Part shown: piece by piece, positions 1 to 61,112 of the stretch | How the letters are laid out: each line of letters begins with the position of its first letter | How positions within the stretch are numbered: the stretch's first letter is position 1 | Origin: a virus | Taxonomy: Duplodnaviria; Caudoviricetes | Direction: 5' to 3' (one strand) | IMG/VR virus record: IMGVR_UViG_3300032116_000195 | Coordinates: 1-61,112 of that record | DNA length: 61,112 nucleotides | Translations under genes and position numbers: made by a program | Notes under the pieces: model-generated | The model's input: the letters and a program-made list of their open reading frames with translations, nothing else | What the model was told of the DNA's origin: nothing | The model's database searches: none

Positions 1-127
1 TCGTGAGATTCTTCTTGGTGGTCTGGCTCCAGTTCCAACCAACGAGCGTTCTGTACTCGAAGTACACTACAGCTCTGTACAAGGTTTGGAAATTCTGGAT
101 GCCCAGAACTGCTTCAAGCTGAAGTAA
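1..127 (+). CDS. 3' end of probable major capsid protein (partial)
   Basis: Open frame from base 2: REILLGGLAPVPTNERSVLEVHYSSVQGLEILDAQNCFKLK*. It is followed by a strong hairpin, and its position and C-terminal pattern resemble capsid genes of Bacteroidota podoviruses (inference). Confidence 0.6.
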   Translation, partial: REILLGGLAPVPTNERSVLEVHYSSVQGLEILDAQNCFKLK

Positions 128-134
128 TCAATAT

Positions 135-165
135 AGGGAGGGGAGCAATCCTCTCCCTTCTTTTT
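135..165 (+). terminator. Intrinsic terminator after capsid gene
   Basis: agggagggga-gcaa-tcctctccct stem with a GNRA loop, followed by tcttttt. Confidence 0.75.
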
Positions 166-183
166 ATAAACAAATAAACTAAG

Positions 184-1017
184 ATGAAAAAGACAAAACT
201 ATTCAACAACCTGTCCCCCGAACTGATCGCTAAAACCAAACTCAAGCCGGGAGAACAAGTTGTTTACAGGGTTAGCGGCATTACTCCGCATCCTATGGAC
301 CCTACAAAGTGGGCTATCCCATCAGCAAAGAATGTTCCGCCAATGGATCAAATATGGGACGAAGCTAAAAATGATTACGTAGATATTGCTGCTGTAAGGG
401 CGGTAGATGCTGAGGGCAACCATACGTTCCATGATCTTTATTTCTACGGCAATCAAGGCGGACACTTGGTTTTATATGGTGGCCGTGCAGTGGATCAGGA
501 AATTCACTCATACCTTACTCTGTGCAACTATAATGGCTCTAACCCAAACAGAGATACGTCTAAAGAGATTGTATTTGAACTGGTGGATGAGGCTGTGAAG
601 TCTGAGAAGGAAAGCAAGAAGCGTAACATGAAGAGGGAAGCTCTTAATGCTGCAGCTGACTTAAGCCCAGAAGAGGTACGTAACTACGTTGCTGCTCTTG
701 GGCAAGATGATACAAGAAAGATTGAGATACTCAGGAATTACCTAGAGGAGCTGGCGGACAATGATCCAGCAACATTCCTCGATCTTATCAATAACAAACA
801 AGCCGTTATGAAGGCCACAATCAATAGAGCTATCACCAAGGGTGTTATCAATTTTGATGCTGAGCAATCCAAGTTCTCTTGGCCTAACGGAGAGGCTATC
901 CTTACCACAGCCAGAACAACTGGTGGTGATGCCGTTGACGAGCTACTTAGCTATTGCGTGAGCTCAGCCAAGGGTGAGAAGGTTTACCAAACTATTCAGT
1001 CAAAAGCTAAAAAATAG
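184..1017 (+). CDS. Hypothetical phage protein downstream of capsid gene (possibly virion-associated)
   Basis: 277-aa ORF with an A-rich leader, flanked by terminators. Confidence 0.7.
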   Translation: MKKTKLFNNLSPELIAKTKLKPGEQVVYRVSGITPHPMDPTKWAIPSAKNVPPMDQIWDEAKNDYVDIAAVRAVDAEGNHTFHDLYFYGNQGGHLVLYGGRAVDQEIHSYLTLCNYNGSNPNRDTSKEIVFELVDEAVKSEKESKKRNMKREALNAAADLSPEEVRNYVAALGQDDTRKIEILRNYLEELADNDPATFLDLINNKQAVMKATINRAITKGVINFDAEQSKFSWPNGEAILTTARTTGGDAVDELLSYCVSSAKGEKVYQTIQSKAKK

Positions 1018-1041
1018 TCTCTCTTAGTTTGGTTTGTTTGC

Positions 1042-1068
1042 GGCCCGGGTTTCTACTCGGGCCTTTTT
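1042..1068 (+). terminator. Intrinsic terminator
   Basis: ggcccgggt-ttct-actcgggcc then ttttt. Confidence 0.8.
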
Positions 1069-1121
1069 CATATCCTCTTTTTCCGCCTTCTGCATAAATA
1101 GTTTTGGAACTTTGCGATACT

Positions 1122-4100
1122 ATGCCTAGTGTACCAAGTATATCATTTAATGTCAGGTTCGACCTGACTGGTGCCCCCTCGCTTCTACTTACAGATACTA
1201 CTACATATCCTGTCGGAGCCATCGGCATCTTTACAGTCACACAGCCTGATGGTTACGTAAGAACTGGTAATTTTGCAACTCCTGACGTGACCAGTTCGGG
1301 GGGCACTTTTTCTACTAACCTTAGGCTTAGTTCTACGGGCGGTGTTCAGTGTGGTACATATACGATTCTATACGAGATCAAGACCACAGACGATGTGGTC
1401 AGTACATTCACTAGGAGCTTTGTATTTCAGTATGTTCCTGTCGACTTAGTTCTGACTGAGAACTTTGATGTATTTACCCCGAACCTTTCTTATTCCGACA
1501 GCACCAACTATTCTGTTTCTGGATACAATAACACTGCGCCAACAAGAGCTTGGACTGCGGTAAGTATTCCTACAGGAACCAAGACTAGTACAACTTCAGC
1601 TATTAACCTGCAGCATAGCGGAAACTACTACGATGCTGTCTATACTATTACACTTGCTTCTACGCTGACATATTCACACCAGACCTATGCTTGGCTTAGT
1701 GTTCTGGAGACAATCAGCAAGACCGTTACTGCTGAGGCTTGTACTCCCGAGCCGATCGAGGATCTGATTCCTTTGATTGAGGTTCTCAGGCAGCAGTCTA
1801 TTGAATGCAATGGCGACTTCCCTGACTTCGAGAAGGCTCAGACTTTGTTCAGTCATCTGACTGATATGCTGAGAGTTTTGCTGCTCGGGGGAGTAACTCA
1901 GCAGGGCATTTACGATGTATATGAGGATCTACTTGTTATACTGCGCAATGGCCAGTCTATACCGTGTGTCCATACAAATCAACCAATACCAGCATACGAT
2001 CTTGGAGACTATGCGGTTTCTCAATTTCCTATTGATGCTGCGTACTGCACGACTGTAGGCGATGGCGTAAATACTATATACAGTGTTACACACAACCTGA
2101 ATGACGACTGTGTTCTGGTTCAGGTATACGAGGTTACCAGCGGTGCTCAGGTTCTTACGGATGTGACTATCACGAGTAACAACTCAGTAAATGTATCATT
2201 TGCTACTGCTCCGGCTAGCAACGCCTATAAGGTTGTTGTTCATTCCGGTAATGCAGGAATGGTTGGTCCCGGTGTTGAGGCAGGCGGTACTGTAGGTCAA
2301 TTCCTGAGGAAGCAGTCCACAACCGACTACGACACATATTGGGATACTCTTGATGCTGCGGACATTCCAGATATTAGCGCCACATATTTATCTAAGGCTG
2401 TATACGATATCGACAATGATGGTATTGTTGACGATGCAGAGAAGATTACAATCATAGGAAGAAACAGTACTGGATCTACGATACACAAGGGAAAGATTGT
2501 TTACCTGCAGGGTTCTACAGGCAATAGGCCAAACATTATTTTGGCACAGGCTAATACGGAGGCTTCTTCTAGCAAGACCTTTGGTGTTGTTGTCGATGAT
2601 ATCGCACATAATGCTGATGGTCAGGTAGCTGCTATAGGTACGTTGCACGACTTGGATACAAGATCGGGGGCCCCTAATCCATTTACGACTGACACACTAC
2701 TTGACGGTGATAAGATATGGTTATCTGCAACTAACCCGGGTTATGTAACTAAGACTCCTCCAACACAACCGAACCATACGGTATTCATAGGTTTTGTTGC
2801 TAGGACTAGTCCAACCAATGGCAGGATAATCTATAACATACAAAACGGATTTGAGCTTGATGAGCTTCATAATGTGCTTATAAGTTCTGCAGCCGATAAG
2901 GATATTTTATACTATGATTTGGCTACTGGTCTTTGGAAGAATACTACCAAGGCAGGATGGCTCGGGGGGAGCGCATCACAGTTTGTAAAGGGTGACGGTA
3001 CTCTGGACAGCATTACATATTTAACAACAGAAACAGATCCTGTATTCACAGCGCATCCTGCCTATGGAATCACAGGTACTAAGATATCAAACTGGGATGA
3101 TGCCTATACATGGGTATCCAACTTCCCAACACAAACAGGTAATGCAGGTAAGTTCTTGACTACAGACGGGAATACGCTTTCGTGGGCAAATGTTGTCAGC
3201 GGTGTATCTTCATTCAACTCCCGAACTGGCGCAGTAACACTTACATCTGCTGACGTTACCGGAGCATTAGGATATACTCCTGTTACCAATGCAAGGACTC
3301 TTACTATAAACGGCACTACCTATGATTTAACAGCGGATAGAAGCTGGACAATAGGTGGGGTTGGCACTGTTACCTCCGTTGCTCTAACTGTCCCAACAGG
3401 CTTAGTAATTACAAGTGGCTCACCTATAACAACAAGCGGAACGATAGCCGTAGGGTTGCAAAGTGGTTATTCTATCCCTACAACAATAAAGCAAGGTAAC
3501 TGGGATGATGCTTATACTTTTGTTAGTGGCTTCCCTTCACAGACAGGCAATAGTGGTAAGTATCTTACAACTGATGGAAGTACTTTGTCATGGGGTACTG
3601 TATCAACTGCCAATATCTATAACTCAGACGGTACACTGACGGGGAATAGGACGGTAGGATTAGGTGGGAATAAATTATCTATTGGAACTGCAACAACAAG
3701 TTTTGTTGCAGGTCAGCTTGAATTAGGCGTTAGCAATGCAGGAGGAAGTTTTGTTATTCACAATAGTAATACATTAGGAAGAGGTAGTATTTTTTATGGA
3801 GCAAACTCTAGGTATATGGAAATTGGTATGGCAGGAACATCTCTTGCCTTACCAGTTAATGGTGGAGCATTTATCCATAACCCTTATGCAAATCTATACT
3901 TTACTGGAGGTGGTAGTGCTCAACCAAGTACTTCAGATGTTATAATGACACTGTTCCAGTCCACTAAAAATGTAGTAGTAGGCGGCACAACAGACGCAGG
4001 TTTCAAACTTGATGTGCAGGGGACTGCGAGGGTGAGTGGGGGATTAACAATAACTACTGCATTTGGTTTAAATCTTTCTGCTGCTGCATCGTATTTGTCA

Positions 4101-6482
4101 TTCAACTCTACAACATTACTAATTGGCGATGCAGCTTCTTTAATTGGTGGTGGTACTGCTGGATTAGGACTAAGAGGTGCTGCTCAAGTTTTTGGAGATG
4201 GAGGTACAGGATTTCATTATTTTACGAGTAACTACGCTTTATTTTCAACGCAAAGTGCAGCAGTTAATTTAAGTATTGGCATTCCTGCAAGTGCAGTTCT
4301 TGAGGCTCGTTCCACCACCCGTGGCTTCCTCCAACCTCGGATGACGGGAACGCAGAGAGATGCCATCGTGTCCCCTGCTACTGGTCTCTCCGTATACAAC
4401 ACTACAACTAATACAAGCGACTTCTATAACGGCACATCGTGGGTGAGTCTTGCAGCGGGTAATATATACACTGCTGATGGAACGCTGAATGGAAATAGGA
4501 CTGTGACAAGTGGTGGTTTTAATCTTACATTCACAGGTAGCAATATTGCATCAGGTGCTATTGCGAGAGGATTGAATCTTACTCATACACTTGTTGCTGC
4601 TGCGAATAATGATGTACTTGTAGGACTTGATATTAATCCTACGTTTACTAATGGTGCTTTTACTGGTGTACAAAATATTGGATTAAGATTAAATTCTAAT
4701 TCGTCTGGCACAACAGAAAATCTGCAACTATATAATGCAAACAATGGTGGAGGTAGTGCAACTTCAATAAGATTTAGAAATGGATATACAGGTTCAGGTC
4801 AAGGAGTTATTTGGAGTGCAGTAGATTTTGTTTTTGCAGCAGGAGGTGGTGGAAATTTGTTATTGAAAACCAGTACTGGTTTAGGTGTAGATGCTACGAC
4901 AAAAATGACTATTGGGACAAACTCAATAACATCCAATTCTGTACATTCTTTTTCATCAGGAATATTAGGTGATTTAAATGTTTACGTTGGCTCTCAAGGT
5001 GACCCTGTTGCTGGTACAAGGAAAATAATGACATCAACAGTATCTGGTAGTTTTGCGACTCCAGTTGCATCTTTAGCTATTGGTAATTCTTCAAGTCTTT
5101 CTGCGAATCTTAATGCTTTTGGAGTTTATATAAACAATACTGCAACAGTATCAGGAACTGGGGCAAGGTATAATCTATTCGCAGTTGGTACATCTCTTAA
5201 CTCTTTAGAGGGTAATACAATCATTGGCGGCACGGTTGACTCAGGTTTTAAACTTGATGTGCAGGGCACAGGGCGGTATACGGGTCAAGTAAATATAATA
5301 GATTCATCTGCAACAAGTGTTACTGGATTGTCTATGTTTGGTGGAACTTTTACTATTGCAAATAGTGGAGGTTTTAGAGTATTAAACTTCACCAATGGAG
5401 CAATAACAGTAACAGGAGGAAACCCTTTTGTAATATCAAATAATGCAAGGATAGATATATACTCTACTGCAACAAATTCTCCAGTAAGATTAGGTAGCGG
5501 TACTGCACATATTGAGATTACAAACAATAATTTAGTTGATAAGATAACTTTAAAACCAAGTTTATGGAGGGCTGATACTCCACAATATTTAGATATTGTT
5601 AGTAATGATGCTTCGGCTTCATTTGGACAAAGAAGCGGTAGTATAAGAATATTCACAGGCGAACAAGCATCTACTAATGGGTACGGATATATTGTTCTTG
5701 CTCATAATGGTACTGCACAAAGGGGTACTGTTGCGATAGGAGCAGCTACAACTCATGCATCTGCTATACTTGATGTTGCTTCTACGACTCAAGGCTTCCT
5801 TGCTCCACGAATGACCTCTACTCAACGCTCAGCTATCTCTACCCCAGCTGTTGGTTTAGTGGTCTATCAAACAGATGCTACAGAGGGACTCTATCAGTAC
5901 CTATCAACAGGATGGGCAATCATTGGCGGTTCGGGAGGTGTGACAGACGGAGATAAAGGAGATATTACAGTTAGTGGTAGTGGTGCTACATGGACAATTG
6001 ATAACACTGCTGTCACTTATGCTAAAATTCAGAATGTAGCAGCGAATAGTTTCCTTGCCAATGTTACGGGTAGTGCTGCAACAGTTCAAGAGATAGCTAC
6101 TAATAGGATACCACTTTTCTCATCTGCTATCACAGGTACACCATCGGCTACAACATTCTTGAGAGGTGATGGCAGTTGGGCAACACCATCAGGTAGTGGT
6201 GGAGGAATCACAAGGTCAGTAAACAATATCTCTACTAACACTACGGCAGGTGCTGCTGCGAATACTGACTATGTTTATCTGATTAGTGGAACTACAACTT
6301 TAACTCTTCCGACTGCCGTAGGTAATACAAACAGATACACTTTAAAGAACGTAGGAACAGGAACGGTAACTATCAATACAACATCATCACAAACCATTGA
6401 TGGTAGCACATCCATCACAATGGCAGTAAGATATACTGCTTTGGATGTCATCTCTGATGGTACAAATTGGAATATTATTTAA
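1122..6482 (+). CDS. Large modular tail fibre/structural protein (about 1786 aa)
   Basis: G/T/S-rich beta-type sequence with repeated motifs NIYxxDGTLxGNRTV, GFKLDVQGT, STTxGFLxPRMT and FPxQTGNxGKxLTTDG; ATG at 1122 preferred to TTG at 1104. Confidence 0.8.
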   Translation: MPSVPSISFNVRFDLTGAPSLLLTDTTTYPVGAIGIFTVTQPDGYVRTGNFATPDVTSSGGTFSTNLRLSSTGGVQCGTYTILYEIKTTDDVVSTFTRSFVFQYVPVDLVLTENFDVFTPNLSYSDSTNYSVSGYNNTAPTRAWTAVSIPTGTKTSTTSAINLQHSGNYYDAVYTITLASTLTYSHQTYAWLSVLETISKTVTAEACTPEPIEDLIPLIEVLRQQSIECNGDFPDFEKAQTLFSHLTDMLRVLLLGGVTQQGIYDVYEDLLVILRNGQSIPCVHTNQPIPAYDLGDYAVSQFPIDAAYCTTVGDGVNTIYSVTHNLNDDCVLVQVYEVTSGAQVLTDVTITSNNSVNVSFATAPASNAYKVVVHSGNAGMVGPGVEAGGTVGQFLRKQSTTDYDTYWDTLDAADIPDISATYLSKAVYDIDNDGIVDDAEKITIIGRNSTGSTIHKGKIVYLQGSTGNRPNIILAQANTEASSSKTFGVVVDDIAHNADGQVAAIGTLHDLDTRSGAPNPFTTDTLLDGDKIWLSATNPGYVTKTPPTQPNHTVFIGFVARTSPTNGRIIYNIQNGFELDELHNVLISSAADKDILYYDLATGLWKNTTKAGWLGGSASQFVKGDGTLDSITYLTTETDPVFTAHPAYGITGTKISNWDDAYTWVSNFPTQTGNAGKFLTTDGNTLSWANVVSGVSSFNSRTGAVTLTSADVTGALGYTPVTNARTLTINGTTYDLTADRSWTIGGVGTVTSVALTVPTGLVITSGSPITTSGTIAVGLQSGYSIPTTIKQGNWDDAYTFVSGFPSQTGNSGKYLTTDGSTLSWGTVSTANIYNSDGTLTGNRTVGLGGNKLSIGTATTSFVAGQLELGVSNAGGSFVIHNSNTLGRGSIFYGANSRYMEIGMAGTSLALPVNGGAFIHNPYANLYFTGGGSAQPSTSDVIMTLFQSTKNVVVGGTTDAGFKLDVQGTARVSGGLTITTAFGLNLSAAASYLSFNSTTLLIGDAASLIGGGTAGLGLRGAAQVFGDGGTGFHYFTSNYALFSTQSAAVNLSIGIPASAVLEARSTTRGFLQPRMTGTQRDAIVSPATGLSVYNTTTNTSDFYNGTSWVSLAAGNIYTADGTLNGNRTVTSGGFNLTFTGSNIASGAIARGLNLTHTLVAAANNDVLVGLDINPTFTNGAFTGVQNIGLRLNSNSSGTTENLQLYNANNGGGSATSIRFRNGYTGSGQGVIWSAVDFVFAAGGGGNLLLKTSTGLGVDATTKMTIGTNSITSNSVHSFSSGILGDLNVYVGSQGDPVAGTRKIMTSTVSGSFATPVASLAIGNSSSLSANLNAFGVYINNTATVSGTGARYNLFAVGTSLNSLEGNTIIGGTVDSGFKLDVQGTGRYTGQVNIIDSSATSVTGLSMFGGTFTIANSGGFRVLNFTNGAITVTGGNPFVISNNARIDIYSTATNSPVRLGSGTAHIEITNNNLVDKITLKPSLWRADTPQYLDIVSNDASASFGQRSGSIRIFTGEQASTNGYGYIVLAHNGTAQRGTVAIGAATTHASAILDVASTTQGFLAPRMTSTQRSAISTPAVGLVVYQTDATEGLYQYLSTGWAIIGGSGGVTDGDKGDITVSGSGATWTIDNTAVTYAKIQNVAANSFLANVTGSAATVQEIATNRIPLFSSAITGTPSATTFLRGDGSWATPSGSGGGITRSVNNISTNTTAGAAANTDYVYLISGTTTLTLPTAVGNTNRYTLKNVGTGTVTINTTSSQTIDGSTSITMAVRYTALDVISDGTNWNII

Positions 6483-6499
6483 CAATAAAATTATAAACA

Positions 6500-7564
6500 T
6501 TGGCATACTTCCCGAATAACCCAAATGGACAAGCTACAAGTGCTAACTCAGCTCCTGTAGTTATCGCATCAGACCAAAGTCCAGTACCTATTGCAGATGG
6601 CGGTGGTTCACTTACCGTAGATGGTACGGTAGGAGTGAGTGGTACAGTAACCGTCTCAGGAACAGTAACTGCAAACGCAGGTACTGGTACACAAAACGTA
6701 TCAGTGCAGAATGCTTCAATACCAGTAACTGATAATGGTGGGAGCCTGACTGTTGATGGGTCGGTATCAGTATCCAATTTCCCGACTACTCAAGATGTGA
6801 ACGTAACCAATGCCTCAATACCTGTTACTGATAACGGAGGGTCTTTGACTGTAGATGGAACGGTAGCAGCAACCCAAAACGCAGGAGCAACTTATAATGT
6901 GCAGATAAGTGATGGAGCAAGTACAGTGCCTATTGATGCTGCTCATGCTGATGGTGAAACCAATACTGAGAACCATATAGATATAGGTGCTAAATGTCTT
7001 GTATTCAATGGGACATCATGGGATAGGCAGAGAGGTGATACTACAGGTACTTTTAATGTTGGTAATATTGCCCATGATTTGGCTGATAGTGGTAACCCAT
7101 TAAAAATAGGTTTCAGAGCAGAGGCTGCTCTCCCTACGGCTGTGGCTACAGATGATAGAGTTAATGGTATTGCTGATGTATTCGGTAGGCAGTTGGTTGC
7201 TCATACCGATGCAGGTATGCAAGTATGGAAGAGTGCTAACTATACCACTCAGCAGACGGGAGCATCTATATGGACTCCTTCATCAGGAAAAAAAATAGCA
7301 ATAACTTATTTAGCAGTATCATCTTATGCTACTACGGCTGCAAGGGTTATCATTTGGTTTGGTGCTTCAGCGGATACTACATACACAGCAGGTACTGACC
7401 AACTTGTATGGGCGGGTTCATTTGCTCCATCAGCTAACTCAAGACCCGGTGCTATCATCAGCCTACCCTATGGTATATCAGCGGTAACTGCTGACCATCA
7501 GTTAAGGATAACAACAGATGCAGCTATTTCATTGGACTTAACAATTTACGGATATGAGTTATAA
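6500..7564 (+). CDS. Virion structural protein with internal repeats
   Basis: Repeated IPVTDNGGSLTVDG units; lies in the tail fibre cluster. Confidence 0.65.
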   Translation: MAYFPNNPNGQATSANSAPVVIASDQSPVPIADGGGSLTVDGTVGVSGTVTVSGTVTANAGTGTQNVSVQNASIPVTDNGGSLTVDGSVSVSNFPTTQDVNVTNASIPVTDNGGSLTVDGTVAATQNAGATYNVQISDGASTVPIDAAHADGETNTENHIDIGAKCLVFNGTSWDRQRGDTTGTFNVGNIAHDLADSGNPLKIGFRAEAALPTAVATDDRVNGIADVFGRQLVAHTDAGMQVWKSANYTTQQTGASIWTPSSGKKIAITYLAVSSYATTAARVIIWFGASADTTYTAGTDQLVWAGSFAPSANSRPGAIISLPYGISAVTADHQLRITTDAAISLDLTIYGYEL

Positions 7565-7763
7565 TATAACAAAGGAGATAGTATTGGTTGAGAAGGTAAA
7601 CAACCCAGACGATACAGTTAGTCTGATAGCGGAGTTGAGAGTATTCAAGGATGGAGTATTTGACCATCACGACTCACGCAGTCCTTTCACTTTCGCCAAT
7701 ACAATGACTGACCAAGATATTATAGATTACTTAACGGCTAACGAATATAGCATCTATTTCTAA
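7554..7763 (+). CDS. Small hypothetical protein (tail cluster)
   Basis: 69-aa ORF translationally coupled to its neighbours. Confidence 0.6.
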   Translation: MSYNITKEIVLVEKVNNPDDTVSLIAELRVFKDGVFDHHDSRSPFTFANTMTDQDIIDYLTANEYSIYF

Positions 7764-8500
7764 TGGCATTAGTTGGAACAAATAGAGGTACTGGGGGTAA
7801 TACTACGGCAGCTACATCAATAGCTATAGTGCCACCACAGAACTTTGGAGCTAATACTTTGGCGGTATTGGCATTGGCTTATGATAACTCAGGTGGTGGT
7901 GGTGCTGACCCTTACTCCTCAATAACTGATAATGCAGGTAACACTTGGACATCAAGAGTTAACGTATTGAACGACCCCGGTGCGGCATCAGCAGGTTCTG
8001 TACTTAGGATATTCACCTCATCGGTTAGAACTTTGAACACCACAAGTACTATAACAGTAACCTTTGGTTCATCCACTACTGCTAAGTCTTGGACTCTTAC
8101 AGAGTTCTCTTCTAATACTAGCAATTTTGCTGCTAATTTCTTGAGTGCAGGTGCAACAACAGCAGGAAATACAACAACTGCATCAAGCTCTGCAACTAAC
8201 GTAAATAATGGCGATGCAATATTTGGAGCAATTGCCAATGAAGGTAATGCCACTATAACGGCTGACTCAGATACTACAAATGGCTCTTGGTCAACGCAGC
8301 AAACACAAAACAATGGCACAGGCACATCAGGTATGCAGGTAGCATCACAATATAAAATAGTTAATGCAACGGGCAACCAAACTTATAACGTAACACTATC
8401 TGCCGCAGGTGACTGGGGGCTTGGTACAATAAATATAACAGAGGTAGCACTTGCTACATCTTTTGATCCTTTTGGAATGAACGGATTCTTCGGAATATAA
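7763..8500 (+). CDS. Thr/Ser/Gly-rich beta-domain structural protein
   Basis: 245-aa ORF with composition typical of virion appendage proteins. Confidence 0.6.
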   Translation: MALVGTNRGTGGNTTAATSIAIVPPQNFGANTLAVLALAYDNSGGGGADPYSSITDNAGNTWTSRVNVLNDPGAASAGSVLRIFTSSVRTLNTTSTITVTFGSSTTAKSWTLTEFSSNTSNFAANFLSAGATTAGNTTTASSSATNVNNGDAIFGAIANEGNATITADSDTTNGSWSTQQTQNNGTGTSGMQVASQYKIVNATGNQTYNVTLSAAGDWGLGTINITEVALATSFDPFGMNGFFGI

Positions 8501-8509
8501 AATATACAC

Positions 8510-10417
8510 ATGAAGGTACTATCGGATATACTACATAAGGCTGGGATACTTAAGGATAATGCTGAGGGTTACAGCTCGGGGGGATATTCAGTATTGGTAA
8601 GAAACTCTACGACCCAGAGACTAGAGACAGTATCTTCATCTGTATTTACAAACATATACAACTCTAATGGAACTCTTTCTGGCAACAGGTCAGTAACTCT
8701 TGGCGGAAATAATCTTGACATCGTAGGATCTACTACTACGAGATTTGCATCAAACGGTAATGTTATTATTGGCGGTACTACTGATGCTGGCTTTAAGCTA
8801 GATGTTAATGGAACTGCTAAAATTAATGGGGACTTAACTATAGGATCTATTGGTAACCTTGTGACAACAAATCAGTTTTACGGTAGGGCTACCAATTTTA
8901 CCAACGGAATCTTTGTAGGTTGGGACTCCTTTGCTACATACCTTGGATATCAGATGGGTGCAACGCCTGTACACATAGGTACTGGAGGTACAGGAGAGGT
9001 TTTGTTTAGGAATACTGGAGGCTTAAAGGTTGAGTCTTTTGCAGGTGTTGGATCGAGGATGGTGGTTACCGACAGTACGGGGGCGTTGTCTACGCAGGTT
9101 TTACCTACTAGTACAAATATCTACAACAGCGATGGCACACTGACTGGGAATAGAACAGTGACGCAAAGTGGCAATTATCTAAATTTTGTAGGTGGAAGAG
9201 TATCTGTATATGGAAGTGCTGGAAATGAAGGGTTATTTGAAATAAATTCGTCTATTTCAAATGGGAATGCAAGTTTAAGTTTTTACGAAAATCCGGATGG
9301 AACAAGTAGGCAATATGGTTCAATAATTAGATTCGTTGGTAGTGACAACACATTAAGATTTATATCAAAAGATGTTACAGAAGGAGAATATCACAGACAA
9401 AGTTTTTCTTTATCTACATTTAAATCAAGTTTGGGTGTTGGTTCACTTCACACATTTGGGTCAGCTATTCAAGGGGTTTTTGATGTTTATGGTACACCAG
9501 CAGCGAATGGTATATTGGGTTATTTGCGAAGGTCAGGTGCAGGTGATGTGATGTTAGGTTTTTCGCAATGGGGAGGAGGAGCAGGTTATGCAATAGGTTC
9601 TATAAGCGGTGGAGGTTTTGGATTTTACAATGATAGGTGGACAGGTGGAGCAGGAACAGAGGTTGCAAGGTTTTCCACTTCAAACAATTTTTTAATAGGT
9701 ACTGCATCAGATACTGGCCTATACAAACTTGATGTGCAGGGTACGGGGCGGTTTACGGGAATGATTACTGGAAGGGCTACAATGTCTAATACACAAACCT
9801 CCACTGATTATGCTATACAGCTGAATGGTATTTCAACAACTGATGCTACAACAAGACAATTGATTAGTCTTGGAAGCTTAGGTAGTACTGGAATATTATA
9901 TGGAGCAATAGGAATTACTGCAAACTTGACAGATAATTCTGTTGGTACTTGGATTTTTGCAAATGGTGCTAATACAATAGGGCATGGTGTAGTAGCTGAT
10001 TCTGGAACTGCAACAGTAGATGCTTTTATGGCAAGAACTAATGGTCAAGGTACTGGAGGTTCTATTGGTTATGCATGGAGGGTTGGAAATTCAACACATT
10101 ATAATTTTAATGTTTATAATGATGGTACATATTATAATTTAAGATTATTTAATCGTACTGGAATAATAAGTTACATCAGAGATAGGGATACTACTAACAT
10201 AACATTTGGTTCTAATACATACTATGCGTCTGCACAAGTAGCAATAGATTCCACTACAAAAGGCTTCCTTCCACCACGAATGACAGGAGCACAGGTAGAG
10301 GCTATATCATCTCCAGCTGAAGGGTTGTTGGCTTATGCAACGAACGCTGGTTCGGGGGCTGTAACAAGCTCAGGATGGTGGGGGTACAACGGAACAACAT
10401 GGGTTAAGTTAAATTAA
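8510..10417 (+). CDS. Second modular tail fibre protein
   Basis: Shares NIYNSDGTLTGNRTV, GFKLDVxGT and STTKGFLPPRMT modules with 1122-6482. Confidence 0.8.
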   Translation: MKVLSDILHKAGILKDNAEGYSSGGYSVLVRNSTTQRLETVSSSVFTNIYNSNGTLSGNRSVTLGGNNLDIVGSTTTRFASNGNVIIGGTTDAGFKLDVNGTAKINGDLTIGSIGNLVTTNQFYGRATNFTNGIFVGWDSFATYLGYQMGATPVHIGTGGTGEVLFRNTGGLKVESFAGVGSRMVVTDSTGALSTQVLPTSTNIYNSDGTLTGNRTVTQSGNYLNFVGGRVSVYGSAGNEGLFEINSSISNGNASLSFYENPDGTSRQYGSIIRFVGSDNTLRFISKDVTEGEYHRQSFSLSTFKSSLGVGSLHTFGSAIQGVFDVYGTPAANGILGYLRRSGAGDVMLGFSQWGGGAGYAIGSISGGGFGFYNDRWTGGAGTEVARFSTSNNFLIGTASDTGLYKLDVQGTGRFTGMITGRATMSNTQTSTDYAIQLNGISTTDATTRQLISLGSLGSTGILYGAIGITANLTDNSVGTWIFANGANTIGHGVVADSGTATVDAFMARTNGQGTGGSIGYAWRVGNSTHYNFNVYNDGTYYNLRLFNRTGIISYIRDRDTTNITFGSNTYYASAQVAIDSTTKGFLPPRMTGAQVEAISSPAEGLLAYATNAGSGAVTSSGWWGYNGTTWVKLN

Positions 10418-10429
10418 AAACAATAAACA

Positions 10430-10738
10430 ATGGCACAAATTCAACCAGTATCCGTATGGAAAGACGGACAAGTTAAGACAGCAGAACAGTTCTCTCTCAG
10501 GTCTATCGGTGATGACCTTGAAACTTCTGCACAATTTTATTACGAGATGAAGGAAGCTGACGTAACTACCCAAGATTCTGAGGGTAATGACGTGGTAACT
10601 GCGGGTCAAGTAGTAGCTGTAGGGAATCTGAGCATGGGCGGTCAGGACTACGAAGATTGGGGTACTCAGTCTGGAGTAGACATTAATGCTTGGGCTTATC
10701 AGTGGGCAGCAGGTGAACTAAATGTAGTATTAATATGA
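10430..10738 (+). CDS. Small acidic protein following tail fibre (possible assembly chaperone)
   Basis: 102-aa acidic ORF directly after the fibre gene; function inferred from position. Confidence 0.55.
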   Translation: MAQIQPVSVWKDGQVKTAEQFSLRSIGDDLETSAQFYYEMKEADVTTQDSEGNDVVTAGQVVAVGNLSMGGQDYEDWGTQSGVDINAWAYQWAAGELNVVLI

Positions 10739-10986
10739 GTCACATAAGAGGGTTGATAGGCTTCCTAGTGGGGAGCCTTCTTCCGCTTTCGATTTGGAAG
10801 ACATTCGGGGTTATCTATTGGTGGGTTCCCTTTGTGGCTAGCCCTGTGTTCTCATTGGCGGGTACTTTCTTGATGGTTGGATACGTTGACTTTAAGGAGT
10901 CTATCAAAGGGTCCGCCTTCTGGACGGTGCTAGCTGTTATGCAGCTTTTGGGGATCTTATTATCTCTAGGTGTTGTTCTGGATTAG
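10735..10986 (+). CDS. Small membrane protein
   Basis: About three hydrophobic segments. Confidence 0.55.
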   Translation: MSHIRGLIGFLVGSLLPLSIWKTFGVIYWWVPFVASPVFSLAGTFLMVGYVDFKESIKGSAFWTVLAVMQLLGILLSLGVVLD

Positions 10987-11323
10987 TCTATACACATTAG
11001 TCAATATAGCATTGGCTTATACAGATTACAGGCTCATTTCTGAGGGGGAACGGGTATTTCACGGGATCAATGGGGCGGTTTACCTTATCCTGATTTCGCC
11101 TGCATACTTCCTGACCAATAGTCTATTTGTAGTGGCAGGGCTACTAGTACTGAGGAGGCTAGTATTTGACGTGTCCCTGAATCTTTTCAGGGGGCTGCCA
11201 TATGACTATATTTCTCGTACTACCACTAGCATTATTGACAGACTGCTCTACGATATTCAGGAGGTTCTAGGCCCAGTGTACTATGCCATCCTTATAGTCA
11301 CAGTTATACTTCTGATGAAATAA
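10970..11323 (+). CDS. Membrane protein
   Basis: Several hydrophobic segments; overlaps the upstream gene end. Confidence 0.55.
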   Translation: MLFWISLYTLVNIALAYTDYRLISEGERVFHGINGAVYLILISPAYFLTNSLFVVAGLLVLRRLVFDVSLNLFRGLPYDYISRTTTSIIDRLLYDIQEVLGPVYYAILIVTVILLMK

Positions 11324-11385
11324 TCATGGTGTTTTTTTGGCAATGACTGCTAAGATCCTTAGTATTTTTGCTAAAACTTTTAACT

Positions 11386-11667
11386 ATGTTAGACTTTTCA
11401 AAACAACTGGTCGGACTTGACGGTGCTCCTGTAAAGGACATTGACGACAAGGCGATCACCCTCGGCAAGCTGCTATCTAGCCAGCTGGCCCAATCAAACA
11501 AAGGAGACGCACTCAAGCTGTTTACATGGGCGCAGAAGTGCTACAATGGCGAAACACTTGACTTGGACCCGAGCGATGAGTCAACTCTGAAGGAGTTCAT
11601 TAAGAACAATGAACAACTGACTGTGTTGGCGAAGGCTCAATTGTTGAGCGTTTTCAAAGAAAAATAA
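11386..11667 (+). CDS. Hypothetical phage protein
   Basis: ATG at 11386; a TATTTTTG (TAnnTTTG) promoter-like element lies just upstream at 11363-11370. Confidence 0.6.
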   Translation: MLDFSKQLVGLDGAPVKDIDDKAITLGKLLSSQLAQSNKGDALKLFTWAQKCYNGETLDLDPSDESTLKEFIKNNEQLTVLAKAQLLSVFKEK

Positions 11668-11924
11668 TGGCCGTAACACCCGTTGACAAAGTTAAATCGT
11701 GGCTGACGCCCGGACTGGTTACATGTTTTGGAGTGATACTCTGGAACCTCTTTACTGAGATAAGGACTGATATCAAGACCCTACTTTCTGCTAACGCTGA
11801 AGTACAGGTTCGAATCCAATCCCTTGAAAAAAGGATGGATGGTCTTGAGACCGTGGTTTACGCTCAACGGGTGTTTGCCCTTAAACCTGATGAAGTTGAA
11901 ATACCTAAGCGTAATCGTAATTAG
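11667..11924 (+). CDS. Holin-like protein (one TM helix plus coiled coil)
   Basis: Hydrophobic WLTPGLVTCFGVILW segment followed by a heptad-like region. Confidence 0.45.
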   Translation: MAVTPVDKVKSWLTPGLVTCFGVILWNLFTEIRTDIKTLLSANAEVQVRIQSLEKRMDGLETVVYAQRVFALKPDEVEIPKRNRN

Positions 11925-12441
11925 TCTCCTCCTGATCGGATGCGATCCTGTCAAGCGTGTTCTCAGGGATGAGACCAAGTTTGATGAGGTGGCTCAGGAA
12001 ATGGTAAGGCGTGGATATTGCGTCAACGATACCATCGTTGTAACAAAGGTAAAAGATAGTGTAGTCTATAAGGACTCTATTGTACAGAAACTAGTTAACG
12101 TCCCTTGCAAAGATTTCGATACTACTATTGGAAGGGCACGAATTAAGGTCAGCTCGGGGGTACTCACATACACAGCAGCTGACTCTGTAGTCATACGCAA
12201 GGAAACCATAACCAATACTGTTAGAGACAGAAAGCTTGAGGATATTCTGAAGAAGGATATCTCATCCAGAGACCAGCAGATCGATTCACTGAAGTTGTCT
12301 GTTCGCAGTTCGCAAACTGAGAACAAGGAATTAAAGGCAGATCTAAGATGGTTCCAGATAAAGTTCTGGGCATTGTTTGTAGCGGCTCTGGTAATAATAT
12401 TTCGTAAATCTCTAATAAGATTAGTCGGTGGCTTTATTTAA
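11890..12441 (+). CDS. Lipoprotein with C-terminal TM helix (unimolecular spanin-like)
   Basis: MKLKYLSVIVISLLLIG-C lipobox and C-terminal FWALFVAALVIIF. Confidence 0.55.
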   Translation: MKLKYLSVIVISLLLIGCDPVKRVLRDETKFDEVAQEMVRRGYCVNDTIVVTKVKDSVVYKDSIVQKLVNVPCKDFDTTIGRARIKVSSGVLTYTAADSVVIRKETITNTVRDRKLEDILKKDISSRDQQIDSLKLSVRSSQTENKELKADLRWFQIKFWALFVAALVIIFRKSLIRLVGGFI

Positions 12442-12706
12442 AGTTTTTGCAGCGAAGGACGGTAATCATGCTTGGGCCGCAACTGGGACTAATCCAAAGA
12501 CTGGTCGGGAGATTACTCTTAAAGGCGGGGAGGCTAAGCATCGTGGCAAGTGGGGGACCAAGGGCGGCAAGACTGAAGGTCAGGTTAAGAGCTACTTCGC
12601 AAGACACGCCAAGAACGACAGCCCTAAGGGATATATAAATGATCTTAACTGGAAGTTAGGATCTCGAATTGGCAAAACGGTGAACATACCTAATAATAGA
12701 TTCTGA
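12428..12706 (+). CDS. Small basic phage protein
   Basis: 92-aa K/G-rich ORF coupled to its neighbours. Confidence 0.55.
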   Translation: MALFKVFAAKDGNHAWAATGTNPKTGREITLKGGEAKHRGKWGTKGGKTEGQVKSYFARHAKNDSPKGYINDLNWKLGSRIGKTVNIPNNRF

Positions 12707-13413
12707 TGGACCTCAAAGTAATACACGACACTATACTTTACTACCTCACGAAGGATCAGAATGGTTATGTCTCACATGAGGAGATTGATAGAACCCTCGA
12801 TGCTGCCCAATTAGTTCTATTCAATCAGTATCACACCAATCCTAAGTTACCCGCACAAGTTCAGTCTAGCTTATATGGTGAATCTCAGCGTATAGACGAT
12901 GCGCTAAGTCCATTTAAATCTAAGTATACTTTCACTGGTGGTGGTTCTCCAGTAAACATAACTTCTGGCGGTGTTATCACGCTGCCATCAAACTACATGC
13001 ATCTGATCTCTATGTACACTACGGTGTACAACTCTACTCTTGGTAGGAACGTATACTCAGGTGTTCAGGTTCTTAATGAAGAGGAGCTTATTGAAAGATT
13101 AGAGTCACAGGTTATACCTGTAAGTATAGATGATCCTATTGCGATCATGAACTCTAGCAATCAGATCCAGTTGTTCCCCGAGCAGGCCCAGTCTGGTGGG
13201 GTATACTACTTCAGAAGGCCAGCTGTTCCGGTGTTTGCTTATACACAGTCCGGAAGGACTATAACATATAATCAAGGCGGATCTACACAATTAGAGTGGA
13301 GAGACTATGATGTGTCAAATGTAATATCAATAGCTCTCTCTTACTATGGTCTAAATCTTAGTGCTGCTGATATTATGCAATTTGCTCAAGCTAAAATACA
13401 GGAAGGACAGTAA
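12706..13413 (+). CDS. Putative head-tail adaptor/tail ring protein
   Basis: Helical N-terminus, LPSNYM...YFRRP pattern typical of podovirus adaptor proteins; position upstream of the nozzle. Confidence 0.6.
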   Translation: MDLKVIHDTILYYLTKDQNGYVSHEEIDRTLDAAQLVLFNQYHTNPKLPAQVQSSLYGESQRIDDALSPFKSKYTFTGGGSPVNITSGGVITLPSNYMHLISMYTTVYNSTLGRNVYSGVQVLNEEELIERLESQVIPVSIDDPIAIMNSSNQIQLFPEQAQSGGVYYFRRPAVPVFAYTQSGRTITYNQGGSTQLEWRDYDVSNVISIALSYYGLNLSAADIMQFAQAKIQEGQ

Positions 13414-14045
13414 TGGCAGTAGTGTACACACATACAAGGCTAGATAATAACCAAGTGTTTTATGTGGGTGTTGGTAAACATTCAAGGAGGGCTTATTCAA
13501 AGAATAGCCGAAACAGCCACTGGTACAATATTGTGAATAAGCACGGCTATAAAGTGACAATAACGCATAAAGATATATGTTACGAAGAGGCATTATCTAT
13601 AGAAAAATATTTAGTCGCCTTTTATGGCAGAAAAGACCTTGGTAAAGGTAGTCTTGTAAATAAGACAGAGGGAGGAGATGGTACGCTAGGTGCAATTGTA
13701 AGTGAGGAAACAAGGGCAAAGAAATCGGTATTTTTTAAAGGCAGAAAACATAGTGAAGAAACAAAAGCTATAATGTCTATTGCCCAGTCTAATAGAAGTA
13801 CTGAAACTAGACGTAGGTTGTCAGATGCAAAAAGGGGGAAATTAAGAAGTGAAGAAACGAAAGCAAAAATATCCTTGAGAAAGATGGGCCAAAGATGTAA
13901 TTCTAAAAAAGTAGTAGATATCAATACTGGTATTGTCTATAAGTGCGCAATCGATGCAGCTGATTTCATTGGCGTTAAACCTACTACTCTTAGAGCGTGG
14001 CTTCGTGGTGAGAATAATAATAAAACATCTTTAAGATATTTATAA
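13413..14045 (+). CDS. Free-standing GIY-YIG-like homing endonuclease with NUMOD3 repeats
   Basis: VYTH...FYVGVG N-terminus, LVNKTEGGDG, repeated HSEETKAK-like motifs and a C-terminal HTH-like segment. Confidence 0.8.
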   Translation: MAVVYTHTRLDNNQVFYVGVGKHSRRAYSKNSRNSHWYNIVNKHGYKVTITHKDICYEEALSIEKYLVAFYGRKDLGKGSLVNKTEGGDGTLGAIVSEETRAKKSVFFKGRKHSEETKAIMSIAQSNRSTETRRRLSDAKRGKLRSEETKAKISLRKMGQRCNSKKVVDINTGIVYKCAIDAADFIGVKPTTLRAWLRGENNNKTSLRYL

Positions 14046-14668
14046 TGTCTACTACTAAGAAGAAGATAAGCGAGCAAGTGCAGCGGATGTTGAAAGGCAA
14101 TCCTATCATTTCAGCTCGTGTGCATATAAATGATATTAAGTTATTGATTGAACAGGTTTCAAATCAGTTATTGAAGACGGATTATTTTCAGGTTAATATG
14201 CCTGAAGGTGATACTATTCCTAACAACTGTATGATATACAGCTATGACCAAATTCCCGTTACAACATACAAAACAACAAAGAGTAAGTGTACACTCCCGA
14301 GCATACCGATAAGTCTGCCAAGGAATATGGGTGTATTACATGTATCAAAGACTGACGCCATTGATGAGCCATTCGTTCCGATACCATCTTCACTGTATGG
14401 TATTGTAAAGCCTCAGGATCTTCTTGGCGATATGAGTGGTTTGATTGGTTACGAGGTAATAGGTAAGGATATAATCTTTACAAAGAACCTTCCCGGACTC
14501 AGCATCAACAGTGTATTCATCAGGTTGGTTGGAATGGATATGTCTCAGGTAACTGATTATGACATTCTTCCACTTTCGTCTGACATGGAGGCTCAGGTTG
14601 TTCAGACTGTATATAACATACTTGTTCAAACACCGCCTGCAGATAAGGCTCAAAATATTAATGACTAA
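14045..14668 (+). CDS. Putative tail ring/tubular protein
   Basis: 207-aa ORF in the adaptor cluster, with coupled start/stop. Confidence 0.5.
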   Translation: MSTTKKKISEQVQRMLKGNPIISARVHINDIKLLIEQVSNQLLKTDYFQVNMPEGDTIPNNCMIYSYDQIPVTTYKTTKSKCTLPSIPISLPRNMGVLHVSKTDAIDEPFVPIPSSLYGIVKPQDLLGDMSGLIGYEVIGKDIIFTKNLPGLSINSVFIRLVGMDMSQVTDYDILPLSSDMEAQVVQTVYNILVQTPPADKAQNIND

Positions 14669-15429
14669 TGAAACTGTATACACTAGATAACGTTGTTAGG
14701 TCAGCCCTTGCAGATCGGGGGTACACAATGCACTGGTATTTACAATTTCTGCAGTACGGTGTAGATGCTCTTCGCATGTTGAACTTCGATGTTCTTCAGA
14801 ATGTAAAGAGCGTTAGGCTTCCAGTTAACTCATATAAGGCGGTTACTCTTCCTTGCGATTTCGTTGACTACATAAGAGTAGGAAACGAGGTGGGGCAGTA
14901 TATCTACCCACATGGCGAAAAGAGAGATTCCTTTAACAGGCTCAATAAATTTGACAGCAATGGGAACAAGATCGCCTATGGAGATATCGAAGCGGCTAAC
15001 GGTATATTGCCAAACGACTGGGAAGGTTTTTGGTATACTAATTATCTCAACGACAAGGGAGAGCACCTCGGACGTATCTTCAATAATTTCTCTGGTACTA
15101 GAGACTCATTCGTCATACTCAGAGAGCGTGGCGAAATGCAACTAGATACTAGTTACATAGGCACTGAGATTGTTCTGGACTATATCACTGATGGCTTGAC
15201 TACCTCTGCAAGCAACGCTATTCATCCATATGCTATTGACTGTATTAAATCCTATATACACTATAAAACCAAAGAACATTCTAGGGCGTATAATATGGGT
15301 GAAAGACAGGTAGCAAAAGATGAGTTTTATAACCAACTGAGGTTGCTTAAGGCAAGGATGAACTCTATTGATATCAACGATATCAGAAGAAGTCTTGACA
15401 GAGGCTACGGCCCAACCATAAAGAACTGA
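14668..15429 (+). CDS. Putative tail ring/tubular protein
   Basis: LPCDFVDYIRV motif parallels LPSNYMHLISM of 12706-13413; directly precedes the nozzle. Confidence 0.55.
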   Translation: MKLYTLDNVVRSALADRGYTMHWYLQFLQYGVDALRMLNFDVLQNVKSVRLPVNSYKAVTLPCDFVDYIRVGNEVGQYIYPHGEKRDSFNRLNKFDSNGNKIAYGDIEAANGILPNDWEGFWYTNYLNDKGEHLGRIFNNFSGTRDSFVILRERGEMQLDTSYIGTEIVLDYITDGLTTSASNAIHPYAIDCIKSYIHYKTKEHSRAYNMGERQVAKDEFYNQLRLLKARMNSIDINDIRRSLDRGYGPTIKN

Positions 15430-18400
15430 TGATTAACAAGAAGATATTTCTTAAAGGCGTCAACAATGACGACTCCTATGTTCTGATGGACACGGGTGAA
15501 TACCTGAACGCCCTAAACATTCGTTTTTCTACAAGTGAGAACGGTAAGGTTGGTCAGATATCCAACGTTGAGGGTAACTCCATTAAGAACAACTCGGGGG
15601 CTTTTACTCTTCCATCTGGAACCAATACTACTATTGGTGCATGGGAGGATACCCCGAACCGCAGGGTTTTCTTCTTCAATAAAAACAGTTCTGGATCTCA
15701 TGGCATCTATTGCTACGATGCCGACAACAGTACAGTATATACTGCCCTGCTTTCAACTCAGGTTGTTGGCGGACTTAACTTCTCTAGCCCGATACATTCT
15801 GTCTCGATGGTTGGTAATCTTTTGTACTGGACTGATGGCGTAAATCCTCAGAGAAGGATAAACGTTGAGGCTGGTATAAAGCTAAACCATGTTAGTTATA
15901 CTACAGATGTTAGCCCGTATGTATTGGACCAAGAGTCTAATACCAAGATGTTGGCCTCAGTAATTACACTGATCAGGAATCAGCCAGCTTTCCCACTTAC
16001 GGTAGCTAAAGGAACTGAAGCTGGTTATGCTAGCAACTTCATATCAAACGAAGCTTTTCAATTCGCATACAGATTTGTTTATAGGGACTTTGAGGTGAGT
16101 GTGTTCTCGCCATTGTCTACTCTTATAAACTACCATAACGTTGATGATGTAACTGCAGGATACAATAGAATAGACGTAACCATACCTACAACACAGAAGA
16201 TTCCGCAGGATGTTATTAGGGTTGAGGTAGCTGCCAAGTATGTTATTGGCGGTAAGTACTCTATTGTTAAATCGTTTACAACAGGGTTCTCTGCACACAA
16301 TACGGGAACTGCTTTGACTTTTAAATTCTTTAACGACTCAGTTGGTGTAGGAGTTGACGATCCGACAGCATATAAGCAGTTTGATTCTATACCAATAAGG
16401 TCTGGTACTTTAGAGATAGGGAAGAATAGGTTATTCTTAGGTAATAACTACGATGGATATCAGGCTCCTTCATCTACATCATTGACAGTATCAAAAGAAA
16501 ATTCTGGTGGTGCTGTTACAGGTACTTGGGTCATGTTAACACTTGGAGATCCCCCGAGCCAGATCACTGTGTATCTATTAGATATAACAGGTATTGGGGA
16601 TACTTGGAGTGGATACTATGCGCCCGGCACGTATCCTGCTACAACTTATACGTATAACCAGTCAGACTTTAGAGGCGCTGGTCTATCACAGGTTGCTGTA
16701 TATTATGGATATACAATAGCAGATGTTAGAGGTTTCTCATTCCCGGGCGTAACGGCAACTGTTACAGGTTCTGTTCCTTCCCCGTCTAACGTAGCTAATA
16801 AGTATGTATTTAAAAGTGACTCATCATACAAGCTTGGAGTAGTATTCTTTGATCAGGCTGGAAGAAAATGTGGTACTGTTGTTTCTGACAATACAAAGTT
16901 TGTTACTCAGGACAGATCATACAATAACACTGCCTACACCACTAAAGTAGATTGGCTCTTAGTGAATAATGGAACGCCATCTATACTACAAGCTGAGATA
17001 CCAGACTGGGCGCACTACTATACAGTGGTAATGACAAAGTCTCTGAGGACGAATTTCTTCATGCAGATGAGGGCTACTGATGTTCAGTATGCAATAAAAG
17101 CGAATGACGGCACCTATACATATAGTACAACATATCTAGAAACTAGAACTGGTATTGCTGTTAAGGTTGATGGGCTGAACAAATATGGTATGGGTTACTC
17201 ATATCAGGAAGGCGATGTACTAAAGCTATATGGTAGCGATAATACTGTTAGGTCTTTAAAAGTGAAAGATACTTATGGAGATTATGTAATAGTAGACTTA
17301 GCTAATCTTGGAACTATTGTACAGTACCTGTTTGAAATATATACTCCATATGCACAAAGCGTAAATGAGTTCTATTATGAGAAGGGTGTTATGTATCCAA
17401 TTAACAACCCGGGGTTATCTAATAGGAGCTATTCAACTTTGTCTGGATCATTTACTGGTGATGTAATACTGTTGGACAGAACAGTGTCTTCAACAAACTT
17501 TATTGTTGAGGCTATGTCTCCAATGGATTTAAAGTGGCAGAACTGGAACACTAATATCGGAAGGACTAATATAGTCTCCGATGCAAGGCCAGCCCTCAAG
17601 AAGACTAGTGTATACTGGAGTAATGTCATTGTGCCCGGAACTCAGACCAATGGCATGAGTACGTTTGATGCACTTGATCAAACCAACCTACCTATCGAAT
17701 TAAACTCTATACAAAAGCTTCAGCTCGTAAGTAAGGTAGAGTCAGAGGGTACGGTAATGTTAGCAATTGGAGAACAGGAGACGGCTTCTATATATTTAGG
17801 GGAGGCCCAGATTATTGACAATACTGGCAATTCATTCTTGGCGACCAGCTCGGGGGTTATAGGAAATGTGAATGTAATGAGGGGAAGCTTTGGCACTATC
17901 AACCCTGAGAGTGTTGTAAGGTACATGGGCAATGTATATTGGTTTGACGCCAATAAAGGGTCTGTAGTAAGCTACAGCCCTAACGGTCTATTCCCTATAT
18001 CATCAAACAAGATGATGAAGTACTTCAGGAAGGTTGGTCAGGATGTTATCGGATCTGGATTGAAATTCTATGGCGGCATAGATCCATACCATAATGAAGT
18101 ATTGATGTTTTCGCCAAGGAAGTCAGCCAATCCAGCAGGTGCTAGGCTTACTGATATGGCGTTATCATCTAGTACATATAGCTTTACAACTGTCTCATCT
18201 TCTTCTACTGTGACGGTTGTGGGAGATGCAAGCTATACATATACAGGCAGTCAGATTGGACCTAATCAAGCTACAGTTACAGGTTCAACGGGTGCTGTAA
18301 CATTTACATATAGTGGTACTGGCGGCACAGCCTATGGCCCTTCAAGTGTAAGGCCATCACAGGTTGGTTCATATCAGGTGGTTGCATCGGTAGCTTCAGA

Positions 18401-19019
18401 TGGGATATATGATGCGGCTAGTTCTGCTCCTTTTGCATTTGCTATTGCAACACAGTTTGTGTTTGATGCCGACTACATGCTATTGACATATCAGTTTACC
18501 GATGGCTTTGATCTGGATACAAGGACTAGGATTGTCACTCCTAATGTAGGTCAGGACGCTCAGCCTAAGTATGTAGGATGGGGTGTTTCTGCTATATGGC
18601 CAACATCAGGAACTCCACTTCTTGACTGGGGCGGCGACAATACAGGAACAGGATTTGAGTCTGTACTGATTAATGTGGCACAACTTAAGGCGAGTTACCC
18701 ATCTGCTACAACTCTTGTTGTGGATCTCCGGGCATTCTGGTATAGTACAGTTGGTGTGCAGCCTGTAAATGTAGCAGCTACTCTTTGGAAGGGTGGTTCG
18801 CCAATCGAGCAAGGTCCGGGCGGTAGCCCAGCATTCAGCTTTACTAACCCTACAGCTACTGCAGTATTGAATATTAGTTCAGTGGGTAAACAGATAACAT
18901 CTGACGGTTCACCAACTAAATCTGCCAGTTCGGGGGAAAGGGTGGCAACACTTACATATAACCTGATTACAAACACAGGATCATTCAACTCTAACGACAC
19001 TACAACACCAAGCGTATGA
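15429..19019 (+). CDS. Tail nozzle/muzzle-like protein, N-terminal part, with added Ig/MBG-like C-terminal domains
   Basis: GVNNDD..EYLNALNIR, LLYWTDGVNPQRRIN, NRLFLGNNYDG, YKLGVVFFDQAGR, FGTINPES and GIDPYHNE motifs resemble crAss-like nozzle proteins. Confidence 0.65.
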   Translation: MINKKIFLKGVNNDDSYVLMDTGEYLNALNIRFSTSENGKVGQISNVEGNSIKNNSGAFTLPSGTNTTIGAWEDTPNRRVFFFNKNSSGSHGIYCYDADNSTVYTALLSTQVVGGLNFSSPIHSVSMVGNLLYWTDGVNPQRRINVEAGIKLNHVSYTTDVSPYVLDQESNTKMLASVITLIRNQPAFPLTVAKGTEAGYASNFISNEAFQFAYRFVYRDFEVSVFSPLSTLINYHNVDDVTAGYNRIDVTIPTTQKIPQDVIRVEVAAKYVIGGKYSIVKSFTTGFSAHNTGTALTFKFFNDSVGVGVDDPTAYKQFDSIPIRSGTLEIGKNRLFLGNNYDGYQAPSSTSLTVSKENSGGAVTGTWVMLTLGDPPSQITVYLLDITGIGDTWSGYYAPGTYPATTYTYNQSDFRGAGLSQVAVYYGYTIADVRGFSFPGVTATVTGSVPSPSNVANKYVFKSDSSYKLGVVFFDQAGRKCGTVVSDNTKFVTQDRSYNNTAYTTKVDWLLVNNGTPSILQAEIPDWAHYYTVVMTKSLRTNFFMQMRATDVQYAIKANDGTYTYSTTYLETRTGIAVKVDGLNKYGMGYSYQEGDVLKLYGSDNTVRSLKVKDTYGDYVIVDLANLGTIVQYLFEIYTPYAQSVNEFYYEKGVMYPINNPGLSNRSYSTLSGSFTGDVILLDRTVSSTNFIVEAMSPMDLKWQNWNTNIGRTNIVSDARPALKKTSVYWSNVIVPGTQTNGMSTFDALDQTNLPIELNSIQKLQLVSKVESEGTVMLAIGEQETASIYLGEAQIIDNTGNSFLATSSGVIGNVNVMRGSFGTINPESVVRYMGNVYWFDANKGSVVSYSPNGLFPISSNKMMKYFRKVGQDVIGSGLKFYGGIDPYHNEVLMFSPRKSANPAGARLTDMALSSSTYSFTTVSSSSTVTVVGDASYTYTGSQIGPNQATVTGSTGAVTFTYSGTGGTAYGPSSVRPSQVGSYQVVASVASDGIYDAASSAPFAFAIATQFVFDADYMLLTYQFTDGFDLDTRTRIVTPNVGQDAQPKYVGWGVSAIWPTSGTPLLDWGGDNTGTGFESVLINVAQLKASYPSATTLVVDLRAFWYSTVGVQPVNVAATLWKGGSPIEQGPGGSPAFSFTNPTATAVLNISSVGKQITSDGSPTKSASSGERVATLTYNLITNTGSFNSNDTTTPSV

Positions 19020-19201
19020 TGACGGAAAAGCAGGCGATGAATCTGGTATATAATATACTCGGCAAGGTTGCATTGATTGAGAGGAATGACAGTAAGAATA
19101 TTTACAGTTCTGGTGGGGTGTATATGGTCGCCTTATTAGATGGTGATAGCAGTTCAATTAGTCCTGTATTTCAAACATTAGAAGAAGCTCAATCATGGTA
19201 G
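19016..19201 (+). CDS. Small hypothetical protein
   Basis: 61-aa ORF overlapping both neighbours. Confidence 0.45.
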   Translation: MMTEKQAMNLVYNILGKVALIERNDSKNIYSSGGVYMVALLDGDSSSISPVFQTLEEAQSW

Positions 19202-19941
19202 CAACCGTAAATATATCAGTCATTGAGGGTCGTGAGTATCTGGTGACAGCTCCAGCTGGAGTTACTGTCAGGTATAATGGTGAGATCGTAACCAGTACAT
19301 TCATAGCTGTGTCTAGTGTCAATCAGGTCATCCTAGTAACTCAGAGTGCCCTTAGTGGTCAGATTACCATCACAGAGATCCTAAGGTCATACTATGATGC
19401 ATATGATGCTCAGGGTGCCGTATGGGCATACCAGCCTGCATTAGACAAGTGGGTTTCTCAGTACAGCTTTAGGCCAGATTGGATGAGCATGGTTGGGAAT
19501 AGGTTAGTAACCTTTAAGTCAGGGTATCCATATGTACATGATGGCGCTTTAAATACTTTCTATGGTCAGACGTATGACTCGGTATTAGCATTTGCACATA
19601 GCGATGCTGGTAACGTAACTAAAGTATACCAAGCAGCTGCCTTCGAGGGGGATACCCCCGACCTGCTCCACATCAGAACAGAAGTTCCGAACGTTCAGAG
19701 CTCAGACCTAAGGGCTGCAGATTTTGTATCCAAGGAGGGTGTAAAATATGGTAGCATTTTAAGGGATAGGCTTTCTCCAAATGTTACTGGTACTGCAGAT
19801 GAAAAGCTATACAAGGGCGACAATATGAGGGGAGAGATTGGCTTATTTCAGGGGGTGTTTTTCGGACCTACCGCCAAGAAGATTTGGAACTTTGTAAACA
19901 TATCATTTGTCCCATCTAGAGGACACGAAACTCAACAGTAA
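19195..19941 (+). CDS. Tail nozzle-like protein, C-terminal part
   Basis: WVSQYSFRPDWM..NRLVTFKSG, FYGQ, KEGVKYG and GDNMRG motifs resemble the usual nozzle C-terminus. Confidence 0.55.
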   Translation: MVATVNISVIEGREYLVTAPAGVTVRYNGEIVTSTFIAVSSVNQVILVTQSALSGQITITEILRSYYDAYDAQGAVWAYQPALDKWVSQYSFRPDWMSMVGNRLVTFKSGYPYVHDGALNTFYGQTYDSVLAFAHSDAGNVTKVYQAAAFEGDTPDLLHIRTEVPNVQSSDLRAADFVSKEGVKYGSILRDRLSPNVTGTADEKLYKGDNMRGEIGLFQGVFFGPTAKKIWNFVNISFVPSRGHETQQ

Positions 19942-20615
19942 TGGCAGGATTTCAGTTAGGAAACATGTATGATGCCTTGTCAACCAACAGAGGTGTCCCA
20001 CAGATTATGCAATCTGCTGGGCCTGCTGCTTCGGGTGGCGGTGGAGGTCTCGCTGGTCTACTCGGTAAGGCTAACCCTATTATGGCTGGACTTGGAATAG
20101 CCTCTAGTATTGCTGGCGGTATTTCAGGTCTGTTTGCTGCGAGGGATATGAAGAGGATGTCTAAGCAGGTGCCTCAGTATTCAAGAAGCCAGTTCCCCGG
20201 ACAGATGTTGGGTCAGGCTCAAAGAGAGTTGAACTTCAACCCATTCCAAGCTGCGCAAGCTCGGGGGATTCAGGGCAGGATGACTAATAAGATTGGTGCT
20301 GCTTCTAAAGCGGTTACAGATCCATCACAGATGCTCAATCTCATTGGCGCCTATAGCGGTGCTGCAGCTGATGAATCTCTTAATGCTGATATGGCTAACT
20401 ACGCACAGAGAGGTCAGAGGCTTAACGATGTATACAATGCTCAGATGGCCAACTACCGTGAAGATCAGAACGTATACGACAACTCAATGACTGCATTCAA
20501 CTCAAAGGCAAACTTGCTCAATGCTGCAAATCAGACCAGATCAAATGCTCTTTCAAGTATTGGTGGAAGTCTGTTGGGTGGTTCTCAGGTCTTTAAAGGA
20601 TTTGGCAACAAATAA
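19941..20615 (+). CDS. Internal virion (ejection) protein
   Basis: G/A-rich hydrophobic segment then Q/A/N-rich helices; first gene after the nozzle. Confidence 0.6.
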   Translation: MAGFQLGNMYDALSTNRGVPQIMQSAGPAASGGGGGLAGLLGKANPIMAGLGIASSIAGGISGLFAARDMKRMSKQVPQYSRSQFPGQMLGQAQRELNFNPFQAAQARGIQGRMTNKIGAASKAVTDPSQMLNLIGAYSGAAADESLNADMANYAQRGQRLNDVYNAQMANYREDQNVYDNSMTAFNSKANLLNAANQTRSNALSSIGGSLLGGSQVFKGFGNK

Positions 20616-20618
20616 AAG

Positions 20619-22025
20619 ATGGCTCAAGAAACAAGAATAGCTCCTATTGAATTTGATCGCACGCCAACTCAGGTGATGTTGAATATTGCTGAGCAACAAC
20701 AGCAGGATGCATTAAAGCGCCAGCAGGTTGAGTTTGAAAGGGCTAAGTACATGCGTTCTCTTCAAGACGAAGAGATGAAGCGTAGGTATGAAAACGCTCA
20801 GAACTTTAATTCAATACTACAGAATAGTAACTGGTCTAAAGAGACCAGAGATATGTATTTAAAGCAGTTGCTAGAAACTGGATCAAGAGCAAAGGATATC
20901 GAATCATTTGATTTCAGATCAAAGCTTGGTCAGGATATCGCCAAGATATCCCAGTATGATAAGATGGTCAAGGATGTATACGCCAAGGCTGACCAGTATG
21001 TAAATAGCTTGCCTGCAGAACGCAAGGCTGGATTTTCTCCAGAGGTATTCAAGAATAGATTTATACAGTCTGCACTTACCAAAGATGGTAGGTTTAAAAC
21101 TACCGAAGAGATGCAGGCCGACTACGATGACAACCTAGCTGAGAATGTTTATCAGAAGAACCTGAAGGATCTGTATGATGTGTCTGCTGGTTATAAGCAG
21201 GTATCAGAATTAATTAAGGCGCCTGATAATAGTGATGTTGATCTCGGAGGTAAGACTGTAAAGTTTAACCCTGAGCTACAGGTTCTTGATGCAAAGAGTA
21301 AAGAGGTTAAGTTAAGGACAGACCCATTTGGATACATCGATAATAATGTTTATAAAAAGTTTACAGCATTCCCTGCTGTAGATGCAATGTATACAAGAAA
21401 GGCTGAGGAGTTTATCAATAACTACAATGGCGCCACTAAAGAACAAAGGCTTGCACTGTTAAGAACTAATCCATCTATAGATAAGAATGGCGATGGCATT
21501 CCTGATGAGGTCGAGAAGTTAGACATAGATCTTATTAAAAAGGGATTCATGACTCAAGATCTTAAAAGGGAATTGCCGGATATTATTAATAGACCAAAGA
21601 GTGGTGTTACTATTAATGTTGGGAACAGCGGGCCGGGTCTTGAGAAGGGTAGGATTCCTGCATTTAAGACTCTGGTTTCTACGCTTGAAGGTGGTGAAGA
21701 TCCAATGTCTTCTACAAAGATAGATAACAATATTAAGAATGCTATCCTGACTATTGCAGATGAAAATAGTGTAATGAGGGCGGCTGGTAAAAAGCTGTCA
21801 CCATCAATGATTACTGTTAAGAAATCTGGAGATGGATCTGTTGGAATCTACATGAAAGGTTCTGGCAAACTTATCACATCACTTTCAGAACAGAGTTTTG
21901 ACATGAGAGTTAACGAAGCTCTTAGTGGTAAGGCTGTTAGCGCAGCAGGTGCTCAAGGCAATCCAAGCCCAACTGGACTTACATACAAGGGTATTGGTCC
22001 AGACGGTAAGCCGATTTTCGAATAA
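20619..22025 (+). CDS. Internal virion (ejection) protein
   Basis: 468-aa helical, charged ORF between the small ejection protein and the giant protein. Confidence 0.55.
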   Translation: MAQETRIAPIEFDRTPTQVMLNIAEQQQQDALKRQQVEFERAKYMRSLQDEEMKRRYENAQNFNSILQNSNWSKETRDMYLKQLLETGSRAKDIESFDFRSKLGQDIAKISQYDKMVKDVYAKADQYVNSLPAERKAGFSPEVFKNRFIQSALTKDGRFKTTEEMQADYDDNLAENVYQKNLKDLYDVSAGYKQVSELIKAPDNSDVDLGGKTVKFNPELQVLDAKSKEVKLRTDPFGYIDNNVYKKFTAFPAVDAMYTRKAEEFINNYNGATKEQRLALLRTNPSIDKNGDGIPDEVEKLDIDLIKKGFMTQDLKRELPDIINRPKSGVTINVGNSGPGLEKGRIPAFKTLVSTLEGGEDPMSSTKIDNNIKNAILTIADENSVMRAAGKKLSPSMITVKKSGDGSVGIYMKGSGKLITSLSEQSFDMRVNEALSGKAVSAAGAQGNPSPTGLTYKGIGPDGKPIFE

Positions 22026-22039
22026 CATAAACTATCATA

Positions 22040-25000
22040 ATGCCAGATTTTATACTTGACGACAAGAAGAGATCAGAGCTTGACAGCAACATCAAATCGA
22101 TGTTAAGTATGGGTGCGTCTCAACAAGACGTGATGAAATACGCTGATGATTTCGGCAAGATGTTTGGTAAAAAAAAAGACGTTTCTGGTCCGGCTTCTCA
22201 GTCTTCATACTTACCTTCTCCGTTCGCTTCGGAGACTCCTCAGCAAAAGACCCAGAGGCATAGCAATACAGCTAAGTCTGACGCTAAAGGCTTACTAGAT
22301 AATTACGAGTCTGGCCTTAATCAAGCCTTCCAGAAAAGAGACCAGTTCGGTATGGTTGACATGTTTGGTGTTAATCAATTTGAGCAGTCCCGTGAAGGTA
22401 AGGCTGGTAAAATCGTTAAGCAATTCCAAGAGACTGGCACTGCAAAGAAGGAAGATATAAAGTATCTTAATCAAGTGGCGCCAAAGGCTGCTACACAAAT
22501 TGTATTTGCAGGAACTCCACAGGATATAAAGAACAAGATCCAAAAGACTGGTAAAGTTGACGATGCTGATATAGAGTCGTTTGATGTCAACCATAAGTCT
22601 ATTGTTGGTGATGCAATACTAGAGAACACTGCAAAGTTCTACAGAGATCAGAATCAAAAGCAGATTGCTACACTTAATACAATACCCGGATTTAATCAAC
22701 AGCTAGCATCTGATCCAACATATCTGGATGGTTTCTATAAAAACCTAAATGCACAGAAGGCAAAAGAGCTAAGCGCACTCAATTCAAAATACCCATTAAG
22801 AACTGTACCGTCCGGTGTGGCATCTGTACAATATCGTGAGAATGATAACGAATACAAGGCTGCACTAAAATCTATTAATGATAGATACTCCAAGGCATAT
22901 GATGCTATTGGTCGTGTTGCTGCATCAAAGGTTTCTGGCGCAGATAAAGATCCACTTGAGGTCGGTATGGCTTATCTCAAGTATGCTGACCAAGAAAGGT
23001 ATTCATTGGCTAAACAGGCTGGAAGATCTTCTGCAGATAGGGATATAGCGGACCTAGGCAGTCAGATACAGATAGCCAACGCACCTGATCTTGCATCTAT
23101 TAGGAAGGCTAAAGATACATCAGAAACTCTCGATAATAGATTTCCTGACAAGGTAATAGCGGATACTAGAAGAAGGTTAGGAGCTGAGTTGTATAAGGAC
23201 GATAACTGGTTTGCTAATCTGAAGCCATCTGTAGAAAGATTAGATAAAGCTGCAGAACAATTGCCTCAGGCAAATAGAGAAGCATACTACAAGTATGTGA
23301 GACCGATGGAGCAGAGGATGCTAGGAACAGAGATCCCTCAATCTGGCGCCTTAAACCAGCTTATTTCGGGGGTAATGTCTACCGTTGAAGGGACAAATAA
23401 TTTTTTGTCAAGACTGATAGGCCAAAGAACAGAAGCAGATGTTGCAAGGGCAGCTCTTGATTCTCCAACAAGAACAAGGTTTGAAGCTGTCGGTGCGGGT
23501 CCACAGAAAGCTAGGCTTGATGAATTGAATAATAAGGTTAAAGCTGGTAAGCAATTGACAGCTCAGGAAATGGCTGAGAAGTCTGACCTTGAAACATATA
23601 CAGACGTAAGGTCTACACCTCAAGAAATAATCGATGGTTCCCTTAATCTTGCCGGACAGGTTCTGTTTCAGGCATTAGGAACTAAGGGTGTTGCTTCTGG
23701 TTTAGGAGCAGCTACAAAGGCTGCTGGTTTTCTAAAGAATGCAACCACAGCGGCAATGACTGCAGAAGATATTATTGCGGCAAATGCAGTCAATTCTGGC
23801 ATAACCATGCCACAGATTATGAATGCGGCAGGAGCCATGGTAGCGTATTCTAGCTCATATGATCAGGCGGAACAAGAGGGGATGCAACTGTATCCTAACG
23901 ATCCTATGAAGAGAAAGCTATATGCAAAATCTGTAGCTGGTCTCAATGCACTAACTGAAAGAATATTCAAAGACGAGAAAGTTCTTGATGCATTCAGGAG
24001 AGAGGTAAGTCCAAGCGTGGGCGCTCTGGTAAATCAGATTGCTTCTGGTAGTTTAAAGAGGGAGGCGCTTCAGCCTACTATTAAGAATATCGTAAAGGAT
24101 GGACTGAAGATTGTTGGTTTGTCTCAGATAGAAAACCTTAAGGAAACAACTGAAGAGGTGGCAACCAGTATAGGAACAGATCTAACAAAGATGATCTTGT
24201 CCCCAGAAAAGTTTGATCCAAATCAAATGGCGGACAATGTAGCATCTACAGCTACGACAATGTTTACTGATGGTCAGCTTGTTGCACTGTTTGCCGGAAC
24301 TGGTGCGTTTAGGGCCAATAAGGTTGGTGTTAATATGCTGTCTAAGTTAGGTACCGATAAGGCGTTTACTGCTGATGTAAAGAGTGTTATTAATGCTCAG
24401 GTTATGTCAGGCGAATTAACAAGCGAACAGGGTAGGGAGAAGATGGATGTGGTTAACGCCATTGAATCTGTAAATAGGGTCGACATGCCAAAGGTTAAGG
24501 CTGTCGCAGACTTATCTGATAACGCTAGCAAGAAGTATTCAATCGCATTGGCTAACGAGAAGCTGTTAAAGAAGAAGCTTTTATCTAGCGAAGACGAGGC
24601 TCTTAAGACTAAGATACAAGAAGACATCAAGTCAAGCGAAGAGTTTAGGAAGAGTATACTTGACAAGAAGATATTTATTGATGACAACTTTAATGTAGTT
24701 GCAGAAGGCAACAATCAAAGCAAAGTCCAAGGTACAGGAGCCGATAGCAATATCGGCAGCCAAGGGACAGTAGCTGGTAAGAGGTTGTTTAATGACCCTA
24801 ACCCAGAGGCCGCAGTAATTGAGAATGAGTTTAAGGCATCTAAAGGTATTAACACCCCAGAGCCAGCAAAGATTACAAGGCTTGACGAAGAGAAGTCTAA
24901 GAGAATAGCAGACGCATATGACCAGCTTATTGACAGCCCAGACGATCCTGAAGTTCAGGCCGCATATAAGGCTATGGCTGATGAGACTATGGAGCAGTTT

Positions 25001-28000
25001 AATGCTATTGCAAAGTCTGGAGTAAAGGTGGAGATATGGACTGGTAAAGGTGAGCCTTACAAAAACTCAGAGGAGATGATCAAGGATGTGCGTGACAATA
25101 AGCACATGTACATCTTCTCAACAGAAGAAGGATTTGGAGATACACCAATAACAGATACACAAAGGCAGCAGAACGCTCTTCTTACAGACAGTGGTGTAAA
25201 GGATGTAAATGGTAAGCCACTGTTGATTAACGATATCTTCAGGTTTGTTCATGACTATTTTGGCCATACAAGGTTAGGTAATTCATTTGGCGCCATCGGA
25301 GAAGAGAATGCATGGAATGTACATGCAAGGATGTATTCTCCATTAGCCAGAAGAGCAATGACCACAGAGACAAGGGGCCAAAACTCTTGGGTAAACTTCA
25401 ACAAGTCATTCCGTAATCCTGATGGTACAATGAAGAAGAAGGGTGACGAAGGATATGTTCCTCCGGCACAGAGACCTTTCGCTGACCAGAAGATGGCTTT
25501 ATTACCAGAAGAGTTCTCTAATATAGAGGATTCTTATTCTTTAACGAGAGTTGATAAAGACAAGGTATCACAGAACATAGATCAGATTAAGAATAGTGAA
25601 GGAGAGGCTGGAGTTACAATGAACATCGATGGTAGTGTATATACTGGAGGTGGCCTTGTAGTACCTGCAGCTTCAATTAATACCACTACAGAAGAGATCA
25701 CGCCAGAGATGGTAGATCAGTTTGTAGAGGATAATCGTGACAAGATTGAGGGCAACCAGTTTAAGATTGGTCTGTATAAGTTTCCCGGCAGCAACCGTGT
25801 TTCCATAGATCTTAATATTATTACTCCAAAAGAGAACAGAGATGTTGCTGTGAAGTTTGCAGGAATGGCTGGCCAAGAATCTATCTACGATCTTGACACC
25901 AATGAAAACATAAAGACTGGATCTACTGGCGACAACCCAACCAAGTTTAATAACAGGCAGTTCAGAGAGATTGCAAATGCATTGGCCAATAATAGGATGC
26001 CAAATGTATTTGGCAAAGGTACAGATGTGGTGACCAGAACTTTGGCAGAGTCAATTGATATGGCTTCAAGGGCTTTGAAGAGGGCTGGCATTAAGTTTAA
26101 GATTGTTGACTCAGCAACTGATACTGAAGGGGCTAGGGCTGCTAGGGGTAATCAAGGTCTTTTTATTGCAGCAGATGGAACAATTATCATAGACAAGTCT
26201 AAGCTTGCTAACGACATCGAGGCTGGACTGGTTGTGTGGCACGAGGCTGCACATCCTGTGATGAACATCATAAGGAACACCGACAAGAAGTTGTACGATG
26301 CGGTAGTTCGGGGGCTTAATGGAGCAGCTAAAACCAATGACGGAGTATTCGGTGCTCTTGACTGGGCCAAAGAAAACTACTCAAGAGAGAAGTTATCTCA
26401 AATGTATGGACGTGAGGTTTCTGAAGAAGAGGCCGCAGAGGTTCAGAATGACGAAGCTATTGTAGAAACAATAGGTAGAATTAACTCTGGATTAATTGAT
26501 GTATCCAAGCTGGATACTGGATTGCGCCAGAAGCTTATTGATTTTGTGAACAGTATTGCTAAATTTTTTGGCATTGACCCTATCCTAAACGACACAGATC
26601 TTGCAGCATTCAAAAAGACTGTCAGCCAAGTTGCTGATGCGTTGAAGACTGGTAGAGATATCGCTGAAGTTGTTGGTGAAAGTAATGTAAAAAGATTTGA
26701 AGCATCGACTGAACAATCTAGGATAAGCAATGATGAGAATCCAGTATTCTTTGAGAATATTAAGAACTTTGCAAACCAATCAAGCTTTGCAAACAAAGTT
26801 GATTTTAAAGACGCTGTTCAGGCTAAGCTTAAAAGTTTTATCCCGGAACTTAAAAAGAAGTATGGTAAGGGATTTGACCCAACTGTTTATAACGATAGTA
26901 CCAAAAAGTATCTTTCTGATGTATTAACAAAAGAGGCTGCTAATGCTATATCTGCCCACCCAGAAGCTATAGGATGGTATGATGAAAAGACACAGTCTGC
27001 TCTTGCTGCAATTAGTGCTATACATCCGGAGATAGAGACAGATCAGGAAGCTAGGGGAGCATTCATTTTACCTCTGGCTGTGATGTCAAATGGTAATAAA
27101 GTAGACAAGAACTTTGAGCTTGCTGAGAAGCAGTATCAGATATTTAAGGATACAAAAAGGTTTGATCCAAACGGAGACTTTGGTGCTCAACAGGTTGGTA
27201 TTAAAAAGTCACTTAAGCTTATTAATGGCCTATTAGATAATGGCGTAACGATGGCTGAGATAAATCAGTTCTTGACATCTAAGCATCGTGCTGGCGATCT
27301 CAAGTATCGTAAGCCTGATGGAAAGTTGGGTGATCTAGTTAGTGGAGAGTTGGCTAATGAGGATGTCTATGGAGCTGTAATACTTGGCCCAAAGATTGGA
27401 AATGGATTCTATATGAATCTGTGGGGTGAGTTTGGGCAGCTTACTATGGACCGCTGGTTCATGCGTACATGGGGCCGCCTTACTGGGACTTTGATTGAAC
27501 GTGATAAGGATCTGATATCTAACGGTAAAAAGAGAATAGCATCTTCAATACAAGATATAAAGTCTGACAAAGAGGCTTCTAAGATATTAAAGTCCGTAAT
27601 TGGTTCTGTATCTGGCAGGTCTGTATCGGACATTGCAAATGCAATTGAGAAAGCTTCTGCTAAAAAAGATGTAAGAAATTTATTATCTTCGAATCAGAAA
27701 ACAGATGAGCTTCGTAAGGCTGGTAATGGTCTGGCTAAACTGTTGAGGGGAGAGAAGGAAGCGCCATCTAGCGGAGAGGAAAGGAAGTTTATCAGGGATG
27801 TATTCTCTGATGTGCAGAGAAGGTTAAGCGAAGAGAACGGTGTTGATATCACAATGGCAGATCTTCAAGCTGTAATGTGGTATCCAGAAAAGATACTGTA
27901 TGAATCCTTCAAAGAGGGAGAGTCTTTTGAAGATGCTTCCGAAGGATATACTGAAGATTCTGCACCAGATTATTTTAACGCAGCAAAGAAACTTGCTAAA

Positions 28001-31000
28001 AAATTAGGAGTAACAGATGAAGAAATTAATCAAGCCGTATCAGGCAGACGAGCAAATACTTCCGGAGGTACAAGAGTCGGAGATTCCCTTGCTGGCGAAA
28101 CAGTTGGCAGAAATGATCAAGAAGTCCTCGGTAAAATCAGACAACTCAAAGGCGGAGCAGCAGAGCTCAGTAAAAAATCAAGAGCGCAAGCCTCTGTAGG
28201 CAACCGCAACCTCGCACCTAACGGCAAACCATCCAACCTTAATGACAAACAATACGAACAGGTAAGAACGCCTGAGTTTAAGAATTGGTTTGGCGATTGG
28301 GAGAATGATCCTGCCAATGCATCTAAGGTTGTCGATGAGAATGGAGAGCCGTTGGTTGTTTATCATGGAGGAACATTAAATCCTGAAGACAGAGGTAAGG
28401 ATACATATACAGGAGACTATGGACTATATTTTACTTCTAGTCAAAGCAGAGCAAAGTCCTACACAAAATCTTCAAGCAAAGACTATAGAGATAAGTCTAA
28501 GGTTTTTGATGCTTATCTAAATATAAGAAATCCACTACCAAAAAACATATGGTCAAAGTGGAAGTATGGTGCTGATAGAATATCACAAAAAGAGTTTCAA
28601 TCACTTGAAGAAAATGCGGCTGATGGTATCATAGATAAGGGCATGCTTGGTATGAAATACACTAGCCAGTATGTCGTATTAGATATGGGTCAAATCAAAT
28701 CCGCAACAGATAACTCTGGCGCATTCAGCACTACAGATAACAGGATACAGGCTTCGGTAGGAAACCGTTCAGAAGAAGACCTTCGTGCTCCGGGTAAAGG
28801 CAAAGAAAGGAACAGGGCTTTGTCATCTAAGTTTGGTGATCTCGATCCCGAGACTCAGGCTAAGATTCAAGACGATGCTGTTACATATTTCCAGCGTCCC
28901 AACAAGCAGACATCAGAGGCTGTCAACGAGTTCTTGGATGGACTCAATATAGTGGATGCTGCTGACTATGTTCTAGGCAATCCAGATATTCCAGAAGTTT
29001 CCAAGGTTTGGATGGCTGCAGAGGTAGCTAAAAGACTTGGCACTCAGATGTCAGCAGAGACAGATCCTGCAATCAAGGAAGCTCTGGCCGATAAGCAAGC
29101 TGCCATATACAATGAGTTCGCAAAGAAAGCTACAGACTTAGGTCAGGCGGTTCAGGCATTCATAGCATTTAAGAAAGATCCTAATGCAGTTGAGTTCTTC
29201 CTGCCAAAGATACTTAGAGAACTTAAGAAGAAGGGAGTTGAGAATATTAGTGAGGTGCAGAAGGGAGAGATCGTTGGTATGTTGAAGGATGTTAACAATG
29301 CAAGCGAAGGTTTACCAAAAGACAAGGCAATTATTAAGCTGTCTCACTACTTGGCTGGCATTGCGCCAATGAAACCAATGGACGTATTGCAAGCCTTGTG
29401 GTATGCAAAGATCCTGTCTGGTGTTACAACACAGTCAACCAACTTCTTTGCCAACATATTTAATACTGCGTTCGAATTACCAGCGGTAGCCTTCAGGATT
29501 GCCATGTTGAATGGTTCTCCTATGTCTATGATTGCTGGCGTAAAAGGATTCGGTTCGGGGGTTGCCAAAGGAGCTATAACAGCGGCAGACATCATGAAGT
29601 CTGGCGTTAGGTCTAAAGAGTCAGACAAATACTTCTCTGAGAGTCCACTAGAGTATTTCACTTGGAGTAAGTGGCTAGGTAAGAAAGGTCAGGTTCTGGA
29701 TAAGATACCACCATTAAACTTTGGCGCATGGAAGTATGTAGGTAGAATGCTTGCCGCTACTGACGCACTGTTCTCTACGGCTAACCAAGAAGCTATTGCT
29801 AACATGCTAGCCTATGCTGAAGCTGCTGGCACTCCTGCTGGAAATAATTTCAAGAAGGCCAATCAAATGCTTGGCAACACAAAGGAGAATATATCCAACG
29901 CCAGAAGTCAGGCTACTGCCGAAGGGTTTAAGCCGGGTACTTTGCAGCACAAGAGAAGGGTAATTGAGATAGTTGCACAGGGTAGAAAAGGAACAGCCGA
30001 GGCTGATGCTATTGGTAAGAGGATCACAATGAACTACGATCCAGAGGGTTGGACTAAACCACTGTTTGATGCAACTGTTGCGTTGCAACAGAAGTTCCCA
30101 GCCATTAAGATGGTAGTCCCATTCGCTAGGATCGTTGCTAACCTTACAGAGAACTCTCTTAATTATAGTCCTTTTGGATTGATAAAGGCTGCTACTGGAT
30201 TAAGGAATCCATTTAATGATAGATCTAATAAGCTTACCACAGAAGAGCGTATCGACATGTTCAACAAGTTTGCTATTGGGATGACAGCTCTGTCGATTCT
30301 TGCAAGCAAGGTTGGTGAGGATGACGATGATTGGTTTGAAATTACTGCTGGCGGATCTACTGATATTCAGAAAAGATATGAACTTCAGAAAGGCAAATGG
30401 AGGCCGTATACCATAACACTCAAAGACGGTACTAAGATATCGTATAAAGACTGGCCAATCGCAGGTATTCTTGCTGGCGTTGGTCATATAAGAGACGCCA
30501 AGAAGTACAGCTTTGATGATAACACGCAGCTTCCGCTATATGCATACGGTTTCTTCTTGAATATGTATGACAAGTCCTTGCTGTCTGGACTCCAAGATTT
30601 CTTTGGAATGTTTGACGTTCAGGCTGGTCGTGGGAAGTATGCCCCAGACTCAAAGATGTCTCAAAGAATGGAGAAGTATGTTGCACAGCAGGTTAAGTCT
30701 GTAGCTGTATCCAATCTCGCACAGCAGACTGGTAGATTATATAGTGAGCTTGTTACTGGCGATCCACAGCGTGATGCTAAAACTTTCATGGAGGTTATAT
30801 ACAGAGACCTTCCAATGTTTAACGATCGCATCAGGCCAATCATTGATGTGTTTGGCGAGGAGGTTAAGTATAACACTACAGAGAGATTGACTCCTGTTTC
30901 AAATCCTGAAGGAGACAAGATGATCAAGTGGCTTAACGAGAACAAGTTCTTTGTTGGAGTGCCTAAGAAGATGAACATCATAATGGAGGATGGTACCGAG

Positions 31001-31195
31001 AGGCCAATGAATGATCAGGAATATTATGAGTATAGGAAGCTTGCTGGTCAGGAATCCAAGAAGATGATCCAAGAATTTATGGATGGTATCAAAGAGGATG
31101 ATAGGATGATAAGTGAGTCTATGTTTGATGCTGCACTTGAGACTGCTAGGTCTATAGCATATGTACAGATACTTGAGAAATACGGATTCAAATGA
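22040..31195 (+). CDS. Giant polyvalent internal virion protein (3051 aa)
   Basis: Contains HDYFGH and HEAAH zincin-like motifs, an ART-PolyVal-like segment (TPEFKNWFGDW...VVYHG...YFT...QIKSATDNSGAFS) and a helical LPD38-like C-terminus. Confidence 0.75.
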   Translation: MPDFILDDKKRSELDSNIKSMLSMGASQQDVMKYADDFGKMFGKKKDVSGPASQSSYLPSPFASETPQQKTQRHSNTAKSDAKGLLDNYESGLNQAFQKRDQFGMVDMFGVNQFEQSREGKAGKIVKQFQETGTAKKEDIKYLNQVAPKAATQIVFAGTPQDIKNKIQKTGKVDDADIESFDVNHKSIVGDAILENTAKFYRDQNQKQIATLNTIPGFNQQLASDPTYLDGFYKNLNAQKAKELSALNSKYPLRTVPSGVASVQYRENDNEYKAALKSINDRYSKAYDAIGRVAASKVSGADKDPLEVGMAYLKYADQERYSLAKQAGRSSADRDIADLGSQIQIANAPDLASIRKAKDTSETLDNRFPDKVIADTRRRLGAELYKDDNWFANLKPSVERLDKAAEQLPQANREAYYKYVRPMEQRMLGTEIPQSGALNQLISGVMSTVEGTNNFLSRLIGQRTEADVARAALDSPTRTRFEAVGAGPQKARLDELNNKVKAGKQLTAQEMAEKSDLETYTDVRSTPQEIIDGSLNLAGQVLFQALGTKGVASGLGAATKAAGFLKNATTAAMTAEDIIAANAVNSGITMPQIMNAAGAMVAYSSSYDQAEQEGMQLYPNDPMKRKLYAKSVAGLNALTERIFKDEKVLDAFRREVSPSVGALVNQIASGSLKREALQPTIKNIVKDGLKIVGLSQIENLKETTEEVATSIGTDLTKMILSPEKFDPNQMADNVASTATTMFTDGQLVALFAGTGAFRANKVGVNMLSKLGTDKAFTADVKSVINAQVMSGELTSEQGREKMDVVNAIESVNRVDMPKVKAVADLSDNASKKYSIALANEKLLKKKLLSSEDEALKTKIQEDIKSSEEFRKSILDKKIFIDDNFNVVAEGNNQSKVQGTGADSNIGSQGTVAGKRLFNDPNPEAAVIENEFKASKGINTPEPAKITRLDEEKSKRIADAYDQLIDSPDDPEVQAAYKAMADETMEQFNAIAKSGVKVEIWTGKGEPYKNSEEMIKDVRDNKHMYIFSTEEGFGDTPITDTQRQQNALLTDSGVKDVNGKPLLINDIFRFVHDYFGHTRLGNSFGAIGEENAWNVHARMYSPLARRAMTTETRGQNSWVNFNKSFRNPDGTMKKKGDEGYVPPAQRPFADQKMALLPEEFSNIEDSYSLTRVDKDKVSQNIDQIKNSEGEAGVTMNIDGSVYTGGGLVVPAASINTTTEEITPEMVDQFVEDNRDKIEGNQFKIGLYKFPGSNRVSIDLNIITPKENRDVAVKFAGMAGQESIYDLDTNENIKTGSTGDNPTKFNNRQFREIANALANNRMPNVFGKGTDVVTRTLAESIDMASRALKRAGIKFKIVDSATDTEGARAARGNQGLFIAADGTIIIDKSKLANDIEAGLVVWHEAAHPVMNIIRNTDKKLYDAVVRGLNGAAKTNDGVFGALDWAKENYSREKLSQMYGREVSEEEAAEVQNDEAIVETIGRINSGLIDVSKLDTGLRQKLIDFVNSIAKFFGIDPILNDTDLAAFKKTVSQVADALKTGRDIAEVVGESNVKRFEASTEQSRISNDENPVFFENIKNFANQSSFANKVDFKDAVQAKLKSFIPELKKKYGKGFDPTVYNDSTKKYLSDVLTKEAANAISAHPEAIGWYDEKTQSALAAISAIHPEIETDQEARGAFILPLAVMSNGNKVDKNFELAEKQYQIFKDTKRFDPNGDFGAQQVGIKKSLKLINGLLDNGVTMAEINQFLTSKHRAGDLKYRKPDGKLGDLVSGELANEDVYGAVILGPKIGNGFYMNLWGEFGQLTMDRWFMRTWGRLTGTLIERDKDLISNGKKRIASSIQDIKSDKEASKILKSVIGSVSGRSVSDIANAIEKASAKKDVRNLLSSNQKTDELRKAGNGLAKLLRGEKEAPSSGEERKFIRDVFSDVQRRLSEENGVDITMADLQAVMWYPEKILYESFKEGESFEDASEGYTEDSAPDYFNAAKKLAKKLGVTDEEINQAVSGRRANTSGGTRVGDSLAGETVGRNDQEVLGKIRQLKGGAAELSKKSRAQASVGNRNLAPNGKPSNLNDKQYEQVRTPEFKNWFGDWENDPANASKVVDENGEPLVVYHGGTLNPEDRGKDTYTGDYGLYFTSSQSRAKSYTKSSSKDYRDKSKVFDAYLNIRNPLPKNIWSKWKYGADRISQKEFQSLEENAADGIIDKGMLGMKYTSQYVVLDMGQIKSATDNSGAFSTTDNRIQASVGNRSEEDLRAPGKGKERNRALSSKFGDLDPETQAKIQDDAVTYFQRPNKQTSEAVNEFLDGLNIVDAADYVLGNPDIPEVSKVWMAAEVAKRLGTQMSAETDPAIKEALADKQAAIYNEFAKKATDLGQAVQAFIAFKKDPNAVEFFLPKILRELKKKGVENISEVQKGEIVGMLKDVNNASEGLPKDKAIIKLSHYLAGIAPMKPMDVLQALWYAKILSGVTTQSTNFFANIFNTAFELPAVAFRIAMLNGSPMSMIAGVKGFGSGVAKGAITAADIMKSGVRSKESDKYFSESPLEYFTWSKWLGKKGQVLDKIPPLNFGAWKYVGRMLAATDALFSTANQEAIANMLAYAEAAGTPAGNNFKKANQMLGNTKENISNARSQATAEGFKPGTLQHKRRVIEIVAQGRKGTAEADAIGKRITMNYDPEGWTKPLFDATVALQQKFPAIKMVVPFARIVANLTENSLNYSPFGLIKAATGLRNPFNDRSNKLTTEERIDMFNKFAIGMTALSILASKVGEDDDDWFEITAGGSTDIQKRYELQKGKWRPYTITLKDGTKISYKDWPIAGILAGVGHIRDAKKYSFDDNTQLPLYAYGFFLNMYDKSLLSGLQDFFGMFDVQAGRGKYAPDSKMSQRMEKYVAQQVKSVAVSNLAQQTGRLYSELVTGDPQRDAKTFMEVIYRDLPMFNDRIRPIIDVFGEEVKYNTTERLTPVSNPEGDKMIKWLNENKFFVGVPKKMNIIMEDGTERPMNDQEYYEYRKLAGQESKKMIQEFMDGIKEDDRMISESMFDAALETARSIAYVQILEKYGFK

Positions 31196-31641
31196 ACAAG
31201 GCAGGAACAGATCTGGTGAAATCTTTCGAAGGTCTCAGGCTTGAGGCTTATCGGTGCAGCTCAAATAAGGAAACTATTGGCTACGGCAATACCTTCTATG
31301 AAGATGGAACTAAAGTAAAGATGGGAGATAAGATCACTGTCGATCGTGCAGTCAAGTTGCTAGAGTTTATACTGGATAAATTTGAAGATAGTGTTAATCG
31401 CCTAGTAACCAGCAAGTTAAATGAAAATCAAATGTCAGCGCTGGTAAGCTTCGCATACAACTGCGGTGTAAACAACCTTAAGTCATCTACGCTTCTGAAG
31501 AAAGTTAATGCCAACCCAGACGATCCAACTATTGCAGACGAGTTTAAGAAGTGGACCAGAGCCAATGGCAAGATACTGACTGGACTTGTCAAGAGAAGGA
31601 ACGCAGAATCCACCCTGTATTTTACTAAGCTTAATAATTAA
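31192..31641 (+). CDS. Endolysin, GH24 lysozyme
   Basis: FEGLRLEAY..TIGYG, ALVSFAYNCG and GLVKRRNAE motifs. Confidence 0.9.
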   Translation: MNKAGTDLVKSFEGLRLEAYRCSSNKETIGYGNTFYEDGTKVKMGDKITVDRAVKLLEFILDKFEDSVNRLVTSKLNENQMSALVSFAYNCGVNNLKSSTLLKKVNANPDDPTIADEFKKWTRANGKILTGLVKRRNAESTLYFTKLNN

Positions 31642-31658
31642 CCTTAAATATTTTTGCA

Positions 31659-31898
31659 ATGAGAAAGTTCTTTTCAGACCTATTCAATGACAGTAATTCA
31701 ATCAATGAGAAGAATGTCATTGGAGTATGGGCATTCTTCGTGATGGTAGTTTACTCATTTGTTGACGTAGCTACCGGAGCTTTTGGTAAAGACCTCGCTA
31801 TCAATGAGAGAATATATACATCCTTCGAGACTATTGTCTTGGGGGCATTCATCATATCTGCAGGAGAGAAGATAACTAAGATAATCAATGGCAAGTAG
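31659..31898 (+). CDS. Holin-like membrane protein
   Basis: Two hydrophobic segments; next to the lysozyme. Confidence 0.5.
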   Translation: MRKFFSDLFNDSNSINEKNVIGVWAFFVMVVYSFVDVATGAFGKDLAINERIYTSFETIVLGAFIISAGEKITKIINGK

Positions 31899-32826
31899 AT
31901 ACACAGAAACATTAAGTCCGCCCACACCAGAACCAAAATCTGTTGCCAGTGCTGTCGCTAAAATGAGACAGTACATGAGCAAGGCGGATGAGTTCAACTC
32001 TATTGTAGATAAGGCAAAGTCTAAGGGTGCTGATATTACTATGGCCGCAGATCCAAGAAGTTTTGTTTCAAACAAGATGGTAGCAGAAGCTAGAGAGAGA
32101 AGTAAGAAAGGTAAGGCTGGTGGAATCCCTGTTATAGGCGACCCTCTAAATCAGAATACCTGTGCTGCTGGTGTTTGTACAATAGCTGCTAATGCCGGAG
32201 TGAGCTTTGATAAGATGGCTGGAACTCTGCACACTGGTCTGGCAACAGATGAGAAGGGGAGGAAGATACCTCAGTATAACCCACTGTTTGCGGCACAGCT
32301 AAGTAAGTCTGGGTATACTGAATTGAAGCCAGACGAGAAGCCTATGCCCGGTGATTTGGTGCAGTACTTTGAGGCTAATGATACTGGCGCCATGAACCCA
32401 TATCATCTTGAGTTTGTGACAGGCGACAAGGGTGGTGGGAGATACGAGACTTTTAATAACTACGGTTTGTTTAATGAAGGTAAAGGCGAGTCAGAAGTGG
32501 TAGATGCTAGAGGAACCAATGCCAACCAAAGGGGCAGGGTTAGTACGATGAACAGATTCTACAGGCTAACACCAGAGGCTGCAAGAGCTGCAGCTGGTGA
32601 GGAGAACTCTAAGTATATAGAGCAGGCTAACATATTAAGAAACGAGCTTGGGTCTATTAGGCAGAGTGGATTGGATGGGGAAAGTCAGGACACGTTTGCC
32701 GTAATATTTGGCGGACTAAAGAATAAGCAACCTAAGGAAAAGGTTTTAAAGAATGCCCTGCATTTTGCAAAGAATAAAGAATATGTCAAAGCAGTAATAA
32801 ACGAATTATATGCGGAAGGGAACTGA
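31888..32826 (+). CDS. Protein with CHAP/NlpC-P60-like region
   Basis: TCAAGV...PMPGDLVQ...YHLEFV Cys-His arrangement. Confidence 0.5.
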   Translation: MASRYTETLSPPTPEPKSVASAVAKMRQYMSKADEFNSIVDKAKSKGADITMAADPRSFVSNKMVAEARERSKKGKAGGIPVIGDPLNQNTCAAGVCTIAANAGVSFDKMAGTLHTGLATDEKGRKIPQYNPLFAAQLSKSGYTELKPDEKPMPGDLVQYFEANDTGAMNPYHLEFVTGDKGGGRYETFNNYGLFNEGKGESEVVDARGTNANQRGRVSTMNRFYRLTPEAARAAAGEENSKYIEQANILRNELGSIRQSGLDGESQDTFAVIFGGLKNKQPKEKVLKNALHFAKNKEYVKAVINELYAEGN

Positions 32827-32926
32827 GTCAGTAAAGGTAACCTTCGGAAAGAGAAGGAGAGGTAAGGCCCAGAAAAGAAGGGGTCCAAAAGATAAAAAGA
32901 TTTCTAAATACAGAGGGCAAGGATGA
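32810..32926 (+). CDS. Small basic protein (38 aa, not in ORF track)
   Basis: MRKGTESVKVTFGKRRRGKAQKRRGPKDKKISKYRGQG*; its stop overlaps the next ATG (ATGA). Confidence 0.55.
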   Translation: MRKGTESVKVTFGKRRRGKAQKRRGPKDKKISKYRGQG

Positions 32927-33390
32927 AACTATCAGAACACTTAGACTTATCAGAAGTAGTACGCAGTGAATCAGCAAAGAGGAATGGCATCAGCAATATG
33001 CCAACCCCAGAGCACATTGCCAACTTCAAACTATTGGCGGAGAAAGTATTTGAACCAATCCGTAATCACTTCAGATGCCCAATACACATCTCATCAGGAT
33101 ACAGGAGCAAAGAGTTAAACTCAGCAATCGGTGGTTCCGCCACAAGTCAGCACTGTTCGGGGGAAGCCATCGACATCGACATGGACGGATCTCCAAACGG
33201 AGTGAGCAACGCTGATGTGTTCAATCATATTAAAGATAACTTGGCATTTGACCAGCTTATCTGGGAGTTCGGGAGTGATAACAACCCAGACTGGGTTCAT
33301 GTATCCTATGAGTCTTCAGGCAAACAACGCAAACAAATTCTTAAAGCTAAGAGGGTGAACGGTAAAACTGTATACACCCCATATGAATAA
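32923..33390 (+). CDS. Peptidase M15A family endolysin
   Basis: ISSGYRS, SQHCSGEAIDID and WVHVSY Zn-binding motifs. Confidence 0.9.
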   Translation: MKLSEHLDLSEVVRSESAKRNGISNMPTPEHIANFKLLAEKVFEPIRNHFRCPIHISSGYRSKELNSAIGGSATSQHCSGEAIDIDMDGSPNGVSNADVFNHIKDNLAFDQLIWEFGSDNNPDWVHVSYESSGKQRKQILKAKRVNGKTVYTPYE

Positions 33391-33568
33391 TATAACTAGC
33401 TTCATCGGATCTCTGTTGGTTATGGCGATCGCCATAGTCATCTTCTTTATGCTCATGGAAAAGGAAATGCCGCAGTCTAATAGGGAGCTGCTGATTGCAT
33501 TTGTATCTGTACTCTTTGGCGCAATGGCCACATCAATCAAGAAAATAACTGGTGACGATGGCAAATAG
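33383..33568 (+). CDS. Holin-like two-TM protein
   Basis: Two hydrophobic helices in 61 aa, after the endolysin. Confidence 0.5.
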   Translation: MNNITSFIGSLLVMAIAIVIFFMLMEKEMPQSNRELLIAFVSVLFGAMATSIKKITGDDGK

Positions 33569-33755
33569 AATCATTGCAGTAATAGGTGCTATCTGTCTAT
33601 TGGGATTTACTATCTACATGTACACTCGCACCCCCGAACCAATCCAGCCTGAGATCAGATCGATCGACAGTACCTTTATGAAGGCTGACTCTAGTATGCT
33701 CGTCAGGATCAAGAGGGTAGAACGCAGGGTGAAATCTCTGGAGAATGGAAAGTAA
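33558..33755 (+). CDS. Small membrane-anchored protein
   Basis: N-terminal TM segment and C-terminal coiled coil. Confidence 0.5.
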   Translation: MANRIIAVIGAICLLGFTIYMYTRTPEPIQPEIRSIDSTFMKADSSMLVRIKRVERRVKSLENGK

Positions 33756-34011
33756 AAAGTTCCTATCAGAGAACTGGTCAGTCATCGTTGGTGTACTGAC
33801 CGTTTCGTTTGTAGCTGGGGGAGTCCTGTCTGAGTTTAGATTAATGAGGGCAGAGATTGAGGAGCTAAAGAAAGATACATCTATAAAGCTGCAACAGATA
33901 CAAGACAAGGACGATAGGAAGAAAGACTGGCTTGAGGAGCAGGAGCAAAGGATAGATGATCTGGAGGAGTGGAAGAGCTATGTAGAGGGATCAAAGATTC
34001 TCGACAAGTAG
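33745..34011 (+). CDS. Membrane-anchored coiled-coil protein
   Basis: TM segment then charged heptads. Confidence 0.55.
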   Translation: MESKKFLSENWSVIVGVLTVSFVAGGVLSEFRLMRAEIEELKKDTSIKLQQIQDKDDRKKDWLEEQEQRIDDLEEWKSYVEGSKILDK

Positions 34012-34251
34012 CTTTATCTGCAGCAGAAGATCTACTATCTTGACAGCTCTATCGGTCAAGCAATAGACAACGTGTTCGCCATCTACTTTCCTAATCAGGC
34101 CGTCCCTTTCAAGTTCCTTTAGACTTTTGGTCAGCATATTACCACTGACACCCGGCATAAGCTGCTTAATCTTGTTAAATCTGGCAGGCTTATCTCTCAG
34201 TATCATCAGGATAATAGGTTTCCATTTGCCGCCTATCTTCTTCCTTTGCAA
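33991..34251 (-). CDS. HxlR-family winged-helix transcriptional regulator
   Basis: IGGKWKPIIL..RFNKIK..PGVSGNMLTKSLKELERDGLI..VYCLT; start codon uncertain (TTG). Confidence 0.8.
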   Translation of the reverse strand: MQRKKIGGKWKPIILMILRDKPARFNKIKQLMPGVSGNMLTKSLKELERDGLIRKVDGEHVVYCLTDRAVKIVDLLLQIKLLVENL

Positions 34252-34415
34252 CTCTAGTATTTTTGGATCGATCTTTCTGATGCCAGAAATTAACCAAACA
34301 TGCGTCCTTATTGTATACAGAAACTAAAAACAAGTTAGATTAAACTAACCTAAACAATGTCCATAGCCGCTCGGATATCTCTCTATTATAGATATTTGGT
34401 ACATAACAATTAGCT

Positions 34416-34730
34416 ATGGCAATCAAAAAAACCACCACCAAACTTCCAGTTGGAAGGTCAGTACGTGTTGAGTCGGGCGATGTTTTTATTATCCAGAAAG
34501 ACATACCAATGTCTGGATTCAGGTCTATAGGCGCAAGCCTGAGGTATCCATTCTCTGAGATGGCAGCGGGAGAGTCCTTCGAAATGAAGTCTTCAAAGAC
34601 CGAGATTAGAAGGGCAGTATCCAGAGCCAGTGCTGCCTGTGTAAGCTATGTTAAAAAGAATAACAAGGCTGCTAAGTTTACAGTTAGAAGAACTGGTCCT
34701 GATACACTCCGTGTCTGGAGGGTTAAATGA
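34416..34730 (+). CDS. Small basic putative DNA-binding phage protein
   Basis: YPFSEMAAGESF...FTVRR...LRVWRV pattern common in phage proteins. Confidence 0.6.
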   Translation: MAIKKTTTKLPVGRSVRVESGDVFIIQKDIPMSGFRSIGASLRYPFSEMAAGESFEMKSSKTEIRRAVSRASAACVSYVKKNNKAAKFTVRRTGPDTLRVWRVK

Positions 34731-34980
34731 CTAGATCGTCTATGACGATTCCGTGTTCGCTCAGTATGTCATAGATCCTGTCGTAGATCAGATCGAGAGA
34801 GTCGTATGGTGTGAAGTTCTTATCCTCATCCAAAGCTTTCTCGATCTTTATTTGCATACCTTTCTTGGCGTTATGTATTATCTCCCAAAGAGCCAGTGCC
34901 AAGTCAAGAGATTTCACGCAACGCATGTGCGCAAGGCGATCATCTAAGTCGTTGAGATCAAACTCTAAAACTCCTTTCAT
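34723..34980 (-). CDS. Hypothetical phage protein
   Basis: 85-aa ORF at the end of the minus-strand operon. Confidence 0.6.
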   Translation of the reverse strand: MKGVLEFDLNDLDDRLAHMRCVKSLDLALALWEIIHNAKKGMQIKIEKALDEDKNFTPYDSLDLIYDRIYDILSEHGIVIDDLVI

Positions 34981-35197
34981 AGTAGTCGTTTATAAATTTA
35001 ATTTTCCAATCTCCTGTATGCCCATCTTCATCGAGAGCATACATAATAGCTTCGGCAATATGATTCCTTTCTATTGCTTTTGCTTTATTAACTATGTCTA
35101 TTATATCCTCATGCTGTTTAAATGCCCTTTCATCGTCATAAGAAATATAATTAACTAATTGTTCAAATAACCATTCTACTGCCGTTTGTTGTGCCAT
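34958..35197 (-). CDS. MAQQTAVEWL-family small protein
   Basis: Paralog of 35201-35413 and 44702-44950. Confidence 0.7.
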   Translation of the reverse strand: MAQQTAVEWLFEQLVNYISYDDERAFKQHEDIIDIVNKAKAIERNHIAEAIMYALDEDGHTGDWKIKFINDYYERSFRV

Positions 35198-35200
35198 AGT

Positions 35201-35413
35201 TTATTTGTTATAGGTTTCGTTATAATATTCTTCGTTACTAAAGTGAGGGAGAGTGGGATGATTGATGGGCATCTCCTGACCATCAGCAAAGGCTTTTTTT
35301 ATCTGCTCTTTCTCCATTGCTTTGGCTTGTCTTATTAAATCACCATAAAGCATTCTTGCATTTTCTCCTAATACTTCAAATACCAACCATTCAACTGCCG
35401 TTTGTTGTGCCAT
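35201..35413 (-). CDS. MAQQTAVEWL-family small protein
   Basis: Shares the N-terminus and AKAMEKEQI with its paralogs. Confidence 0.7.
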   Translation of the reverse strand: MAQQTAVEWLVFEVLGENARMLYGDLIRQAKAMEKEQIKKAFADGQEMPINHPTLPHFSNEEYYNETYNK

Positions 35414-35416
35414 AGT

Positions 35417-35665
35417 TTATTTGTTGTATGGTGATTTATTCAGAATCTTTGATTTAACACCTTTAAAAAATGCATCATTGAACTGATAGCTTTCAATTTC
35501 AAGAGCATTATCTATTGCTTCCTGCATATCGCCACTGTGTTCTGTGACGTTATACATCATCCATTTTGCTAAAGTTTCCACTGCTGTTAGAGAATTATAC
35601 AATCCATCTTTAGCATCTGCTTCCATGATTTCTTTTAGCATTTTCTTTTGTTCATTCTTTTCCAT
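35417..35665 (-). CDS. Small protein with internal TAVE-like motif
   Basis: 82 aa, ends YNK like the next gene. Confidence 0.6.
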   Translation of the reverse strand: MEKNEQKKMLKEIMEADAKDGLYNSLTAVETLAKWMMYNVTEHSGDMQEAIDNALEIESYQFNDAFFKGVKSKILNKSPYNK

Positions 35666-35852
35666 CGACTATATTTTTTAATTGGTTCCAAATGCTTTCA
35701 GAATTTTCACCCCAGTAATGGTCGCACTTGTCATCTTTGATCGGGGGGTTGAGAAAGTAGGACTGTCTATAGCTAGGTTCTGCGGTGAACCTGTAGCATG
35801 ATTCTTTTGCTGGGCATCCTTCACCCGAGCACATTGTTATGTCCGGCATCAT
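35652..35852 (-). CDS. Small Cys-rich protein
   Basis: DITMCSGEGCPAKESCYRF...C motif. Confidence 0.65.
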   Translation of the reverse strand: MMPDITMCSGEGCPAKESCYRFTAEPSYRQSYFLNPPIKDDKCDHYWGENSESIWNQLKNIVDGKE

Positions 35853-36057
35853 TAATTAGTTTAGACCAAGCTGGATTGTAACTGTCCAGTGGTATTTGTT
35901 TTTTACGTTTGGGTTTACTAGTAAGGTGGTATGCTCTACAGATAGGGCACTTGTATACACGCTTAGGTTTCCTGTGTTCGCCACCCAAGCTGGTGATCTC
36001 TTTAACCCTCTTGACGGCATCTGCCTTGGTTCGGAATTTAGCTTTGTTGCATTGCAT
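35821..36057 (-). CDS. Small Zn-finger-like protein
   Basis: C..K..F...VYKCPICRAYHLTS. Confidence 0.6.
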   Translation of the reverse strand: MQCNKAKFRTKADAVKRVKEITSLGGEHRKPKRVYKCPICRAYHLTSKPKRKKQIPLDSYNPAWSKLINDAGHNNVLG

Positions 36058-36208
36058 CTCTTTGATCGTTTATCCATAACTGCATTGAGTCAAGGACAGC
36101 TGTCTTATCTTCTTGGCTAAGTAACCAGAAGTCTTCTGATATGTTTACTATAGCCACGTCAAGCCTGCCGTCCTTGCTTACTGAATACCTTGCGCTTATT
36201 TCTCTCAT
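36038..36208 (-). CDS. Small hypothetical protein (56 aa, not in ORF track)
   Basis: MREISARYSVSKDGRLDVAIVNISEDFWLLSQEDKTAVLDSMQLWINDQRDAMQQS*; fills the operon gap with an ATGA overlap. Confidence 0.5.
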   Translation of the reverse strand: MREISARYSVSKDGRLDVAIVNISEDFWLLSQEDKTAVLDSMQLWINDQRDAMQQS

Positions 36209-36516
36209 AGTTTGTTTATAAAGTCTTCTAATTTCTTTTTAGTCTTGGAGTCCATGTGAGTTGCACACCTTAGTAGTTCGTCATAGAACAGATGATCTTT
36301 CTCCCGAGCTTCGCTCCTTCGGTCTGAAGGGATCTTCAATTCAATGGCGGTCTTCAGCCACCTCAGCTTGGTGATTACAGGTGGCATGGTCTCTCTAAAT
36401 GCAACATGCTTTTGCTTTAGCAGATCCTCTGCATACATCAGTGCGTTACATATACTGGCGTGCAACAACTCAAATGACTCTGCCTGTGACTCAGTTAACT
36501 TCATTGATGATCTCAT
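36205..36516 (-). CDS. Hypothetical protein
   Basis: 103-aa ORF in the operon. Confidence 0.55.
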   Translation of the reverse strand: MRSSMKLTESQAESFELLHASICNALMYAEDLLKQKHVAFRETMPPVITKLRWLKTAIELKIPSDRRSEAREKDHLFYDELLRCATHMDSKTKKKLEDFINKL

Positions 36517-36730
36517 TTATTTTTGAAAGAACCTGACCGATGACAATACCAATCTGCAAGTCGTTGCCTTCTTCGATGGCTCGGGAGAGAGATACTGATA
36601 TCCCTTTGAGGTCGTCTAGTATGGGGCTCTTGTCAACGAATACGTTTACATCTTGAGCTATAATGTCAACACTTACCTTGTCTGTTACTAATTTGTATTG
36701 TTCGTTATCCCTTAAGTATATATGTGTCAT
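36491..36730 (-). CDS. Hypothetical protein
   Basis: 79-aa ORF in the operon. Confidence 0.55.
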   Translation of the reverse strand: MTHIYLRDNEQYKLVTDKVSVDIIAQDVNVFVDKSPILDDLKGISVSLSRAIEEGNDLQIGIVIGQVLSKINEIINEVN

Positions 36731-37244
36731 AAAGTATTCTTGTGGTTTCTTTTAAATCTTCCAGTGTTCCATTGTTCTCGATGATGGCGTCAAAGTCCCA
36801 GTCGTTTAGTGCGGTCTCAGATGGGTGATCATTCACTGGACCAAAGCCAGTTCTGTTGACCCTGACTATTATTCCGCCATAGTCTTTGATCTCTTGGGCT
36901 TCGTTAGGGAATCTTACGTCAGTGATAACCCACCTTGAATACTGGCTGTGGTCTGCAAACAAAGCATTGACCCAAGCCTTTTCATGGAGGTTGTTTCTAA
37001 TGGCTTCGGTTCCCAGCCGCTGAAGTAACTCCCGAGCTGTCATGTTCCATCCCGGCAGAACCTTTGTCTTGAAATGCTGGTTCTCGAAGTTGTATGCATC
37101 AAAGCCTGTCAACATACTGGCGATATACTTGAGCTTGCCGGAGAACTTCTTCACCTCAAACGTTGGCATCTGCTGCCTGATGAATCTGGCAACCTCGTCC
37201 TTCCCTGACTTTGCATATCCACTGAGTCCAACTAGTTTAATCAT
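36705..37244 (-). CDS. Deoxynucleoside monophosphate kinase (T4 gp1-like)
   Basis: GLSGYAKSGKD P-loop, RELLQRLGTE, ITDVRFPNE and HPSE. Confidence 0.9.
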   Translation of the reverse strand: MIKLVGLSGYAKSGKDEVARFIRQQMPTFEVKKFSGKLKYIASMLTGFDAYNFENQHFKTKVLPGWNMTARELLQRLGTEAIRNNLHEKAWVNALFADHSQYSRWVITDVRFPNEAQEIKDYGGIIVRVNRTGFGPVNDHPSETALNDWDFDAIIENNGTLEDLKETTRILYDTYILKG

Positions 37245-37510
37245 ATTGATCTGTATGTTTTAACTTCCTTTAATTCTAATCTTCCTTCATATTGTGCCAG
37301 TAGCAGAGCTGTCAGGTACTCAGCTTCGTGGTAGTCCAGTACCAGCTCTTGACCAGCGATCTCGATAGTGATATCATCACCGCTATCCAGAATACCAGCC
37401 AGATACTCTCCATCTTTTTGGTTAATGGTAGTTGTCCTGTCTCCTTTCTCGATGGTATACTCCCAGTGTATTGGTCCTTCGTCTATCTTATGTGATACGT
37501 ATACTTGCAT
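37241..37510 (-). CDS. Hypothetical protein
   Basis: 89-aa ORF coupled to the kinase. Confidence 0.55.
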   Translation of the reverse strand: MQVYVSHKIDEGPIHWEYTIEKGDRTTTINQKDGEYLAGILDSGDDITIEIAGQELVLDYHEAEYLTALLLAQYEGRLELKEVKTYRSI

Positions 37511-37524
37511 TTGGTTTGTTTTAG

Positions 37525-37550
37525 AAAGGGGAGGAGTTACCCTCCCCCTT
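37525..37550 (-). terminator. Hairpin/terminator after SSB-like gene
   Basis: Minus strand aagggggagg-gtaact-cctccccctt followed by a short T run. Confidence 0.55.
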
Positions 37551-37553
37551 AAT

Positions 37554-37769
37554 TTAGAATGGTAAGTCGCTTGCTGCTTTTGCTTTTGGTTCGTAGTTGT
37601 CTTCAGTCAGTCTATAGTCTGGAGACTTCTCACCTTCTTTCTTGAAGCCATTAGGCCACATAGTGTAGCGTTTGTCTCCAATAGTTAGAGAGAGAATTTC
37701 TACTTGTCCTTTAGATGTGTTGATCACCTTGCGCCAAGCTGCGCCTACTGATTGGTTTGCTGTACTCAT
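37554..37769 (-). CDS. Small single-stranded DNA-binding-like protein (DUF736-like)
   Basis: VGAAW...LSL...N..K...SPDYR and an acidic-aromatic DLPF tail. Confidence 0.6.
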   Translation of the reverse strand: MSTANQSVGAAWRKVINTSKGQVEILSLTIGDKRYTMWPNGFKKEGEKSPDYRLTEDNYEPKAKAASDLPF

Positions 37770-37794
37770 TGTACTTGTTTTTGGTTATTAAAAA

Positions 37795-38547
37795 TTATTG
37801 TTTCCATTTCCATACATACCCATATGCAGTTAGATGTCCGGGTTTGTTATTTGCACATAGAGATATACTTGAATGGCTCTTTCCGATTGACCTAGCGGCT
37901 GCACATGCTGACTCATACTCAGCCAATAATTCTCCATCTAGAGAATACATTAGTATTCTCTTAGAGAATCTTTCTGTAAACCTTTGTCTCCCTGATATTG
38001 ACTTCCCAGTATTAATTGATGATTCTATCTCATCCCACTCTGGAGTATCACCGTAGTGACAAAAAGTAATTCCCTTACTATGATATTGCTTCTTGTGTAT
38101 ACATGCATGTACTGCACCTCTATTTACTCCTGTAGCAAAGGATGCTTCTGATATGCTCTCAAAAGATCCAATATGATTTTTTGTACTAACATCATATGCA
38201 TCTATCGCGTATGACATCTTAAGTTTAAATGACCTCGATCTTTTTCTTTTAGAATATTCTGAGTCTATTCTGCCAAACGAACCATCGCCACCAAATGTTA
38301 GGTTCACAAGATGTCCAGAATTATCTATTCTCCTACCATAAATAGATATAAAGAATTTCTCCCACTCTTTTGCATCATCTACAGACTCAAACTCTTTTAC
38401 TATATCTATCGTGTATGAAGTTTTACCTACTATGTTTTTCCAAAATTTATTACGAGAAGTCTTTTCGTTCGGCCTGTACTTATCTCCTATACCTACATAA
38501 AATACTTGACCATTATCATCCCTAATATGTTGATATAAGTAGTACAT
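37795..38547 (-). CDS. Free-standing GIY-YIG-like homing endonuclease with NUMOD1-type repeats
   Basis: YLYQHIR..VFYVGIG, LVNLTFGGDG and two F.S..EA HTH repeats ending AYGYVWKW. Confidence 0.8.
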   Translation of the reverse strand: MYYLYQHIRDDNGQVFYVGIGDKYRPNEKTSRNKFWKNIVGKTSYTIDIVKEFESVDDAKEWEKFFISIYGRRIDNSGHLVNLTFGGDGSFGRIDSEYSKRKRSRSFKLKMSYAIDAYDVSTKNHIGSFESISEASFATGVNRGAVHACIHKKQYHSKGITFCHYGDTPEWDEIESSINTGKSISGRQRFTERFSKRILMYSLDGELLAEYESACAAARSIGKSHSSISLCANNKPGHLTAYGYVWKWKQ

Positions 38548-38548
38548 A

Positions 38549-38637
38549 CAAAAACAAAAGCCCCGTCCAGATGCGAGCTGAAACGGGGCGGATTATTACT
38601 AACCCTTAGTCGGCTCGCATTTCGCCTAAGGATTAAT
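38549..38637 (-). promoter_or_regulatory. Double-hairpin kissing-loop leader with terminator-like second hairpin
   Basis: Two stems whose loops (ATGCGAGC and GCTCGCAT) are exact complements; the second stem is followed by a U-tract just before the ATG. Confidence 0.65.
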
Positions 38638-38686
38638 GCAAAGCTCAAAAGATATCTCTGCACATCTCCTTAAAACAGGGGGTGAA

Positions 38687-38830
38687 TTATTTCTTCAGGT
38701 TTATGGTTAAGAAATAATTGAACAGGTAAGCTCCGATCTCAAGGCGTTTGTCTTCCGGATCGTAGAGAAAAGTGAATGTGGGGATGATCATGTATACATC
38801 GATCTCGCCAGCGTCAATAACTAGTTTCAT
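38687..38830 (-). CDS. Small hypothetical protein (47 aa, not in ORF track)
   Basis: MKLVIDAGEIDVYMIIPTFTFLYDPEDKRLEIGAYLFNYFLTINLKK* with an A-rich leader. Confidence 0.5.
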   Translation of the reverse strand: MKLVIDAGEIDVYMIIPTFTFLYDPEDKRLEIGAYLFNYFLTINLKK

Positions 38831-38842
38831 GGTTTGATGATT

Positions 38843-39058
38843 TTATATTCCGAGGTTTAATTGCTTTTCTTTTTTCTTTTTGAATACTGTTACTACCGCA
38901 TCACCGTGCCTTACACTACCTTCCGACAGCCATCCCTCTTCAAGCAGGTCGGCAATAGTCTCTTTTAGCTCCTCAATGCTTCCGCCAGTTATCATGTGTA
39001 ATCCTTCGAGAGACGACTGAGGGTGGTTCGTTAGTATCCTCTTTACTAGTTCTTTCAT
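38843..39058 (-). CDS. Small winged-helix-like protein
   Basis: Helix pattern then LLEEGWL and a beta hairpin. Confidence 0.5.
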   Translation of the reverse strand: MKELVKRILTNHPQSSLEGLHMITGGSIEELKETIADLLEEGWLSEGSVRHGDAVVTVFKKKKEKQLNLGI

Positions 39059-39405
39059 GGTTTAATAATTTGGTTTGTAATTAGTGATTGTATTATCTCT
39101 CTGAAGTCTTCTATATCCATCGCAACTATAGTACCCTTCCTATTCTTTTTATGTAGCACTATATTCCAATTTGTATCCTTTGGCATACTATCAAGAATAT
39201 CATGCATGCTTCCGAGCTTTTCTACAGCTTTGCACTGAACTGATAATGGGTCTGTGTTTGTTAGATCTATACCTTGATCATCCTTCATCTTGGATTCAAA
39301 CCTTGATGTGTTACACTTTTCGAACCCTAGATCACGAAAGAACTTTACCATATCTCTTTCGAATGAATGACCTTTGACTCTTGCTGACTTTCCTTTCGTT
39401 GCCAT
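39055..39405 (-). CDS. Holliday junction resolvase-like PD-(D/E)XK nuclease
   Basis: KGHSFER...GID...VQCK. Confidence 0.7.
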   Translation of the reverse strand: MATKGKSARVKGHSFERDMVKFFRDLGFEKCNTSRFESKMKDDQGIDLTNTDPLSVQCKAVEKLGSMHDILDSMPKDTNWNIVLHKKNRKGTIVAMDIEDFREIIQSLITNQIIKP

Positions 39406-39710
39406 ATTCTTCCTGTTTTATGTAGCTCTTCAATCGTTGACCAGCTTACAGATTCATGAAAGACTGTAGGGTGGAACTCATTCTTTCTGTATACCTGCTG
39501 CATGTAGTATGTCTTGTTGGGTTGTATATCTTCTAGCTTTGTTGGTTCTAGAAGGTTCTCCCCCGAACTGTCCTCCACATACTCAAGCCATTGACCTCCG
39601 TTATTGAACGTCCTCCAGTTCTCCTTAAAGAGAATCTGCAAGTGAGGCGAAACCTTGGATGTCTTTGTTCGTGATCGGCTGGCCGATGAACTTCGTCTTG
39701 TCGCTGCCAT
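39345..39710 (-). CDS. Hypothetical protein (true start probably downstream of 39625)
   Basis: Fills the gap between helicase and resolvase. Confidence 0.4.
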   Translation of the reverse strand: MAATRRSSSASRSRTKTSKVSPHLQILFKENWRTFNNGGQWLEYVEDSSGENLLEPTKLEDIQPNKTYYMQQVYRKNEFHPTVFHESVSWSTIEELHKTGRIWQRKESQQESKVIHSKEIW

Positions 39711-41355
39711 CGTTTAGTTTTTCTACTGGGTGATATCTGCTGTTGTTGATATTGAATTGGAAGTAGTTGACTCCAACCTGACCTGAGTACTTAAACCTTA
39801 CCTTCCATCTGTGTAGTTCAGTCTGCTTGGTCTCGAGGTTTCTGTAGACAGTCATACCATTGTCAGGTAGGTTGAACCAGTGTGACGAGTCTCCAACATC
39901 GTATCCGTTAGGGACTCTGTAGATGCCACTCTTGATCTCAGTCATCTTCTTTGGGTGCGCCACAAGAAATACATGGACACCAAAGTTTCTGGCGAACCTT
40001 GACACATCGTTCATCATGTTCTTTATCTGGTGGTGTCTAGTATCGGTCTGGTTACTCATACTCTTCTCGACAGTACTCATGTTGTCGATGACCATGATGT
40101 TCACGCCAAACCTCTTGACCATGTCTTTGGCCTTCTCAAGGATACCCTCAATAGATAGGTCGTTATCTGACAACCGATAGTACTTGAAGTGTTCGTTCAT
40201 GAATGGCGTCCACTCCTCAATTTCATCACGGGTGATCCTGCTGCTGTAGTCAGACTTGAAGAAGGACTTTCCTATGCCAATCTGATACATATCAGATAAT
40301 GCAAAGGCTGTGTTGGCCTCCTCGGCTGAGTAGATGAATGACTTCAGTCCGTGCATCTCCGCCAGCTTAAAGATGACGTTCTTGATGAAGGTGGACTTGC
40401 CGTGTCCCGGTATGCCAGTCACGAGAGTAACCTGACCGGGATGCCAGATGAAGTCCATACCAATGTCAAAGCCTTGAGGAGTACCCTCGTCATATAGACT
40501 GAGAACCTCATGCTTTACAGATAGTGCATCGTCAATACCTTCTACAGGAAACGGACTGGCTGAGTTGTAACACTCGACCAATCCTGCTGTTCCGCTGTTG
40601 ATCAGGGTATCGTTGGCGTCCTTGTATGGGAGTTCAATGATCCAGCAGTTGGATTTGCCCAGCCTTCTGGCTAACTCGTTTCTCAGAGCTATGCCAGCCT
40701 CGTCCATGTCTGTAGCTAAGCAGATCCTCTTGCCATCAAAGATGTGGTACACCTCGTCAAGCCATTCCAGCTTCTGTGATCCTTTGCTTGCTCCGTTGGG
40801 TACAGAGATTACGTTCTTGATGCCAGCCTCGTAAAACGAGAGCGCATCCATTTCGCCTTCGACAATAACCAGTTCAGTGTCAGAATTGTCAATTGCAACG
40901 TCAATCCCGTAAGGAATAAGCTGAGCACCAGAAACCATTTTAAAATGCTTATCACTAGTCCTGTACTTGATGTTGATGAGTTCGCCATTGTAGTAGTAGT
41001 TGAAGTGAATGGTGTTTCTCTGTTCGCTAACCTGAGGCATGTATTCCAGCCCCTCTGATATCTTATATCTAATGAGAGTCTGATTGGATATCCCCCGATC
41101 TGCAAACCATTTGACTACGCCATCACTTAAGGTCTTGAGTTCTGTCATCGGCCTGAAGTATTCCTTCTTTGGCGTCTTGATAGATCCCTTCCAACCACAG
41201 TTATGGCAGTTCCATATACCTTCAGCCACATCAACGCTGAGGCAAGGATCGCTCTTATGCTTCCTGCTGTCAGAGCACTTTGGACAGACAACCTTGACGT
41301 TGCCTCTCTGTCCATCTCTGACATTAATGCCCAATGATCTGAGTTGCTGAATCAT
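39625..41355 (-). CDS. Bifunctional primase-helicase (T7 gp4/Twinkle-like)
   Basis: CPKC..CHNC zinc finger, TOPRIM motifs VEGEMD and DMDEAG, Walker A GIPGHGKS, VFLVAHP. Confidence 0.92.
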   Translation of the reverse strand: MIQQLRSLGINVRDGQRGNVKVVCPKCSDSRKHKSDPCLSVDVAEGIWNCHNCGWKGSIKTPKKEYFRPMTELKTLSDGVVKWFADRGISNQTLIRYKISEGLEYMPQVSEQRNTIHFNYYYNGELINIKYRTSDKHFKMVSGAQLIPYGIDVAIDNSDTELVIVEGEMDALSFYEAGIKNVISVPNGASKGSQKLEWLDEVYHIFDGKRICLATDMDEAGIALRNELARRLGKSNCWIIELPYKDANDTLINSGTAGLVECYNSASPFPVEGIDDALSVKHEVLSLYDEGTPQGFDIGMDFIWHPGQVTLVTGIPGHGKSTFIKNVIFKLAEMHGLKSFIYSAEEANTAFALSDMYQIGIGKSFFKSDYSSRITRDEIEEWTPFMNEHFKYYRLSDNDLSIEGILEKAKDMVKRFGVNIMVIDNMSTVEKSMSNQTDTRHHQIKNMMNDVSRFARNFGVHVFLVAHPKKMTEIKSGIYRVPNGYDVGDSSHWFNLPDNGMTVYRNLETKQTELHRWKVRFKYSGQVGVNYFQFNINNSRYHPVEKLNDGSDKTKFIGQPITNKDIQGFASLADSL

Positions 41356-41908
41356 GTTTCTGTTTGTTTAGCCAGTAGTGGTTGGCGTCATCTAAATATT
41401 TGAGGAACTTGCCGGAGAATAGAGTTGATGGTCTGTTGTACTCCTTCATCTTATCGTCATCGCCCCAGCTTTCTTTCTTGTGGACGATCACACTTCTGAA
41501 GTGATCGAGTGTCAGCTTGCTGTTCTGCTTCAAGATCTTCTTGACGAGTTCGATGTTGGAGTGGAGCTGATACTTAGTACCGTTGACCTCATTGAAGTAT
41601 TGCACAACCTGCTTAGCTAAATCATCGTGGGCTGTGGTTGTGACAACCTCTTCACCTTCATGCGCCAGATACCATTTGTTGGAAGGGTAGTAGTATCCAT
41701 TCTCTAACTTTTCTATCAGGCCCATTTCAATCAGAGTCTTCATCGACTGACTGATAGTACCAGAACTCAGACCGAGCAACTCAGATAGGTAGATAACCCC
41801 AGTTCCCTTCATCAAGGGACGGAGTTGAGCACATGCATGGCATACCATGTACGTGACGGGCGTGAGATTTAACTTCGCCCGAACTGAGTGATCGATTACT
41901 GATATCAT
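41324..41908 (-). CDS. Replication initiator-like protein (N-terminal HTH, Phg_2220_C-like C-terminus)
   Basis: HTH-like segment plus YNRPSTLFSGKFLKYL. Confidence 0.75.
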   Translation of the reverse strand: MISVIDHSVRAKLNLTPVTYMVCHACAQLRPLMKGTGVIYLSELLGLSSGTISQSMKTLIEMGLIEKLENGYYYPSNKWYLAHEGEEVVTTTAHDDLAKQVVQYFNEVNGTKYQLHSNIELVKKILKQNSKLTLDHFRSVIVHKKESWGDDDKMKEYNRPSTLFSGKFLKYLDDANHYWLNKQKHDSATQIIGH

Positions 41909-42288
41909 AGATAGTCTTCAAGTTTGATGTATGGGTTTCGCTTGGTGTGGAACTTGATGGCATTGAGACAGAGGCAGGTCTTGACGTACAGCTTGTTGAC
42001 CGAGTCATCAAACTGCCTGAGCGTACCATTATCTTCTCTATTCTTACCCTCTTTGTAGTATTCCCTGAAGACGGACACCTTGTGTCGGAACGAATCGTAT
42101 CCGCAGTCGATGTACTCCATGATGTCGGTGGTATCGAAGCCGTACATATCCGCCAGTCCAACAAATACCGTTCGTGCCAGCTCCTTGTTTCCTTCATACT
42201 CCTCTGAAACCTGCATTGGCTTTAGACCTTCTCTGTCCCAGACAAAGTTTGGTCTCATCACCTTTTCAATCTCATTTAGCTTTATCAT
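41905..42288 (-). CDS. Hypothetical protein
   Basis: Likely ATG at 42288 within ORF 41905-42354. Confidence 0.55.
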   Translation of the reverse strand: MIKLNEIEKVMRPNFVWDREGLKPMQVSEEYEGNKELARTVFVGLADMYGFDTTDIMEYIDCGYDSFRHKVSVFREYYKEGKNREDNGTLRQFDDSVNKLYVKTCLCLNAIKFHTKRNPYIKLEDYL

Positions 42289-42310
42289 TGCTTTTACATT
42301 TGTTATTTTA

Positions 42311-43294
42311 TCACAATCTGACCTGAAACTGTTTTCTCCATGTGATCTTTCCACTCGGAAGGTTCATAATCGTTGCACCCTCTTTCTCCATCACCTGCTT
42401 GAGTCTGTTCTGGTAGAGCTGCTTGTCACTCTCGAGTGCTTTGATGTCTGAGTTCAGCTTGGTGTATGTGTATGCCCACTGCTCATGCTCATCTGATCCC
42501 TGCATGGCGATCTCATTCTCCCGAGCCTTATGCTTTTCAGAAACAAAGTCATTGAATGCCTGAGAGCTGTCAGCCTCTGGTTCAAAGTGTGATGCTATTT
42601 GCAACGCCTCATCTATCGGTGCACCACTGATAGCCTTCCTTGCCTCTGATACACGCCTATTGAAATTGATGGCGGCATCCAGTATCGCCATTTGAATCTC
42701 AGCATCTGCCTCGAACGTCACGCAACCCAGATCTCTTCCGTCCTTGAGGTAGCAGATCTCAGCGTAGTTCCATTCAGTAACAAGCATGTAGTGCTGCACT
42801 TGAAGGAGATAGCTCGGGGGTAGTCCAGCCTCATAGGAGTCAGCAGAGTAGCCGGAGATCGTCTTGATCTCCAGCACTCCTGACTTTTTCCCGTAGCTTG
42901 GATGTTTGGTTATCTTGGCATCGATGTTGGCGAAAAGAAAAGGGTACTTAGGATTCTCGATGATGGCTTTAACCTTCCTAAACTTCTTAATCTTATTGTC
43001 GGATAGGGTGTTAGTGATCCAGCCTTCTTCAGTGCCGTCATAATACTGCCAGCACTTGGCGACATAATCTTCTAATTGTTTGCCGTGAAGAATAGCCGAA
43101 TTGATTTTAGTTGGTAAGTTGGACAGTCCTATAGCTTGGTAGAATAAATTAATAGCACTCTTATATTTATTCAAACCCAACAGAGTACCAGCATCTGATC
43201 CCCCGATCATGCCCCTATTTACAAAAGACTGGCGCAGGGTTTGCCATTCGGCCTCGCTGAGCTTAGCCGTTGGAGTTAGTTTCAAGTGCTTCAT
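42311..43294 (-). CDS. YqaJ-like (lambda exonuclease family) recombination nuclease
   Basis: IGGSDAG..LG..Y, GKQLE, ANID, LEIKT and YLLQVQHYM. Confidence 0.9.
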   Translation of the reverse strand: MKHLKLTPTAKLSEAEWQTLRQSFVNRGMIGGSDAGTLLGLNKYKSAINLFYQAIGLSNLPTKINSAILHGKQLEDYVAKCWQYYDGTEEGWITNTLSDNKIKKFRKVKAIIENPKYPFLFANIDAKITKHPSYGKKSGVLEIKTISGYSADSYEAGLPPSYLLQVQHYMLVTEWNYAEICYLKDGRDLGCVTFEADAEIQMAILDAAINFNRRVSEARKAISGAPIDEALQIASHFEPEADSSQAFNDFVSEKHKARENEIAMQGSDEHEQWAYTYTKLNSDIKALESDKQLYQNRLKQVMEKEGATIMNLPSGKITWRKQFQVRL

Positions 43295-43965
43295 TTCTTA
43301 ACTGATTTGGTTATTGCTTCCGCCTTAGATTGATTGATCATGGTAGTCAGCAGCTTCTTCTGTGACTCATTGAGAGAGTACTTCTTGATGGCGGACTCAA
43401 CCTCTTTGATCTTGCCATCAGCAATGAACTTTACCATAGCATCGTACTTGTCTTGAGGTAGGGGAGGAAGATCAGAAGTGGGTGTGCTCGGGGGTGTAGC
43501 TCTAGTAACAGAAGGATTGTAATTAGGTGAGAATGTAACCATATTAGCTCCCTGATTAAGAACTCCAGTACCTCCAGCGAATCCATTTACACTAACGGTA
43601 TTCGCATCATCATCTTCATCAGCGATGATCAGGTTAAGCAGACCAGTCAAGCTGTACCTCTTTGCATAGGATACCGCAGACCCATAGTCTTGTGCTGTAG
43701 ACTTTCCGGCAACCACCGGGAAGACAGACTTGATACATTTCTCAGTATCAATATGCCATACAGTAGACTCAACATAGGGTAGACCCTCAATAACTACATT
43801 GGCCTGAGTTACAACCAGTCCAGACTTAATCAGATAGGGTTTGATGTGCTTTTGTATGTCATCGAAAGACGCATACTTAGACTTAAAGAATGGGTTGTTA
43901 GACGCCCGAACGATCGGGGGGCAAATATCTTGGAACTTGCTGAGCGATTGCAGTAATGTATTCAT
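43291..43965 (-). CDS. ERF-family single-strand annealing protein
   Basis: NPFFKSKYA and QDYGSAVSYAKRYSL..L....EDDD. Confidence 0.9.
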   Translation of the reverse strand: MNTLLQSLSKFQDICPPIVRASNNPFFKSKYASFDDIQKHIKPYLIKSGLVVTQANVVIEGLPYVESTVWHIDTEKCIKSVFPVVAGKSTAQDYGSAVSYAKRYSLTGLLNLIIADEDDDANTVSVNGFAGGTGVLNQGANMVTFSPNYNPSVTRATPPSTPTSDLPPLPQDKYDAMVKFIADGKIKEVESAIKKYSLNESQKKLLTTMINQSKAEAITKSVKK

Positions 43966-44182
43966 CGATGTATTGATTTAGAAATAGATATTCCTCAGCT
44001 TTGAGGAAAATGGTTTGCCAGTCGTAGGTAAACTTGGTTCTGTCGCCAACCCTTATAGCCTTTATAAAGTGACCGGAGCAGAGCTGTTCGTAGTTCTGTA
44101 TCAACCAAATACGATAGGGATGAAGCTCATAGGACGCCCCGTTAAATGTTAAAGTATCATCTAAAAAGTTATATTTTGTCAC
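43898..44182 (-). CDS. Hypothetical protein, first gene of the operon divergent from the repressor
   Basis: 94-aa ORF with a GTG start. Confidence 0.5.
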   Translation of the reverse strand: MTKYNFLDDTLTFNGASYELHPYRIWLIQNYEQLCSGHFIKAIRVGDRTKFTYDWQTIFLKAEEYLFLNQYIDEYITAIAQQVPRYLPPDRSGV

Positions 44183-44255
44183 TATATCAAAGTTCTTTAA
44201 ACTATTTTAGATAGTGAATTAAACAAATGATTAGTTTTACTATGTTTTTTCAACA

Positions 44256-44263
44256 TAAATTTG
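44256..44263 (+). promoter_or_regulatory. Bacteroidota -7 promoter element for the repressor
   Basis: TAAATTTG matches TAnnTTTG about 20 nt upstream of the ATG. Confidence 0.55.
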
Positions 44264-44282
44264 TTTAGACAATTTTTTAAAT

Positions 44283-44573
44283 ATGAAAACAGTAGGGCAG
44301 AGATTAAAAGATATAAGGCTTGATGCTAGGATGACACAAAAAGAACTGGGAAAACTTGTGGGTCTCAGTCCCGGTTCAATTGGTGCAATGGAGAATGATC
44401 TTTATACACCGAACTTTGATGTTATGCGTGTTTTAAAGAAGAGGCTAAACGCATCATATGATTATATCATAGATGGTGTTAAATCTAATAGTATTGATCT
44501 ACAGAAAGAAAATGAAAGGCTAAAGAGTGAAATAGAGAGACTCACTAGAATAGTTGACAAATTACTGAAATAG
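44283..44573 (+). CDS. XRE-family HTH repressor
   Basis: GQRLKDIR...MTQKELGKLVGLS..SIGAMEN...P; divergent from the recombination/replication operon. Confidence 0.88.
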   Translation: MKTVGQRLKDIRLDARMTQKELGKLVGLSPGSIGAMENDLYTPNFDVMRVLKKRLNASYDYIIDGVKSNSIDLQKENERLKSEIERLTRIVDKLLK

Positions 44574-44721
44574 CATCTCTCTTTTTTAGCTTGTTATTTC
44601 TAGACTTAGCTGCTCGACATGGCTTACAATAAATGGATCTGTTCTGACTCATGCGGTGGTCTATACCGAACTGGTCGAGCGGCTTAGTTTCCCCACAGAC
44701 TTTACACTTTTTTACTTTCAT
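44545..44721 (-). CDS. Small Zn-finger protein (58 aa, not in ORF track)
   Basis: MKVKKCKVCGETKPLDQF...YCKPCR. Confidence 0.55.
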   Translation of the reverse strand: MKVKKCKVCGETKPLDQFGIDHRMSQNRSIYCKPCRAAKSRNNKLKKRDAISVICQLF

Positions 44722-44950
44722 GGTTTACATATTTTTCGTTATAGTATTGCTCGGCATCTCCTTCAAACATGGGGTGGAGGTCGTGCCTATAGGCATCCAT
44801 GATCTGCTCTTTTTCCATTGCTTTGGCTTGTTCTAAAAACTTATCTCTCCATTCATCAGCTGTACCTGCTGATATTTCATCTCTGTTTCGCATCCAAGTG
44901 ATATAGTTATATCTCTCAGCCAACCATTCAACCGCTGTTTGTTGTGCCAT
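44702..44950 (-). CDS. MAQQTAVEWL-family small protein
   Basis: Paralog of 34958-35197 and 35201-35413. Confidence 0.7.
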   Translation of the reverse strand: MAQQTAVEWLAERYNYITWMRNRDEISAGTADEWRDKFLEQAKAMEKEQIMDAYRHDLHPMFEGDAEQYYNEKYVNHESKKV

Positions 44951-44963
44951 CGTTTAATAATTT

Positions 44964-44991
44964 AAAAACCCCGATCCGAAGACCGAGGGTT
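44964..44991 (-). terminator. Intrinsic terminator with UUCG tetraloop
   Basis: Minus strand aaccctcggtc-ttcg-gatcggggtt then a T run. Confidence 0.75.
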
Positions 44992-44996
44992 AGTTT

Positions 44997-45257
44997 TTAG
45001 TTGGTGAATATATCTTCGCAGTATTCATCTGCTGTAGGCCAGTCATCATTCAGCATCAATCCGATCATGACAAAGTCAACAGCATCTTGATACGTTTTCC
45101 TGATCATTTCCACCTCATCATCCAGCATCATTTCAATTTCCGTGATCAGCTCATCGTTGTTCATCTGCTTGGCTATATCGAGTAGCCTTCTGAGTGGAGT
45201 TTCAGTTAAACATCTTTCCATAGTAGTCATTGATTTCAGATTTGTAATACTTTTCAA
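44997..45257 (-). CDS. Hypothetical protein (likely start 45221 or 45230)
   Basis: ORF downstream of the integrase. Confidence 0.55.
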   Translation of the reverse strand: MKSITNLKSMTTMERCLTETPLRRLLDIAKQMNNDELITEIEMMLDDEVEMIRKTYQDAVDFVMIGLMLNDDWPTADEYCEDIFTN

Positions 45258-46488
45258 CGTGTCCTACGTACCGCTCAAAGGCGGTGGAATTGGTGCTGTG
45301 TCCACTGGCGAACTTGATGAACCTCTCAGGTACTTTGTTATAGATCATCGTGGTGATGGCGGTCTTCCTGAGCAAGTGAGGGTGGACCCATTCCCATAAT
45401 GGCTTGGAAACAATGAACTCTTTTCCCCGAACATCTACATCTGCAACAGATACGATCTCGTGAAGGTCATCGTACATCCGGAAAAAGTCTTTCATTCCCT
45501 TATAGACAACCTCTCTGTCAGGCTGGATGGAATAGATCCGCCCGTGCCTTGTCAGGTTCTCCCGATAGATGTCGGAAAGGAACTTAGGCAGTGGCATCTC
45601 CGAGTACACACCAGTCTTCTCATTCTTTTTGCGGAGGTAGACAATATCCTTAGTCAAGATCAGATCTTTTTCTGTCAGACTCATGGCGTCTCCGATCCTC
45701 AAGGTTGTGATCAGAATGGTGGCGCTGATCTCCCACAAAAATTTCTGCTCGGGGGACAGCTTATTGTACATACGATCATCATCATTGAGAAACTTACGAA
45801 CAAACTGGTGATCGAATACCACGATGGCTTTCTGATGGCTGTCCAGTCTCTGTATTTTAGGGATAGAGAAGAACAAGCGATCTGCCCAGTACTTGGTAAT
45901 GATACCAGTCATGTTCATGATCTCGGATCTGCTCTTGATGGCCAGTCCACGATCGATCAGATAGTCCTCGTACTTTTTCCAGTAGTTGGCGAAATCATCA
46001 GCCACTTGTCGTTTCTTTTGGGCATCCCAGTTTGGATCGATGTGGTAGTCTCTGATATCCATTGGCTTGTAAAAGTGGGAGTACTCGTTGAGTAGGTTTG
46101 CCACGTACCTATAGATATCAATCGATGCCTTAGAGTAATGCTTCTTGCCATTAGACTTTACCTCGCCAGTTACCATGTACTTGATGTAGCGCATGAATAG
46201 ATCATTGAGGATATAAGTCTCAGTCTCCGGCAGTTCGGGGGGCTTTTCTTCAAACAGCTCACGTACCTTTTTAAAGTCTCTATGTTCGAGATAAAGTTCT
46301 GTGAGTCTTATTCTTGTTCTTGACAGATCAGCATTCAGTTGGGCAACCTCTGCTGTCCTGCCCTTAAACTCGCCATTAAAGCGAAGGTGAGGGTAGATTG
46401 TGATGCCAGTTGATATCCTATAGGATTCACTCCCATCCGATATTCTTGCTTGTACAACCCGACCTCTTGCATAAAACGTAATCTTCAT
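45202..46488 (-). CDS. int: Tyrosine recombinase/integrase
   Basis: Catalytic R (TLRIGD), K (EKTG), HLLR, SGH and Y; N-terminal arm-binding-like ISTGI segment. Confidence 0.9.
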   Translation of the reverse strand: MKITFYARGRVVQARISDGSESYRISTGITIYPHLRFNGEFKGRTAEVAQLNADLSRTRIRLTELYLEHRDFKKVRELFEEKPPELPETETYILNDLFMRYIKYMVTGEVKSNGKKHYSKASIDIYRYVANLLNEYSHFYKPMDIRDYHIDPNWDAQKKRQVADDFANYWKKYEDYLIDRGLAIKSRSEIMNMTGIITKYWADRLFFSIPKIQRLDSHQKAIVVFDHQFVRKFLNDDDRMYNKLSPEQKFLWEISATILITTLRIGDAMSLTEKDLILTKDIVYLRKKNEKTGVYSEMPLPKFLSDIYRENLTRHGRIYSIQPDREVVYKGMKDFFRMYDDLHEIVSVADVDVRGKEFIVSKPLWEWVHPHLLRKTAITTMIYNKVPERFIKFASGHSTNSTAFERYVGHVEKYYKSEINDYYGKMFN

Positions 46489-46529
46489 AATAGAGGGTTT
46501 AAATTGTTATTAGAGTGCAATATATCTAA

Positions 46530-46760
46530 AATAGTGACACAATTTCCACCTCATGAAGACCAGTGTGCATAACAATATTATCAGGCTTTGGCGAATGGTT
46601 TTGCTCATTTCAGCACACCAAATCAGCACACCTTTACGTAATTAGTTGATTTTCAATTACTATCTACTTAACATAATATACGGTGCGTGCCGTTGGGTAT
46701 TGCAAAGTAGTTGATTCTATTGACTTTGCAAAGTTATCCTCAGAATTATCATCACACTTT
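46530..46760. other. Putative attP region with dif-like core
   Basis: TCAGCACACC direct repeats (46610, 46623), an IHF-consensus match (46639-46651, minus) and a XerD-like arm TTATGTTAAGT (46666-46676, minus) directly upstream of int. Confidence 0.6.
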
Positions 46761-47101
46761 TACACTACCATAACAGACCTCATCATCGTTAAAATTTTCT
46801 CTGTGCTGAGTAGTTCTGATGAGTCAACAATGCGTTTACAGAGGTGATCATAAAGATCGGCATAATCATCGATATCTCGATATCTATTTGGATGATCTTT
46901 GAGGTGGTGAATAATTGTCGTATGGTGAAGGTTCAGTAAACCCCCGATCTGAGTGATAGTTCGGGAGTGATACCTTCTCATGACGTTAACAATGGCGCAC
47001 TTGATGTTGATGATCTCCCGTCTGCGAGATCTTGTGTAGGTAATGTCAAGACCAGTAAAATCTTTTGCCAGTTCAACAAGTTCTTTAAATTTTTGATCCA
47101 T
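46760..47101 (-). CDS. DnaA domain IV-like HTH protein
   Basis: RSRRREI...TITQIG..LN.HHTTIIH resembles the DnaA C-terminal DNA-binding signature. Confidence 0.7.
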   Translation of the reverse strand: MDQKFKELVELAKDFTGLDITYTRSRRREIINIKCAIVNVMRRYHSRTITQIGGLLNLHHTTIIHHLKDHPNRYRDIDDYADLYDHLCKRIVDSSELLSTEKILTMMRSVMVV

Positions 47102-47145
47102 TTTTATTTTTTAAAAGGTCAATAACTAAGTCGCACATTTCTTCA

Positions 47146-47328
47146 TTAATCCTTCTCAGGGACTCTATAGTTATCCTTCGTTCTTGTACGGACATTGAGT
47201 CTAACTTCGAGAGAGCATCGTTTATCTGTCTGAATATTTGCATTACTTCCTTGTTCATATAGTTTTAGTTTTTCTTCAGGGTATCCGAGTTGTCGGTGGA
47301 TATGAATCATCCATTCATTGAAGGTCAT
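47146..47328 (-). CDS. Small hypothetical protein
   Basis: 60-aa ORF with coupled start/stop. Confidence 0.45.
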   Translation of the reverse strand: MTFNEWMIHIHRQLGYPEEKLKLYEQGSNANIQTDKRCSLEVRLNVRTRTKDNYRVPEKD

Positions 47329-47561
47329 TAGTAATAAATTTTAACGTAATCTCCGACCACTTCAAAGGTGATCCGAAGGTTCTCGAAATAGAGACATCTA
47401 CCCATGTACTGCTGGGTATAGAAACCGATCTTGGGTTCTTCATCTCTTTGGCAGATGAGTTGCAGTTCCCCCGATGGTTCGGGAGAACTGAACCCATCCA
47501 GTCCCCAAGAGAATGACACTCCATCTTCGATTCTACTCATAATCTGTCGAAACTTTGTCAT
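47328..47561 (-). CDS. Hypothetical protein
   Basis: 77-aa ORF in the operon. Confidence 0.5.
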   Translation of the reverse strand: MTKFRQIMSRIEDGVSFSWGLDGFSSPEPSGELQLICQRDEEPKIGFYTQQYMGRCLYFENLRITFEVVGDYVKIYY

Positions 47562-47769
47562 TCAATACTGCTTTTGCTATGTTAATAATCTCATCAGCCA
47601 GTTCAGTCTCAGCCAGTAATCCTGACTGACCCTCCTCAAAGTGAAGGATTTCTACCGACCTAAATCTTGCTGACAATTTATGGATGTCGTAATGTTCTCC
47701 ATCCATGTCTGCGTCAACGAAGATCTCTATGTCTTCGCCATTGACTGGGTATTCAAATCGTACTTTCAT
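47533..47769 (-). CDS. Hypothetical protein
   Basis: ATG at 47769 overlaps the upstream stop. Confidence 0.55.
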   Translation of the reverse strand: MKVRFEYPVNGEDIEIFVDADMDGEHYDIHKLSARFRSVEILHFEEGQSGLLAETELADEIINIAKAVLNDKVSTDYE

Positions 47770-48041
47770 AAGTTTACTTCTATGGTTTTGAGGTAGCCGT
47801 TTCCTTTGTTGAGGATGGCTTCTTCCCGTGAATTGAATGCTTCGCTGGTTACGATCTTGCCTGCCCATCTTTTTACGTTCACGTAGATGGTGTTGACAAG
47901 GTCGTTCTTGGATCTGTACTTGCTGGCGTAATTCCCTTTACGATTCCAAGTCAGTTTCTTGCCATCTACCTCTCCAACGTAGCAGTTGAGTTCCTTTACG
48001 AACGTGAGGTTCTTTACTGGTCTTCCTTCTCTTGTGTGCAT
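47766..48041 (-). CDS. Hypothetical phage protein
   Basis: TREGRPV...W...G....NDL pattern. Confidence 0.6.
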   Translation of the reverse strand: MHTREGRPVKNLTFVKELNCYVGEVDGKKLTWNRKGNYASKYRSKNDLVNTIYVNVKRWAGKIVTSEAFNSREEAILNKGNGYLKTIEVNL

Positions 48042-48160
48042 GGTTTTGTATGTTCGGATATTCCCCCGAACTGGGTTAAAAGTTGCCTTACCTTTTCCCC
48101 TAATTCCATATTGTTAGGGGTGTCTAAGATTAGTTGTACTGGGACAGCGATATAGTCCAT
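48014..48160 (-). CDS. Small hypothetical protein (48 aa, not in ORF track)
   Basis: MDYIAVPVQLILDTPNNMELGEKVRQLL...; starts just after the tRNA-like gene. Confidence 0.45.
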   Translation of the reverse strand: MDYIAVPVQLILDTPNNMELGEKVRQLLTQFGGISEHTKPCTQEKEDQ

Positions 48161-48173
48161 GATTAAATTTTAG

Positions 48174-48244
48174 CACCCATCCGAGGATTCGAACCTCGAC
48201 CTCTGCCTTTGGACGGCATTATTCTACCATTAAAATAGACGGGG
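48174..48244 (-). tRNA. Degenerate tRNA-Trp(CCA)-like gene
   Basis: Cloverleaf with T arm cgagg-TTCGAAT-cctcg, D loop AATGGTA and anticodon loop gtCCAaa; mismatches at 1:72, 10:25 and 27:43. Confidence 0.65.
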
Positions 48245-48254
48245 AGGATAGCGT

Positions 48255-48560
48255 CCTATCCTATATGCGATCGGATATAGTTAGTACCGATTTGGCTTTT
48301 TTATATGCGATGGGGTATAGTATTGCACTATTGACAAGAATAATCTGAATTGCATATAAATATTTACCATAATGTGCGACATAATGCACAGTAACACAAA
48401 TTATGTTAGTGTGCAGATTTTAGTTTATTTAATGGGTAAATTGTATATCACAATTCTTCGAAAATGAATGACAAATGTCAAGTTTTTTGTGCAATTTACT
48501 GGACAAATCTGCCAGTTTCACTACCTAACTATGTCACAAATTTTTGCTGTTTTTGTGACA
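48255..48560. repeat. Array of short palindromes/inverted repeats
   Basis: CTATATGCGATCGGATATAG and a variant copy, TGCACA..TAACA/TGTTA..TGTGCA, and TGTCACAAA-N11-TTTGTGACA. Confidence 0.65.
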
Positions 48561-48594
48561 AAAAAACCCCTTCAACGTAGACACGTTCGGGGGT
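48560..48594 (-). terminator. Intrinsic terminator ending the early small-gene operon
   Basis: Minus strand acccccgaacgt-gtct-acgttgaaggggt then T7. Confidence 0.75.
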
Positions 48595-48606
48595 GGAAAA
48601 CACACA

Positions 48607-48921
48607 CTAAAACGAAGACATCAAAAATTCCTTTCGCCACTCATCCTTAATGCACGGCTCAATGTCTTCCCACAAATAATCTCTCATCAGTTCTTTTATC
48701 TCTCTTTCTTCCCGATCGCCTCGTTCCCAAGTACTATGGACATCCGATCTTCGGTACTCAAAGTTGTGGCTGTGGATCAGTTCGATCAGCCTACTAAATT
48801 TTTCATCTTCCATATTTCTCATGACTTTTATTTCGGTATGGTAGTCTAACATTAAGGACTGGATGTGTTCTATTTCCACCTTGGTTAACACTATCCCAAG
48901 GTCAACGCATTTACTTATCAT
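48607..48921 (-). CDS. Hypothetical early protein
   Basis: 104-aa ORF coupled to the upstream gene. Confidence 0.6.
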   Translation of the reverse strand: MISKCVDLGIVLTKVEIEHIQSLMLDYHTEIKVMRNMEDEKFSRLIELIHSHNFEYRRSDVHSTWERGDREEREIKELMRDYLWEDIEPCIKDEWRKEFLMSSF

Positions 48922-49100
48922 TGTTCAACTGGTTTCATTCCATGATATTCATCTCCAGTCAACCTCTTTTTTTCTCCGTCAAAGAAGGTGACATCGTAAA
49001 CGATGTTCTGACCACCCAAGTAGACTTGCTCTACCTTGGCGACCTTGCCTCTTCCGCTGTAAAATCTAACGTCAAATGTTTTGGTAATTGTCTCTCTCAT
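48918..49100 (-). CDS. Small early protein (SH3-like beta pattern)
   Basis: AC-rich leader before the ATG. Confidence 0.6.
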   Translation of the reverse strand: MRETITKTFDVRFYSGRGKVAKVEQVYLGGQNIVYDVTFFDGEKKRLTGDEYHGMKPVEQ

Positions 49101-49120
49101 TGGTGTGTGGTTTAGTGAGG

Positions 49121-49164
49121 AACTGGCGGTGATATCGCTTCACCTTCGGCCTTTCCTGCCAGTT
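49121..49164 (-). ncRNA. Anticodon-less tRNA-like element A
   Basis: aactggc/gccagtt 7-bp stem plus ggtga-agcgata-tcacc 5-bp arm. Confidence 0.7.
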
Positions 49165-49173
49165 CGGGGGTAA

Positions 49174-49305
49174 TTAATCTTCCCAAGCAGTGATGATCTT
49201 CTCCCCAGTAGAATCATCCAAGTAAATAGTCCAATCTCCAATCGTTACATAGAGGGACTCATCGGATCGAATATCGATCGTGATGCCATTAATAATCATT
49301 TCCAT
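49174..49305 (-). CDS. Small early protein (43 aa, not in ORF track)
   Basis: MEMIINGITIDIRSDESLYVTIGDWTIYLDDSTGEKIITAWED* with aaaaccacacact leader. Confidence 0.6.
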   Translation of the reverse strand: MEMIINGITIDIRSDESLYVTIGDWTIYLDDSTGEKIITAWED

Positions 49306-49567
49306 AGTGTGTGGTTTTATAGTAATTAACTGAATATTGAAATGAACCTTTAGTGCCTTTCTTTACTTCATGTCGGGATGGAACATAGTTTCCATAGTAG
49401 TCTTTATGCCCCATTGCAGAAAGCATACAAGCCCCACATTCGATCAGATGCATAGCCTCCCTTCCGATTGACCCTTCCATCCTCCATGCCATACCCGTGT
49501 CGATTAGGTGTTGGATGTAGTCATAGCCTCGCTCAATTTGGAGTCTTTTGATTGTTTGGTAGTTCAT
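49289..49567 (-). CDS. Hypothetical early protein
   Basis: 92 aa with AC-rich leader. Confidence 0.7.
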   Translation of the reverse strand: MNYQTIKRLQIERGYDYIQHLIDTGMAWRMEGSIGREAMHLIECGACMLSAMGHKDYYGNYVPSRHEVKKGTKGSFQYSVNYYKTTHYGNDY

Positions 49568-49586
49568 GTGTGTGTGTTTTGATGAG

Positions 49587-49634
49587 GACTGCCTCGCCTA
49601 ACGAGGGCGAATGATAGCGGTCTATCGGGCAGTT
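49587..49634 (-). ncRNA. Anticodon-less tRNA-like element B
   Basis: actgcc/ggcagt stem, gatag-accg-ctatc hairpin and tcgcc-ctcgtta-ggcga arm. Confidence 0.7.
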
Positions 49635-49642
49635 CGGGGGTA

Positions 49643-49825
49643 TTATCTACTAACAAATACTCCGTTTTTTGTATACTCTACCTTGTATCCATTTTTTATC
49701 AGTTCAGCATAGTATTCAGACTTCGGCATGATATAACCATCTGCCCTTCGGAATCCGCATCTGCATTTTCCGGTGGATGTCTTCAACTTAATTGTGGACT
49801 TTTTAGTTAGTGCGTTGTCGTTCAT
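49643..49825 (-). CDS. Small early protein
   Basis: 60-aa ORF with an ATGA overlap. Confidence 0.55.
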   Translation of the reverse strand: MNDNALTKKSTIKLKTSTGKCRCGFRRADGYIMPKSEYYAELIKNGYKVEYTKNGVFVSR

Positions 49826-49905
49826 TTTTTCAGTTTTTTGTGGTAAAGTGATGCAAAGATGATGTTCGCAAGTGCGAAGGCGGTGATGGTTGAGATGATT
49901 ACCAT
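49822..49905 (-). CDS. 27-aa membrane peptide
   Basis: MVIISTITAFALANIIFASLYHKKLKK*; coupled on both sides. Confidence 0.5.
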   Translation of the reverse strand: MVIISTITAFALANIIFASLYHKKLKK

Positions 49906-50036
49906 GTTATTCCGAGGATTTGTTTTCCAATGGTGGTTACTTGGCGGTCCATGCCCATCATGTAGAGGGTAATGAATCCGATCTGAATTGTCAAGGCAAG
50001 GGTGACGATGGCGGTCATTGCTTTTAGAACTTTCAT
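49899..50036 (-). CDS. 45-aa membrane peptide (not in ORF track)
   Basis: MKVLKAMTAIVTLALTIQIGFITLYMMGMDRQVTTIGKQILGITW* with AC-rich leader. Confidence 0.6.
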   Translation of the reverse strand: MKVLKAMTAIVTLALTIQIGFITLYMMGMDRQVTTIGKQILGITW

Positions 50037-50056
50037 GTGTGTGTGTTTTGATGAGG

Positions 50057-50098
50057 AACTGAGGGCAGTATCGCTCTGCCTTATCCACTCTCTCAGTT
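50057..50098 (-). ncRNA. Anticodon-less tRNA-like element C
   Basis: aactgag/ctcagtt stem, D-loop-like gagtgg and ggcag-agcgata-ctgcc arm. Confidence 0.7.
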
Positions 50099-50105
50099 CG
50101 GGGGA

Positions 50106-50345
50106 TTACTTTGAAATTTCAGCATCCATTAAGTAATCGTGAATGCAGTCCAATTCAGACTTGTTTAAATCGTTGTAGTCACTTACAAGGAAGGATTCGT
50201 ACATCTTGATGGCATCTGCCCATAGGTAGTCAAGTTCCCTCTCGTTTCGGTCAGGCAGTGACATTGCCATGCAGAAGACCCCGTAACTATTCATGTAGCT
50301 CCTGTGCATTGCTTGGTCAAAATCGGTTGTGTCAATTTTATACAT
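50106..50345 (-). CDS. Hypothetical early protein
   Basis: ATG at 50345 after the AC-rich leader. Confidence 0.65.
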   Translation of the reverse strand: MYKIDTTDFDQAMHRSYMNSYGVFCMAMSLPDRNERELDYLWADAIKMYESFLVSDYNDLNKSELDCIHDYLMDAEISK

Positions 50346-50365
50346 TTTTGTGTGGTTTTGATGAG

Positions 50366-50411
50366 GACTGCCTCCTGTCACGAACAGGATGCCATCAGAA
50401 TGGGGGCAGTT
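50366..50411 (-). ncRNA. Anticodon-less tRNA-like element D
   Basis: actgcc/ggcagt stem, ccat-tctg-atgg hairpin and tcctg-ttcgtga-cagga arm. Confidence 0.7.
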
Positions 50412-50418
50412 CGGGGGA

Positions 50419-50499
50419 TTACATATTCCCTGCTAAGACAAGACCAAAGGCAAGGACGACCAATACGATCATCAAGTAAGTAAAGTCTCTATTTTTCAT
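50419..50499 (-). CDS. 26-aa membrane peptide (not in ORF track)
   Basis: MKNRDFTYLMIVLVVLAFGLVLAGNM*; ATGA overlap, stop abuts element D. Confidence 0.55.
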   Translation of the reverse strand: MKNRDFTYLMIVLVVLAFGLVLAGNM

Positions 50500-50666
50500 G
50501 CATAAAGGTTTGGGTTATTCAATTGCATCCTCAGTAGAAAGGTGCGGTACATTTGTCTCGCCTCCCTTATTGAAATGCCATACAATTCGACATATTGGCG
50601 GACTATCTTGTCATCGATAGTGAAGGTCTTTCTGACCTTGTTTTTTCTGCTAAATACGGGTCTCAT
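50496..50666 (-). CDS. Small basic protein (56 aa, not in ORF track)
   Basis: MRPVFSRKNKVRKTFTIDDKIVRQYVELYGISIREARQMYRTF... with AC-rich leader. Confidence 0.6.
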   Translation of the reverse strand: MRPVFSRKNKVRKTFTIDDKIVRQYVELYGISIREARQMYRTFLLRMQLNNPNLYA

Positions 50667-50677
50667 TGGTGTGTGGT

Positions 50678-50860
50678 TTAAATAGTTACAAATTCGGGTT
50701 CTAACTTGCTTGGCGATGGGTAGATGTAGAAGAATAAGTTCGGGAACTTCTCCTTCAATGCATTAGCCTTTTGTTCGGCATCTTTTCGTTTGTCATAAAA
50801 TCCATGAGTTCCGATTTCATTGTAGTTACCTTCTTCAATTACGTGGTAGTATACTTTCAT
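50678..50860 (-). CDS. Small early protein
   Basis: 60 aa with AC-rich leader. Confidence 0.6.
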   Translation of the reverse strand: MKVYYHVIEEGNYNEIGTHGFYDKRKDAEQKANALKEKFPNLFFYIYPSPSKLEPEFVTI

Positions 50861-50876
50861 CGTGTGTGGTTTTGAT

Positions 50877-50921
50877 TGGGAACTGAGCAGGGAATCGAAC
50901 CCTGCTTACAACCATTCAGTT
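50877..50921 (-). ncRNA. Anticodon-less tRNA-like element E (canonical T loop, encoded CCA)
   Basis: aactga/tcagtt stem, atggtt D-loop-like segment, gcaggg-TTCGATT-ccctgc, then C-CCA. Confidence 0.75.
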
Positions 50922-50928
50922 CGGGGAC

Positions 50929-51108
50929 TTATTCGTTAGGATATATGGTATAATCCTCACCATCTACATTCATCTGCTCCAACTCTTGGTCATACGCAGT
51001 TCCATTGTCTACCATTTCGAGGTACTTTGCTTCTGCCTCTGCCTGAGAACTGGCTTCAATAGTCAACCATGTGGTGTACGTTCTTTGTTGTTTGATTTGA
51101 TACTTCAT
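50929..51108 (-). CDS. Small acidic early protein (59 aa, not in ORF track)
   Basis: MKYQIKQQRTYTTWLTIEASSQAEAEAKYLEMVDNGTAYDQELEQMNVDGEDYTIYPNE*. Confidence 0.65.
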   Translation of the reverse strand: MKYQIKQQRTYTTWLTIEASSQAEAEAKYLEMVDNGTAYDQELEQMNVDGEDYTIYPNE

Positions 51109-51121
51109 TGTGTGTGTGTTT

Positions 51122-51174
51122 GGTTAAGACCACCTTGCGGTGGTTTCGGCTACTCTAAGCCTCATCAGTTAACC
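51122..51174 (-). ncRNA. Hammerhead ribozyme, type I
   Basis: ggttaa CTGATGA ggct-tagagt-agcc GAAA ccacc-gcaa-ggtgg TC ttaacc: complete core and three perfect stems. Confidence 0.93.
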
Positions 51175-51630
51175 TTGCAGTTCGGGAATTTCAATCGTCT
51201 GCTCTTCCAACTTCGATAGTGGTAGCTTATTTGAGAATACCCAACCGAATTCATTGGACATTTTCGCCATCCATTCACGACCTTGTGGGTTATTGGCTAC
51301 ATACCCATCAGCGAAAGGCTTCTCAGTACGTATTGAATTGTCGTAGTATTGGACACGAACAAAAGGGGAGTTGACCATGCTTCCGGAATAGGATACTTCG
51401 TTGATCAACTTTATGCCTTCCGGTATCGTATAAATGGCGAAAAGTTCGGGGTAGTCATTGATGGAATTGAACCTCTCAAGGAATACCACATCATTGTACT
51501 TTTTGTAGCGGTTGACTACCCTTACCCATTCGCTTTGATTGTAGTCACTTTTGGAGTGGTTCAGTACTTCATCGAACGTTAACTCTCTAACTTCCATGAT
51601 AGGAAGCGGTGTGGTGAATGTCAGTTTCAT
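51169..51630 (-). CDS. Hypothetical early protein flanked by two hammerheads
   Basis: 153 aa; the stop codon lies in stem I of the downstream ribozyme. Confidence 0.7.
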   Translation of the reverse strand: MKLTFTTPLPIMEVRELTFDEVLNHSKSDYNQSEWVRVVNRYKKYNDVVFLERFNSINDYPELFAIYTIPEGIKLINEVSYSGSMVNSPFVRVQYYDNSIRTEKPFADGYVANNPQGREWMAKMSNEFGWVFSNKLPLSKLEEQTIEIPELQG

Positions 51631-51643
51631 GTGTGTGTGATTT

Positions 51644-51700
51644 AGTGTGTTTCGCCATTCTGTGGCTCATCAGTTCGGGAGAAATACCCGAAGACACACT
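51644..51700 (-). ncRNA. Hammerhead ribozyme, type III
   Basis: agtgtg TC ttcggg-tatttct-cccgaa CTGATGA gcca-cagaa-tggc GAAA cacact. Confidence 0.93.
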
Positions 51701-51940
51701 CTCATCAGTCACCCTCACGGGTACGCTTTCTGCCGAAGCAGAGACATTGGATACCCAAACGATAAATCAGATTGGGTAGCGGCTGATGGGTTACTTTCGA
51801 TGTGACGTGCCTTGTCGTGGTGGATGTCAGTGCATTGATGGGATTGATTACCCATTGTTGACTCTCCGATTGTGGGTTGCCATGGGGCAGAGCCGATGTC
51901 CCGATTTCGGTTAACACATTCAGTCGATTTCACTCCAATA
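51701..51940 (-). ncRNA. Structured leader RNA of the early operon
   Basis: tctgc-TTCG-gcaga, accc-GTGA-gggt and tacccaa/ttgggta hairpins closed by catcag/ctgatg. Confidence 0.55.
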
Positions 51941-52291
51941 AACAAAGAACTTTTTTGTACTTAGAAATTTTGCACTTACACTCTACACCTCATCCGATAT
52001 TTTCCCTTGCGGTGGTTTCGTTATGTGGTTGCATTTAGACTATTGCACTCAGGCAGTCGCACCATTACTTCAGAGCGGTTGTAAGCGGAAACTTCAAAGA
52101 ACTAAAGTAGTGACTAACTCTCTACTTTCGAGAGTAAAATTGCAAGGAAAATATTTATCCGCAAAATGTGGACTAAGTATTGACAACGAAAAAGAGAATT
52201 TAAAATCTCTACAAATCAGTCATATCAACAACGAAAACGTTTTCGTAAGTTTTAGTAAAAAAGTTTAAAAGTACTTTCTAAAAACTCTCGA

Positions 52292-52495
52292 TTATAGCGT
52301 GTTGAGGTGATTATTCAACCTTGATTGGTCTATAAAAAACATATGGCAGAGTGCGACAACTTCGGGGTCTTCTTCGTTCTTATACTGCATCAGAAGACGG
52401 AGGAATTCGACCTCACTTTTGCCCTCAATTTCTATTATTAATTGCTTCAAGTCTTTAAGTACTTCTGCTTTGGCGGATTCAAAATACGTGTTCAT
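52292..52495 (-). CDS. Hypothetical protein
   Basis: ATG at 52495 after aaccac leader. Confidence 0.5.
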   Translation of the reverse strand: MNTYFESAKAEVLKDLKQLIIEIEGKSEVEFLRLLMQYKNEEDPEVVALCHMFFIDQSRLNNHLNTL

Positions 52496-52585
52496 GTGGT
52501 TAGATTTGGGAGGCGGAAAATACATTACAAAATACTCCCATGATTACGTGATTTCCCGTAATGAAAGTGGGGCAGTTCGGGGGCA

Positions 52586-52909
52586 TCAAAGCCTCTTATT
52601 AAGTAGATACCTACGTATAGCAGACAAGTACTCCCGACCAAGAGGAGCAAGAGAAAGTTTATAGTCTTGTATATGTATAAGAGAGAGGGAAGAGAGAGTA
52701 TTAACCGAATTGTATAACGCCCCAACACTAATTGGATGTCCCATTCGTTTGGCATGGCGTTGAACTCCAGACTGACGGATGCCTTCGGGAAGGTATGCAA
52801 TGGAGTATAGGACAAAGATATCACTGGCCGAAAGTTCTGGAAGGTCGAACCTTCGAGATACTTTGATAATGGCAGAGGGCATGAGAAAAATATACTTATT
52901 CAACTTCAT
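52586..52909 (-). CDS. MarR-like winged-helix protein
   Basis: LSASDIFVLYSI...ALYNSVNTLSSLSLI...LSLAPLGREYL. Confidence 0.55.
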   Translation of the reverse strand: MKLNKYIFLMPSAIIKVSRRFDLPELSASDIFVLYSIAYLPEGIRQSGVQRHAKRMGHPISVGALYNSVNTLSSLSLIHIQDYKLSLAPLGREYLSAIRRYLLNKRL

Positions 52910-53411
52910 GGGTCGGAAAGGATGAAAAGAAGGGGCGGCAATTGTAACATGACGTTCACCGCCACCTTGTGTGGTTTTTCAGTACTATCGTTGATGTTTT
53001 TTATCGTTTGTCTGCATCCATTTTCCCCTTCCGATTTGCATCCCTTCGGACTCATTGCATCCACTCGCATGATGCACATGATTAAGGCACAACCGATTAG
53101 CATTTTGGATACACTAATGGTGCATTAATTTTGTGTGCCGAAAACCGATTTCGGGATGCCCAAATTGACCCCCACCCGATGCGCAAATCCGACTCCGCAA
53201 CCGCACGCCACACCCACCATTTATATGCATTACCCCCACAATTCATCCACACAAATCCTATTTCTCCAACCAGATCCTACCAACCACAGAACCCACGACT
53301 TTTTGAATGGGCCTGTGAGGTCATTACAGGCGATTCTAGGCGGTCTCTATGTTTAATCAGCAGAGATATTGCGGCAATAACAACCGCCATATTCTTGGTT
53401 TATTAAACCTG

Positions 53412-53503
53412 TAGAACAGGCAGGATTCGAACCTGCAAAGGCAGCTACAACCCTATTCACTTTGTAAGGGGAGCACATCCTACGTACCATACGCCACTGT
53501 TCT
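53412..53503 (-). ncRNA. tRNA-like RNA with expanded, irregular anticodon region
   Basis: agaacag/ctgttct acceptor, gcgt-atggt-acgt D arm and gcagg-TTCGAAT-cctgc T arm; no assignable anticodon. Confidence 0.65.
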
Positions 53504-53573
53504 ATGTCCCAAGCTTCACTTGATGCGTCCAGCAAGGAGCGGCTTGGTAATCCACCATAACTTATGCCTTTGG

Positions 53574-53980
53574 CTATTCGTTTGCGTGGAAACAAGACCA
53601 CTGAAGTGTGCTTCGCAATCCTATTCGATACTATCTCAAGGCAATTGGAGAGGCATCGTGGTACTGTTGATGCGAAGATAAACGGCTAACTCTCGATATT
53701 ATTGTTTTATGAACATCTGAGGATAACTCGTAAACGATAATAGAGAGTGAAGTAATTTCGCCATTCTGGTTCTACCTGCTAGGGTAGGGGTCCAGTCAAA
53801 ACCCCAAGCTAGGTTTATCCGAGGACGGAATGTTTAAGCTGATAGCAGGAGCGACAGAGATCAGACTCTCTGACCGAAAGGTAGCTATGACCCGGGACGT
53901 GGGTTCTCAATGGTGATAGTTTTAACGAATAGGGTTACTTCCTTTTAAGCGAAGCTTTACCCGAACATGAATAACTCATG
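53574..53980 (+). ncRNA. Candidate large structured non-coding RNA
   Basis: Nested long-range helices and many hairpins in an ORF-free 400-nt region. Confidence 0.5.
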
Positions 53981-54006
53981 GTGATAGTTACTTATAAATA
54001 CTAGTT

Positions 54007-54144
54007 ATGAAGAATAAGTTAGGTGTTAAGAATAGCTTAGTGAATAACATTAATGCCAAGAAGAAGGCAGGAACCTCTAAGCCTAAGAGTAAGTCTACAG
54101 TAAGTAAAGAAGCCTACGACAAGATGAAGAAGGGCTGGAAGTGA
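54007..54144 (+). CDS. Small basic protein (45 aa, not in ORF track)
   Basis: MKNKLGVKNSLVNNINAKKKAGTSKPKSKSTVSKEAYDKMKKGWK*; GTGA overlap with the next gene. Confidence 0.6.
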   Translation: MKNKLGVKNSLVNNINAKKKAGTSKPKSKSTVSKEAYDKMKKGWK

Positions 54145-54392
54145 AAAGGCACGTCAAGATTTACTTGGATTACTATGGCTATACTGGCGATGAGTTTATT
54201 AGCTGTGAGGTCTGTGGCTCCCGAGCTGTTGACATTCATCATATTGATTGCAGGGGTATGGGCGGCAGCAAATCTAAAGACAAGATCGAGAATTTAATGG
54301 CCCTTTGTAGATCCTGCCATCTTGAGTATGGCGACAAAAAACATTACATTGAGTTTCTTACTGATATTCACAAAAAAGTAGTACAAAAGTAG
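54141..54392 (+). CDS. HNH endonuclease
   Basis: CEVC..DIHHI...NLMALCRSCH. Confidence 0.85.
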   Translation: MKRHVKIYLDYYGYTGDEFISCEVCGSRAVDIHHIDCRGMGGSKSKDKIENLMALCRSCHLEYGDKKHYIEFLTDIHKKVVQK

Positions 54393-54442
54393 TTTGATAT
54401 TCATTAACATTTATTTAGTGAATAACTCTCTATTTTAGCGGT

Positions 54443-55087
54443 ATGATTACACTACTTCTCGTTTTGATTGGTTCTATACCAACGCCAGCAGGATACACTA
54501 GGGTTAAGACAGATGACTTTGGTACTCACATCAGGAACTACAGACTTAAAGAAGACAAGACAGTCTATTTATATAATGGACAAAAAAAGGTAAACCAGAC
54601 TGCCCAGTATGCTGTACTTGACATTCCGGTTGGAATCATGGACTTGCAGCAGTGTGCTGACGCTGTCATGAGGATCAGGTCTGAGTATCTTTTCAGAAAT
54701 AAATTACCGATTTGCTTCTACGATAATAACAGAAAGCCATTCCATTTTAGCGGAACAACTCTGGGTCACCTCGACAAATATCTTGAGGTAGTCTTCAGTA
54801 GGTGCAACTCCGCTAGTCTGGAGAAGCAGATGGTCAGGAAGAACATCAGGGATATGCAGATCGGTGACGTCTTGATCAAGGGTGGATTCCCGGGTCATGT
54901 AGTTATAGTCGTTGACATGGCGGTAAATGCTAAGGGAGAGAAAGTTTATATGTTAGCACAGAGCTATATGCCAGCTCAGGATATACATATTCTTAATGGC
55001 GAGAACGGTCCTTGGTATACACTGAAAGAGGGTATTATAGACACCCCAGAATACACGTTCTATTCTAATCAGCTTATGGGTTGGTGA
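54443..55087 (+). CDS. DUF4846-family protein (NlpC/P60-like)
   Basis: DLQQCADAVMRIRSEYL, GGFPGHVVIVVD and LAQSYMPAQDIHIL. Confidence 0.75.
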   Translation: MITLLLVLIGSIPTPAGYTRVKTDDFGTHIRNYRLKEDKTVYLYNGQKKVNQTAQYAVLDIPVGIMDLQQCADAVMRIRSEYLFRNKLPICFYDNNRKPFHFSGTTLGHLDKYLEVVFSRCNSASLEKQMVRKNIRDMQIGDVLIKGGFPGHVVIVVDMAVNAKGEKVYMLAQSYMPAQDIHILNGENGPWYTLKEGIIDTPEYTFYSNQLMGW

Positions 55088-55144
55088 GGATAACTAATAG
55101 TATAACTCCTCTCTATTATAGAGAATGCTAAGTAATTTAGCATT

Positions 55145-55696
55145 ATGGTTTCTCCAACTAAGATTCTTATCAAGGTTAAGAAGCGATTTCAAGATGAGGT
55201 CGACTTCAATGGCGGTAAGATGTATATAGATCCGAGCTACCGTCCAGAGTGGAATGCATTCCCTTACGGAGAAGTCCACTCAGTTCCTTTACGCAATCCT
55301 TTTATCTCGGACGACTTCCATTGTAATGTTCAGGTTGGCGACAGGCTTTACGTCAACTATGTGGTCCTGACGGACGACTCCAATCATGTTGATGGCGACA
55401 TCTGGTGTGTTGACTATTATATGGCACTGGCTGCTGTTCGGGGGGATAAAGTTATTCCTGTTGGAGAACACATATTGATTGAGCCGATAGTAGAGGAGAA
55501 GAAGAGTACGATAGAAATACCAGAGATGTCCAAGAAAATTGTGGTGAATAGGGGTAAGGTATTCTCATCCAACGATCCGGAAATTCCGAACGGTTCAACT
55601 GTAAGCTTTGAGCATGTTGGGATGTTTGAAAATGAGATTGAGGGTAAGAAGCTCTTTGTAATGTATAACTCAAACATACTCTGCATACATGAATAA
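55145..55696 (+). CDS. GroES-like co-chaperonin (tandem domains)
   Basis: VQVGDRLY and IPVGEHILIEP...EIEGKKLFVM pattern. Confidence 0.6.
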   Translation: MVSPTKILIKVKKRFQDEVDFNGGKMYIDPSYRPEWNAFPYGEVHSVPLRNPFISDDFHCNVQVGDRLYVNYVVLTDDSNHVDGDIWCVDYYMALAAVRGDKVIPVGEHILIEPIVEEKKSTIEIPEMSKKIVVNRGKVFSSNDPEIPNGSTVSFEHVGMFENEIEGKKLFVMYNSNILCIHE

Positions 55697-56096
55697 GAAG
55701 GACGTAAAGTATATCAAGCAGATAGCTGATAGGCTTCCAGTGGTATTTGACCAGACTGTCTCTGGGTACTACGAGGATTATAATGAAGAGGGCGAGATGC
55801 AGGTGTTTCCAAACATAGTAAACCATCCGGTTAATCATGTTCGCAGGATGAGGAAGGCTTACGAGAGTCTGGGCATGGATGGGATTAGGACTTACTTGGA
55901 AATGATTCATAAACTTCAAATACAAAGAAATGAGAATTTTCGACAGCAAGAACTATCGGTGGTACCTGAAGATCTACGAACCGACACTGGATCTCTGGAT
56001 TCTGGAATTGACTCTGAGAATACCGTACTGGATAAAACGGGAGAGTCTGGAGTTGGTAAGAGAAAGAGAAGAAAGAACAATAAGGGAGATAACTGA
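55689..56096 (+). CDS. Hypothetical protein
   Basis: 135 aa, VNHVRRMRKAY..G..G. Confidence 0.55.
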   Translation: MNKKDVKYIKQIADRLPVVFDQTVSGYYEDYNEEGEMQVFPNIVNHPVNHVRRMRKAYESLGMDGIRTYLEMIHKLQIQRNENFRQQELSVVPEDLRTDTGSLDSGIDSENTVLDKTGESGVGKRKRRKNNKGDN

Positions 56097-56104
56097 GTTC
56101 TTTG

Positions 56105-56608
56105 ATGCTAGACTGCCAGACACCAAACGGAAAAAAGTTCATAAGTCACCAGCTAAGGACACAAAGGCTCCTAGAAAAAAAGGGGTATAAGTTCTTTAAC
56201 ATGTCATCAGACTCGTCAAAGGCTGATGTCCTGATAGCCAAGGAAGTTGAAGGAATGTTTGTACTGTGTGGAGTTGCCGAGATTAAGAGCCGTGAGATGG
56301 CTGGTAGTGTACCGCTGACTGTAGAATATCTCAGATCCAATGGCGGATATCTAATAACAAACGACAAGCTACTGTACGGATCTGATGCAAGTCAACTCTT
56401 TGGTGTACCATTTTTTATAATTGTCAACTTATTAATTGACAAAAAGATCCTGATCTGGAAAGTTACTGACGATCAGGGTCTTTATCTGTTTGACTTTGAG
56501 ACTAAGAATACGTCAACGCAGATGACCTGCAATGGCGGAACGATAACCAGACCAAACTCCTTCCTGCCTGTAGACAAGGCGACTATAATTGAGTACGAAG
56601 AATACTAA
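56105..56608 (+). CDS. PD-(D/E)XK-like nuclease
   Basis: ADVLIA...AEIKSR. Confidence 0.55.
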   Translation: MLDCQTPNGKKFISHQLRTQRLLEKKGYKFFNMSSDSSKADVLIAKEVEGMFVLCGVAEIKSREMAGSVPLTVEYLRSNGGYLITNDKLLYGSDASQLFGVPFFIIVNLLIDKKILIWKVTDDQGLYLFDFETKNTSTQMTCNGGTITRPNSFLPVDKATIIEYEEY

Positions 56609-56963
56609 CAGGATAGGGGATACCGCTGAGTTCCTGTTTGATGCCAGAGCGGTACAGAGGGGTTTTGTCGTTAACAGGCCAATACATTCTGGTACTATAT
56701 ACGACAGGGTTATTGAAAGTGGCGGTAAGTTCTTTAAGGTTCAGATCAAGTGTCTAACTAAGAATCATCACCGTGGTGGTGTTATAGTAAATCTAGTCAG
56801 AAAGAACAATGACAGCTACCCTACAGATAAGGTTGACGTCATAGCTGTTTACCTTCTTCACAGAGATAAGTGGCACTTCTTTAAAAACACAGGAAGTAGA
56901 AGTATATATATAGGTAGGAAGGATAAACAAGAAAACTGGGACATATTCTATGAGGAGGTTTAA
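56589..56963 (+). CDS. PD-(D/E)XK endonuclease (PDDEXK_5-like)
   Basis: IGDTAE...YDRVI...KVQIK...Y...VDVIAVY. Confidence 0.7.
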   Translation: MSTKNTNRIGDTAEFLFDARAVQRGFVVNRPIHSGTIYDRVIESGGKFFKVQIKCLTKNHHRGGVIVNLVRKNNDSYPTDKVDVIAVYLLHRDKWHFFKNTGSRSIYIGRKDKQENWDIFYEEV

Positions 56964-57219
56964 AATAACATACAAGCGTTTTAAGAAGGTCTGGGGATAT
57001 GCAGACCTTACTAAGAACGAAATCTCCATTGATGACCGTGCCAAGGGTAAGAAACATTTAGAGATTCTGATACATGAGACCGTACACCTTCTTTGGCCAG
57101 ACGCCAGCGAAGAGGAGGTTGTCAAGAAAAGCATCATCCTCACCAATACTCTGTGGCACGAAATGTACCGCAGGGTTGACGATAGAAATAATATACCACT
57201 TCAAGACGGAACAATATGA
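56950..57219 (+). CDS. Minimal zincin-like metallopeptidase
   Basis: ILIHETVH HExxH motif with a downstream E. Confidence 0.6.
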   Translation: MRRFKITYKRFKKVWGYADLTKNEISIDDRAKGKKHLEILIHETVHLLWPDASEEEVVKKSIILTNTLWHEMYRRVDDRNNIPLQDGTI

Positions 57220-57449
57220 AAGAGAGATTTACAAAACTTCCAGCATACTTCTACGAGGACGGTAGGATATGGTTCCATGACCTATGGATGAACCTGTTTC
57301 AGGTAGAAGGATTTATTGAGACAGACATTGAGTACAAGTCTCCTGAAGGAGATGAGGTTACTACCAACGGGACAAAGGTGTTCTGTAAGTCTGGTATGGA
57401 GTACGATGTATATATGCCTGTAGAGGAGTTCTTGGAGTTGATGTCATAA
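57216..57449 (+). CDS. Hypothetical protein
   Basis: 77-aa coupled ORF. Confidence 0.55.
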   Translation: MKERFTKLPAYFYEDGRIWFHDLWMNLFQVEGFIETDIEYKSPEGDEVTTNGTKVFCKSGMEYDVYMPVEEFLELMS

Positions 57450-57489
57450 TTCACCCCCTGTTTTCCACACCCCCGAACTTGGCCCATTC

Positions 57490-57497
57490 TAACTTTG
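57490..57497 (+). promoter_or_regulatory. Bacteroidota -7 promoter element
   Basis: TAACTTTG upstream of the glycosyltransferase-terminase cluster. Confidence 0.55.
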
Positions 57498-57504
57498 CTA
57501 TTGC

Positions 57505-58491
57505 ATGAAAGTGTTGTCCTACATCAAGGGGAACGATGGTTCCTCATATCATAGGGTAACCATGCCAAACCGAACTATCGATGCAGAGATCAGAGAGGTG
57601 GCAGAACTAACAGAGCCAGACTTGGCTTGGTGTGATATTCTACACTTCAGTAGGCACACAATAGTAGCTGCAAGATTTCTGGACGAACTAAAGAGGAAGC
57701 ATGGTTTTAAAGTCATTCTAGACAATGATGACTGGTGGGAGGTACATCCTGACCATCCGAAGTATTATCTATGGACCAAGAGTAATACTGCACTTCAGGT
57801 CAGGTCACACATGATGTATTCTGATGCAGTCACTTGTACGCACGAGCGGATGGCTGATGCGATCAGGGTTTACAACCCTAACGTGTACGTGATACCTAAC
57901 GCCTTAGATTATGGCAAGGGTCAGTTCAGGTACAAGAAACAAAAGACTAGTGATAAGGTTAGGTTGTTATACGCCAGCACTATCATGAACTATAGCAACA
58001 CGGCAATCATTGCCGGGGCGATGAAAAAGCTTAAACATCTCAACATTGAGATTGTGATAGCTGGTCATCACGACAGTCCGCTCTTTGACATACTGGTTAA
58101 GAACTTAACTGCAGACGGTGAGATACCTCACAGGTTTACGAAGTGGTCTAGTCCTGATAATTATATGTCAGGATACGAGGGCGATATCGGAATACTTCCG
58201 AGTAAGCCCACAAAATTTAACAGCTATAAGAGTAACCTGAAGGTATTAGAGTATGGAGCCCTAAAGATTCCAGCAGTGGTATCCGAATGTGATCCTTACT
58301 TAGGTATGGATGTCAACTATTTCAATGGCGAAAATTCTTTTGTCGAACATGTGACTCGCTTGGTTGAAGATCCTTTATATAGGGTTAAAAGAGGGGAGGA
58401 TTTATACAAATTCTGTAAGCATAATTATAACCTAGCTGACTACGCAGACCGTAGGCTATCGATATATAAAGAAGTATATGGACTACACTAA
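57505..58491 (+). CDS. Glycosyltransferase (GT-B, GT4-like)
   Basis: ILDNDD, DAVTCT, VIPNAL and DIGILP..FN..KSNLKVLEYGAL.IPAVVS. Confidence 0.8.
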   Translation: MKVLSYIKGNDGSSYHRVTMPNRTIDAEIREVAELTEPDLAWCDILHFSRHTIVAARFLDELKRKHGFKVILDNDDWWEVHPDHPKYYLWTKSNTALQVRSHMMYSDAVTCTHERMADAIRVYNPNVYVIPNALDYGKGQFRYKKQKTSDKVRLLYASTIMNYSNTAIIAGAMKKLKHLNIEIVIAGHHDSPLFDILVKNLTADGEIPHRFTKWSSPDNYMSGYEGDIGILPSKPTKFNSYKSNLKVLEYGALKIPAVVSECDPYLGMDVNYFNGENSFVEHVTRLVEDPLYRVKRGEDLYKFCKHNYNLADYADRRLSIYKEVYGLH

Positions 58492-59053
58492 GATGGAATT
58501 TGACCCAACTGTCAAGAAATCCTTGACAACTGTATATCCTAAACTTAAGGATATCGTTGGTTCGGGGGATGACAAGATGTTGAGATATGTATTATTAATG
58601 TACGATGTCAACAGTCCACTACGTCAAAACTATCCTGAGCTTGGTAAAAGAAAACAGTTTGCTGCATCGATGGCCGGATATGATTTGGCTAAGGATGATG
58701 TAACTGCTCTGTTTGATTTTAAGATCAATGAAGAGCCATACGAGGAATTGCTAGATATGATCATCAATTACCTAAAGTACCAGAACAACTGGGTTTGGGC
58801 GATGATCGTCAGCAATGAGCAGGCATTCTTTGAATACAATAGGAGGGTAATGATGCCAGTTGAAGGTAATAGGGATAAGGATATCCTTCAGGCCATCAGC
58901 ATCAAGACACAGATCATGAACTCACAAGACGAGATATATCAGCGCCTACTGAAATACTATCGAGACCTGAGCGGTGGAGACGCATCGCTTGAGGAGTCAA
59001 TCACCACAAGAAAAAGGTTAAGACCGGAATCAATAGCAAATGGAGTTGTATAA
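58478..59053 (+). CDS. Putative terminase small subunit
   Basis: Helical 191-aa protein in the position upstream of terL; function inferred. Confidence 0.4.
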   Translation: MDYTKMEFDPTVKKSLTTVYPKLKDIVGSGDDKMLRYVLLMYDVNSPLRQNYPELGKRKQFAASMAGYDLAKDDVTALFDFKINEEPYEELLDMIINYLKYQNNWVWAMIVSNEQAFFEYNRRVMMPVEGNRDKDILQAISIKTQIMNSQDEIYQRLLKYYRDLSGGDASLEESITTRKRLRPESIANGVV

Positions 59054-59654
59054 AAAATGTTCGACCTGTAAAGTGACTTTTAGTATTACCGATTTTAATA
59101 AAGATCGTAGAACTAAAGATGGCCATACGCCTCAGTGTAGGTATTGTAGGATAAAGGCAAAAAAGTTACACTACGATTCAAACAGGGAGAGAATATTGGC
59201 TGACAAAAAGAAAGAGTATAAAAAAACAGCTGATAAACAGAGAGCTAGAAGCATCAAATACTACTACGATAATAAAGATTCAGTAAGGAAAAGGCAAGCT
59301 AAATACCTGAAAGAATACAGATCTAGGGATGAGAATAGAATAATTCATAATGTAAGATCGAGGGTAAGATTTGTTTGTAAGGGTATTGAGTTACCCAAGA
59401 CAAAAATGAAATATCTAGGATGTACTGGTAGTGAGTTAAAGGCATACTTAGAAAGTCAGTTTATAGAAGGAATGACTTGGGATAATTATGGTACTGTTTG
59501 GCATGTTGATCATAAACTACCTCTGTCTTGGATAGATGTATATCATGAAGGAGATAGGTCGTTTGCGTTTTCATACAAGAATTTGCAGCCAATGTTTGCT
59601 GTGGATAATATTAGAAAAGGAGGAAGAAGGGCAGATGTTCAATCCAATAGATAA
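59040..59654 (+). CDS. HNH homing endonuclease (Zn finger plus endonuclease VII-like domain)
   Basis: CSTC..CRYC and WHVDHKLPLS...NLQPMFAVDNIRKG. Confidence 0.8.
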   Translation: MELYKKCSTCKVTFSITDFNKDRRTKDGHTPQCRYCRIKAKKLHYDSNRERILADKKKEYKKTADKQRARSIKYYYDNKDSVRKRQAKYLKEYRSRDENRIIHNVRSRVRFVCKGIELPKTKMKYLGCTGSELKAYLESQFIEGMTWDNYGTVWHVDHKLPLSWIDVYHEGDRSFAFSYKNLQPMFAVDNIRKGGRRADVQSNR

Positions 59655-61112
59655 CGGATCTACAGAAGAGATTCAGGGTCTTGTCTGTAACCTTCCGCCA
59701 GCCGGAAAGGTTTACAATGTTTTGACTGGACAGGTTGAACCAAGGCTGATACTATCAAGATCTCCCAAAGCAAAAGAACAATACTGGGAAACAGTTAAGC
59801 TCCCTAAAGATTATGTGAAGCTAAGAGAAAAGGAGACTGCCAGACAGATGGAAGATAAAGAGTTCTTCGATCCTGTACTAGAGCAGTTTAGAACTGAAGA
59901 GTGGGACAGGAGACTAAATGGAGTCTGGTTCTATAACAATGGCGTTCCAACCTATCTAACAGGCTTACACTACTTCTACTTAAACTATTGGAATCTAGAT
60001 ACTGGCGTACCAAAGTACAGGGATACAGACAGGAAGTACTTCTACTTCTTGCAGTACTGTATAGAAGACCCTGAGTGTTTTGGTATGGTAGAGATTACTA
60101 AACGTAGGCAGGGTAAGACATTCAGGGGTGGAGTATTCCTCTACGAATATACCTCTAGGACTAAGAATGCAAGAGCAGGTGTACAGTCCAAAACTGGCTC
60201 GGACGCCAAGGAGGTTTTTCGTAAAGCAATAATCCAACCATTTAAGAAACTACCCGACTTCTTTGTTCCGGTGTACGATCAGTCAAAGGGATTGACTCCA
60301 ACATCAGAGCTTAGGTTTTTTAATACGGTAGTAAAAGGTAAGAAGGCTGCCAGCATTTTGGACGAGGATGAGCTGGAAAGTATGATCGACTGGAAGTCAT
60401 CAGATGCTATATCGTATGACGGTCAGAAGTTGCAAAGATACTTAGGTGATGAGGTTGGTAAGACGGCAGAGATAAATGTGTGGGAAAGATATCTGGTGAC
60501 TAGGTATTGTCACTTGGATGATGAAGGTAAGATCATAGGTAAGTGTCTTCTGACAACAACAGTCGAAGACATGGAACAGGGTGGTGCGCCTTTTAAGAAG
60601 ATCTGGGATAACTCGGATCATACCAAGAAGACTGGCAAGAGGACTCCTTCAGGATTGTATAGGTACTTCTGTCCATCGGATCATACTAGGTACTACGATC
60701 AGTATGGACTGGCGGATAGAGACAAAGCTCTGGAGGAGATACTGGACGAGAGGAAGCTACTGACAAATGACCCCCGAGCTCTCAGCGCTGTGATCCGTAA
60801 GGAGCCACTAAGTTGGGAGGAGGCGTTCAGGATAGACGGATCTAAATGTCTGTACAACGCCATGAAGCTGAATGAAAGGCTTGACAGGTTAAGCTGGAAA
60901 GAGAACCTAACAACAAGGGGAAACTTTGTTTGGCAGAATGGGGAGAGAGATACCAGAGTAATCTGGGAACCAAACAGGCAAGGACGATGGGAGATTGTAA
61001 AGCTCTTTGATACTGACGAAGAAAGTAACAGGTATGTTAAAAAGGGTGAAAGCTACTACCCGAACAACAGTGGATTTGTAATGGGTGTTGACCCTATCGA
61101 CCACAACCAAAC
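59635..61112 (+). CDS. terL: Terminase large subunit (partial, runs off window; not in ORF track)
   Basis: ATG at 59635; YLTGLHYFYLN, Walker A KRRQGKT, Walker B DEVGK, and nuclease start GVDPIDH at the window end. Confidence 0.9.
   Translation, partial: MFNPIDNGSTEEIQGLVCNLPPAGKVYNVLTGQVEPRLILSRSPKAKEQYWETVKLPKDYVKLREKETARQMEDKEFFDPVLEQFRTEEWDRRLNGVWFYNNGVPTYLTGLHYFYLNYWNLDTGVPKYRDTDRKYFYFLQYCIEDPECFGMVEITKRRQGKTFRGGVFLYEYTSRTKNARAGVQSKTGSDAKEVFRKAIIQPFKKLPDFFVPVYDQSKGLTPTSELRFFNTVVKGKKAASILDEDELESMIDWKSSDAISYDGQKLQRYLGDEVGKTAEINVWERYLVTRYCHLDDEGKIIGKCLLTTTVEDMEQGGAPFKKIWDNSDHTKKTGKRTPSGLYRYFCPSDHTRYYDQYGLADRDKALEEILDERKLLTNDPRALSAVIRKEPLSWEEAFRIDGSKCLYNAMKLNERLDRLSWKENLTTRGNFVWQNGERDTRVIWEPNRQGRWEIVKLFDTDEESNRYVKKGESYYPNNSGFVMGVDPIDHNQ

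Follow-up and report, generated by a model that had tools for sequence, protein, structure and literature searches.

The DNA analysed here, called the window below, is the whole of an IMG/VR virus record of 61,112 bases, which is classed as linear and estimated to be 54% complete. Its phage genes include those for a large terminase, a primase/helicase and a RecE-like exonuclease, as well as an integrase-like gene, and the DNA runs that contain the window are labelled freshwater or fungus metagenomes. Shine-Dalgarno motifs are scarce (6 of the 70 ORFs of this genome), and a Bacteroidota-type host for the phage is suggested by this scarcity alone. The genes discussed below belong to a minus-strand run that extends from about 53.6 kb down to 34 kb, and a blastn comparison of positions 49000-53600 with deposited phage genomes gave no match. 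At the gathering thresholds, an Rfam search of the window returned two tRNAs and nothing else; both of the hammerhead ribozymes that are the subject of this analysis were missed. A tRNA-Gly(CCC) at 53411-53503 (minus strand), near the head of the minus-strand operon, is 93 nt long, of which 36 nt are inserted when compared with the tRNA model, and scores 31.8 bits, and an ordinary tRNA-Trp(CCA) lies at 48173-48244 on the same strand.

The gene between the two hammerheads (51169-51630, minus strand) encodes a protein of 153 aa with no assigned family. No Pfam, PHROG or PDB profile matches it; 150 homologues are listed at E <= 1e-3, and Y30, N31 and W35 are invariant across 46 homologues. Its AlphaFold model is a confident alpha/beta fold (pLDDT 95.8) with no PDB match at a Foldseek E <= 1e-3 among solved structures (best VIA Z 4.9), and the sole structural match is an uncharacterised phage protein in BFVD (E 2.3e-8). 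The next gene downstream (50929-51108, minus strand) encodes 59 aa and has a weak match to phrog_10718 only.

Two hammerheads around one gene

The ribozyme that follows the 153-aa gene is a predicted type I hammerhead. The initial annotation had placed such a motif at 51122-51174 (minus strand), and the core, the MFE fold and the covariation of its family bear this out. Stem I is open and has 6 bp (GGUUAA/UUAACC, the 5' strand being 51174-51169), stem II has 4 bp (GGCU/AGCC) and a UAGAGU loop, and stem III (ACCACC/GGUGGU) is closed by the loop GCAA. The core reads CUGAUGA and then GAA, with an A15.1-U16.1 pair and C17 at the cut, and is canonical at every constrained position (C3 U4 G5 A6 N7 G8 A9, G12 A13 A14, and an H17 that is not G). 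C17 is base 47 of the 53 and falls at 51128, so that cleavage is predicted between 51128 and 51127. Both the MFE and the centroid fold are exactly the hammerhead, with stems II and III looped and stem I open, at -17.9 kcal/mol (z -2.84), an energy that 2 of 200 shuffles matched. The TAA stop of the 153-aa gene (51171-51169) makes up the 3' half of the stem I 5' strand. The initial annotation had placed this stop within stem I, and its coordinates for the cut and the leader are likewise correct: the 3' product begins at 51127 and runs through an A/C-rich leader of 19 nt without a Shine-Dalgarno motif (51109-51127, minus strand), with a predicted 5'-OH, to the ATG of the 59-aa gene at 51108-51106.

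It should be pointed out that the standard model for this class does not recognise the motif. RF00163 gave no match at E <= 5 in the window or at E <= 10 in a 141-nt stretch (gathering score 34 bits), and the type I copy of one relative reaches 23.5 bits against the same threshold of 34. The missing match is best ascribed to the limit of that model's seed, as the core, the three helices and their compensatory changes in relatives are all present. The best Rfam signal, in the 141-nt search, came from RAGATH-1 (RF03152), with 24.2 bits against a gathering score of 56.3, over model positions 26-77 of 77. Like the type I copy, RAGATH-1 has a short stem I that ends in UUA/UAA by the core and a long stem III hairpin; unlike RAGATH-1, the type I copy lacks the 5' extension and has a regular 4-bp stem II, where the model line has one pair. 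A covariance model named R1, built from a 70-member alignment of the sub-family described below, scores the window's copy at 67.6 bits (E 1.1e-13).

The second ribozyme, a predicted type III hammerhead, precedes the 153-aa gene at 51644-51700 (minus strand). Its RF00008 score of 44.4 bits (E 1.9e-6 for a search of the whole window) falls short of the gathering score, 48.5. The core is present, the MFE and centroid folds are those of a hammerhead with an open stem III (z -2.85), and among 8 copies in the clade compensatory changes are seen in 10 of the 16 predicted pairs. The predicted cut lies between 51693 and 51692, which leaves the ribozyme body on the downstream RNA, and a CA-rich leader of 13 nt (51631-51643, minus strand) separates the end of the motif from the ATG at 51630. 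Both copies in the window share the core, the three-way junction and the topologies of Hammerhead_1 and Hammerhead_3 (RF00163 and RF00008), with no RF00163 match for the type I and an RF00008 score under the threshold for the type III.

The two motifs are 526 nt apart around a single ORF, and the initial annotation was right that the gene is bracketed by two ribozymes: with the type III at 51700-51644, the predicted excised RNA is 51692-51128, or 565 nt, close to the length that had been proposed. Hammerhead cleavage products carry 5'-OH and 2',3'-cyclic phosphate ends, and the ends expected for the excised piece follow from this chemistry. RNA contigs from three metatranscriptome libraries cover 51147-51338, 51173-51421, 51445-51595 and 51701-51874; both cut sites lie outside these contigs, which are assembled at a depth of about 3 with DNA carry-over possible, and the gaps at the cut sites carry no inference.

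Upstream of the type III motif there are about 590 nt without a convincing ORF (51701-52291, minus strand), which probably form a 5' leader. This stretch holds several oddities. An orphan CUGAUGAG at 51708-51701 (minus strand) directly precedes the type III ribozyme on its 5' side, and a small hairpin with a GUGA loop of the GNRA kind lies 5' of CUGAUGAG, at about 51709-51727. A 16-nt exact copy of the GAAA/stem III/loop segment of the type I ribozyme is found at 52020-52005 (minus strand), in the ORF-free part, and was probably left behind by a lost ribozyme or by recombination. Neither the orphan nor the 16-nt copy could be extended into a further complete hammerhead, R1 and RF00008 gave no extra match in the window, and between 51600 and 52320 no other Rfam family rose above noise at E <= 10.

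Given that both motifs score under the Rfam gathering thresholds, one has to ask whether they are chance look-alikes without function. The bare core pattern is of little help here, with 3 matches in the window against 1.57 expected, which is not significant. A full descriptor, requiring the core, G12-A14, the A15.1-U16.1 pair, H17 and three stems, was searched on both strands of the window and matched exactly twice, at the type I and the type III sites. In 300 dinucleotide-preserving shuffles of the whole window, the same descriptor found 5 matches in total, with 4 shuffles having at least one. The two observed matches, moreover, are both on the coding strand and flank one gene. These counts and the strong covariation of the family contradict a chance origin, which we regard as next to negligible.

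A type I sub-family and its reading frames

The type I motif was followed into other viral contigs with the pattern TTAACTGATGAG-N-CGAAAC-N-GTCTTAA, in which the inner stem I letters, the core and GUC are fixed and the other stem letters are free. This pattern matches at least 119 viral contig stretches, and the pattern loci together with the loci of primase relatives gave 171 distinct type I sequences among the matches listed. A degenerate pattern drawn tightly on the window's own copy had 0 matches. Because the stem letters are free in the family pattern, the number of paired stems is a fair test of the structure. Among the matches listed, 107 of the 120 unique pattern matches pair at all 3 outer free positions of stems II and III, compared with 0.7 on average and at most 4 in 200 shuffles, and all four Watson-Crick pair types are found at each free stem position.

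An alignment of 70 members, taken from the matches listed, points the same way. Here 100% of the cells pair against 76% when shuffled, double changes are seen in 9 of the 15 pairs, covariation scores 0.608 against 0.118, and sliding the partner strand out of register brings the pairing to 41% or less. The core varies at N7 and H17 alone among these 70, and N7 and H17 are the freely varying core positions of hammerheads in general. Outside the core, there is an A directly 5' of stem I in 149 of 154 members and directly 3' of it in 140 of 154, and U19 and A21 of loop II are kept in at least 90% of the 70 aligned (both among the matches listed). The flanking A's and the loop II U and A are suggestive of a tertiary contact between stem I and loop II; loop II itself has 6 nt in the window and 5 in most members of the sub-family. 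Such a contact is required for fast hammerhead cleavage at physiological Mg2+, and as stem I here is open and just 6 bp long, fast cleavage would depend on this putative contact.

When the stem I letters were dropped from the pattern, 97 different phage hammerheads of type I were recovered, and their stems I are very diverse; one of them has GAUUAA, and stem I ends in TAA or TAG next to the core in 19 of these 97. Type I hammerheads of phages are thus many, and the sub-family of the window's copy, with its conserved sequence, is one part of them. As the sub-family lies below the Rfam thresholds, annotation pipelines miss its type I copies.

The position of these ribozymes between reading frames is as regular as their structure. 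Counting the next ATG where it opens a frame of 40 codons or more, the start codon follows the cut in a tight cluster at 18-29 nt in most of the 171 members among the matches listed. Upstream ORFs, with the same minimum of 40 codons, are present in 138 of 154 members; relative to the core, the stop falls within -15 to +11 in 129 of these 138, among the matches listed. It is the TAA of stem I in 45 of the 138, the UGA of the core in 23 and a codon in loop II in 8, lies 0-9 nt before stem I in 53, and is farther away in 9, again among the matches listed. The stop in stem I is the commonest single arrangement in the sub-family, yet it is not special. We found no description of such stop and start codon placement around phage hammerheads in the openly readable literature. 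The ribozymes also tend to come in arrays: among the matches listed, 52 of the 117 locus-strands carry two or more and no locus has them on both strands, the median spacing is 501 nt, and a type III copy leads 11 of the 14 arrays that include one.

A stop codon inside stem I invites the idea that a ribosome terminating at this UAA keeps the type I ribozyme unfolded, so that translation of the upstream gene tunes cleavage and the release of the downstream mRNA. The footprint of a terminating ribosome reaches about 12-15 nt 3' of the stop, and with stops placed as in the window and as counted above, stem I and the core would lie under such a ribosome in almost every member. The use of the three frames is also skewed towards the stem I TAA (53, 31 and 14 of 160 among the matches listed). 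Interference of a terminating ribosome with ribozyme folding, as the initial annotation had proposed, is physically reasonable, and, as the stops abut or enter the ribozyme in 129 of the 138, even very likely on physical grounds. A regulatory device is a different matter. The TAA is retained even in members whose upstream ORF stops elsewhere, with 62 of the 138 ORFs ending before stem I among the matches listed, and the stops become rarer deeper inside the ribozyme, which suggests that intrusion is tolerated rather than sought. The third-frame codon of loop II is a stop in just 84 of 155 members, and each of the four letters is common in the middle of this codon (among the matches listed), which leaves a selected stop in all three frames unsupported. 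The head ribozymes, that is, the type III and the twister discussed below, have no ORF running into them. Taken together, the TAA kept regardless of use, the thinning of stops with depth and the count of loop stops fit compaction better than a control device; what is seen looks like tight packing on a conserved stem that was already there, and gating by the ribosome appears rather unlikely.

A hypervariable island and its relatives

Relatives of the phage were found through the primase/helicase, with 23 records at 60-75% identity. Type III copies at E < 1e-4 are present in 9 of these 23, none of them over the Rfam cut-off, and R1 finds type I copies in 9 of the 24 clade records, always in the same region. 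The descriptor, too, picks out type I in four relatives, with a stem I of GGUUAA or GAUUAA and its matching partner, and with stems II and III that are quite different. A conserved gene of 107 aa (52586-52909, minus strand), which has tblastn matches in 20 loci of relatives, serves as a synteny anchor upstream and, in the relatives, precedes the head ribozyme by about 520-620 nt. The loci fetched from the relatives contain no homologue of the genes at 51169-51630, 50929-51108 and 50678-50860, and they do contain homologues of the flanking genes; the ribozymes thus bound a hypervariable island of small early genes. A related-locus search of viral contigs with the 153-aa protein also found no relative. 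Homologues of the bracketed gene do occur in 3 unrelated contigs, where each of them begins just after a type I hammerhead. Two non-coding stretches in the window are shared with single relatives, 52093-52266 with G010 (76% identity over 178 nt) and 52016-52069 with G013 (82% over 55 nt); in both relatives they are likewise upstream of the head ribozyme, and they may represent a promoter, a leader or a small RNA.

The head position itself is occupied by different ribozymes in different relatives. All 3 records that have type I copies and lack a type III carry a twister-P1 candidate there: G010 (L334:1501-1565, minus strand), G014 (L092:1549-1610, plus strand) and G015 (L333). These candidates, called with the Rfam model, score 47.5-47.9 bits (E about 1e-11 per record) against a gathering score of 67.2, with none in 14 control genomes, and they lie about 20 nt before the ATG of the first cassette. 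In G010, the CA-rich leader that follows the twister is nearly identical to the leader that follows the type III in the window, and no twister was found in the window itself. The presence of either of two unrelated self-cleaving folds at a single syntenic site indicates that what is kept is cleavage, and, as far as the comparison of these loci goes, self-cleavage appears to be what selection acts on. The arrangement is not universal in the clade, however. No type I, type III or twister was found in the nearly complete relatives G019 and G022, so the device must be dispensable. A decayed type I copy is seen in G018 (L329:1501-1549, minus strand), where C3 has become U with no compensating change at G8, the 3' half is degenerate and R1 gives 23 bits.

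A mosaic island of this kind raises the question of whether the ribozymes persist as recombination points, or as riders of mobile cassettes, with little benefit for expression. Similarity of the flanks does often end at the ribozyme. Pairs of members were taken from different loci where one 80-nt flank reached 80% identity or more; the other flank was concordant in 4 pairs and discordant in 10, compared with 8 and 1 at intragenic control sites (Fisher p 0.009, from pairs that are few and non-independent). Contigs of a freshwater DNA run, X6, follow the window on one side and part from it at 51143, 51148 and 51175, within the type I ribozyme or at its border, and the 16-nt copy of the stem III region at 52020-52005 and the decayed copy in G018 can be read in the same sense. 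One of the X6 contigs continues into the 5' half of a different copy from the same ribozyme family, a case of strain-level mosaicism. The broken flank similarity and the X6 variants would suit an exchange of cassettes at the ribozymes. Against this, the junctions of phage mosaics fall at gene boundaries anyway, and the controls were intragenic rather than ribozyme-free boundaries. The strict conservation of the core, the compensatory stems and the replacement of one ribozyme class by another all point to selection on cleavage, and we consider it unlikely that the ribozymes are kept for recombination or as passengers.

Proposed processing and insulation, and the predicted excised RNA

The reading that we favour, and hold to be probable, is that both motifs are self-cleaving and serve to process the boundaries between cistrons and to insulate recombining cassettes in an early polycistronic transcript. 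It builds on the motif and its fold, the conservation and covariation in the family, the positional rules and the replacement of one class by another at the same site. Cleavage in vivo, and with it any effect on the stability and translation of the mRNAs, is inferred. The type III cut would remove a leader of about 600 nt from the transcript, and since this ribozyme cuts near its own 5' end, its body would stay on the downstream mRNA, that of gene 51630-51169, as a folded 5' terminus with a 5'-OH. The cut of P1 twisters is likewise close to their 5' end. In the type I ribozyme the cut is close to the 3' end of the motif, so that its body would remain on the upstream mRNA and form a folded 3' terminus that ends in a 2',3'-cyclic phosphate. 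Gene 51630-51169 would then have an mRNA that keeps its stop codon and has a ribozyme fold at each end, and the type I cut would free the next gene with a short, unstructured 5'-OH leader of 19 nt that lacks a Shine-Dalgarno motif. In this manner the stability and translation of a cassette gene would be insulated from whichever neighbours recombination brings. The effect of a 5'-OH on decay differs between bacteria; in Bacillus, the glmS cleavage product is degraded by RNase J1.

The initial annotation had also suggested that the piece of about 565 nt could circularise, a proposal that finds no support in the present analysis. The end chemistry, 5'-OH and 2',3'-cyclic phosphate, would suit an RtcB-type ligase or ligation by the hammerhead itself. 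The two ribozymes of the window, however, are of different types. The 5' end of the excised RNA, UUCGGG..., is part of the stem I hairpin of the type III and cannot pair with GGUUAA, and in the predicted fold of the 565-nt RNA each end sits in its own hairpin with no end-to-end helix. As the excised ends are not complementary, there is no support for a circle of gene 51169-51630; nor was RtcB (PF01139) found in the record, at an estimated completeness of 54%. The stop of the ORF is retained, so that a circle would have no endless frame. For phage hammerheads in clusters, the 2011 study by Perreault et al. reports that circular or spliced products were sought and none was detected (PMC3088659). 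We consider ligation of the 565-nt piece into a circle highly improbable.

The situation could be different where successive type I copies share the fixed stem I, as do three in L090. Stem I may be so unusually fixed in order that the 5' end produced by one ribozyme can pair with the stem I 5' strand of the next. The excised ends might there rebuild a nicked hammerhead, and be able to religate or meet a host RtcB, to give circular, exonuclease-proof cassette mRNAs. This is a speculative and very unlikely extension in our estimate; were it true, the type III/type I pair of the window would still yield a linear mRNA, capped by a ribozyme at each end. The comparison with viroids and retrozymes is instructive in this respect. 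There, too, a segment between two hammerheads is freed with ligatable ends, according to the accessible text of a paper on these circles (PMC7229834). The hammerheads of viroids and retrozymes are identical repeats, so the ends can rebuild one ribozyme; those of the window differ in type, and the ends of its excised piece were found not to pair in this way.

Cistron processing, the reading preferred here, has clear precedents. Hammerheads that flank genes in phages and prophages have been in print since 2011, and, from what can be read of that report, tandem prophage hammerheads cleave in vitro and were proposed to process transcripts into single-gene mRNAs (PMC3088659). The clusters it describes, in its accessible part, consist of several hammerheads close together on the same strand that flank single small genes of varying identity, and the cases tested were tandem ones in Clostridium scindens, Azorhizobium caulinodans and Agrobacterium tumefaciens (PMC3088659). 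The window's pair, likewise, is on the same strand, close together and around one gene. It differs in combining a type III with a type I, in coming from an uncultured freshwater phage, and in that its type I belongs to the conserved GGUUAA/UUAACC sub-family with its flanking A's. This sub-family may already be present in the alignments of Dataset S1 of Perreault 2011. The same source, so far as its readable part goes, describes HHphage of the haloviruses HF1 and HF2, a hammerhead 13 nt upstream of the start of the first ORF in an early polycistronic transcript, with a mapped 5' end near the cut site (Perreault 2011). That case differs from ours, again going by the accessible part, in being an archaeal virus with a core-variant hammerhead and no intercistronic array.

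Two further comparisons concern the head ribozyme and the leaders. Twister ribozymes share gene contexts with bacterial hammerheads, as stated in the accessible part of PMC6765202, and in G010, G014 and G015 the twister-P1 candidates hold the position of the window's type III. RiboJ, an engineered insulator, raises the expression of the genes it insulates and, by self-cleavage in the 5' UTR, removes the upstream context and leaves a defined 5'-OH leader, as the accessible text on it describes (PMC6206723). It is used singly, and the likeness to the phage ribozymes is one of function only.

What hammerheads encoded in bacterial and phage genomes do biologically is described as a question still open in PMC6765202. 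The regularities at this locus and its relatives bear on this question: the short and fixed distance from the cut to the next start, the packing of stops into the 5' half of the ribozyme, the body of the head ribozyme going to the downstream mRNA and that of the intercistronic ribozyme to the upstream mRNA, and the swap of hammerhead and twister at one site. Together, they argue that cleavage is selected, and that these ribozymes act as cistron insulators in the recombining accessory-gene islands of phages.

Follow-up and report, generated by a model that had tools for sequence, protein, structure and literature searches.

Gene-flanking hammerhead ribozymes have been described in prophages, where, in the passages of the study drawn on here, they cut polycistronic RNAs of about 2 kb in vitro and are proposed to process long phage transcripts (Perreault 2011, PMC3088659). 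The hammerhead designated HH-A here belongs to this kind, known in phages since 2011, and its locus shares with the clusters of those passages the placement of canonical hammerheads on the coding strand in intergenic gaps, in this case two of them around a single ORF, as well as the proposed role of turning a long phage transcript into gene-length mRNAs. Unlike the clusters as described there, it combines a type III and a type I hammerhead in one operon with tRNA-like elements in equivalent gaps, one of its ribozymes ends a conserved leader of about 430-450 nt, and it comes from what is probably an uncultured crAss-related phage of freshwater. The same account places the HHphage hammerhead of the haloarchaeal viruses HF1 and HF2 13 nt ahead of the first ORF in an early transcript, the 5' end of which was mapped to within 3 nt of the cut site (Perreault 2011, PMC3088659). 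In the case of HH-A, too, 13 nt separate the ribozyme from the start codon of the first ORF. However, HHphage defines the 5' end of a polycistronic early mRNA as mapped in vivo, whereas HH-A is known from sequence alone; HHphage is a structural variant needing high Mg2+, whereas HH-A has a standard core; and for HHphage a conserved long leader is not reported in the portions of that source used here. HH-A also has the same fold, topology and core as the type III hammerheads of viroids and plant satellites that make up the seed of Rfam family RF00008, but those process rolling-circle multimers of circular RNAs, whereas HH-A sits in an operon of a double-stranded DNA phage. In the crAss-like phage phi14:2, as far as the part of the preprint used here describes it, two long intergenic regions are, from the earliest time, more highly transcribed than most genes (Drobysheva 2020 preprint). 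Our search found no published work on hammerheads or tRNA-like punctuation in crAss-like phages; supplementary files could hold such cases.

The window analysed here, 61,112 nt in length, is a whole IMG/VR virus record (IMGVR_UViG_3300032116_000195), linear and with a CheckV completeness of 54%, and a related record, 68,071 bp long with repeats at its termini, is rated as complete. Encoded in the window are a crAss-type muzzle protein (PF25731, 3.3e-16), a terminase and a primase-helicase, the last having as its nearest cultured relatives proteins of Tenacibaculum and Flavobacterium phages (33-34% identity). The DNA runs containing the stretch are labelled freshwater and fungus metagenomes, and the 1301 nt around HH-A gave no match in a search for DNA similarity to cultured phages. 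The source is probably an uncultured crAss-related phage infecting Bacteroidota. Elsewhere in the window, a 3051-aa ORF (22040-31195, + strand) carries the ADP-ribosyltransferase domain of polyvalent proteins (PF18760, 2.7e-15), and a 93-nt tRNA-like gene (53411-53503, - strand; ARAGORN tRNA-Gly(ccc), RF00005 31.8 bits), in which about 36 nt stand in place of the 17 expected by the model, sits in a 1.4-kb stretch lacking any ORF of at least 120 aa (52950-54440). The commonest 8-mer of the window on both strands is CCCCGAAC, with 25 occurrences against 0.57 expected and the extended consensus C-CCCCGAAC-T-G (for example at 216, 1301, 10357, 18935, 26313, 33162, 39561, 46240 and 57471). Ten copies fall within 52582-48592, and the other 15 lie outside it on either strand, mostly inside long ORFs, a distribution that suggests a role at the DNA level. 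The 7-mer CCCGAAC is also frequent in related loci.

The hammerhead itself and its parts are as follows.

51644-51700, - strand: HH-A, type III hammerhead, identified by an RF00008 match, core and stems read directly, the MFE fold and compensatory changes
51700-51694, - strand: 5' strand of stem III, AGUGUGU
51693, - strand: C17; the predicted cut follows this C, between 51693 and 51692
51692-51687 with 51679-51674, - strand: stem I, UUCGGG with CCCGAA
51686-51680, - strand: loop I, UAUUUCU
51673-51667, - strand: core CUGAUGA
51666-51663 with 51657-51654, - strand: stem II, GCCA with UGGC
51662-51658, - strand: loop II, CAGAA
51653-51650, - strand: GAAA
51650-51644, - strand: 3' strand of stem III, ACACACU
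51643-51631, - strand: 3' spacer of 13 nt, followed by the ATG at 51630

An earlier note had claimed for this segment a full core, a GUC site and three perfect stems, and on direct reading of the - strand every core base and stem is present and all of its coordinates and motifs are correct, including the ATG 13 nt past stem III. The stems of 6 (I), 4 (II) and 7 bp (III) are entirely Watson-Crick, with stem III open and stems I and II closed by loops. The core has the C3 U4 G5 A6 N7 G8 A9 and G12 A13 A14 of a type III hammerhead, the A15.1-U16.1 pair (A 51650 with U 51694) and a non-G base at position 17 (C 51693), along with the core-adjacent pairs U1.1-A2.1 (U 51692/A 51674) and G10.1-C11.1 (G 51666/C 51654), and the triplet at the cut site is GUC. 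The complementarity between UUCU of loop I (51683-51680) and AGAA of loop II (51661-51658) that the note had pointed out is likewise found at those bases and amounts to 4 bp. HH-A also contains the CCCGAACUG word of the tRNA-like elements described below.

The Rfam check proposed in the earlier note gave a split result. RF00008 (Hammerhead_3, clan CL00010) matches HH-A over the full model with 44.4 bits (E = 2.5e-8 on 801 nt and 1.9e-6 on the whole window, both strands), and this is the top match of the family in the window, where only four matches have E up to 1. The score nevertheless lies under the gathering score of 48.5, a database threshold and not a biochemical feature, and for this reason a default scan at gathering thresholds does not list HH-A and reports only two tRNAs. 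The shortfall results from loop lengths that differ from the model, not from the core or stems: in the alignment loop I carries 6 inserted nt and loop II lacks 3, so that relative to the model the first loop is longer and the second shorter.

The MFE fold of 66 nt is the exact three-stem hammerhead (-19.8 kcal/mol, z -2.32), and 3 of 200 shuffles folded as well. The word CTGATGA occurs 25 times in the window (9 on the + and 16 on the - strand), and at only two of these is it followed by a hairpin and then GAAA, namely in HH-A and at 51168, which is the second hammerhead, HH-B. When 291 nt of context are folded, the MFE structure instead pairs the 5' strand of stem III with leader bases; this alternative has an ensemble frequency of 0.0003 and a z of -0.8, and it is absent from the comparative consensus of the leader. 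Word searches of IMG/VR found no close sequence homologue of HH-A itself: a 33-position pattern of its exact words had 0 loci, and none of the 115 loci sharing its 14-mer CCCGAACTGATGAG forms a hammerhead. By its motif, its statistical significance and the pairing kept in relatives, 51700-51644 is a type III hammerhead, for which self-cleavage is predicted.

Evidence for this kept pairing came from related sequences, which were located through DNA words of the neighbouring intergenic repeats in IMG/VR and through a leader word in metagenome contigs. A script scanned 31 sources (325,316 bases) for hammerheads, and further copies were added by reading. A type III hammerhead was found at the junction of leader and first ORF in five other distinct sequences (L165, L010, L005, L011 and L012), with identical copies in L160 and L167 (to L010), in L015 (to L011) and, for the hammerhead, in L018 (to L012). 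RF00008 independently detected the copies of L005, L010, L011 and L015 with 31-34 bits. The hammerheads of L010 and L165 directly follow a homologous leader and are thus positional orthologues of HH-A, from which they differ in the sequence of all three stems. When the hammerhead structure is imposed on the alignment of the six type III sequences, 90.8% of the 87 cells pair, as against 29.8-45.9% in controls with slid partners; 6 of the 17 stem pairs change on both sides, and the covariation score of 0.329 is reached by 0 of 500 shuffles. All eight unpaired cells belong to the row of L012, which MAFFT misaligned: this hammerhead has a U added behind its core and a stem II of greater length, and by eye its stems are intact. 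Together with the Rfam match and the fold, these compensatory changes bear out the type III identity that had been assigned from HH-A alone. Every hammerhead of the group lies 7-57 nt before the following ATG. Three further type III hits of the script (two in L140 and one in L151) were set aside as spurious, having stems of 3-4 bp inside coding sequence, and L009, L013, L014 and L016, which are G+C-rich and by eye show no element-like structure, were discarded as chance matches.

By-eye readings of the loops give complements of 5 bp in L165 (UGCUG:CAGCA), of 4 bp including one G-U in L012 (UAUU:AGUA) and of 3 bp in L005 and L011 (GCU:AGC); the complement in L010 is weak, and the registers differ among the relatives. 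Loop-loop pseudoknots are common in the set described in the consulted passages of Perreault 2011, and a tertiary contact between loops I and II of HH-A is plausible. The nearly identical contigs L010 (1870-1818) and L165 (334-282) differ mainly within the hammerhead, where both loops (I and II) and position 4 of the core are affected. The core of L165 is canonical, whereas L010 has C instead of U4, and in L004 only a decayed hammerhead remnant is left at the leader end. In L017 another kind of element occupies this place. As L004, L010 and L017 show, the ribozyme is evidently dispensable at the leader slot.

HH-A and HH-B (51700-51644 and 51174-51122) lie on one strand and bracket the ORF at 51630-51169, within an arrangement composed of the following features.

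52231-52246, no strand assigned: 16-bp perfect palindrome ACGAAAACGTTTTCGT, located in AT-rich sequence ahead of the leader
51693-52140, - strand: putative leader RNA, about 430-450 nt, conserved, structured and non-coding, whose 3' end would be made by HH-A
51702-51708, - strand: second CUGAUGA word, 3' strand of a conserved leader helix, pairing with CAUCAG 51788-51783
51169-51630, - strand: 153-aa ORF without functional assignment, between HH-A and HH-B
51122-51174, - strand: HH-B, type I hammerhead, found by the script and read directly, cut predicted after C 51128
50929-51108, - strand: 59-aa ORF, downstream of HH-B
50880-50922, - strand: tRNA-like intercistronic element E1
50365-50412, - strand: tRNA-like intercistronic element E2
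50056-50099, - strand: tRNA-like intercistronic element E3
49586-49635, - strand: tRNA-like intercistronic element E4
49120-49165, - strand: tRNA-like intercistronic element E5
51630, 51108, 50860, 50666, 50345, 50034, 49567 and 49302, - strand: ATGs

About 600 nt separate the stop of the upstream ORF (52292) from HH-A. The first 150 nt or so after 52292 are AT-rich, and the remainder is conserved in blocks with L004 and L010, while a 5' domain of the leader recurs in L012. Five small ORFs (37-77 aa) overlap 52291-51631 on the - strand and are not conserved, and the homologous stretch of L004 has no ORF of at least 40 aa on the leader strand. For the 3' domain (51899-51701), five sequences yield a consensus fold in which 14 of the 32 pairs are compensatory. 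A scan of 51300-52100 with Rfam returned nothing beyond the hammerhead and two chance snoRNA hits, leaving the leader without a family, and no terminator-like site was seen on the - strand from leader to ORF (50900-52300). The existence of this conserved, folded leader adds to the in silico support for the claim that the predicted cut between 51693 and 51692 parts a long leader RNA from the mRNA. The description of the ORF behind it as the first early gene holds in part: it is the first ORF after the leader and an AT-rich, promoter-like region, but same-strand ORFs lie further upstream (52292-52525 and 52586-52909). The palindrome ACGAAAACGTTTTCGT also occurs upstream of the leaders in L004, L010 and L017, and it may be considered a candidate operator.

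Searches of IMG/VR with the leader word GGCTCTGCCCNNNGGCAACCCACA recovered L004 only, and the leader word CCGCTCTGAAGTAATGGTGCG recovered L012 only; a shorter form of the leader word gave 16 metagenome loci, 13 of which were unrelated chance matches and three useful (L160, L167 and L165). Among eight distinct leaders, a type III hammerhead forms the end of six; that of L017 is a tRNA-like element whose acceptor stem is different, and that of L004 is the decayed hammerhead. The first ORF behind the leader is unrelated among the window, L004, L010 and L017, and therefore the ribozyme goes with the leader or the slot and not with a particular gene. The second CUGAUGA word (51708-51702) was considered as a further ribozyme core and rejected: no GAAA or stems follow, and it is paired within a conserved leader helix (columns 132-138 with 211-217 of the consensus fold) in which relatives have other complementary sequences, CGCCC(C) with GGG(G)UG.

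The 153-aa ORF product has no Pfam or PHROG family and no usable Atlas match, and no relatives of it were found in IMG/VR. HH-B, which follows it, reads as a stem I strand GGUUAA, the core CUGAUGA, stem II (GGCU and AGCC around the loop UAGAGU), GAAA, stem III (CCACC and GGUGG closed by GCAA) and UC, after which the predicted cut precedes the second stem I strand UUAACC. The 5' strand of stem I holds the TAA stop of the 153-aa ORF, and the cut would fall 19 nt before the next ATG at 51108. The MFE structure of 101 nt is the hammerhead fold. HH-B has homologues in L004, L143 and L010 that differ in stems II and III, and the stem I of these type I hammerheads covaries (GGU[U/G]AA with UU[A/C]ACC); only this stem was counted for covariation, because MAFFT misaligned stems II and III of the four sequences. 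RF00163 (Hammerhead_1) has no match at HH-B, and RF03152 gives there only 22.4 bits (E 0.95). The sole Hammerhead_1 hit in the window, at 22215-22249 (10.8 bits, E 1.15), was taken as chance. Ahead of HH-B stands CCCGAACUGCAAGGUU, a sequence similar to the 5' half of a tRNA-like element.

Five further gaps of the operon contain E1-E5, elements of 43-50 nt each which share the order CCCCC, stem, short linker (often AUGGU), T-arm-like hairpin, C-UCAUCAAAAC, C/A-rich leader and ATG. The stem has 6-7 bp (8 bp with an extra inner pair) and is formed by GAACUGN with NCAGUUC or NCAGUCC; E1, for example, consists of 5'-CCCC, a GAACUGA/UCAGUUC stem, AUGGU and a T-arm with GGUUCGAUUCC, and weakly resembles mascRNA-menRNA (RF01684, 18.3 bits, E 2). 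The window and its relatives together contain 43 such elements, 37 of them distinct. In one subtype of 12 elements, whose T-arm has a 7-nt loop of the U-U-C-R-A type, there are 13 consensus pairs; of the 6 pairs in the T-stem, 5 change on both sides, and no variation is seen in GUUCGAnUC and AUGGU. Because the T-stem covaries while GUUCGAnUC is fixed, we interpret the elements as RNA structures that mimic the upper half of a tRNA. They have no anticodon arm, and none is called as a tRNA by ARAGORN. The systems with which they can be compared are the tRNA punctuation of mitochondrial transcripts, the t-elements of plant mitochondria and mascRNA. Like these, E1-E5 copy an acceptor stem and T-arm and sit between cistrons; unlike the tRNAs of mitochondrial punctuation, they lack the anticodon arm and have the conserved flanks CCCCC and C-UCAUCAAAAC. 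By analogy with tRNAs, they are presumably cut by RNase P and RNase Z.

The two kinds of element exchange with each other. The slot before the 59-aa ORF holds HH-B in the window and a tRNA-like element in L012, where the orthologous ORF has 45 of 57 aligned residues identical; a 253-aa ORF of L005 follows a hammerhead, whereas its orthologue in L012 and L018 (246/253) follows a tRNA-like element; and the leader of L017 ends in a tRNA-like element in place of the hammerhead. As hammerheads and tRNA-like elements alternate before orthologous genes, both can be read as cutting marks. In a DNA run (X8), the joints between the window and contigs of related strains lie at or close to intergenic elements, for example at 50082/50406, and one of these contigs skips 323 nt between E3 and E2. 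Gene cassettes may therefore recombine at the elements, a weak hint given that the sides that match are only about 30 nt long. Seven of the eight - strand starts from 51630 to 49302 have A/C-rich leaders of the AAAC(C)ACACAC type and no purine run resembling a Shine-Dalgarno sequence. The exception is the start at 49825, which overlaps the previous ORF and lacks this type of leader. At 48592-48560 (- strand), CCCCGAACGUGUCUACGUUGAAGGGG followed by a U run looks by eye like an intrinsic terminator ending the operon, and the same arrangement precedes a tRNA in L004.

In three freshwater metatranscriptome runs, short contigs are identical to 51147-51338, 51173-51421, 51445-51595 and 51701-51874, and at that identity nothing else of 47500-54500 is found there. 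None of these contigs crosses either predicted cut, but at a depth of about 3, with contigs only that possibly derive from DNA and in runs chosen by this very stretch, this speaks neither for cleavage nor against it.

The motif, its significance, compensatory conservation, a fixed post-leader position and exchangeability with tRNA-like elements are all observed for HH-A. As the best explanation, we consider it probable that this uncultured crAss-related phage has in HH-A a functional type III hammerhead by which the leader is severed from the mRNA; that the two are co-transcribed, that cleavage takes place in vivo and whatever effects it has on mRNA stability or translation are what we infer from these observations. 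The Rfam score under the gathering value, the lack of a close sequence homologue, the other pairing of stem III in the 291-nt fold and the dispensability of the ribozyme at the slot speak against this explanation. Under this proposal the leader of about 430-450 nt and the small ORFs behind it would be transcribed as one RNA, and the ribozyme would fold once its 57 nt are made, probably helped by the contact between loops I and II. Cutting co-transcriptionally after C 51693 by internal transesterification, as a constitutive self-cleavage, it would leave the leader with a 2',3'-cyclic phosphate end 8 nt past its last conserved helix, and the mRNA with a 5'-OH end carrying stems I and II, then about 24 nt of unpaired C/A-rich sequence and the AUG. 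In this operon of small and presumably early genes, HH-A would thus be one cutting mark among several that are interchangeable, and the following cistrons would be separated by HH-B and by the tRNA-like elements, the latter presumably through RNase P and RNase Z.

The severed leader could itself be the product that matters, HH-A being mainly a 3'-end maturation device with a secondary effect on the mRNA. That the 3' domain of the leader is conserved, with its 14 of 32 compensatory pairs, while the ORF behind it is not, that the cut falls 8 nt after the last conserved helix, and that a type III topology leaves almost no ribozyme on the leader all speak for this idea, as does the high transcription of the long intergenic regions of phi14:2 from the earliest time in the part of that preprint used here (Drobysheva 2020 preprint). 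However, L004 keeps the leader and has lost the ribozyme, and the leader has no known function or partner; we regard this emphasis as possible though short of likely, and it is compatible with severing of leader from mRNA rather than opposed to it. We give a somewhat lower chance, and see as rather unlikely, that cleavage serves to switch translation on by freeing about 24 nt of C/A-rich RNA for initiation independent of Shine-Dalgarno pairing. Bacteroidota initiate translation without such pairing. Before the cut, the 7-bp stem III would tie ACACACU to the leader and leave 13 unpaired nt before the AUG, the A/C-rich starts of the operon (seven of the eight) lack Shine-Dalgarno-like runs, and the position of all hammerheads of the group 7-57 nt before an ATG is in line with this reading. 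Nevertheless, equivalent slots are filled by HH-B and its type I relatives, which do not leave a stem of the ribozyme close to the AUG, and the tRNA-like elements do the same job without such masking.

Decay in L004, the core change in L010 and the presence of different elements in the same slots of different phages would also be expected if the hammerhead were a relic or a selfish passenger moving with gene cassettes, its cleavage being useless to the phage, and CCCGAACUG within HH-A and CCCGAACUGCAAGGUU before HH-B suggest repeated birth and replacement. But in six distinct sequences all three stems are maintained through compensatory changes, and the slot is nearly always filled, in the eight leaders by six hammerheads, one tRNA-like element and one decayed hammerhead, which makes a useless passenger improbable. 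The bracketing of one ORF by two hammerheads of the same strand further raises the idea that HH-A and HH-B excise an RNA of 565 nt (51692 to 51128), subsequently ligated to a circular mRNA. Ligases of the RtcB type join 5'-OH and 2',3'-cyclic phosphate ends such as the excised products would carry. The joined ends would not rebuild a hammerhead, because the two ribozymes differ in type and sequence. No back-joined form is present among the RNA contigs, whose depth says little on this point, and in the passages drawn on here circular or spliced products of clustered phage hammerheads were sought and none was found (Perreault 2011, PMC3088659). We consider such circularization very improbable. 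Returning to the severing of leader from mRNA by HH-A, a broader extension that we put forward only tentatively is that the leader represents a new family of functional phage ncRNA, with a 3' end purposely made by the cutting module present in the slot, in most relatives a type III hammerhead and in one a tRNA-like element. The clade would then run the operon as a modular RNA punctuation, with free swapping of hammerheads and half-tRNAs through recombination at a shared CCCCCGAACUG word. Across both strands of the whole genome no 8-mer is commoner than this word, which may have a separate role at the DNA level.

HH-A and HH-B were both missed by default Rfam annotation, which implies that such elements are under-counted in uncultured phages. 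The setting of HH-A points, as judged from the conserved pairing, to an undescribed, conserved and folded leader RNA whose end the ribozyme would make. The 3.5-kb operon, whose equivalent gaps are occupied by two hammerheads, one of type III and one of type I, and by five tRNA look-alikes, offers a compact test case for the idea, so far a proposal, that phages cut long early messages into single-gene pieces; among its natural relatives, the kind of element before the same gene has been exchanged.
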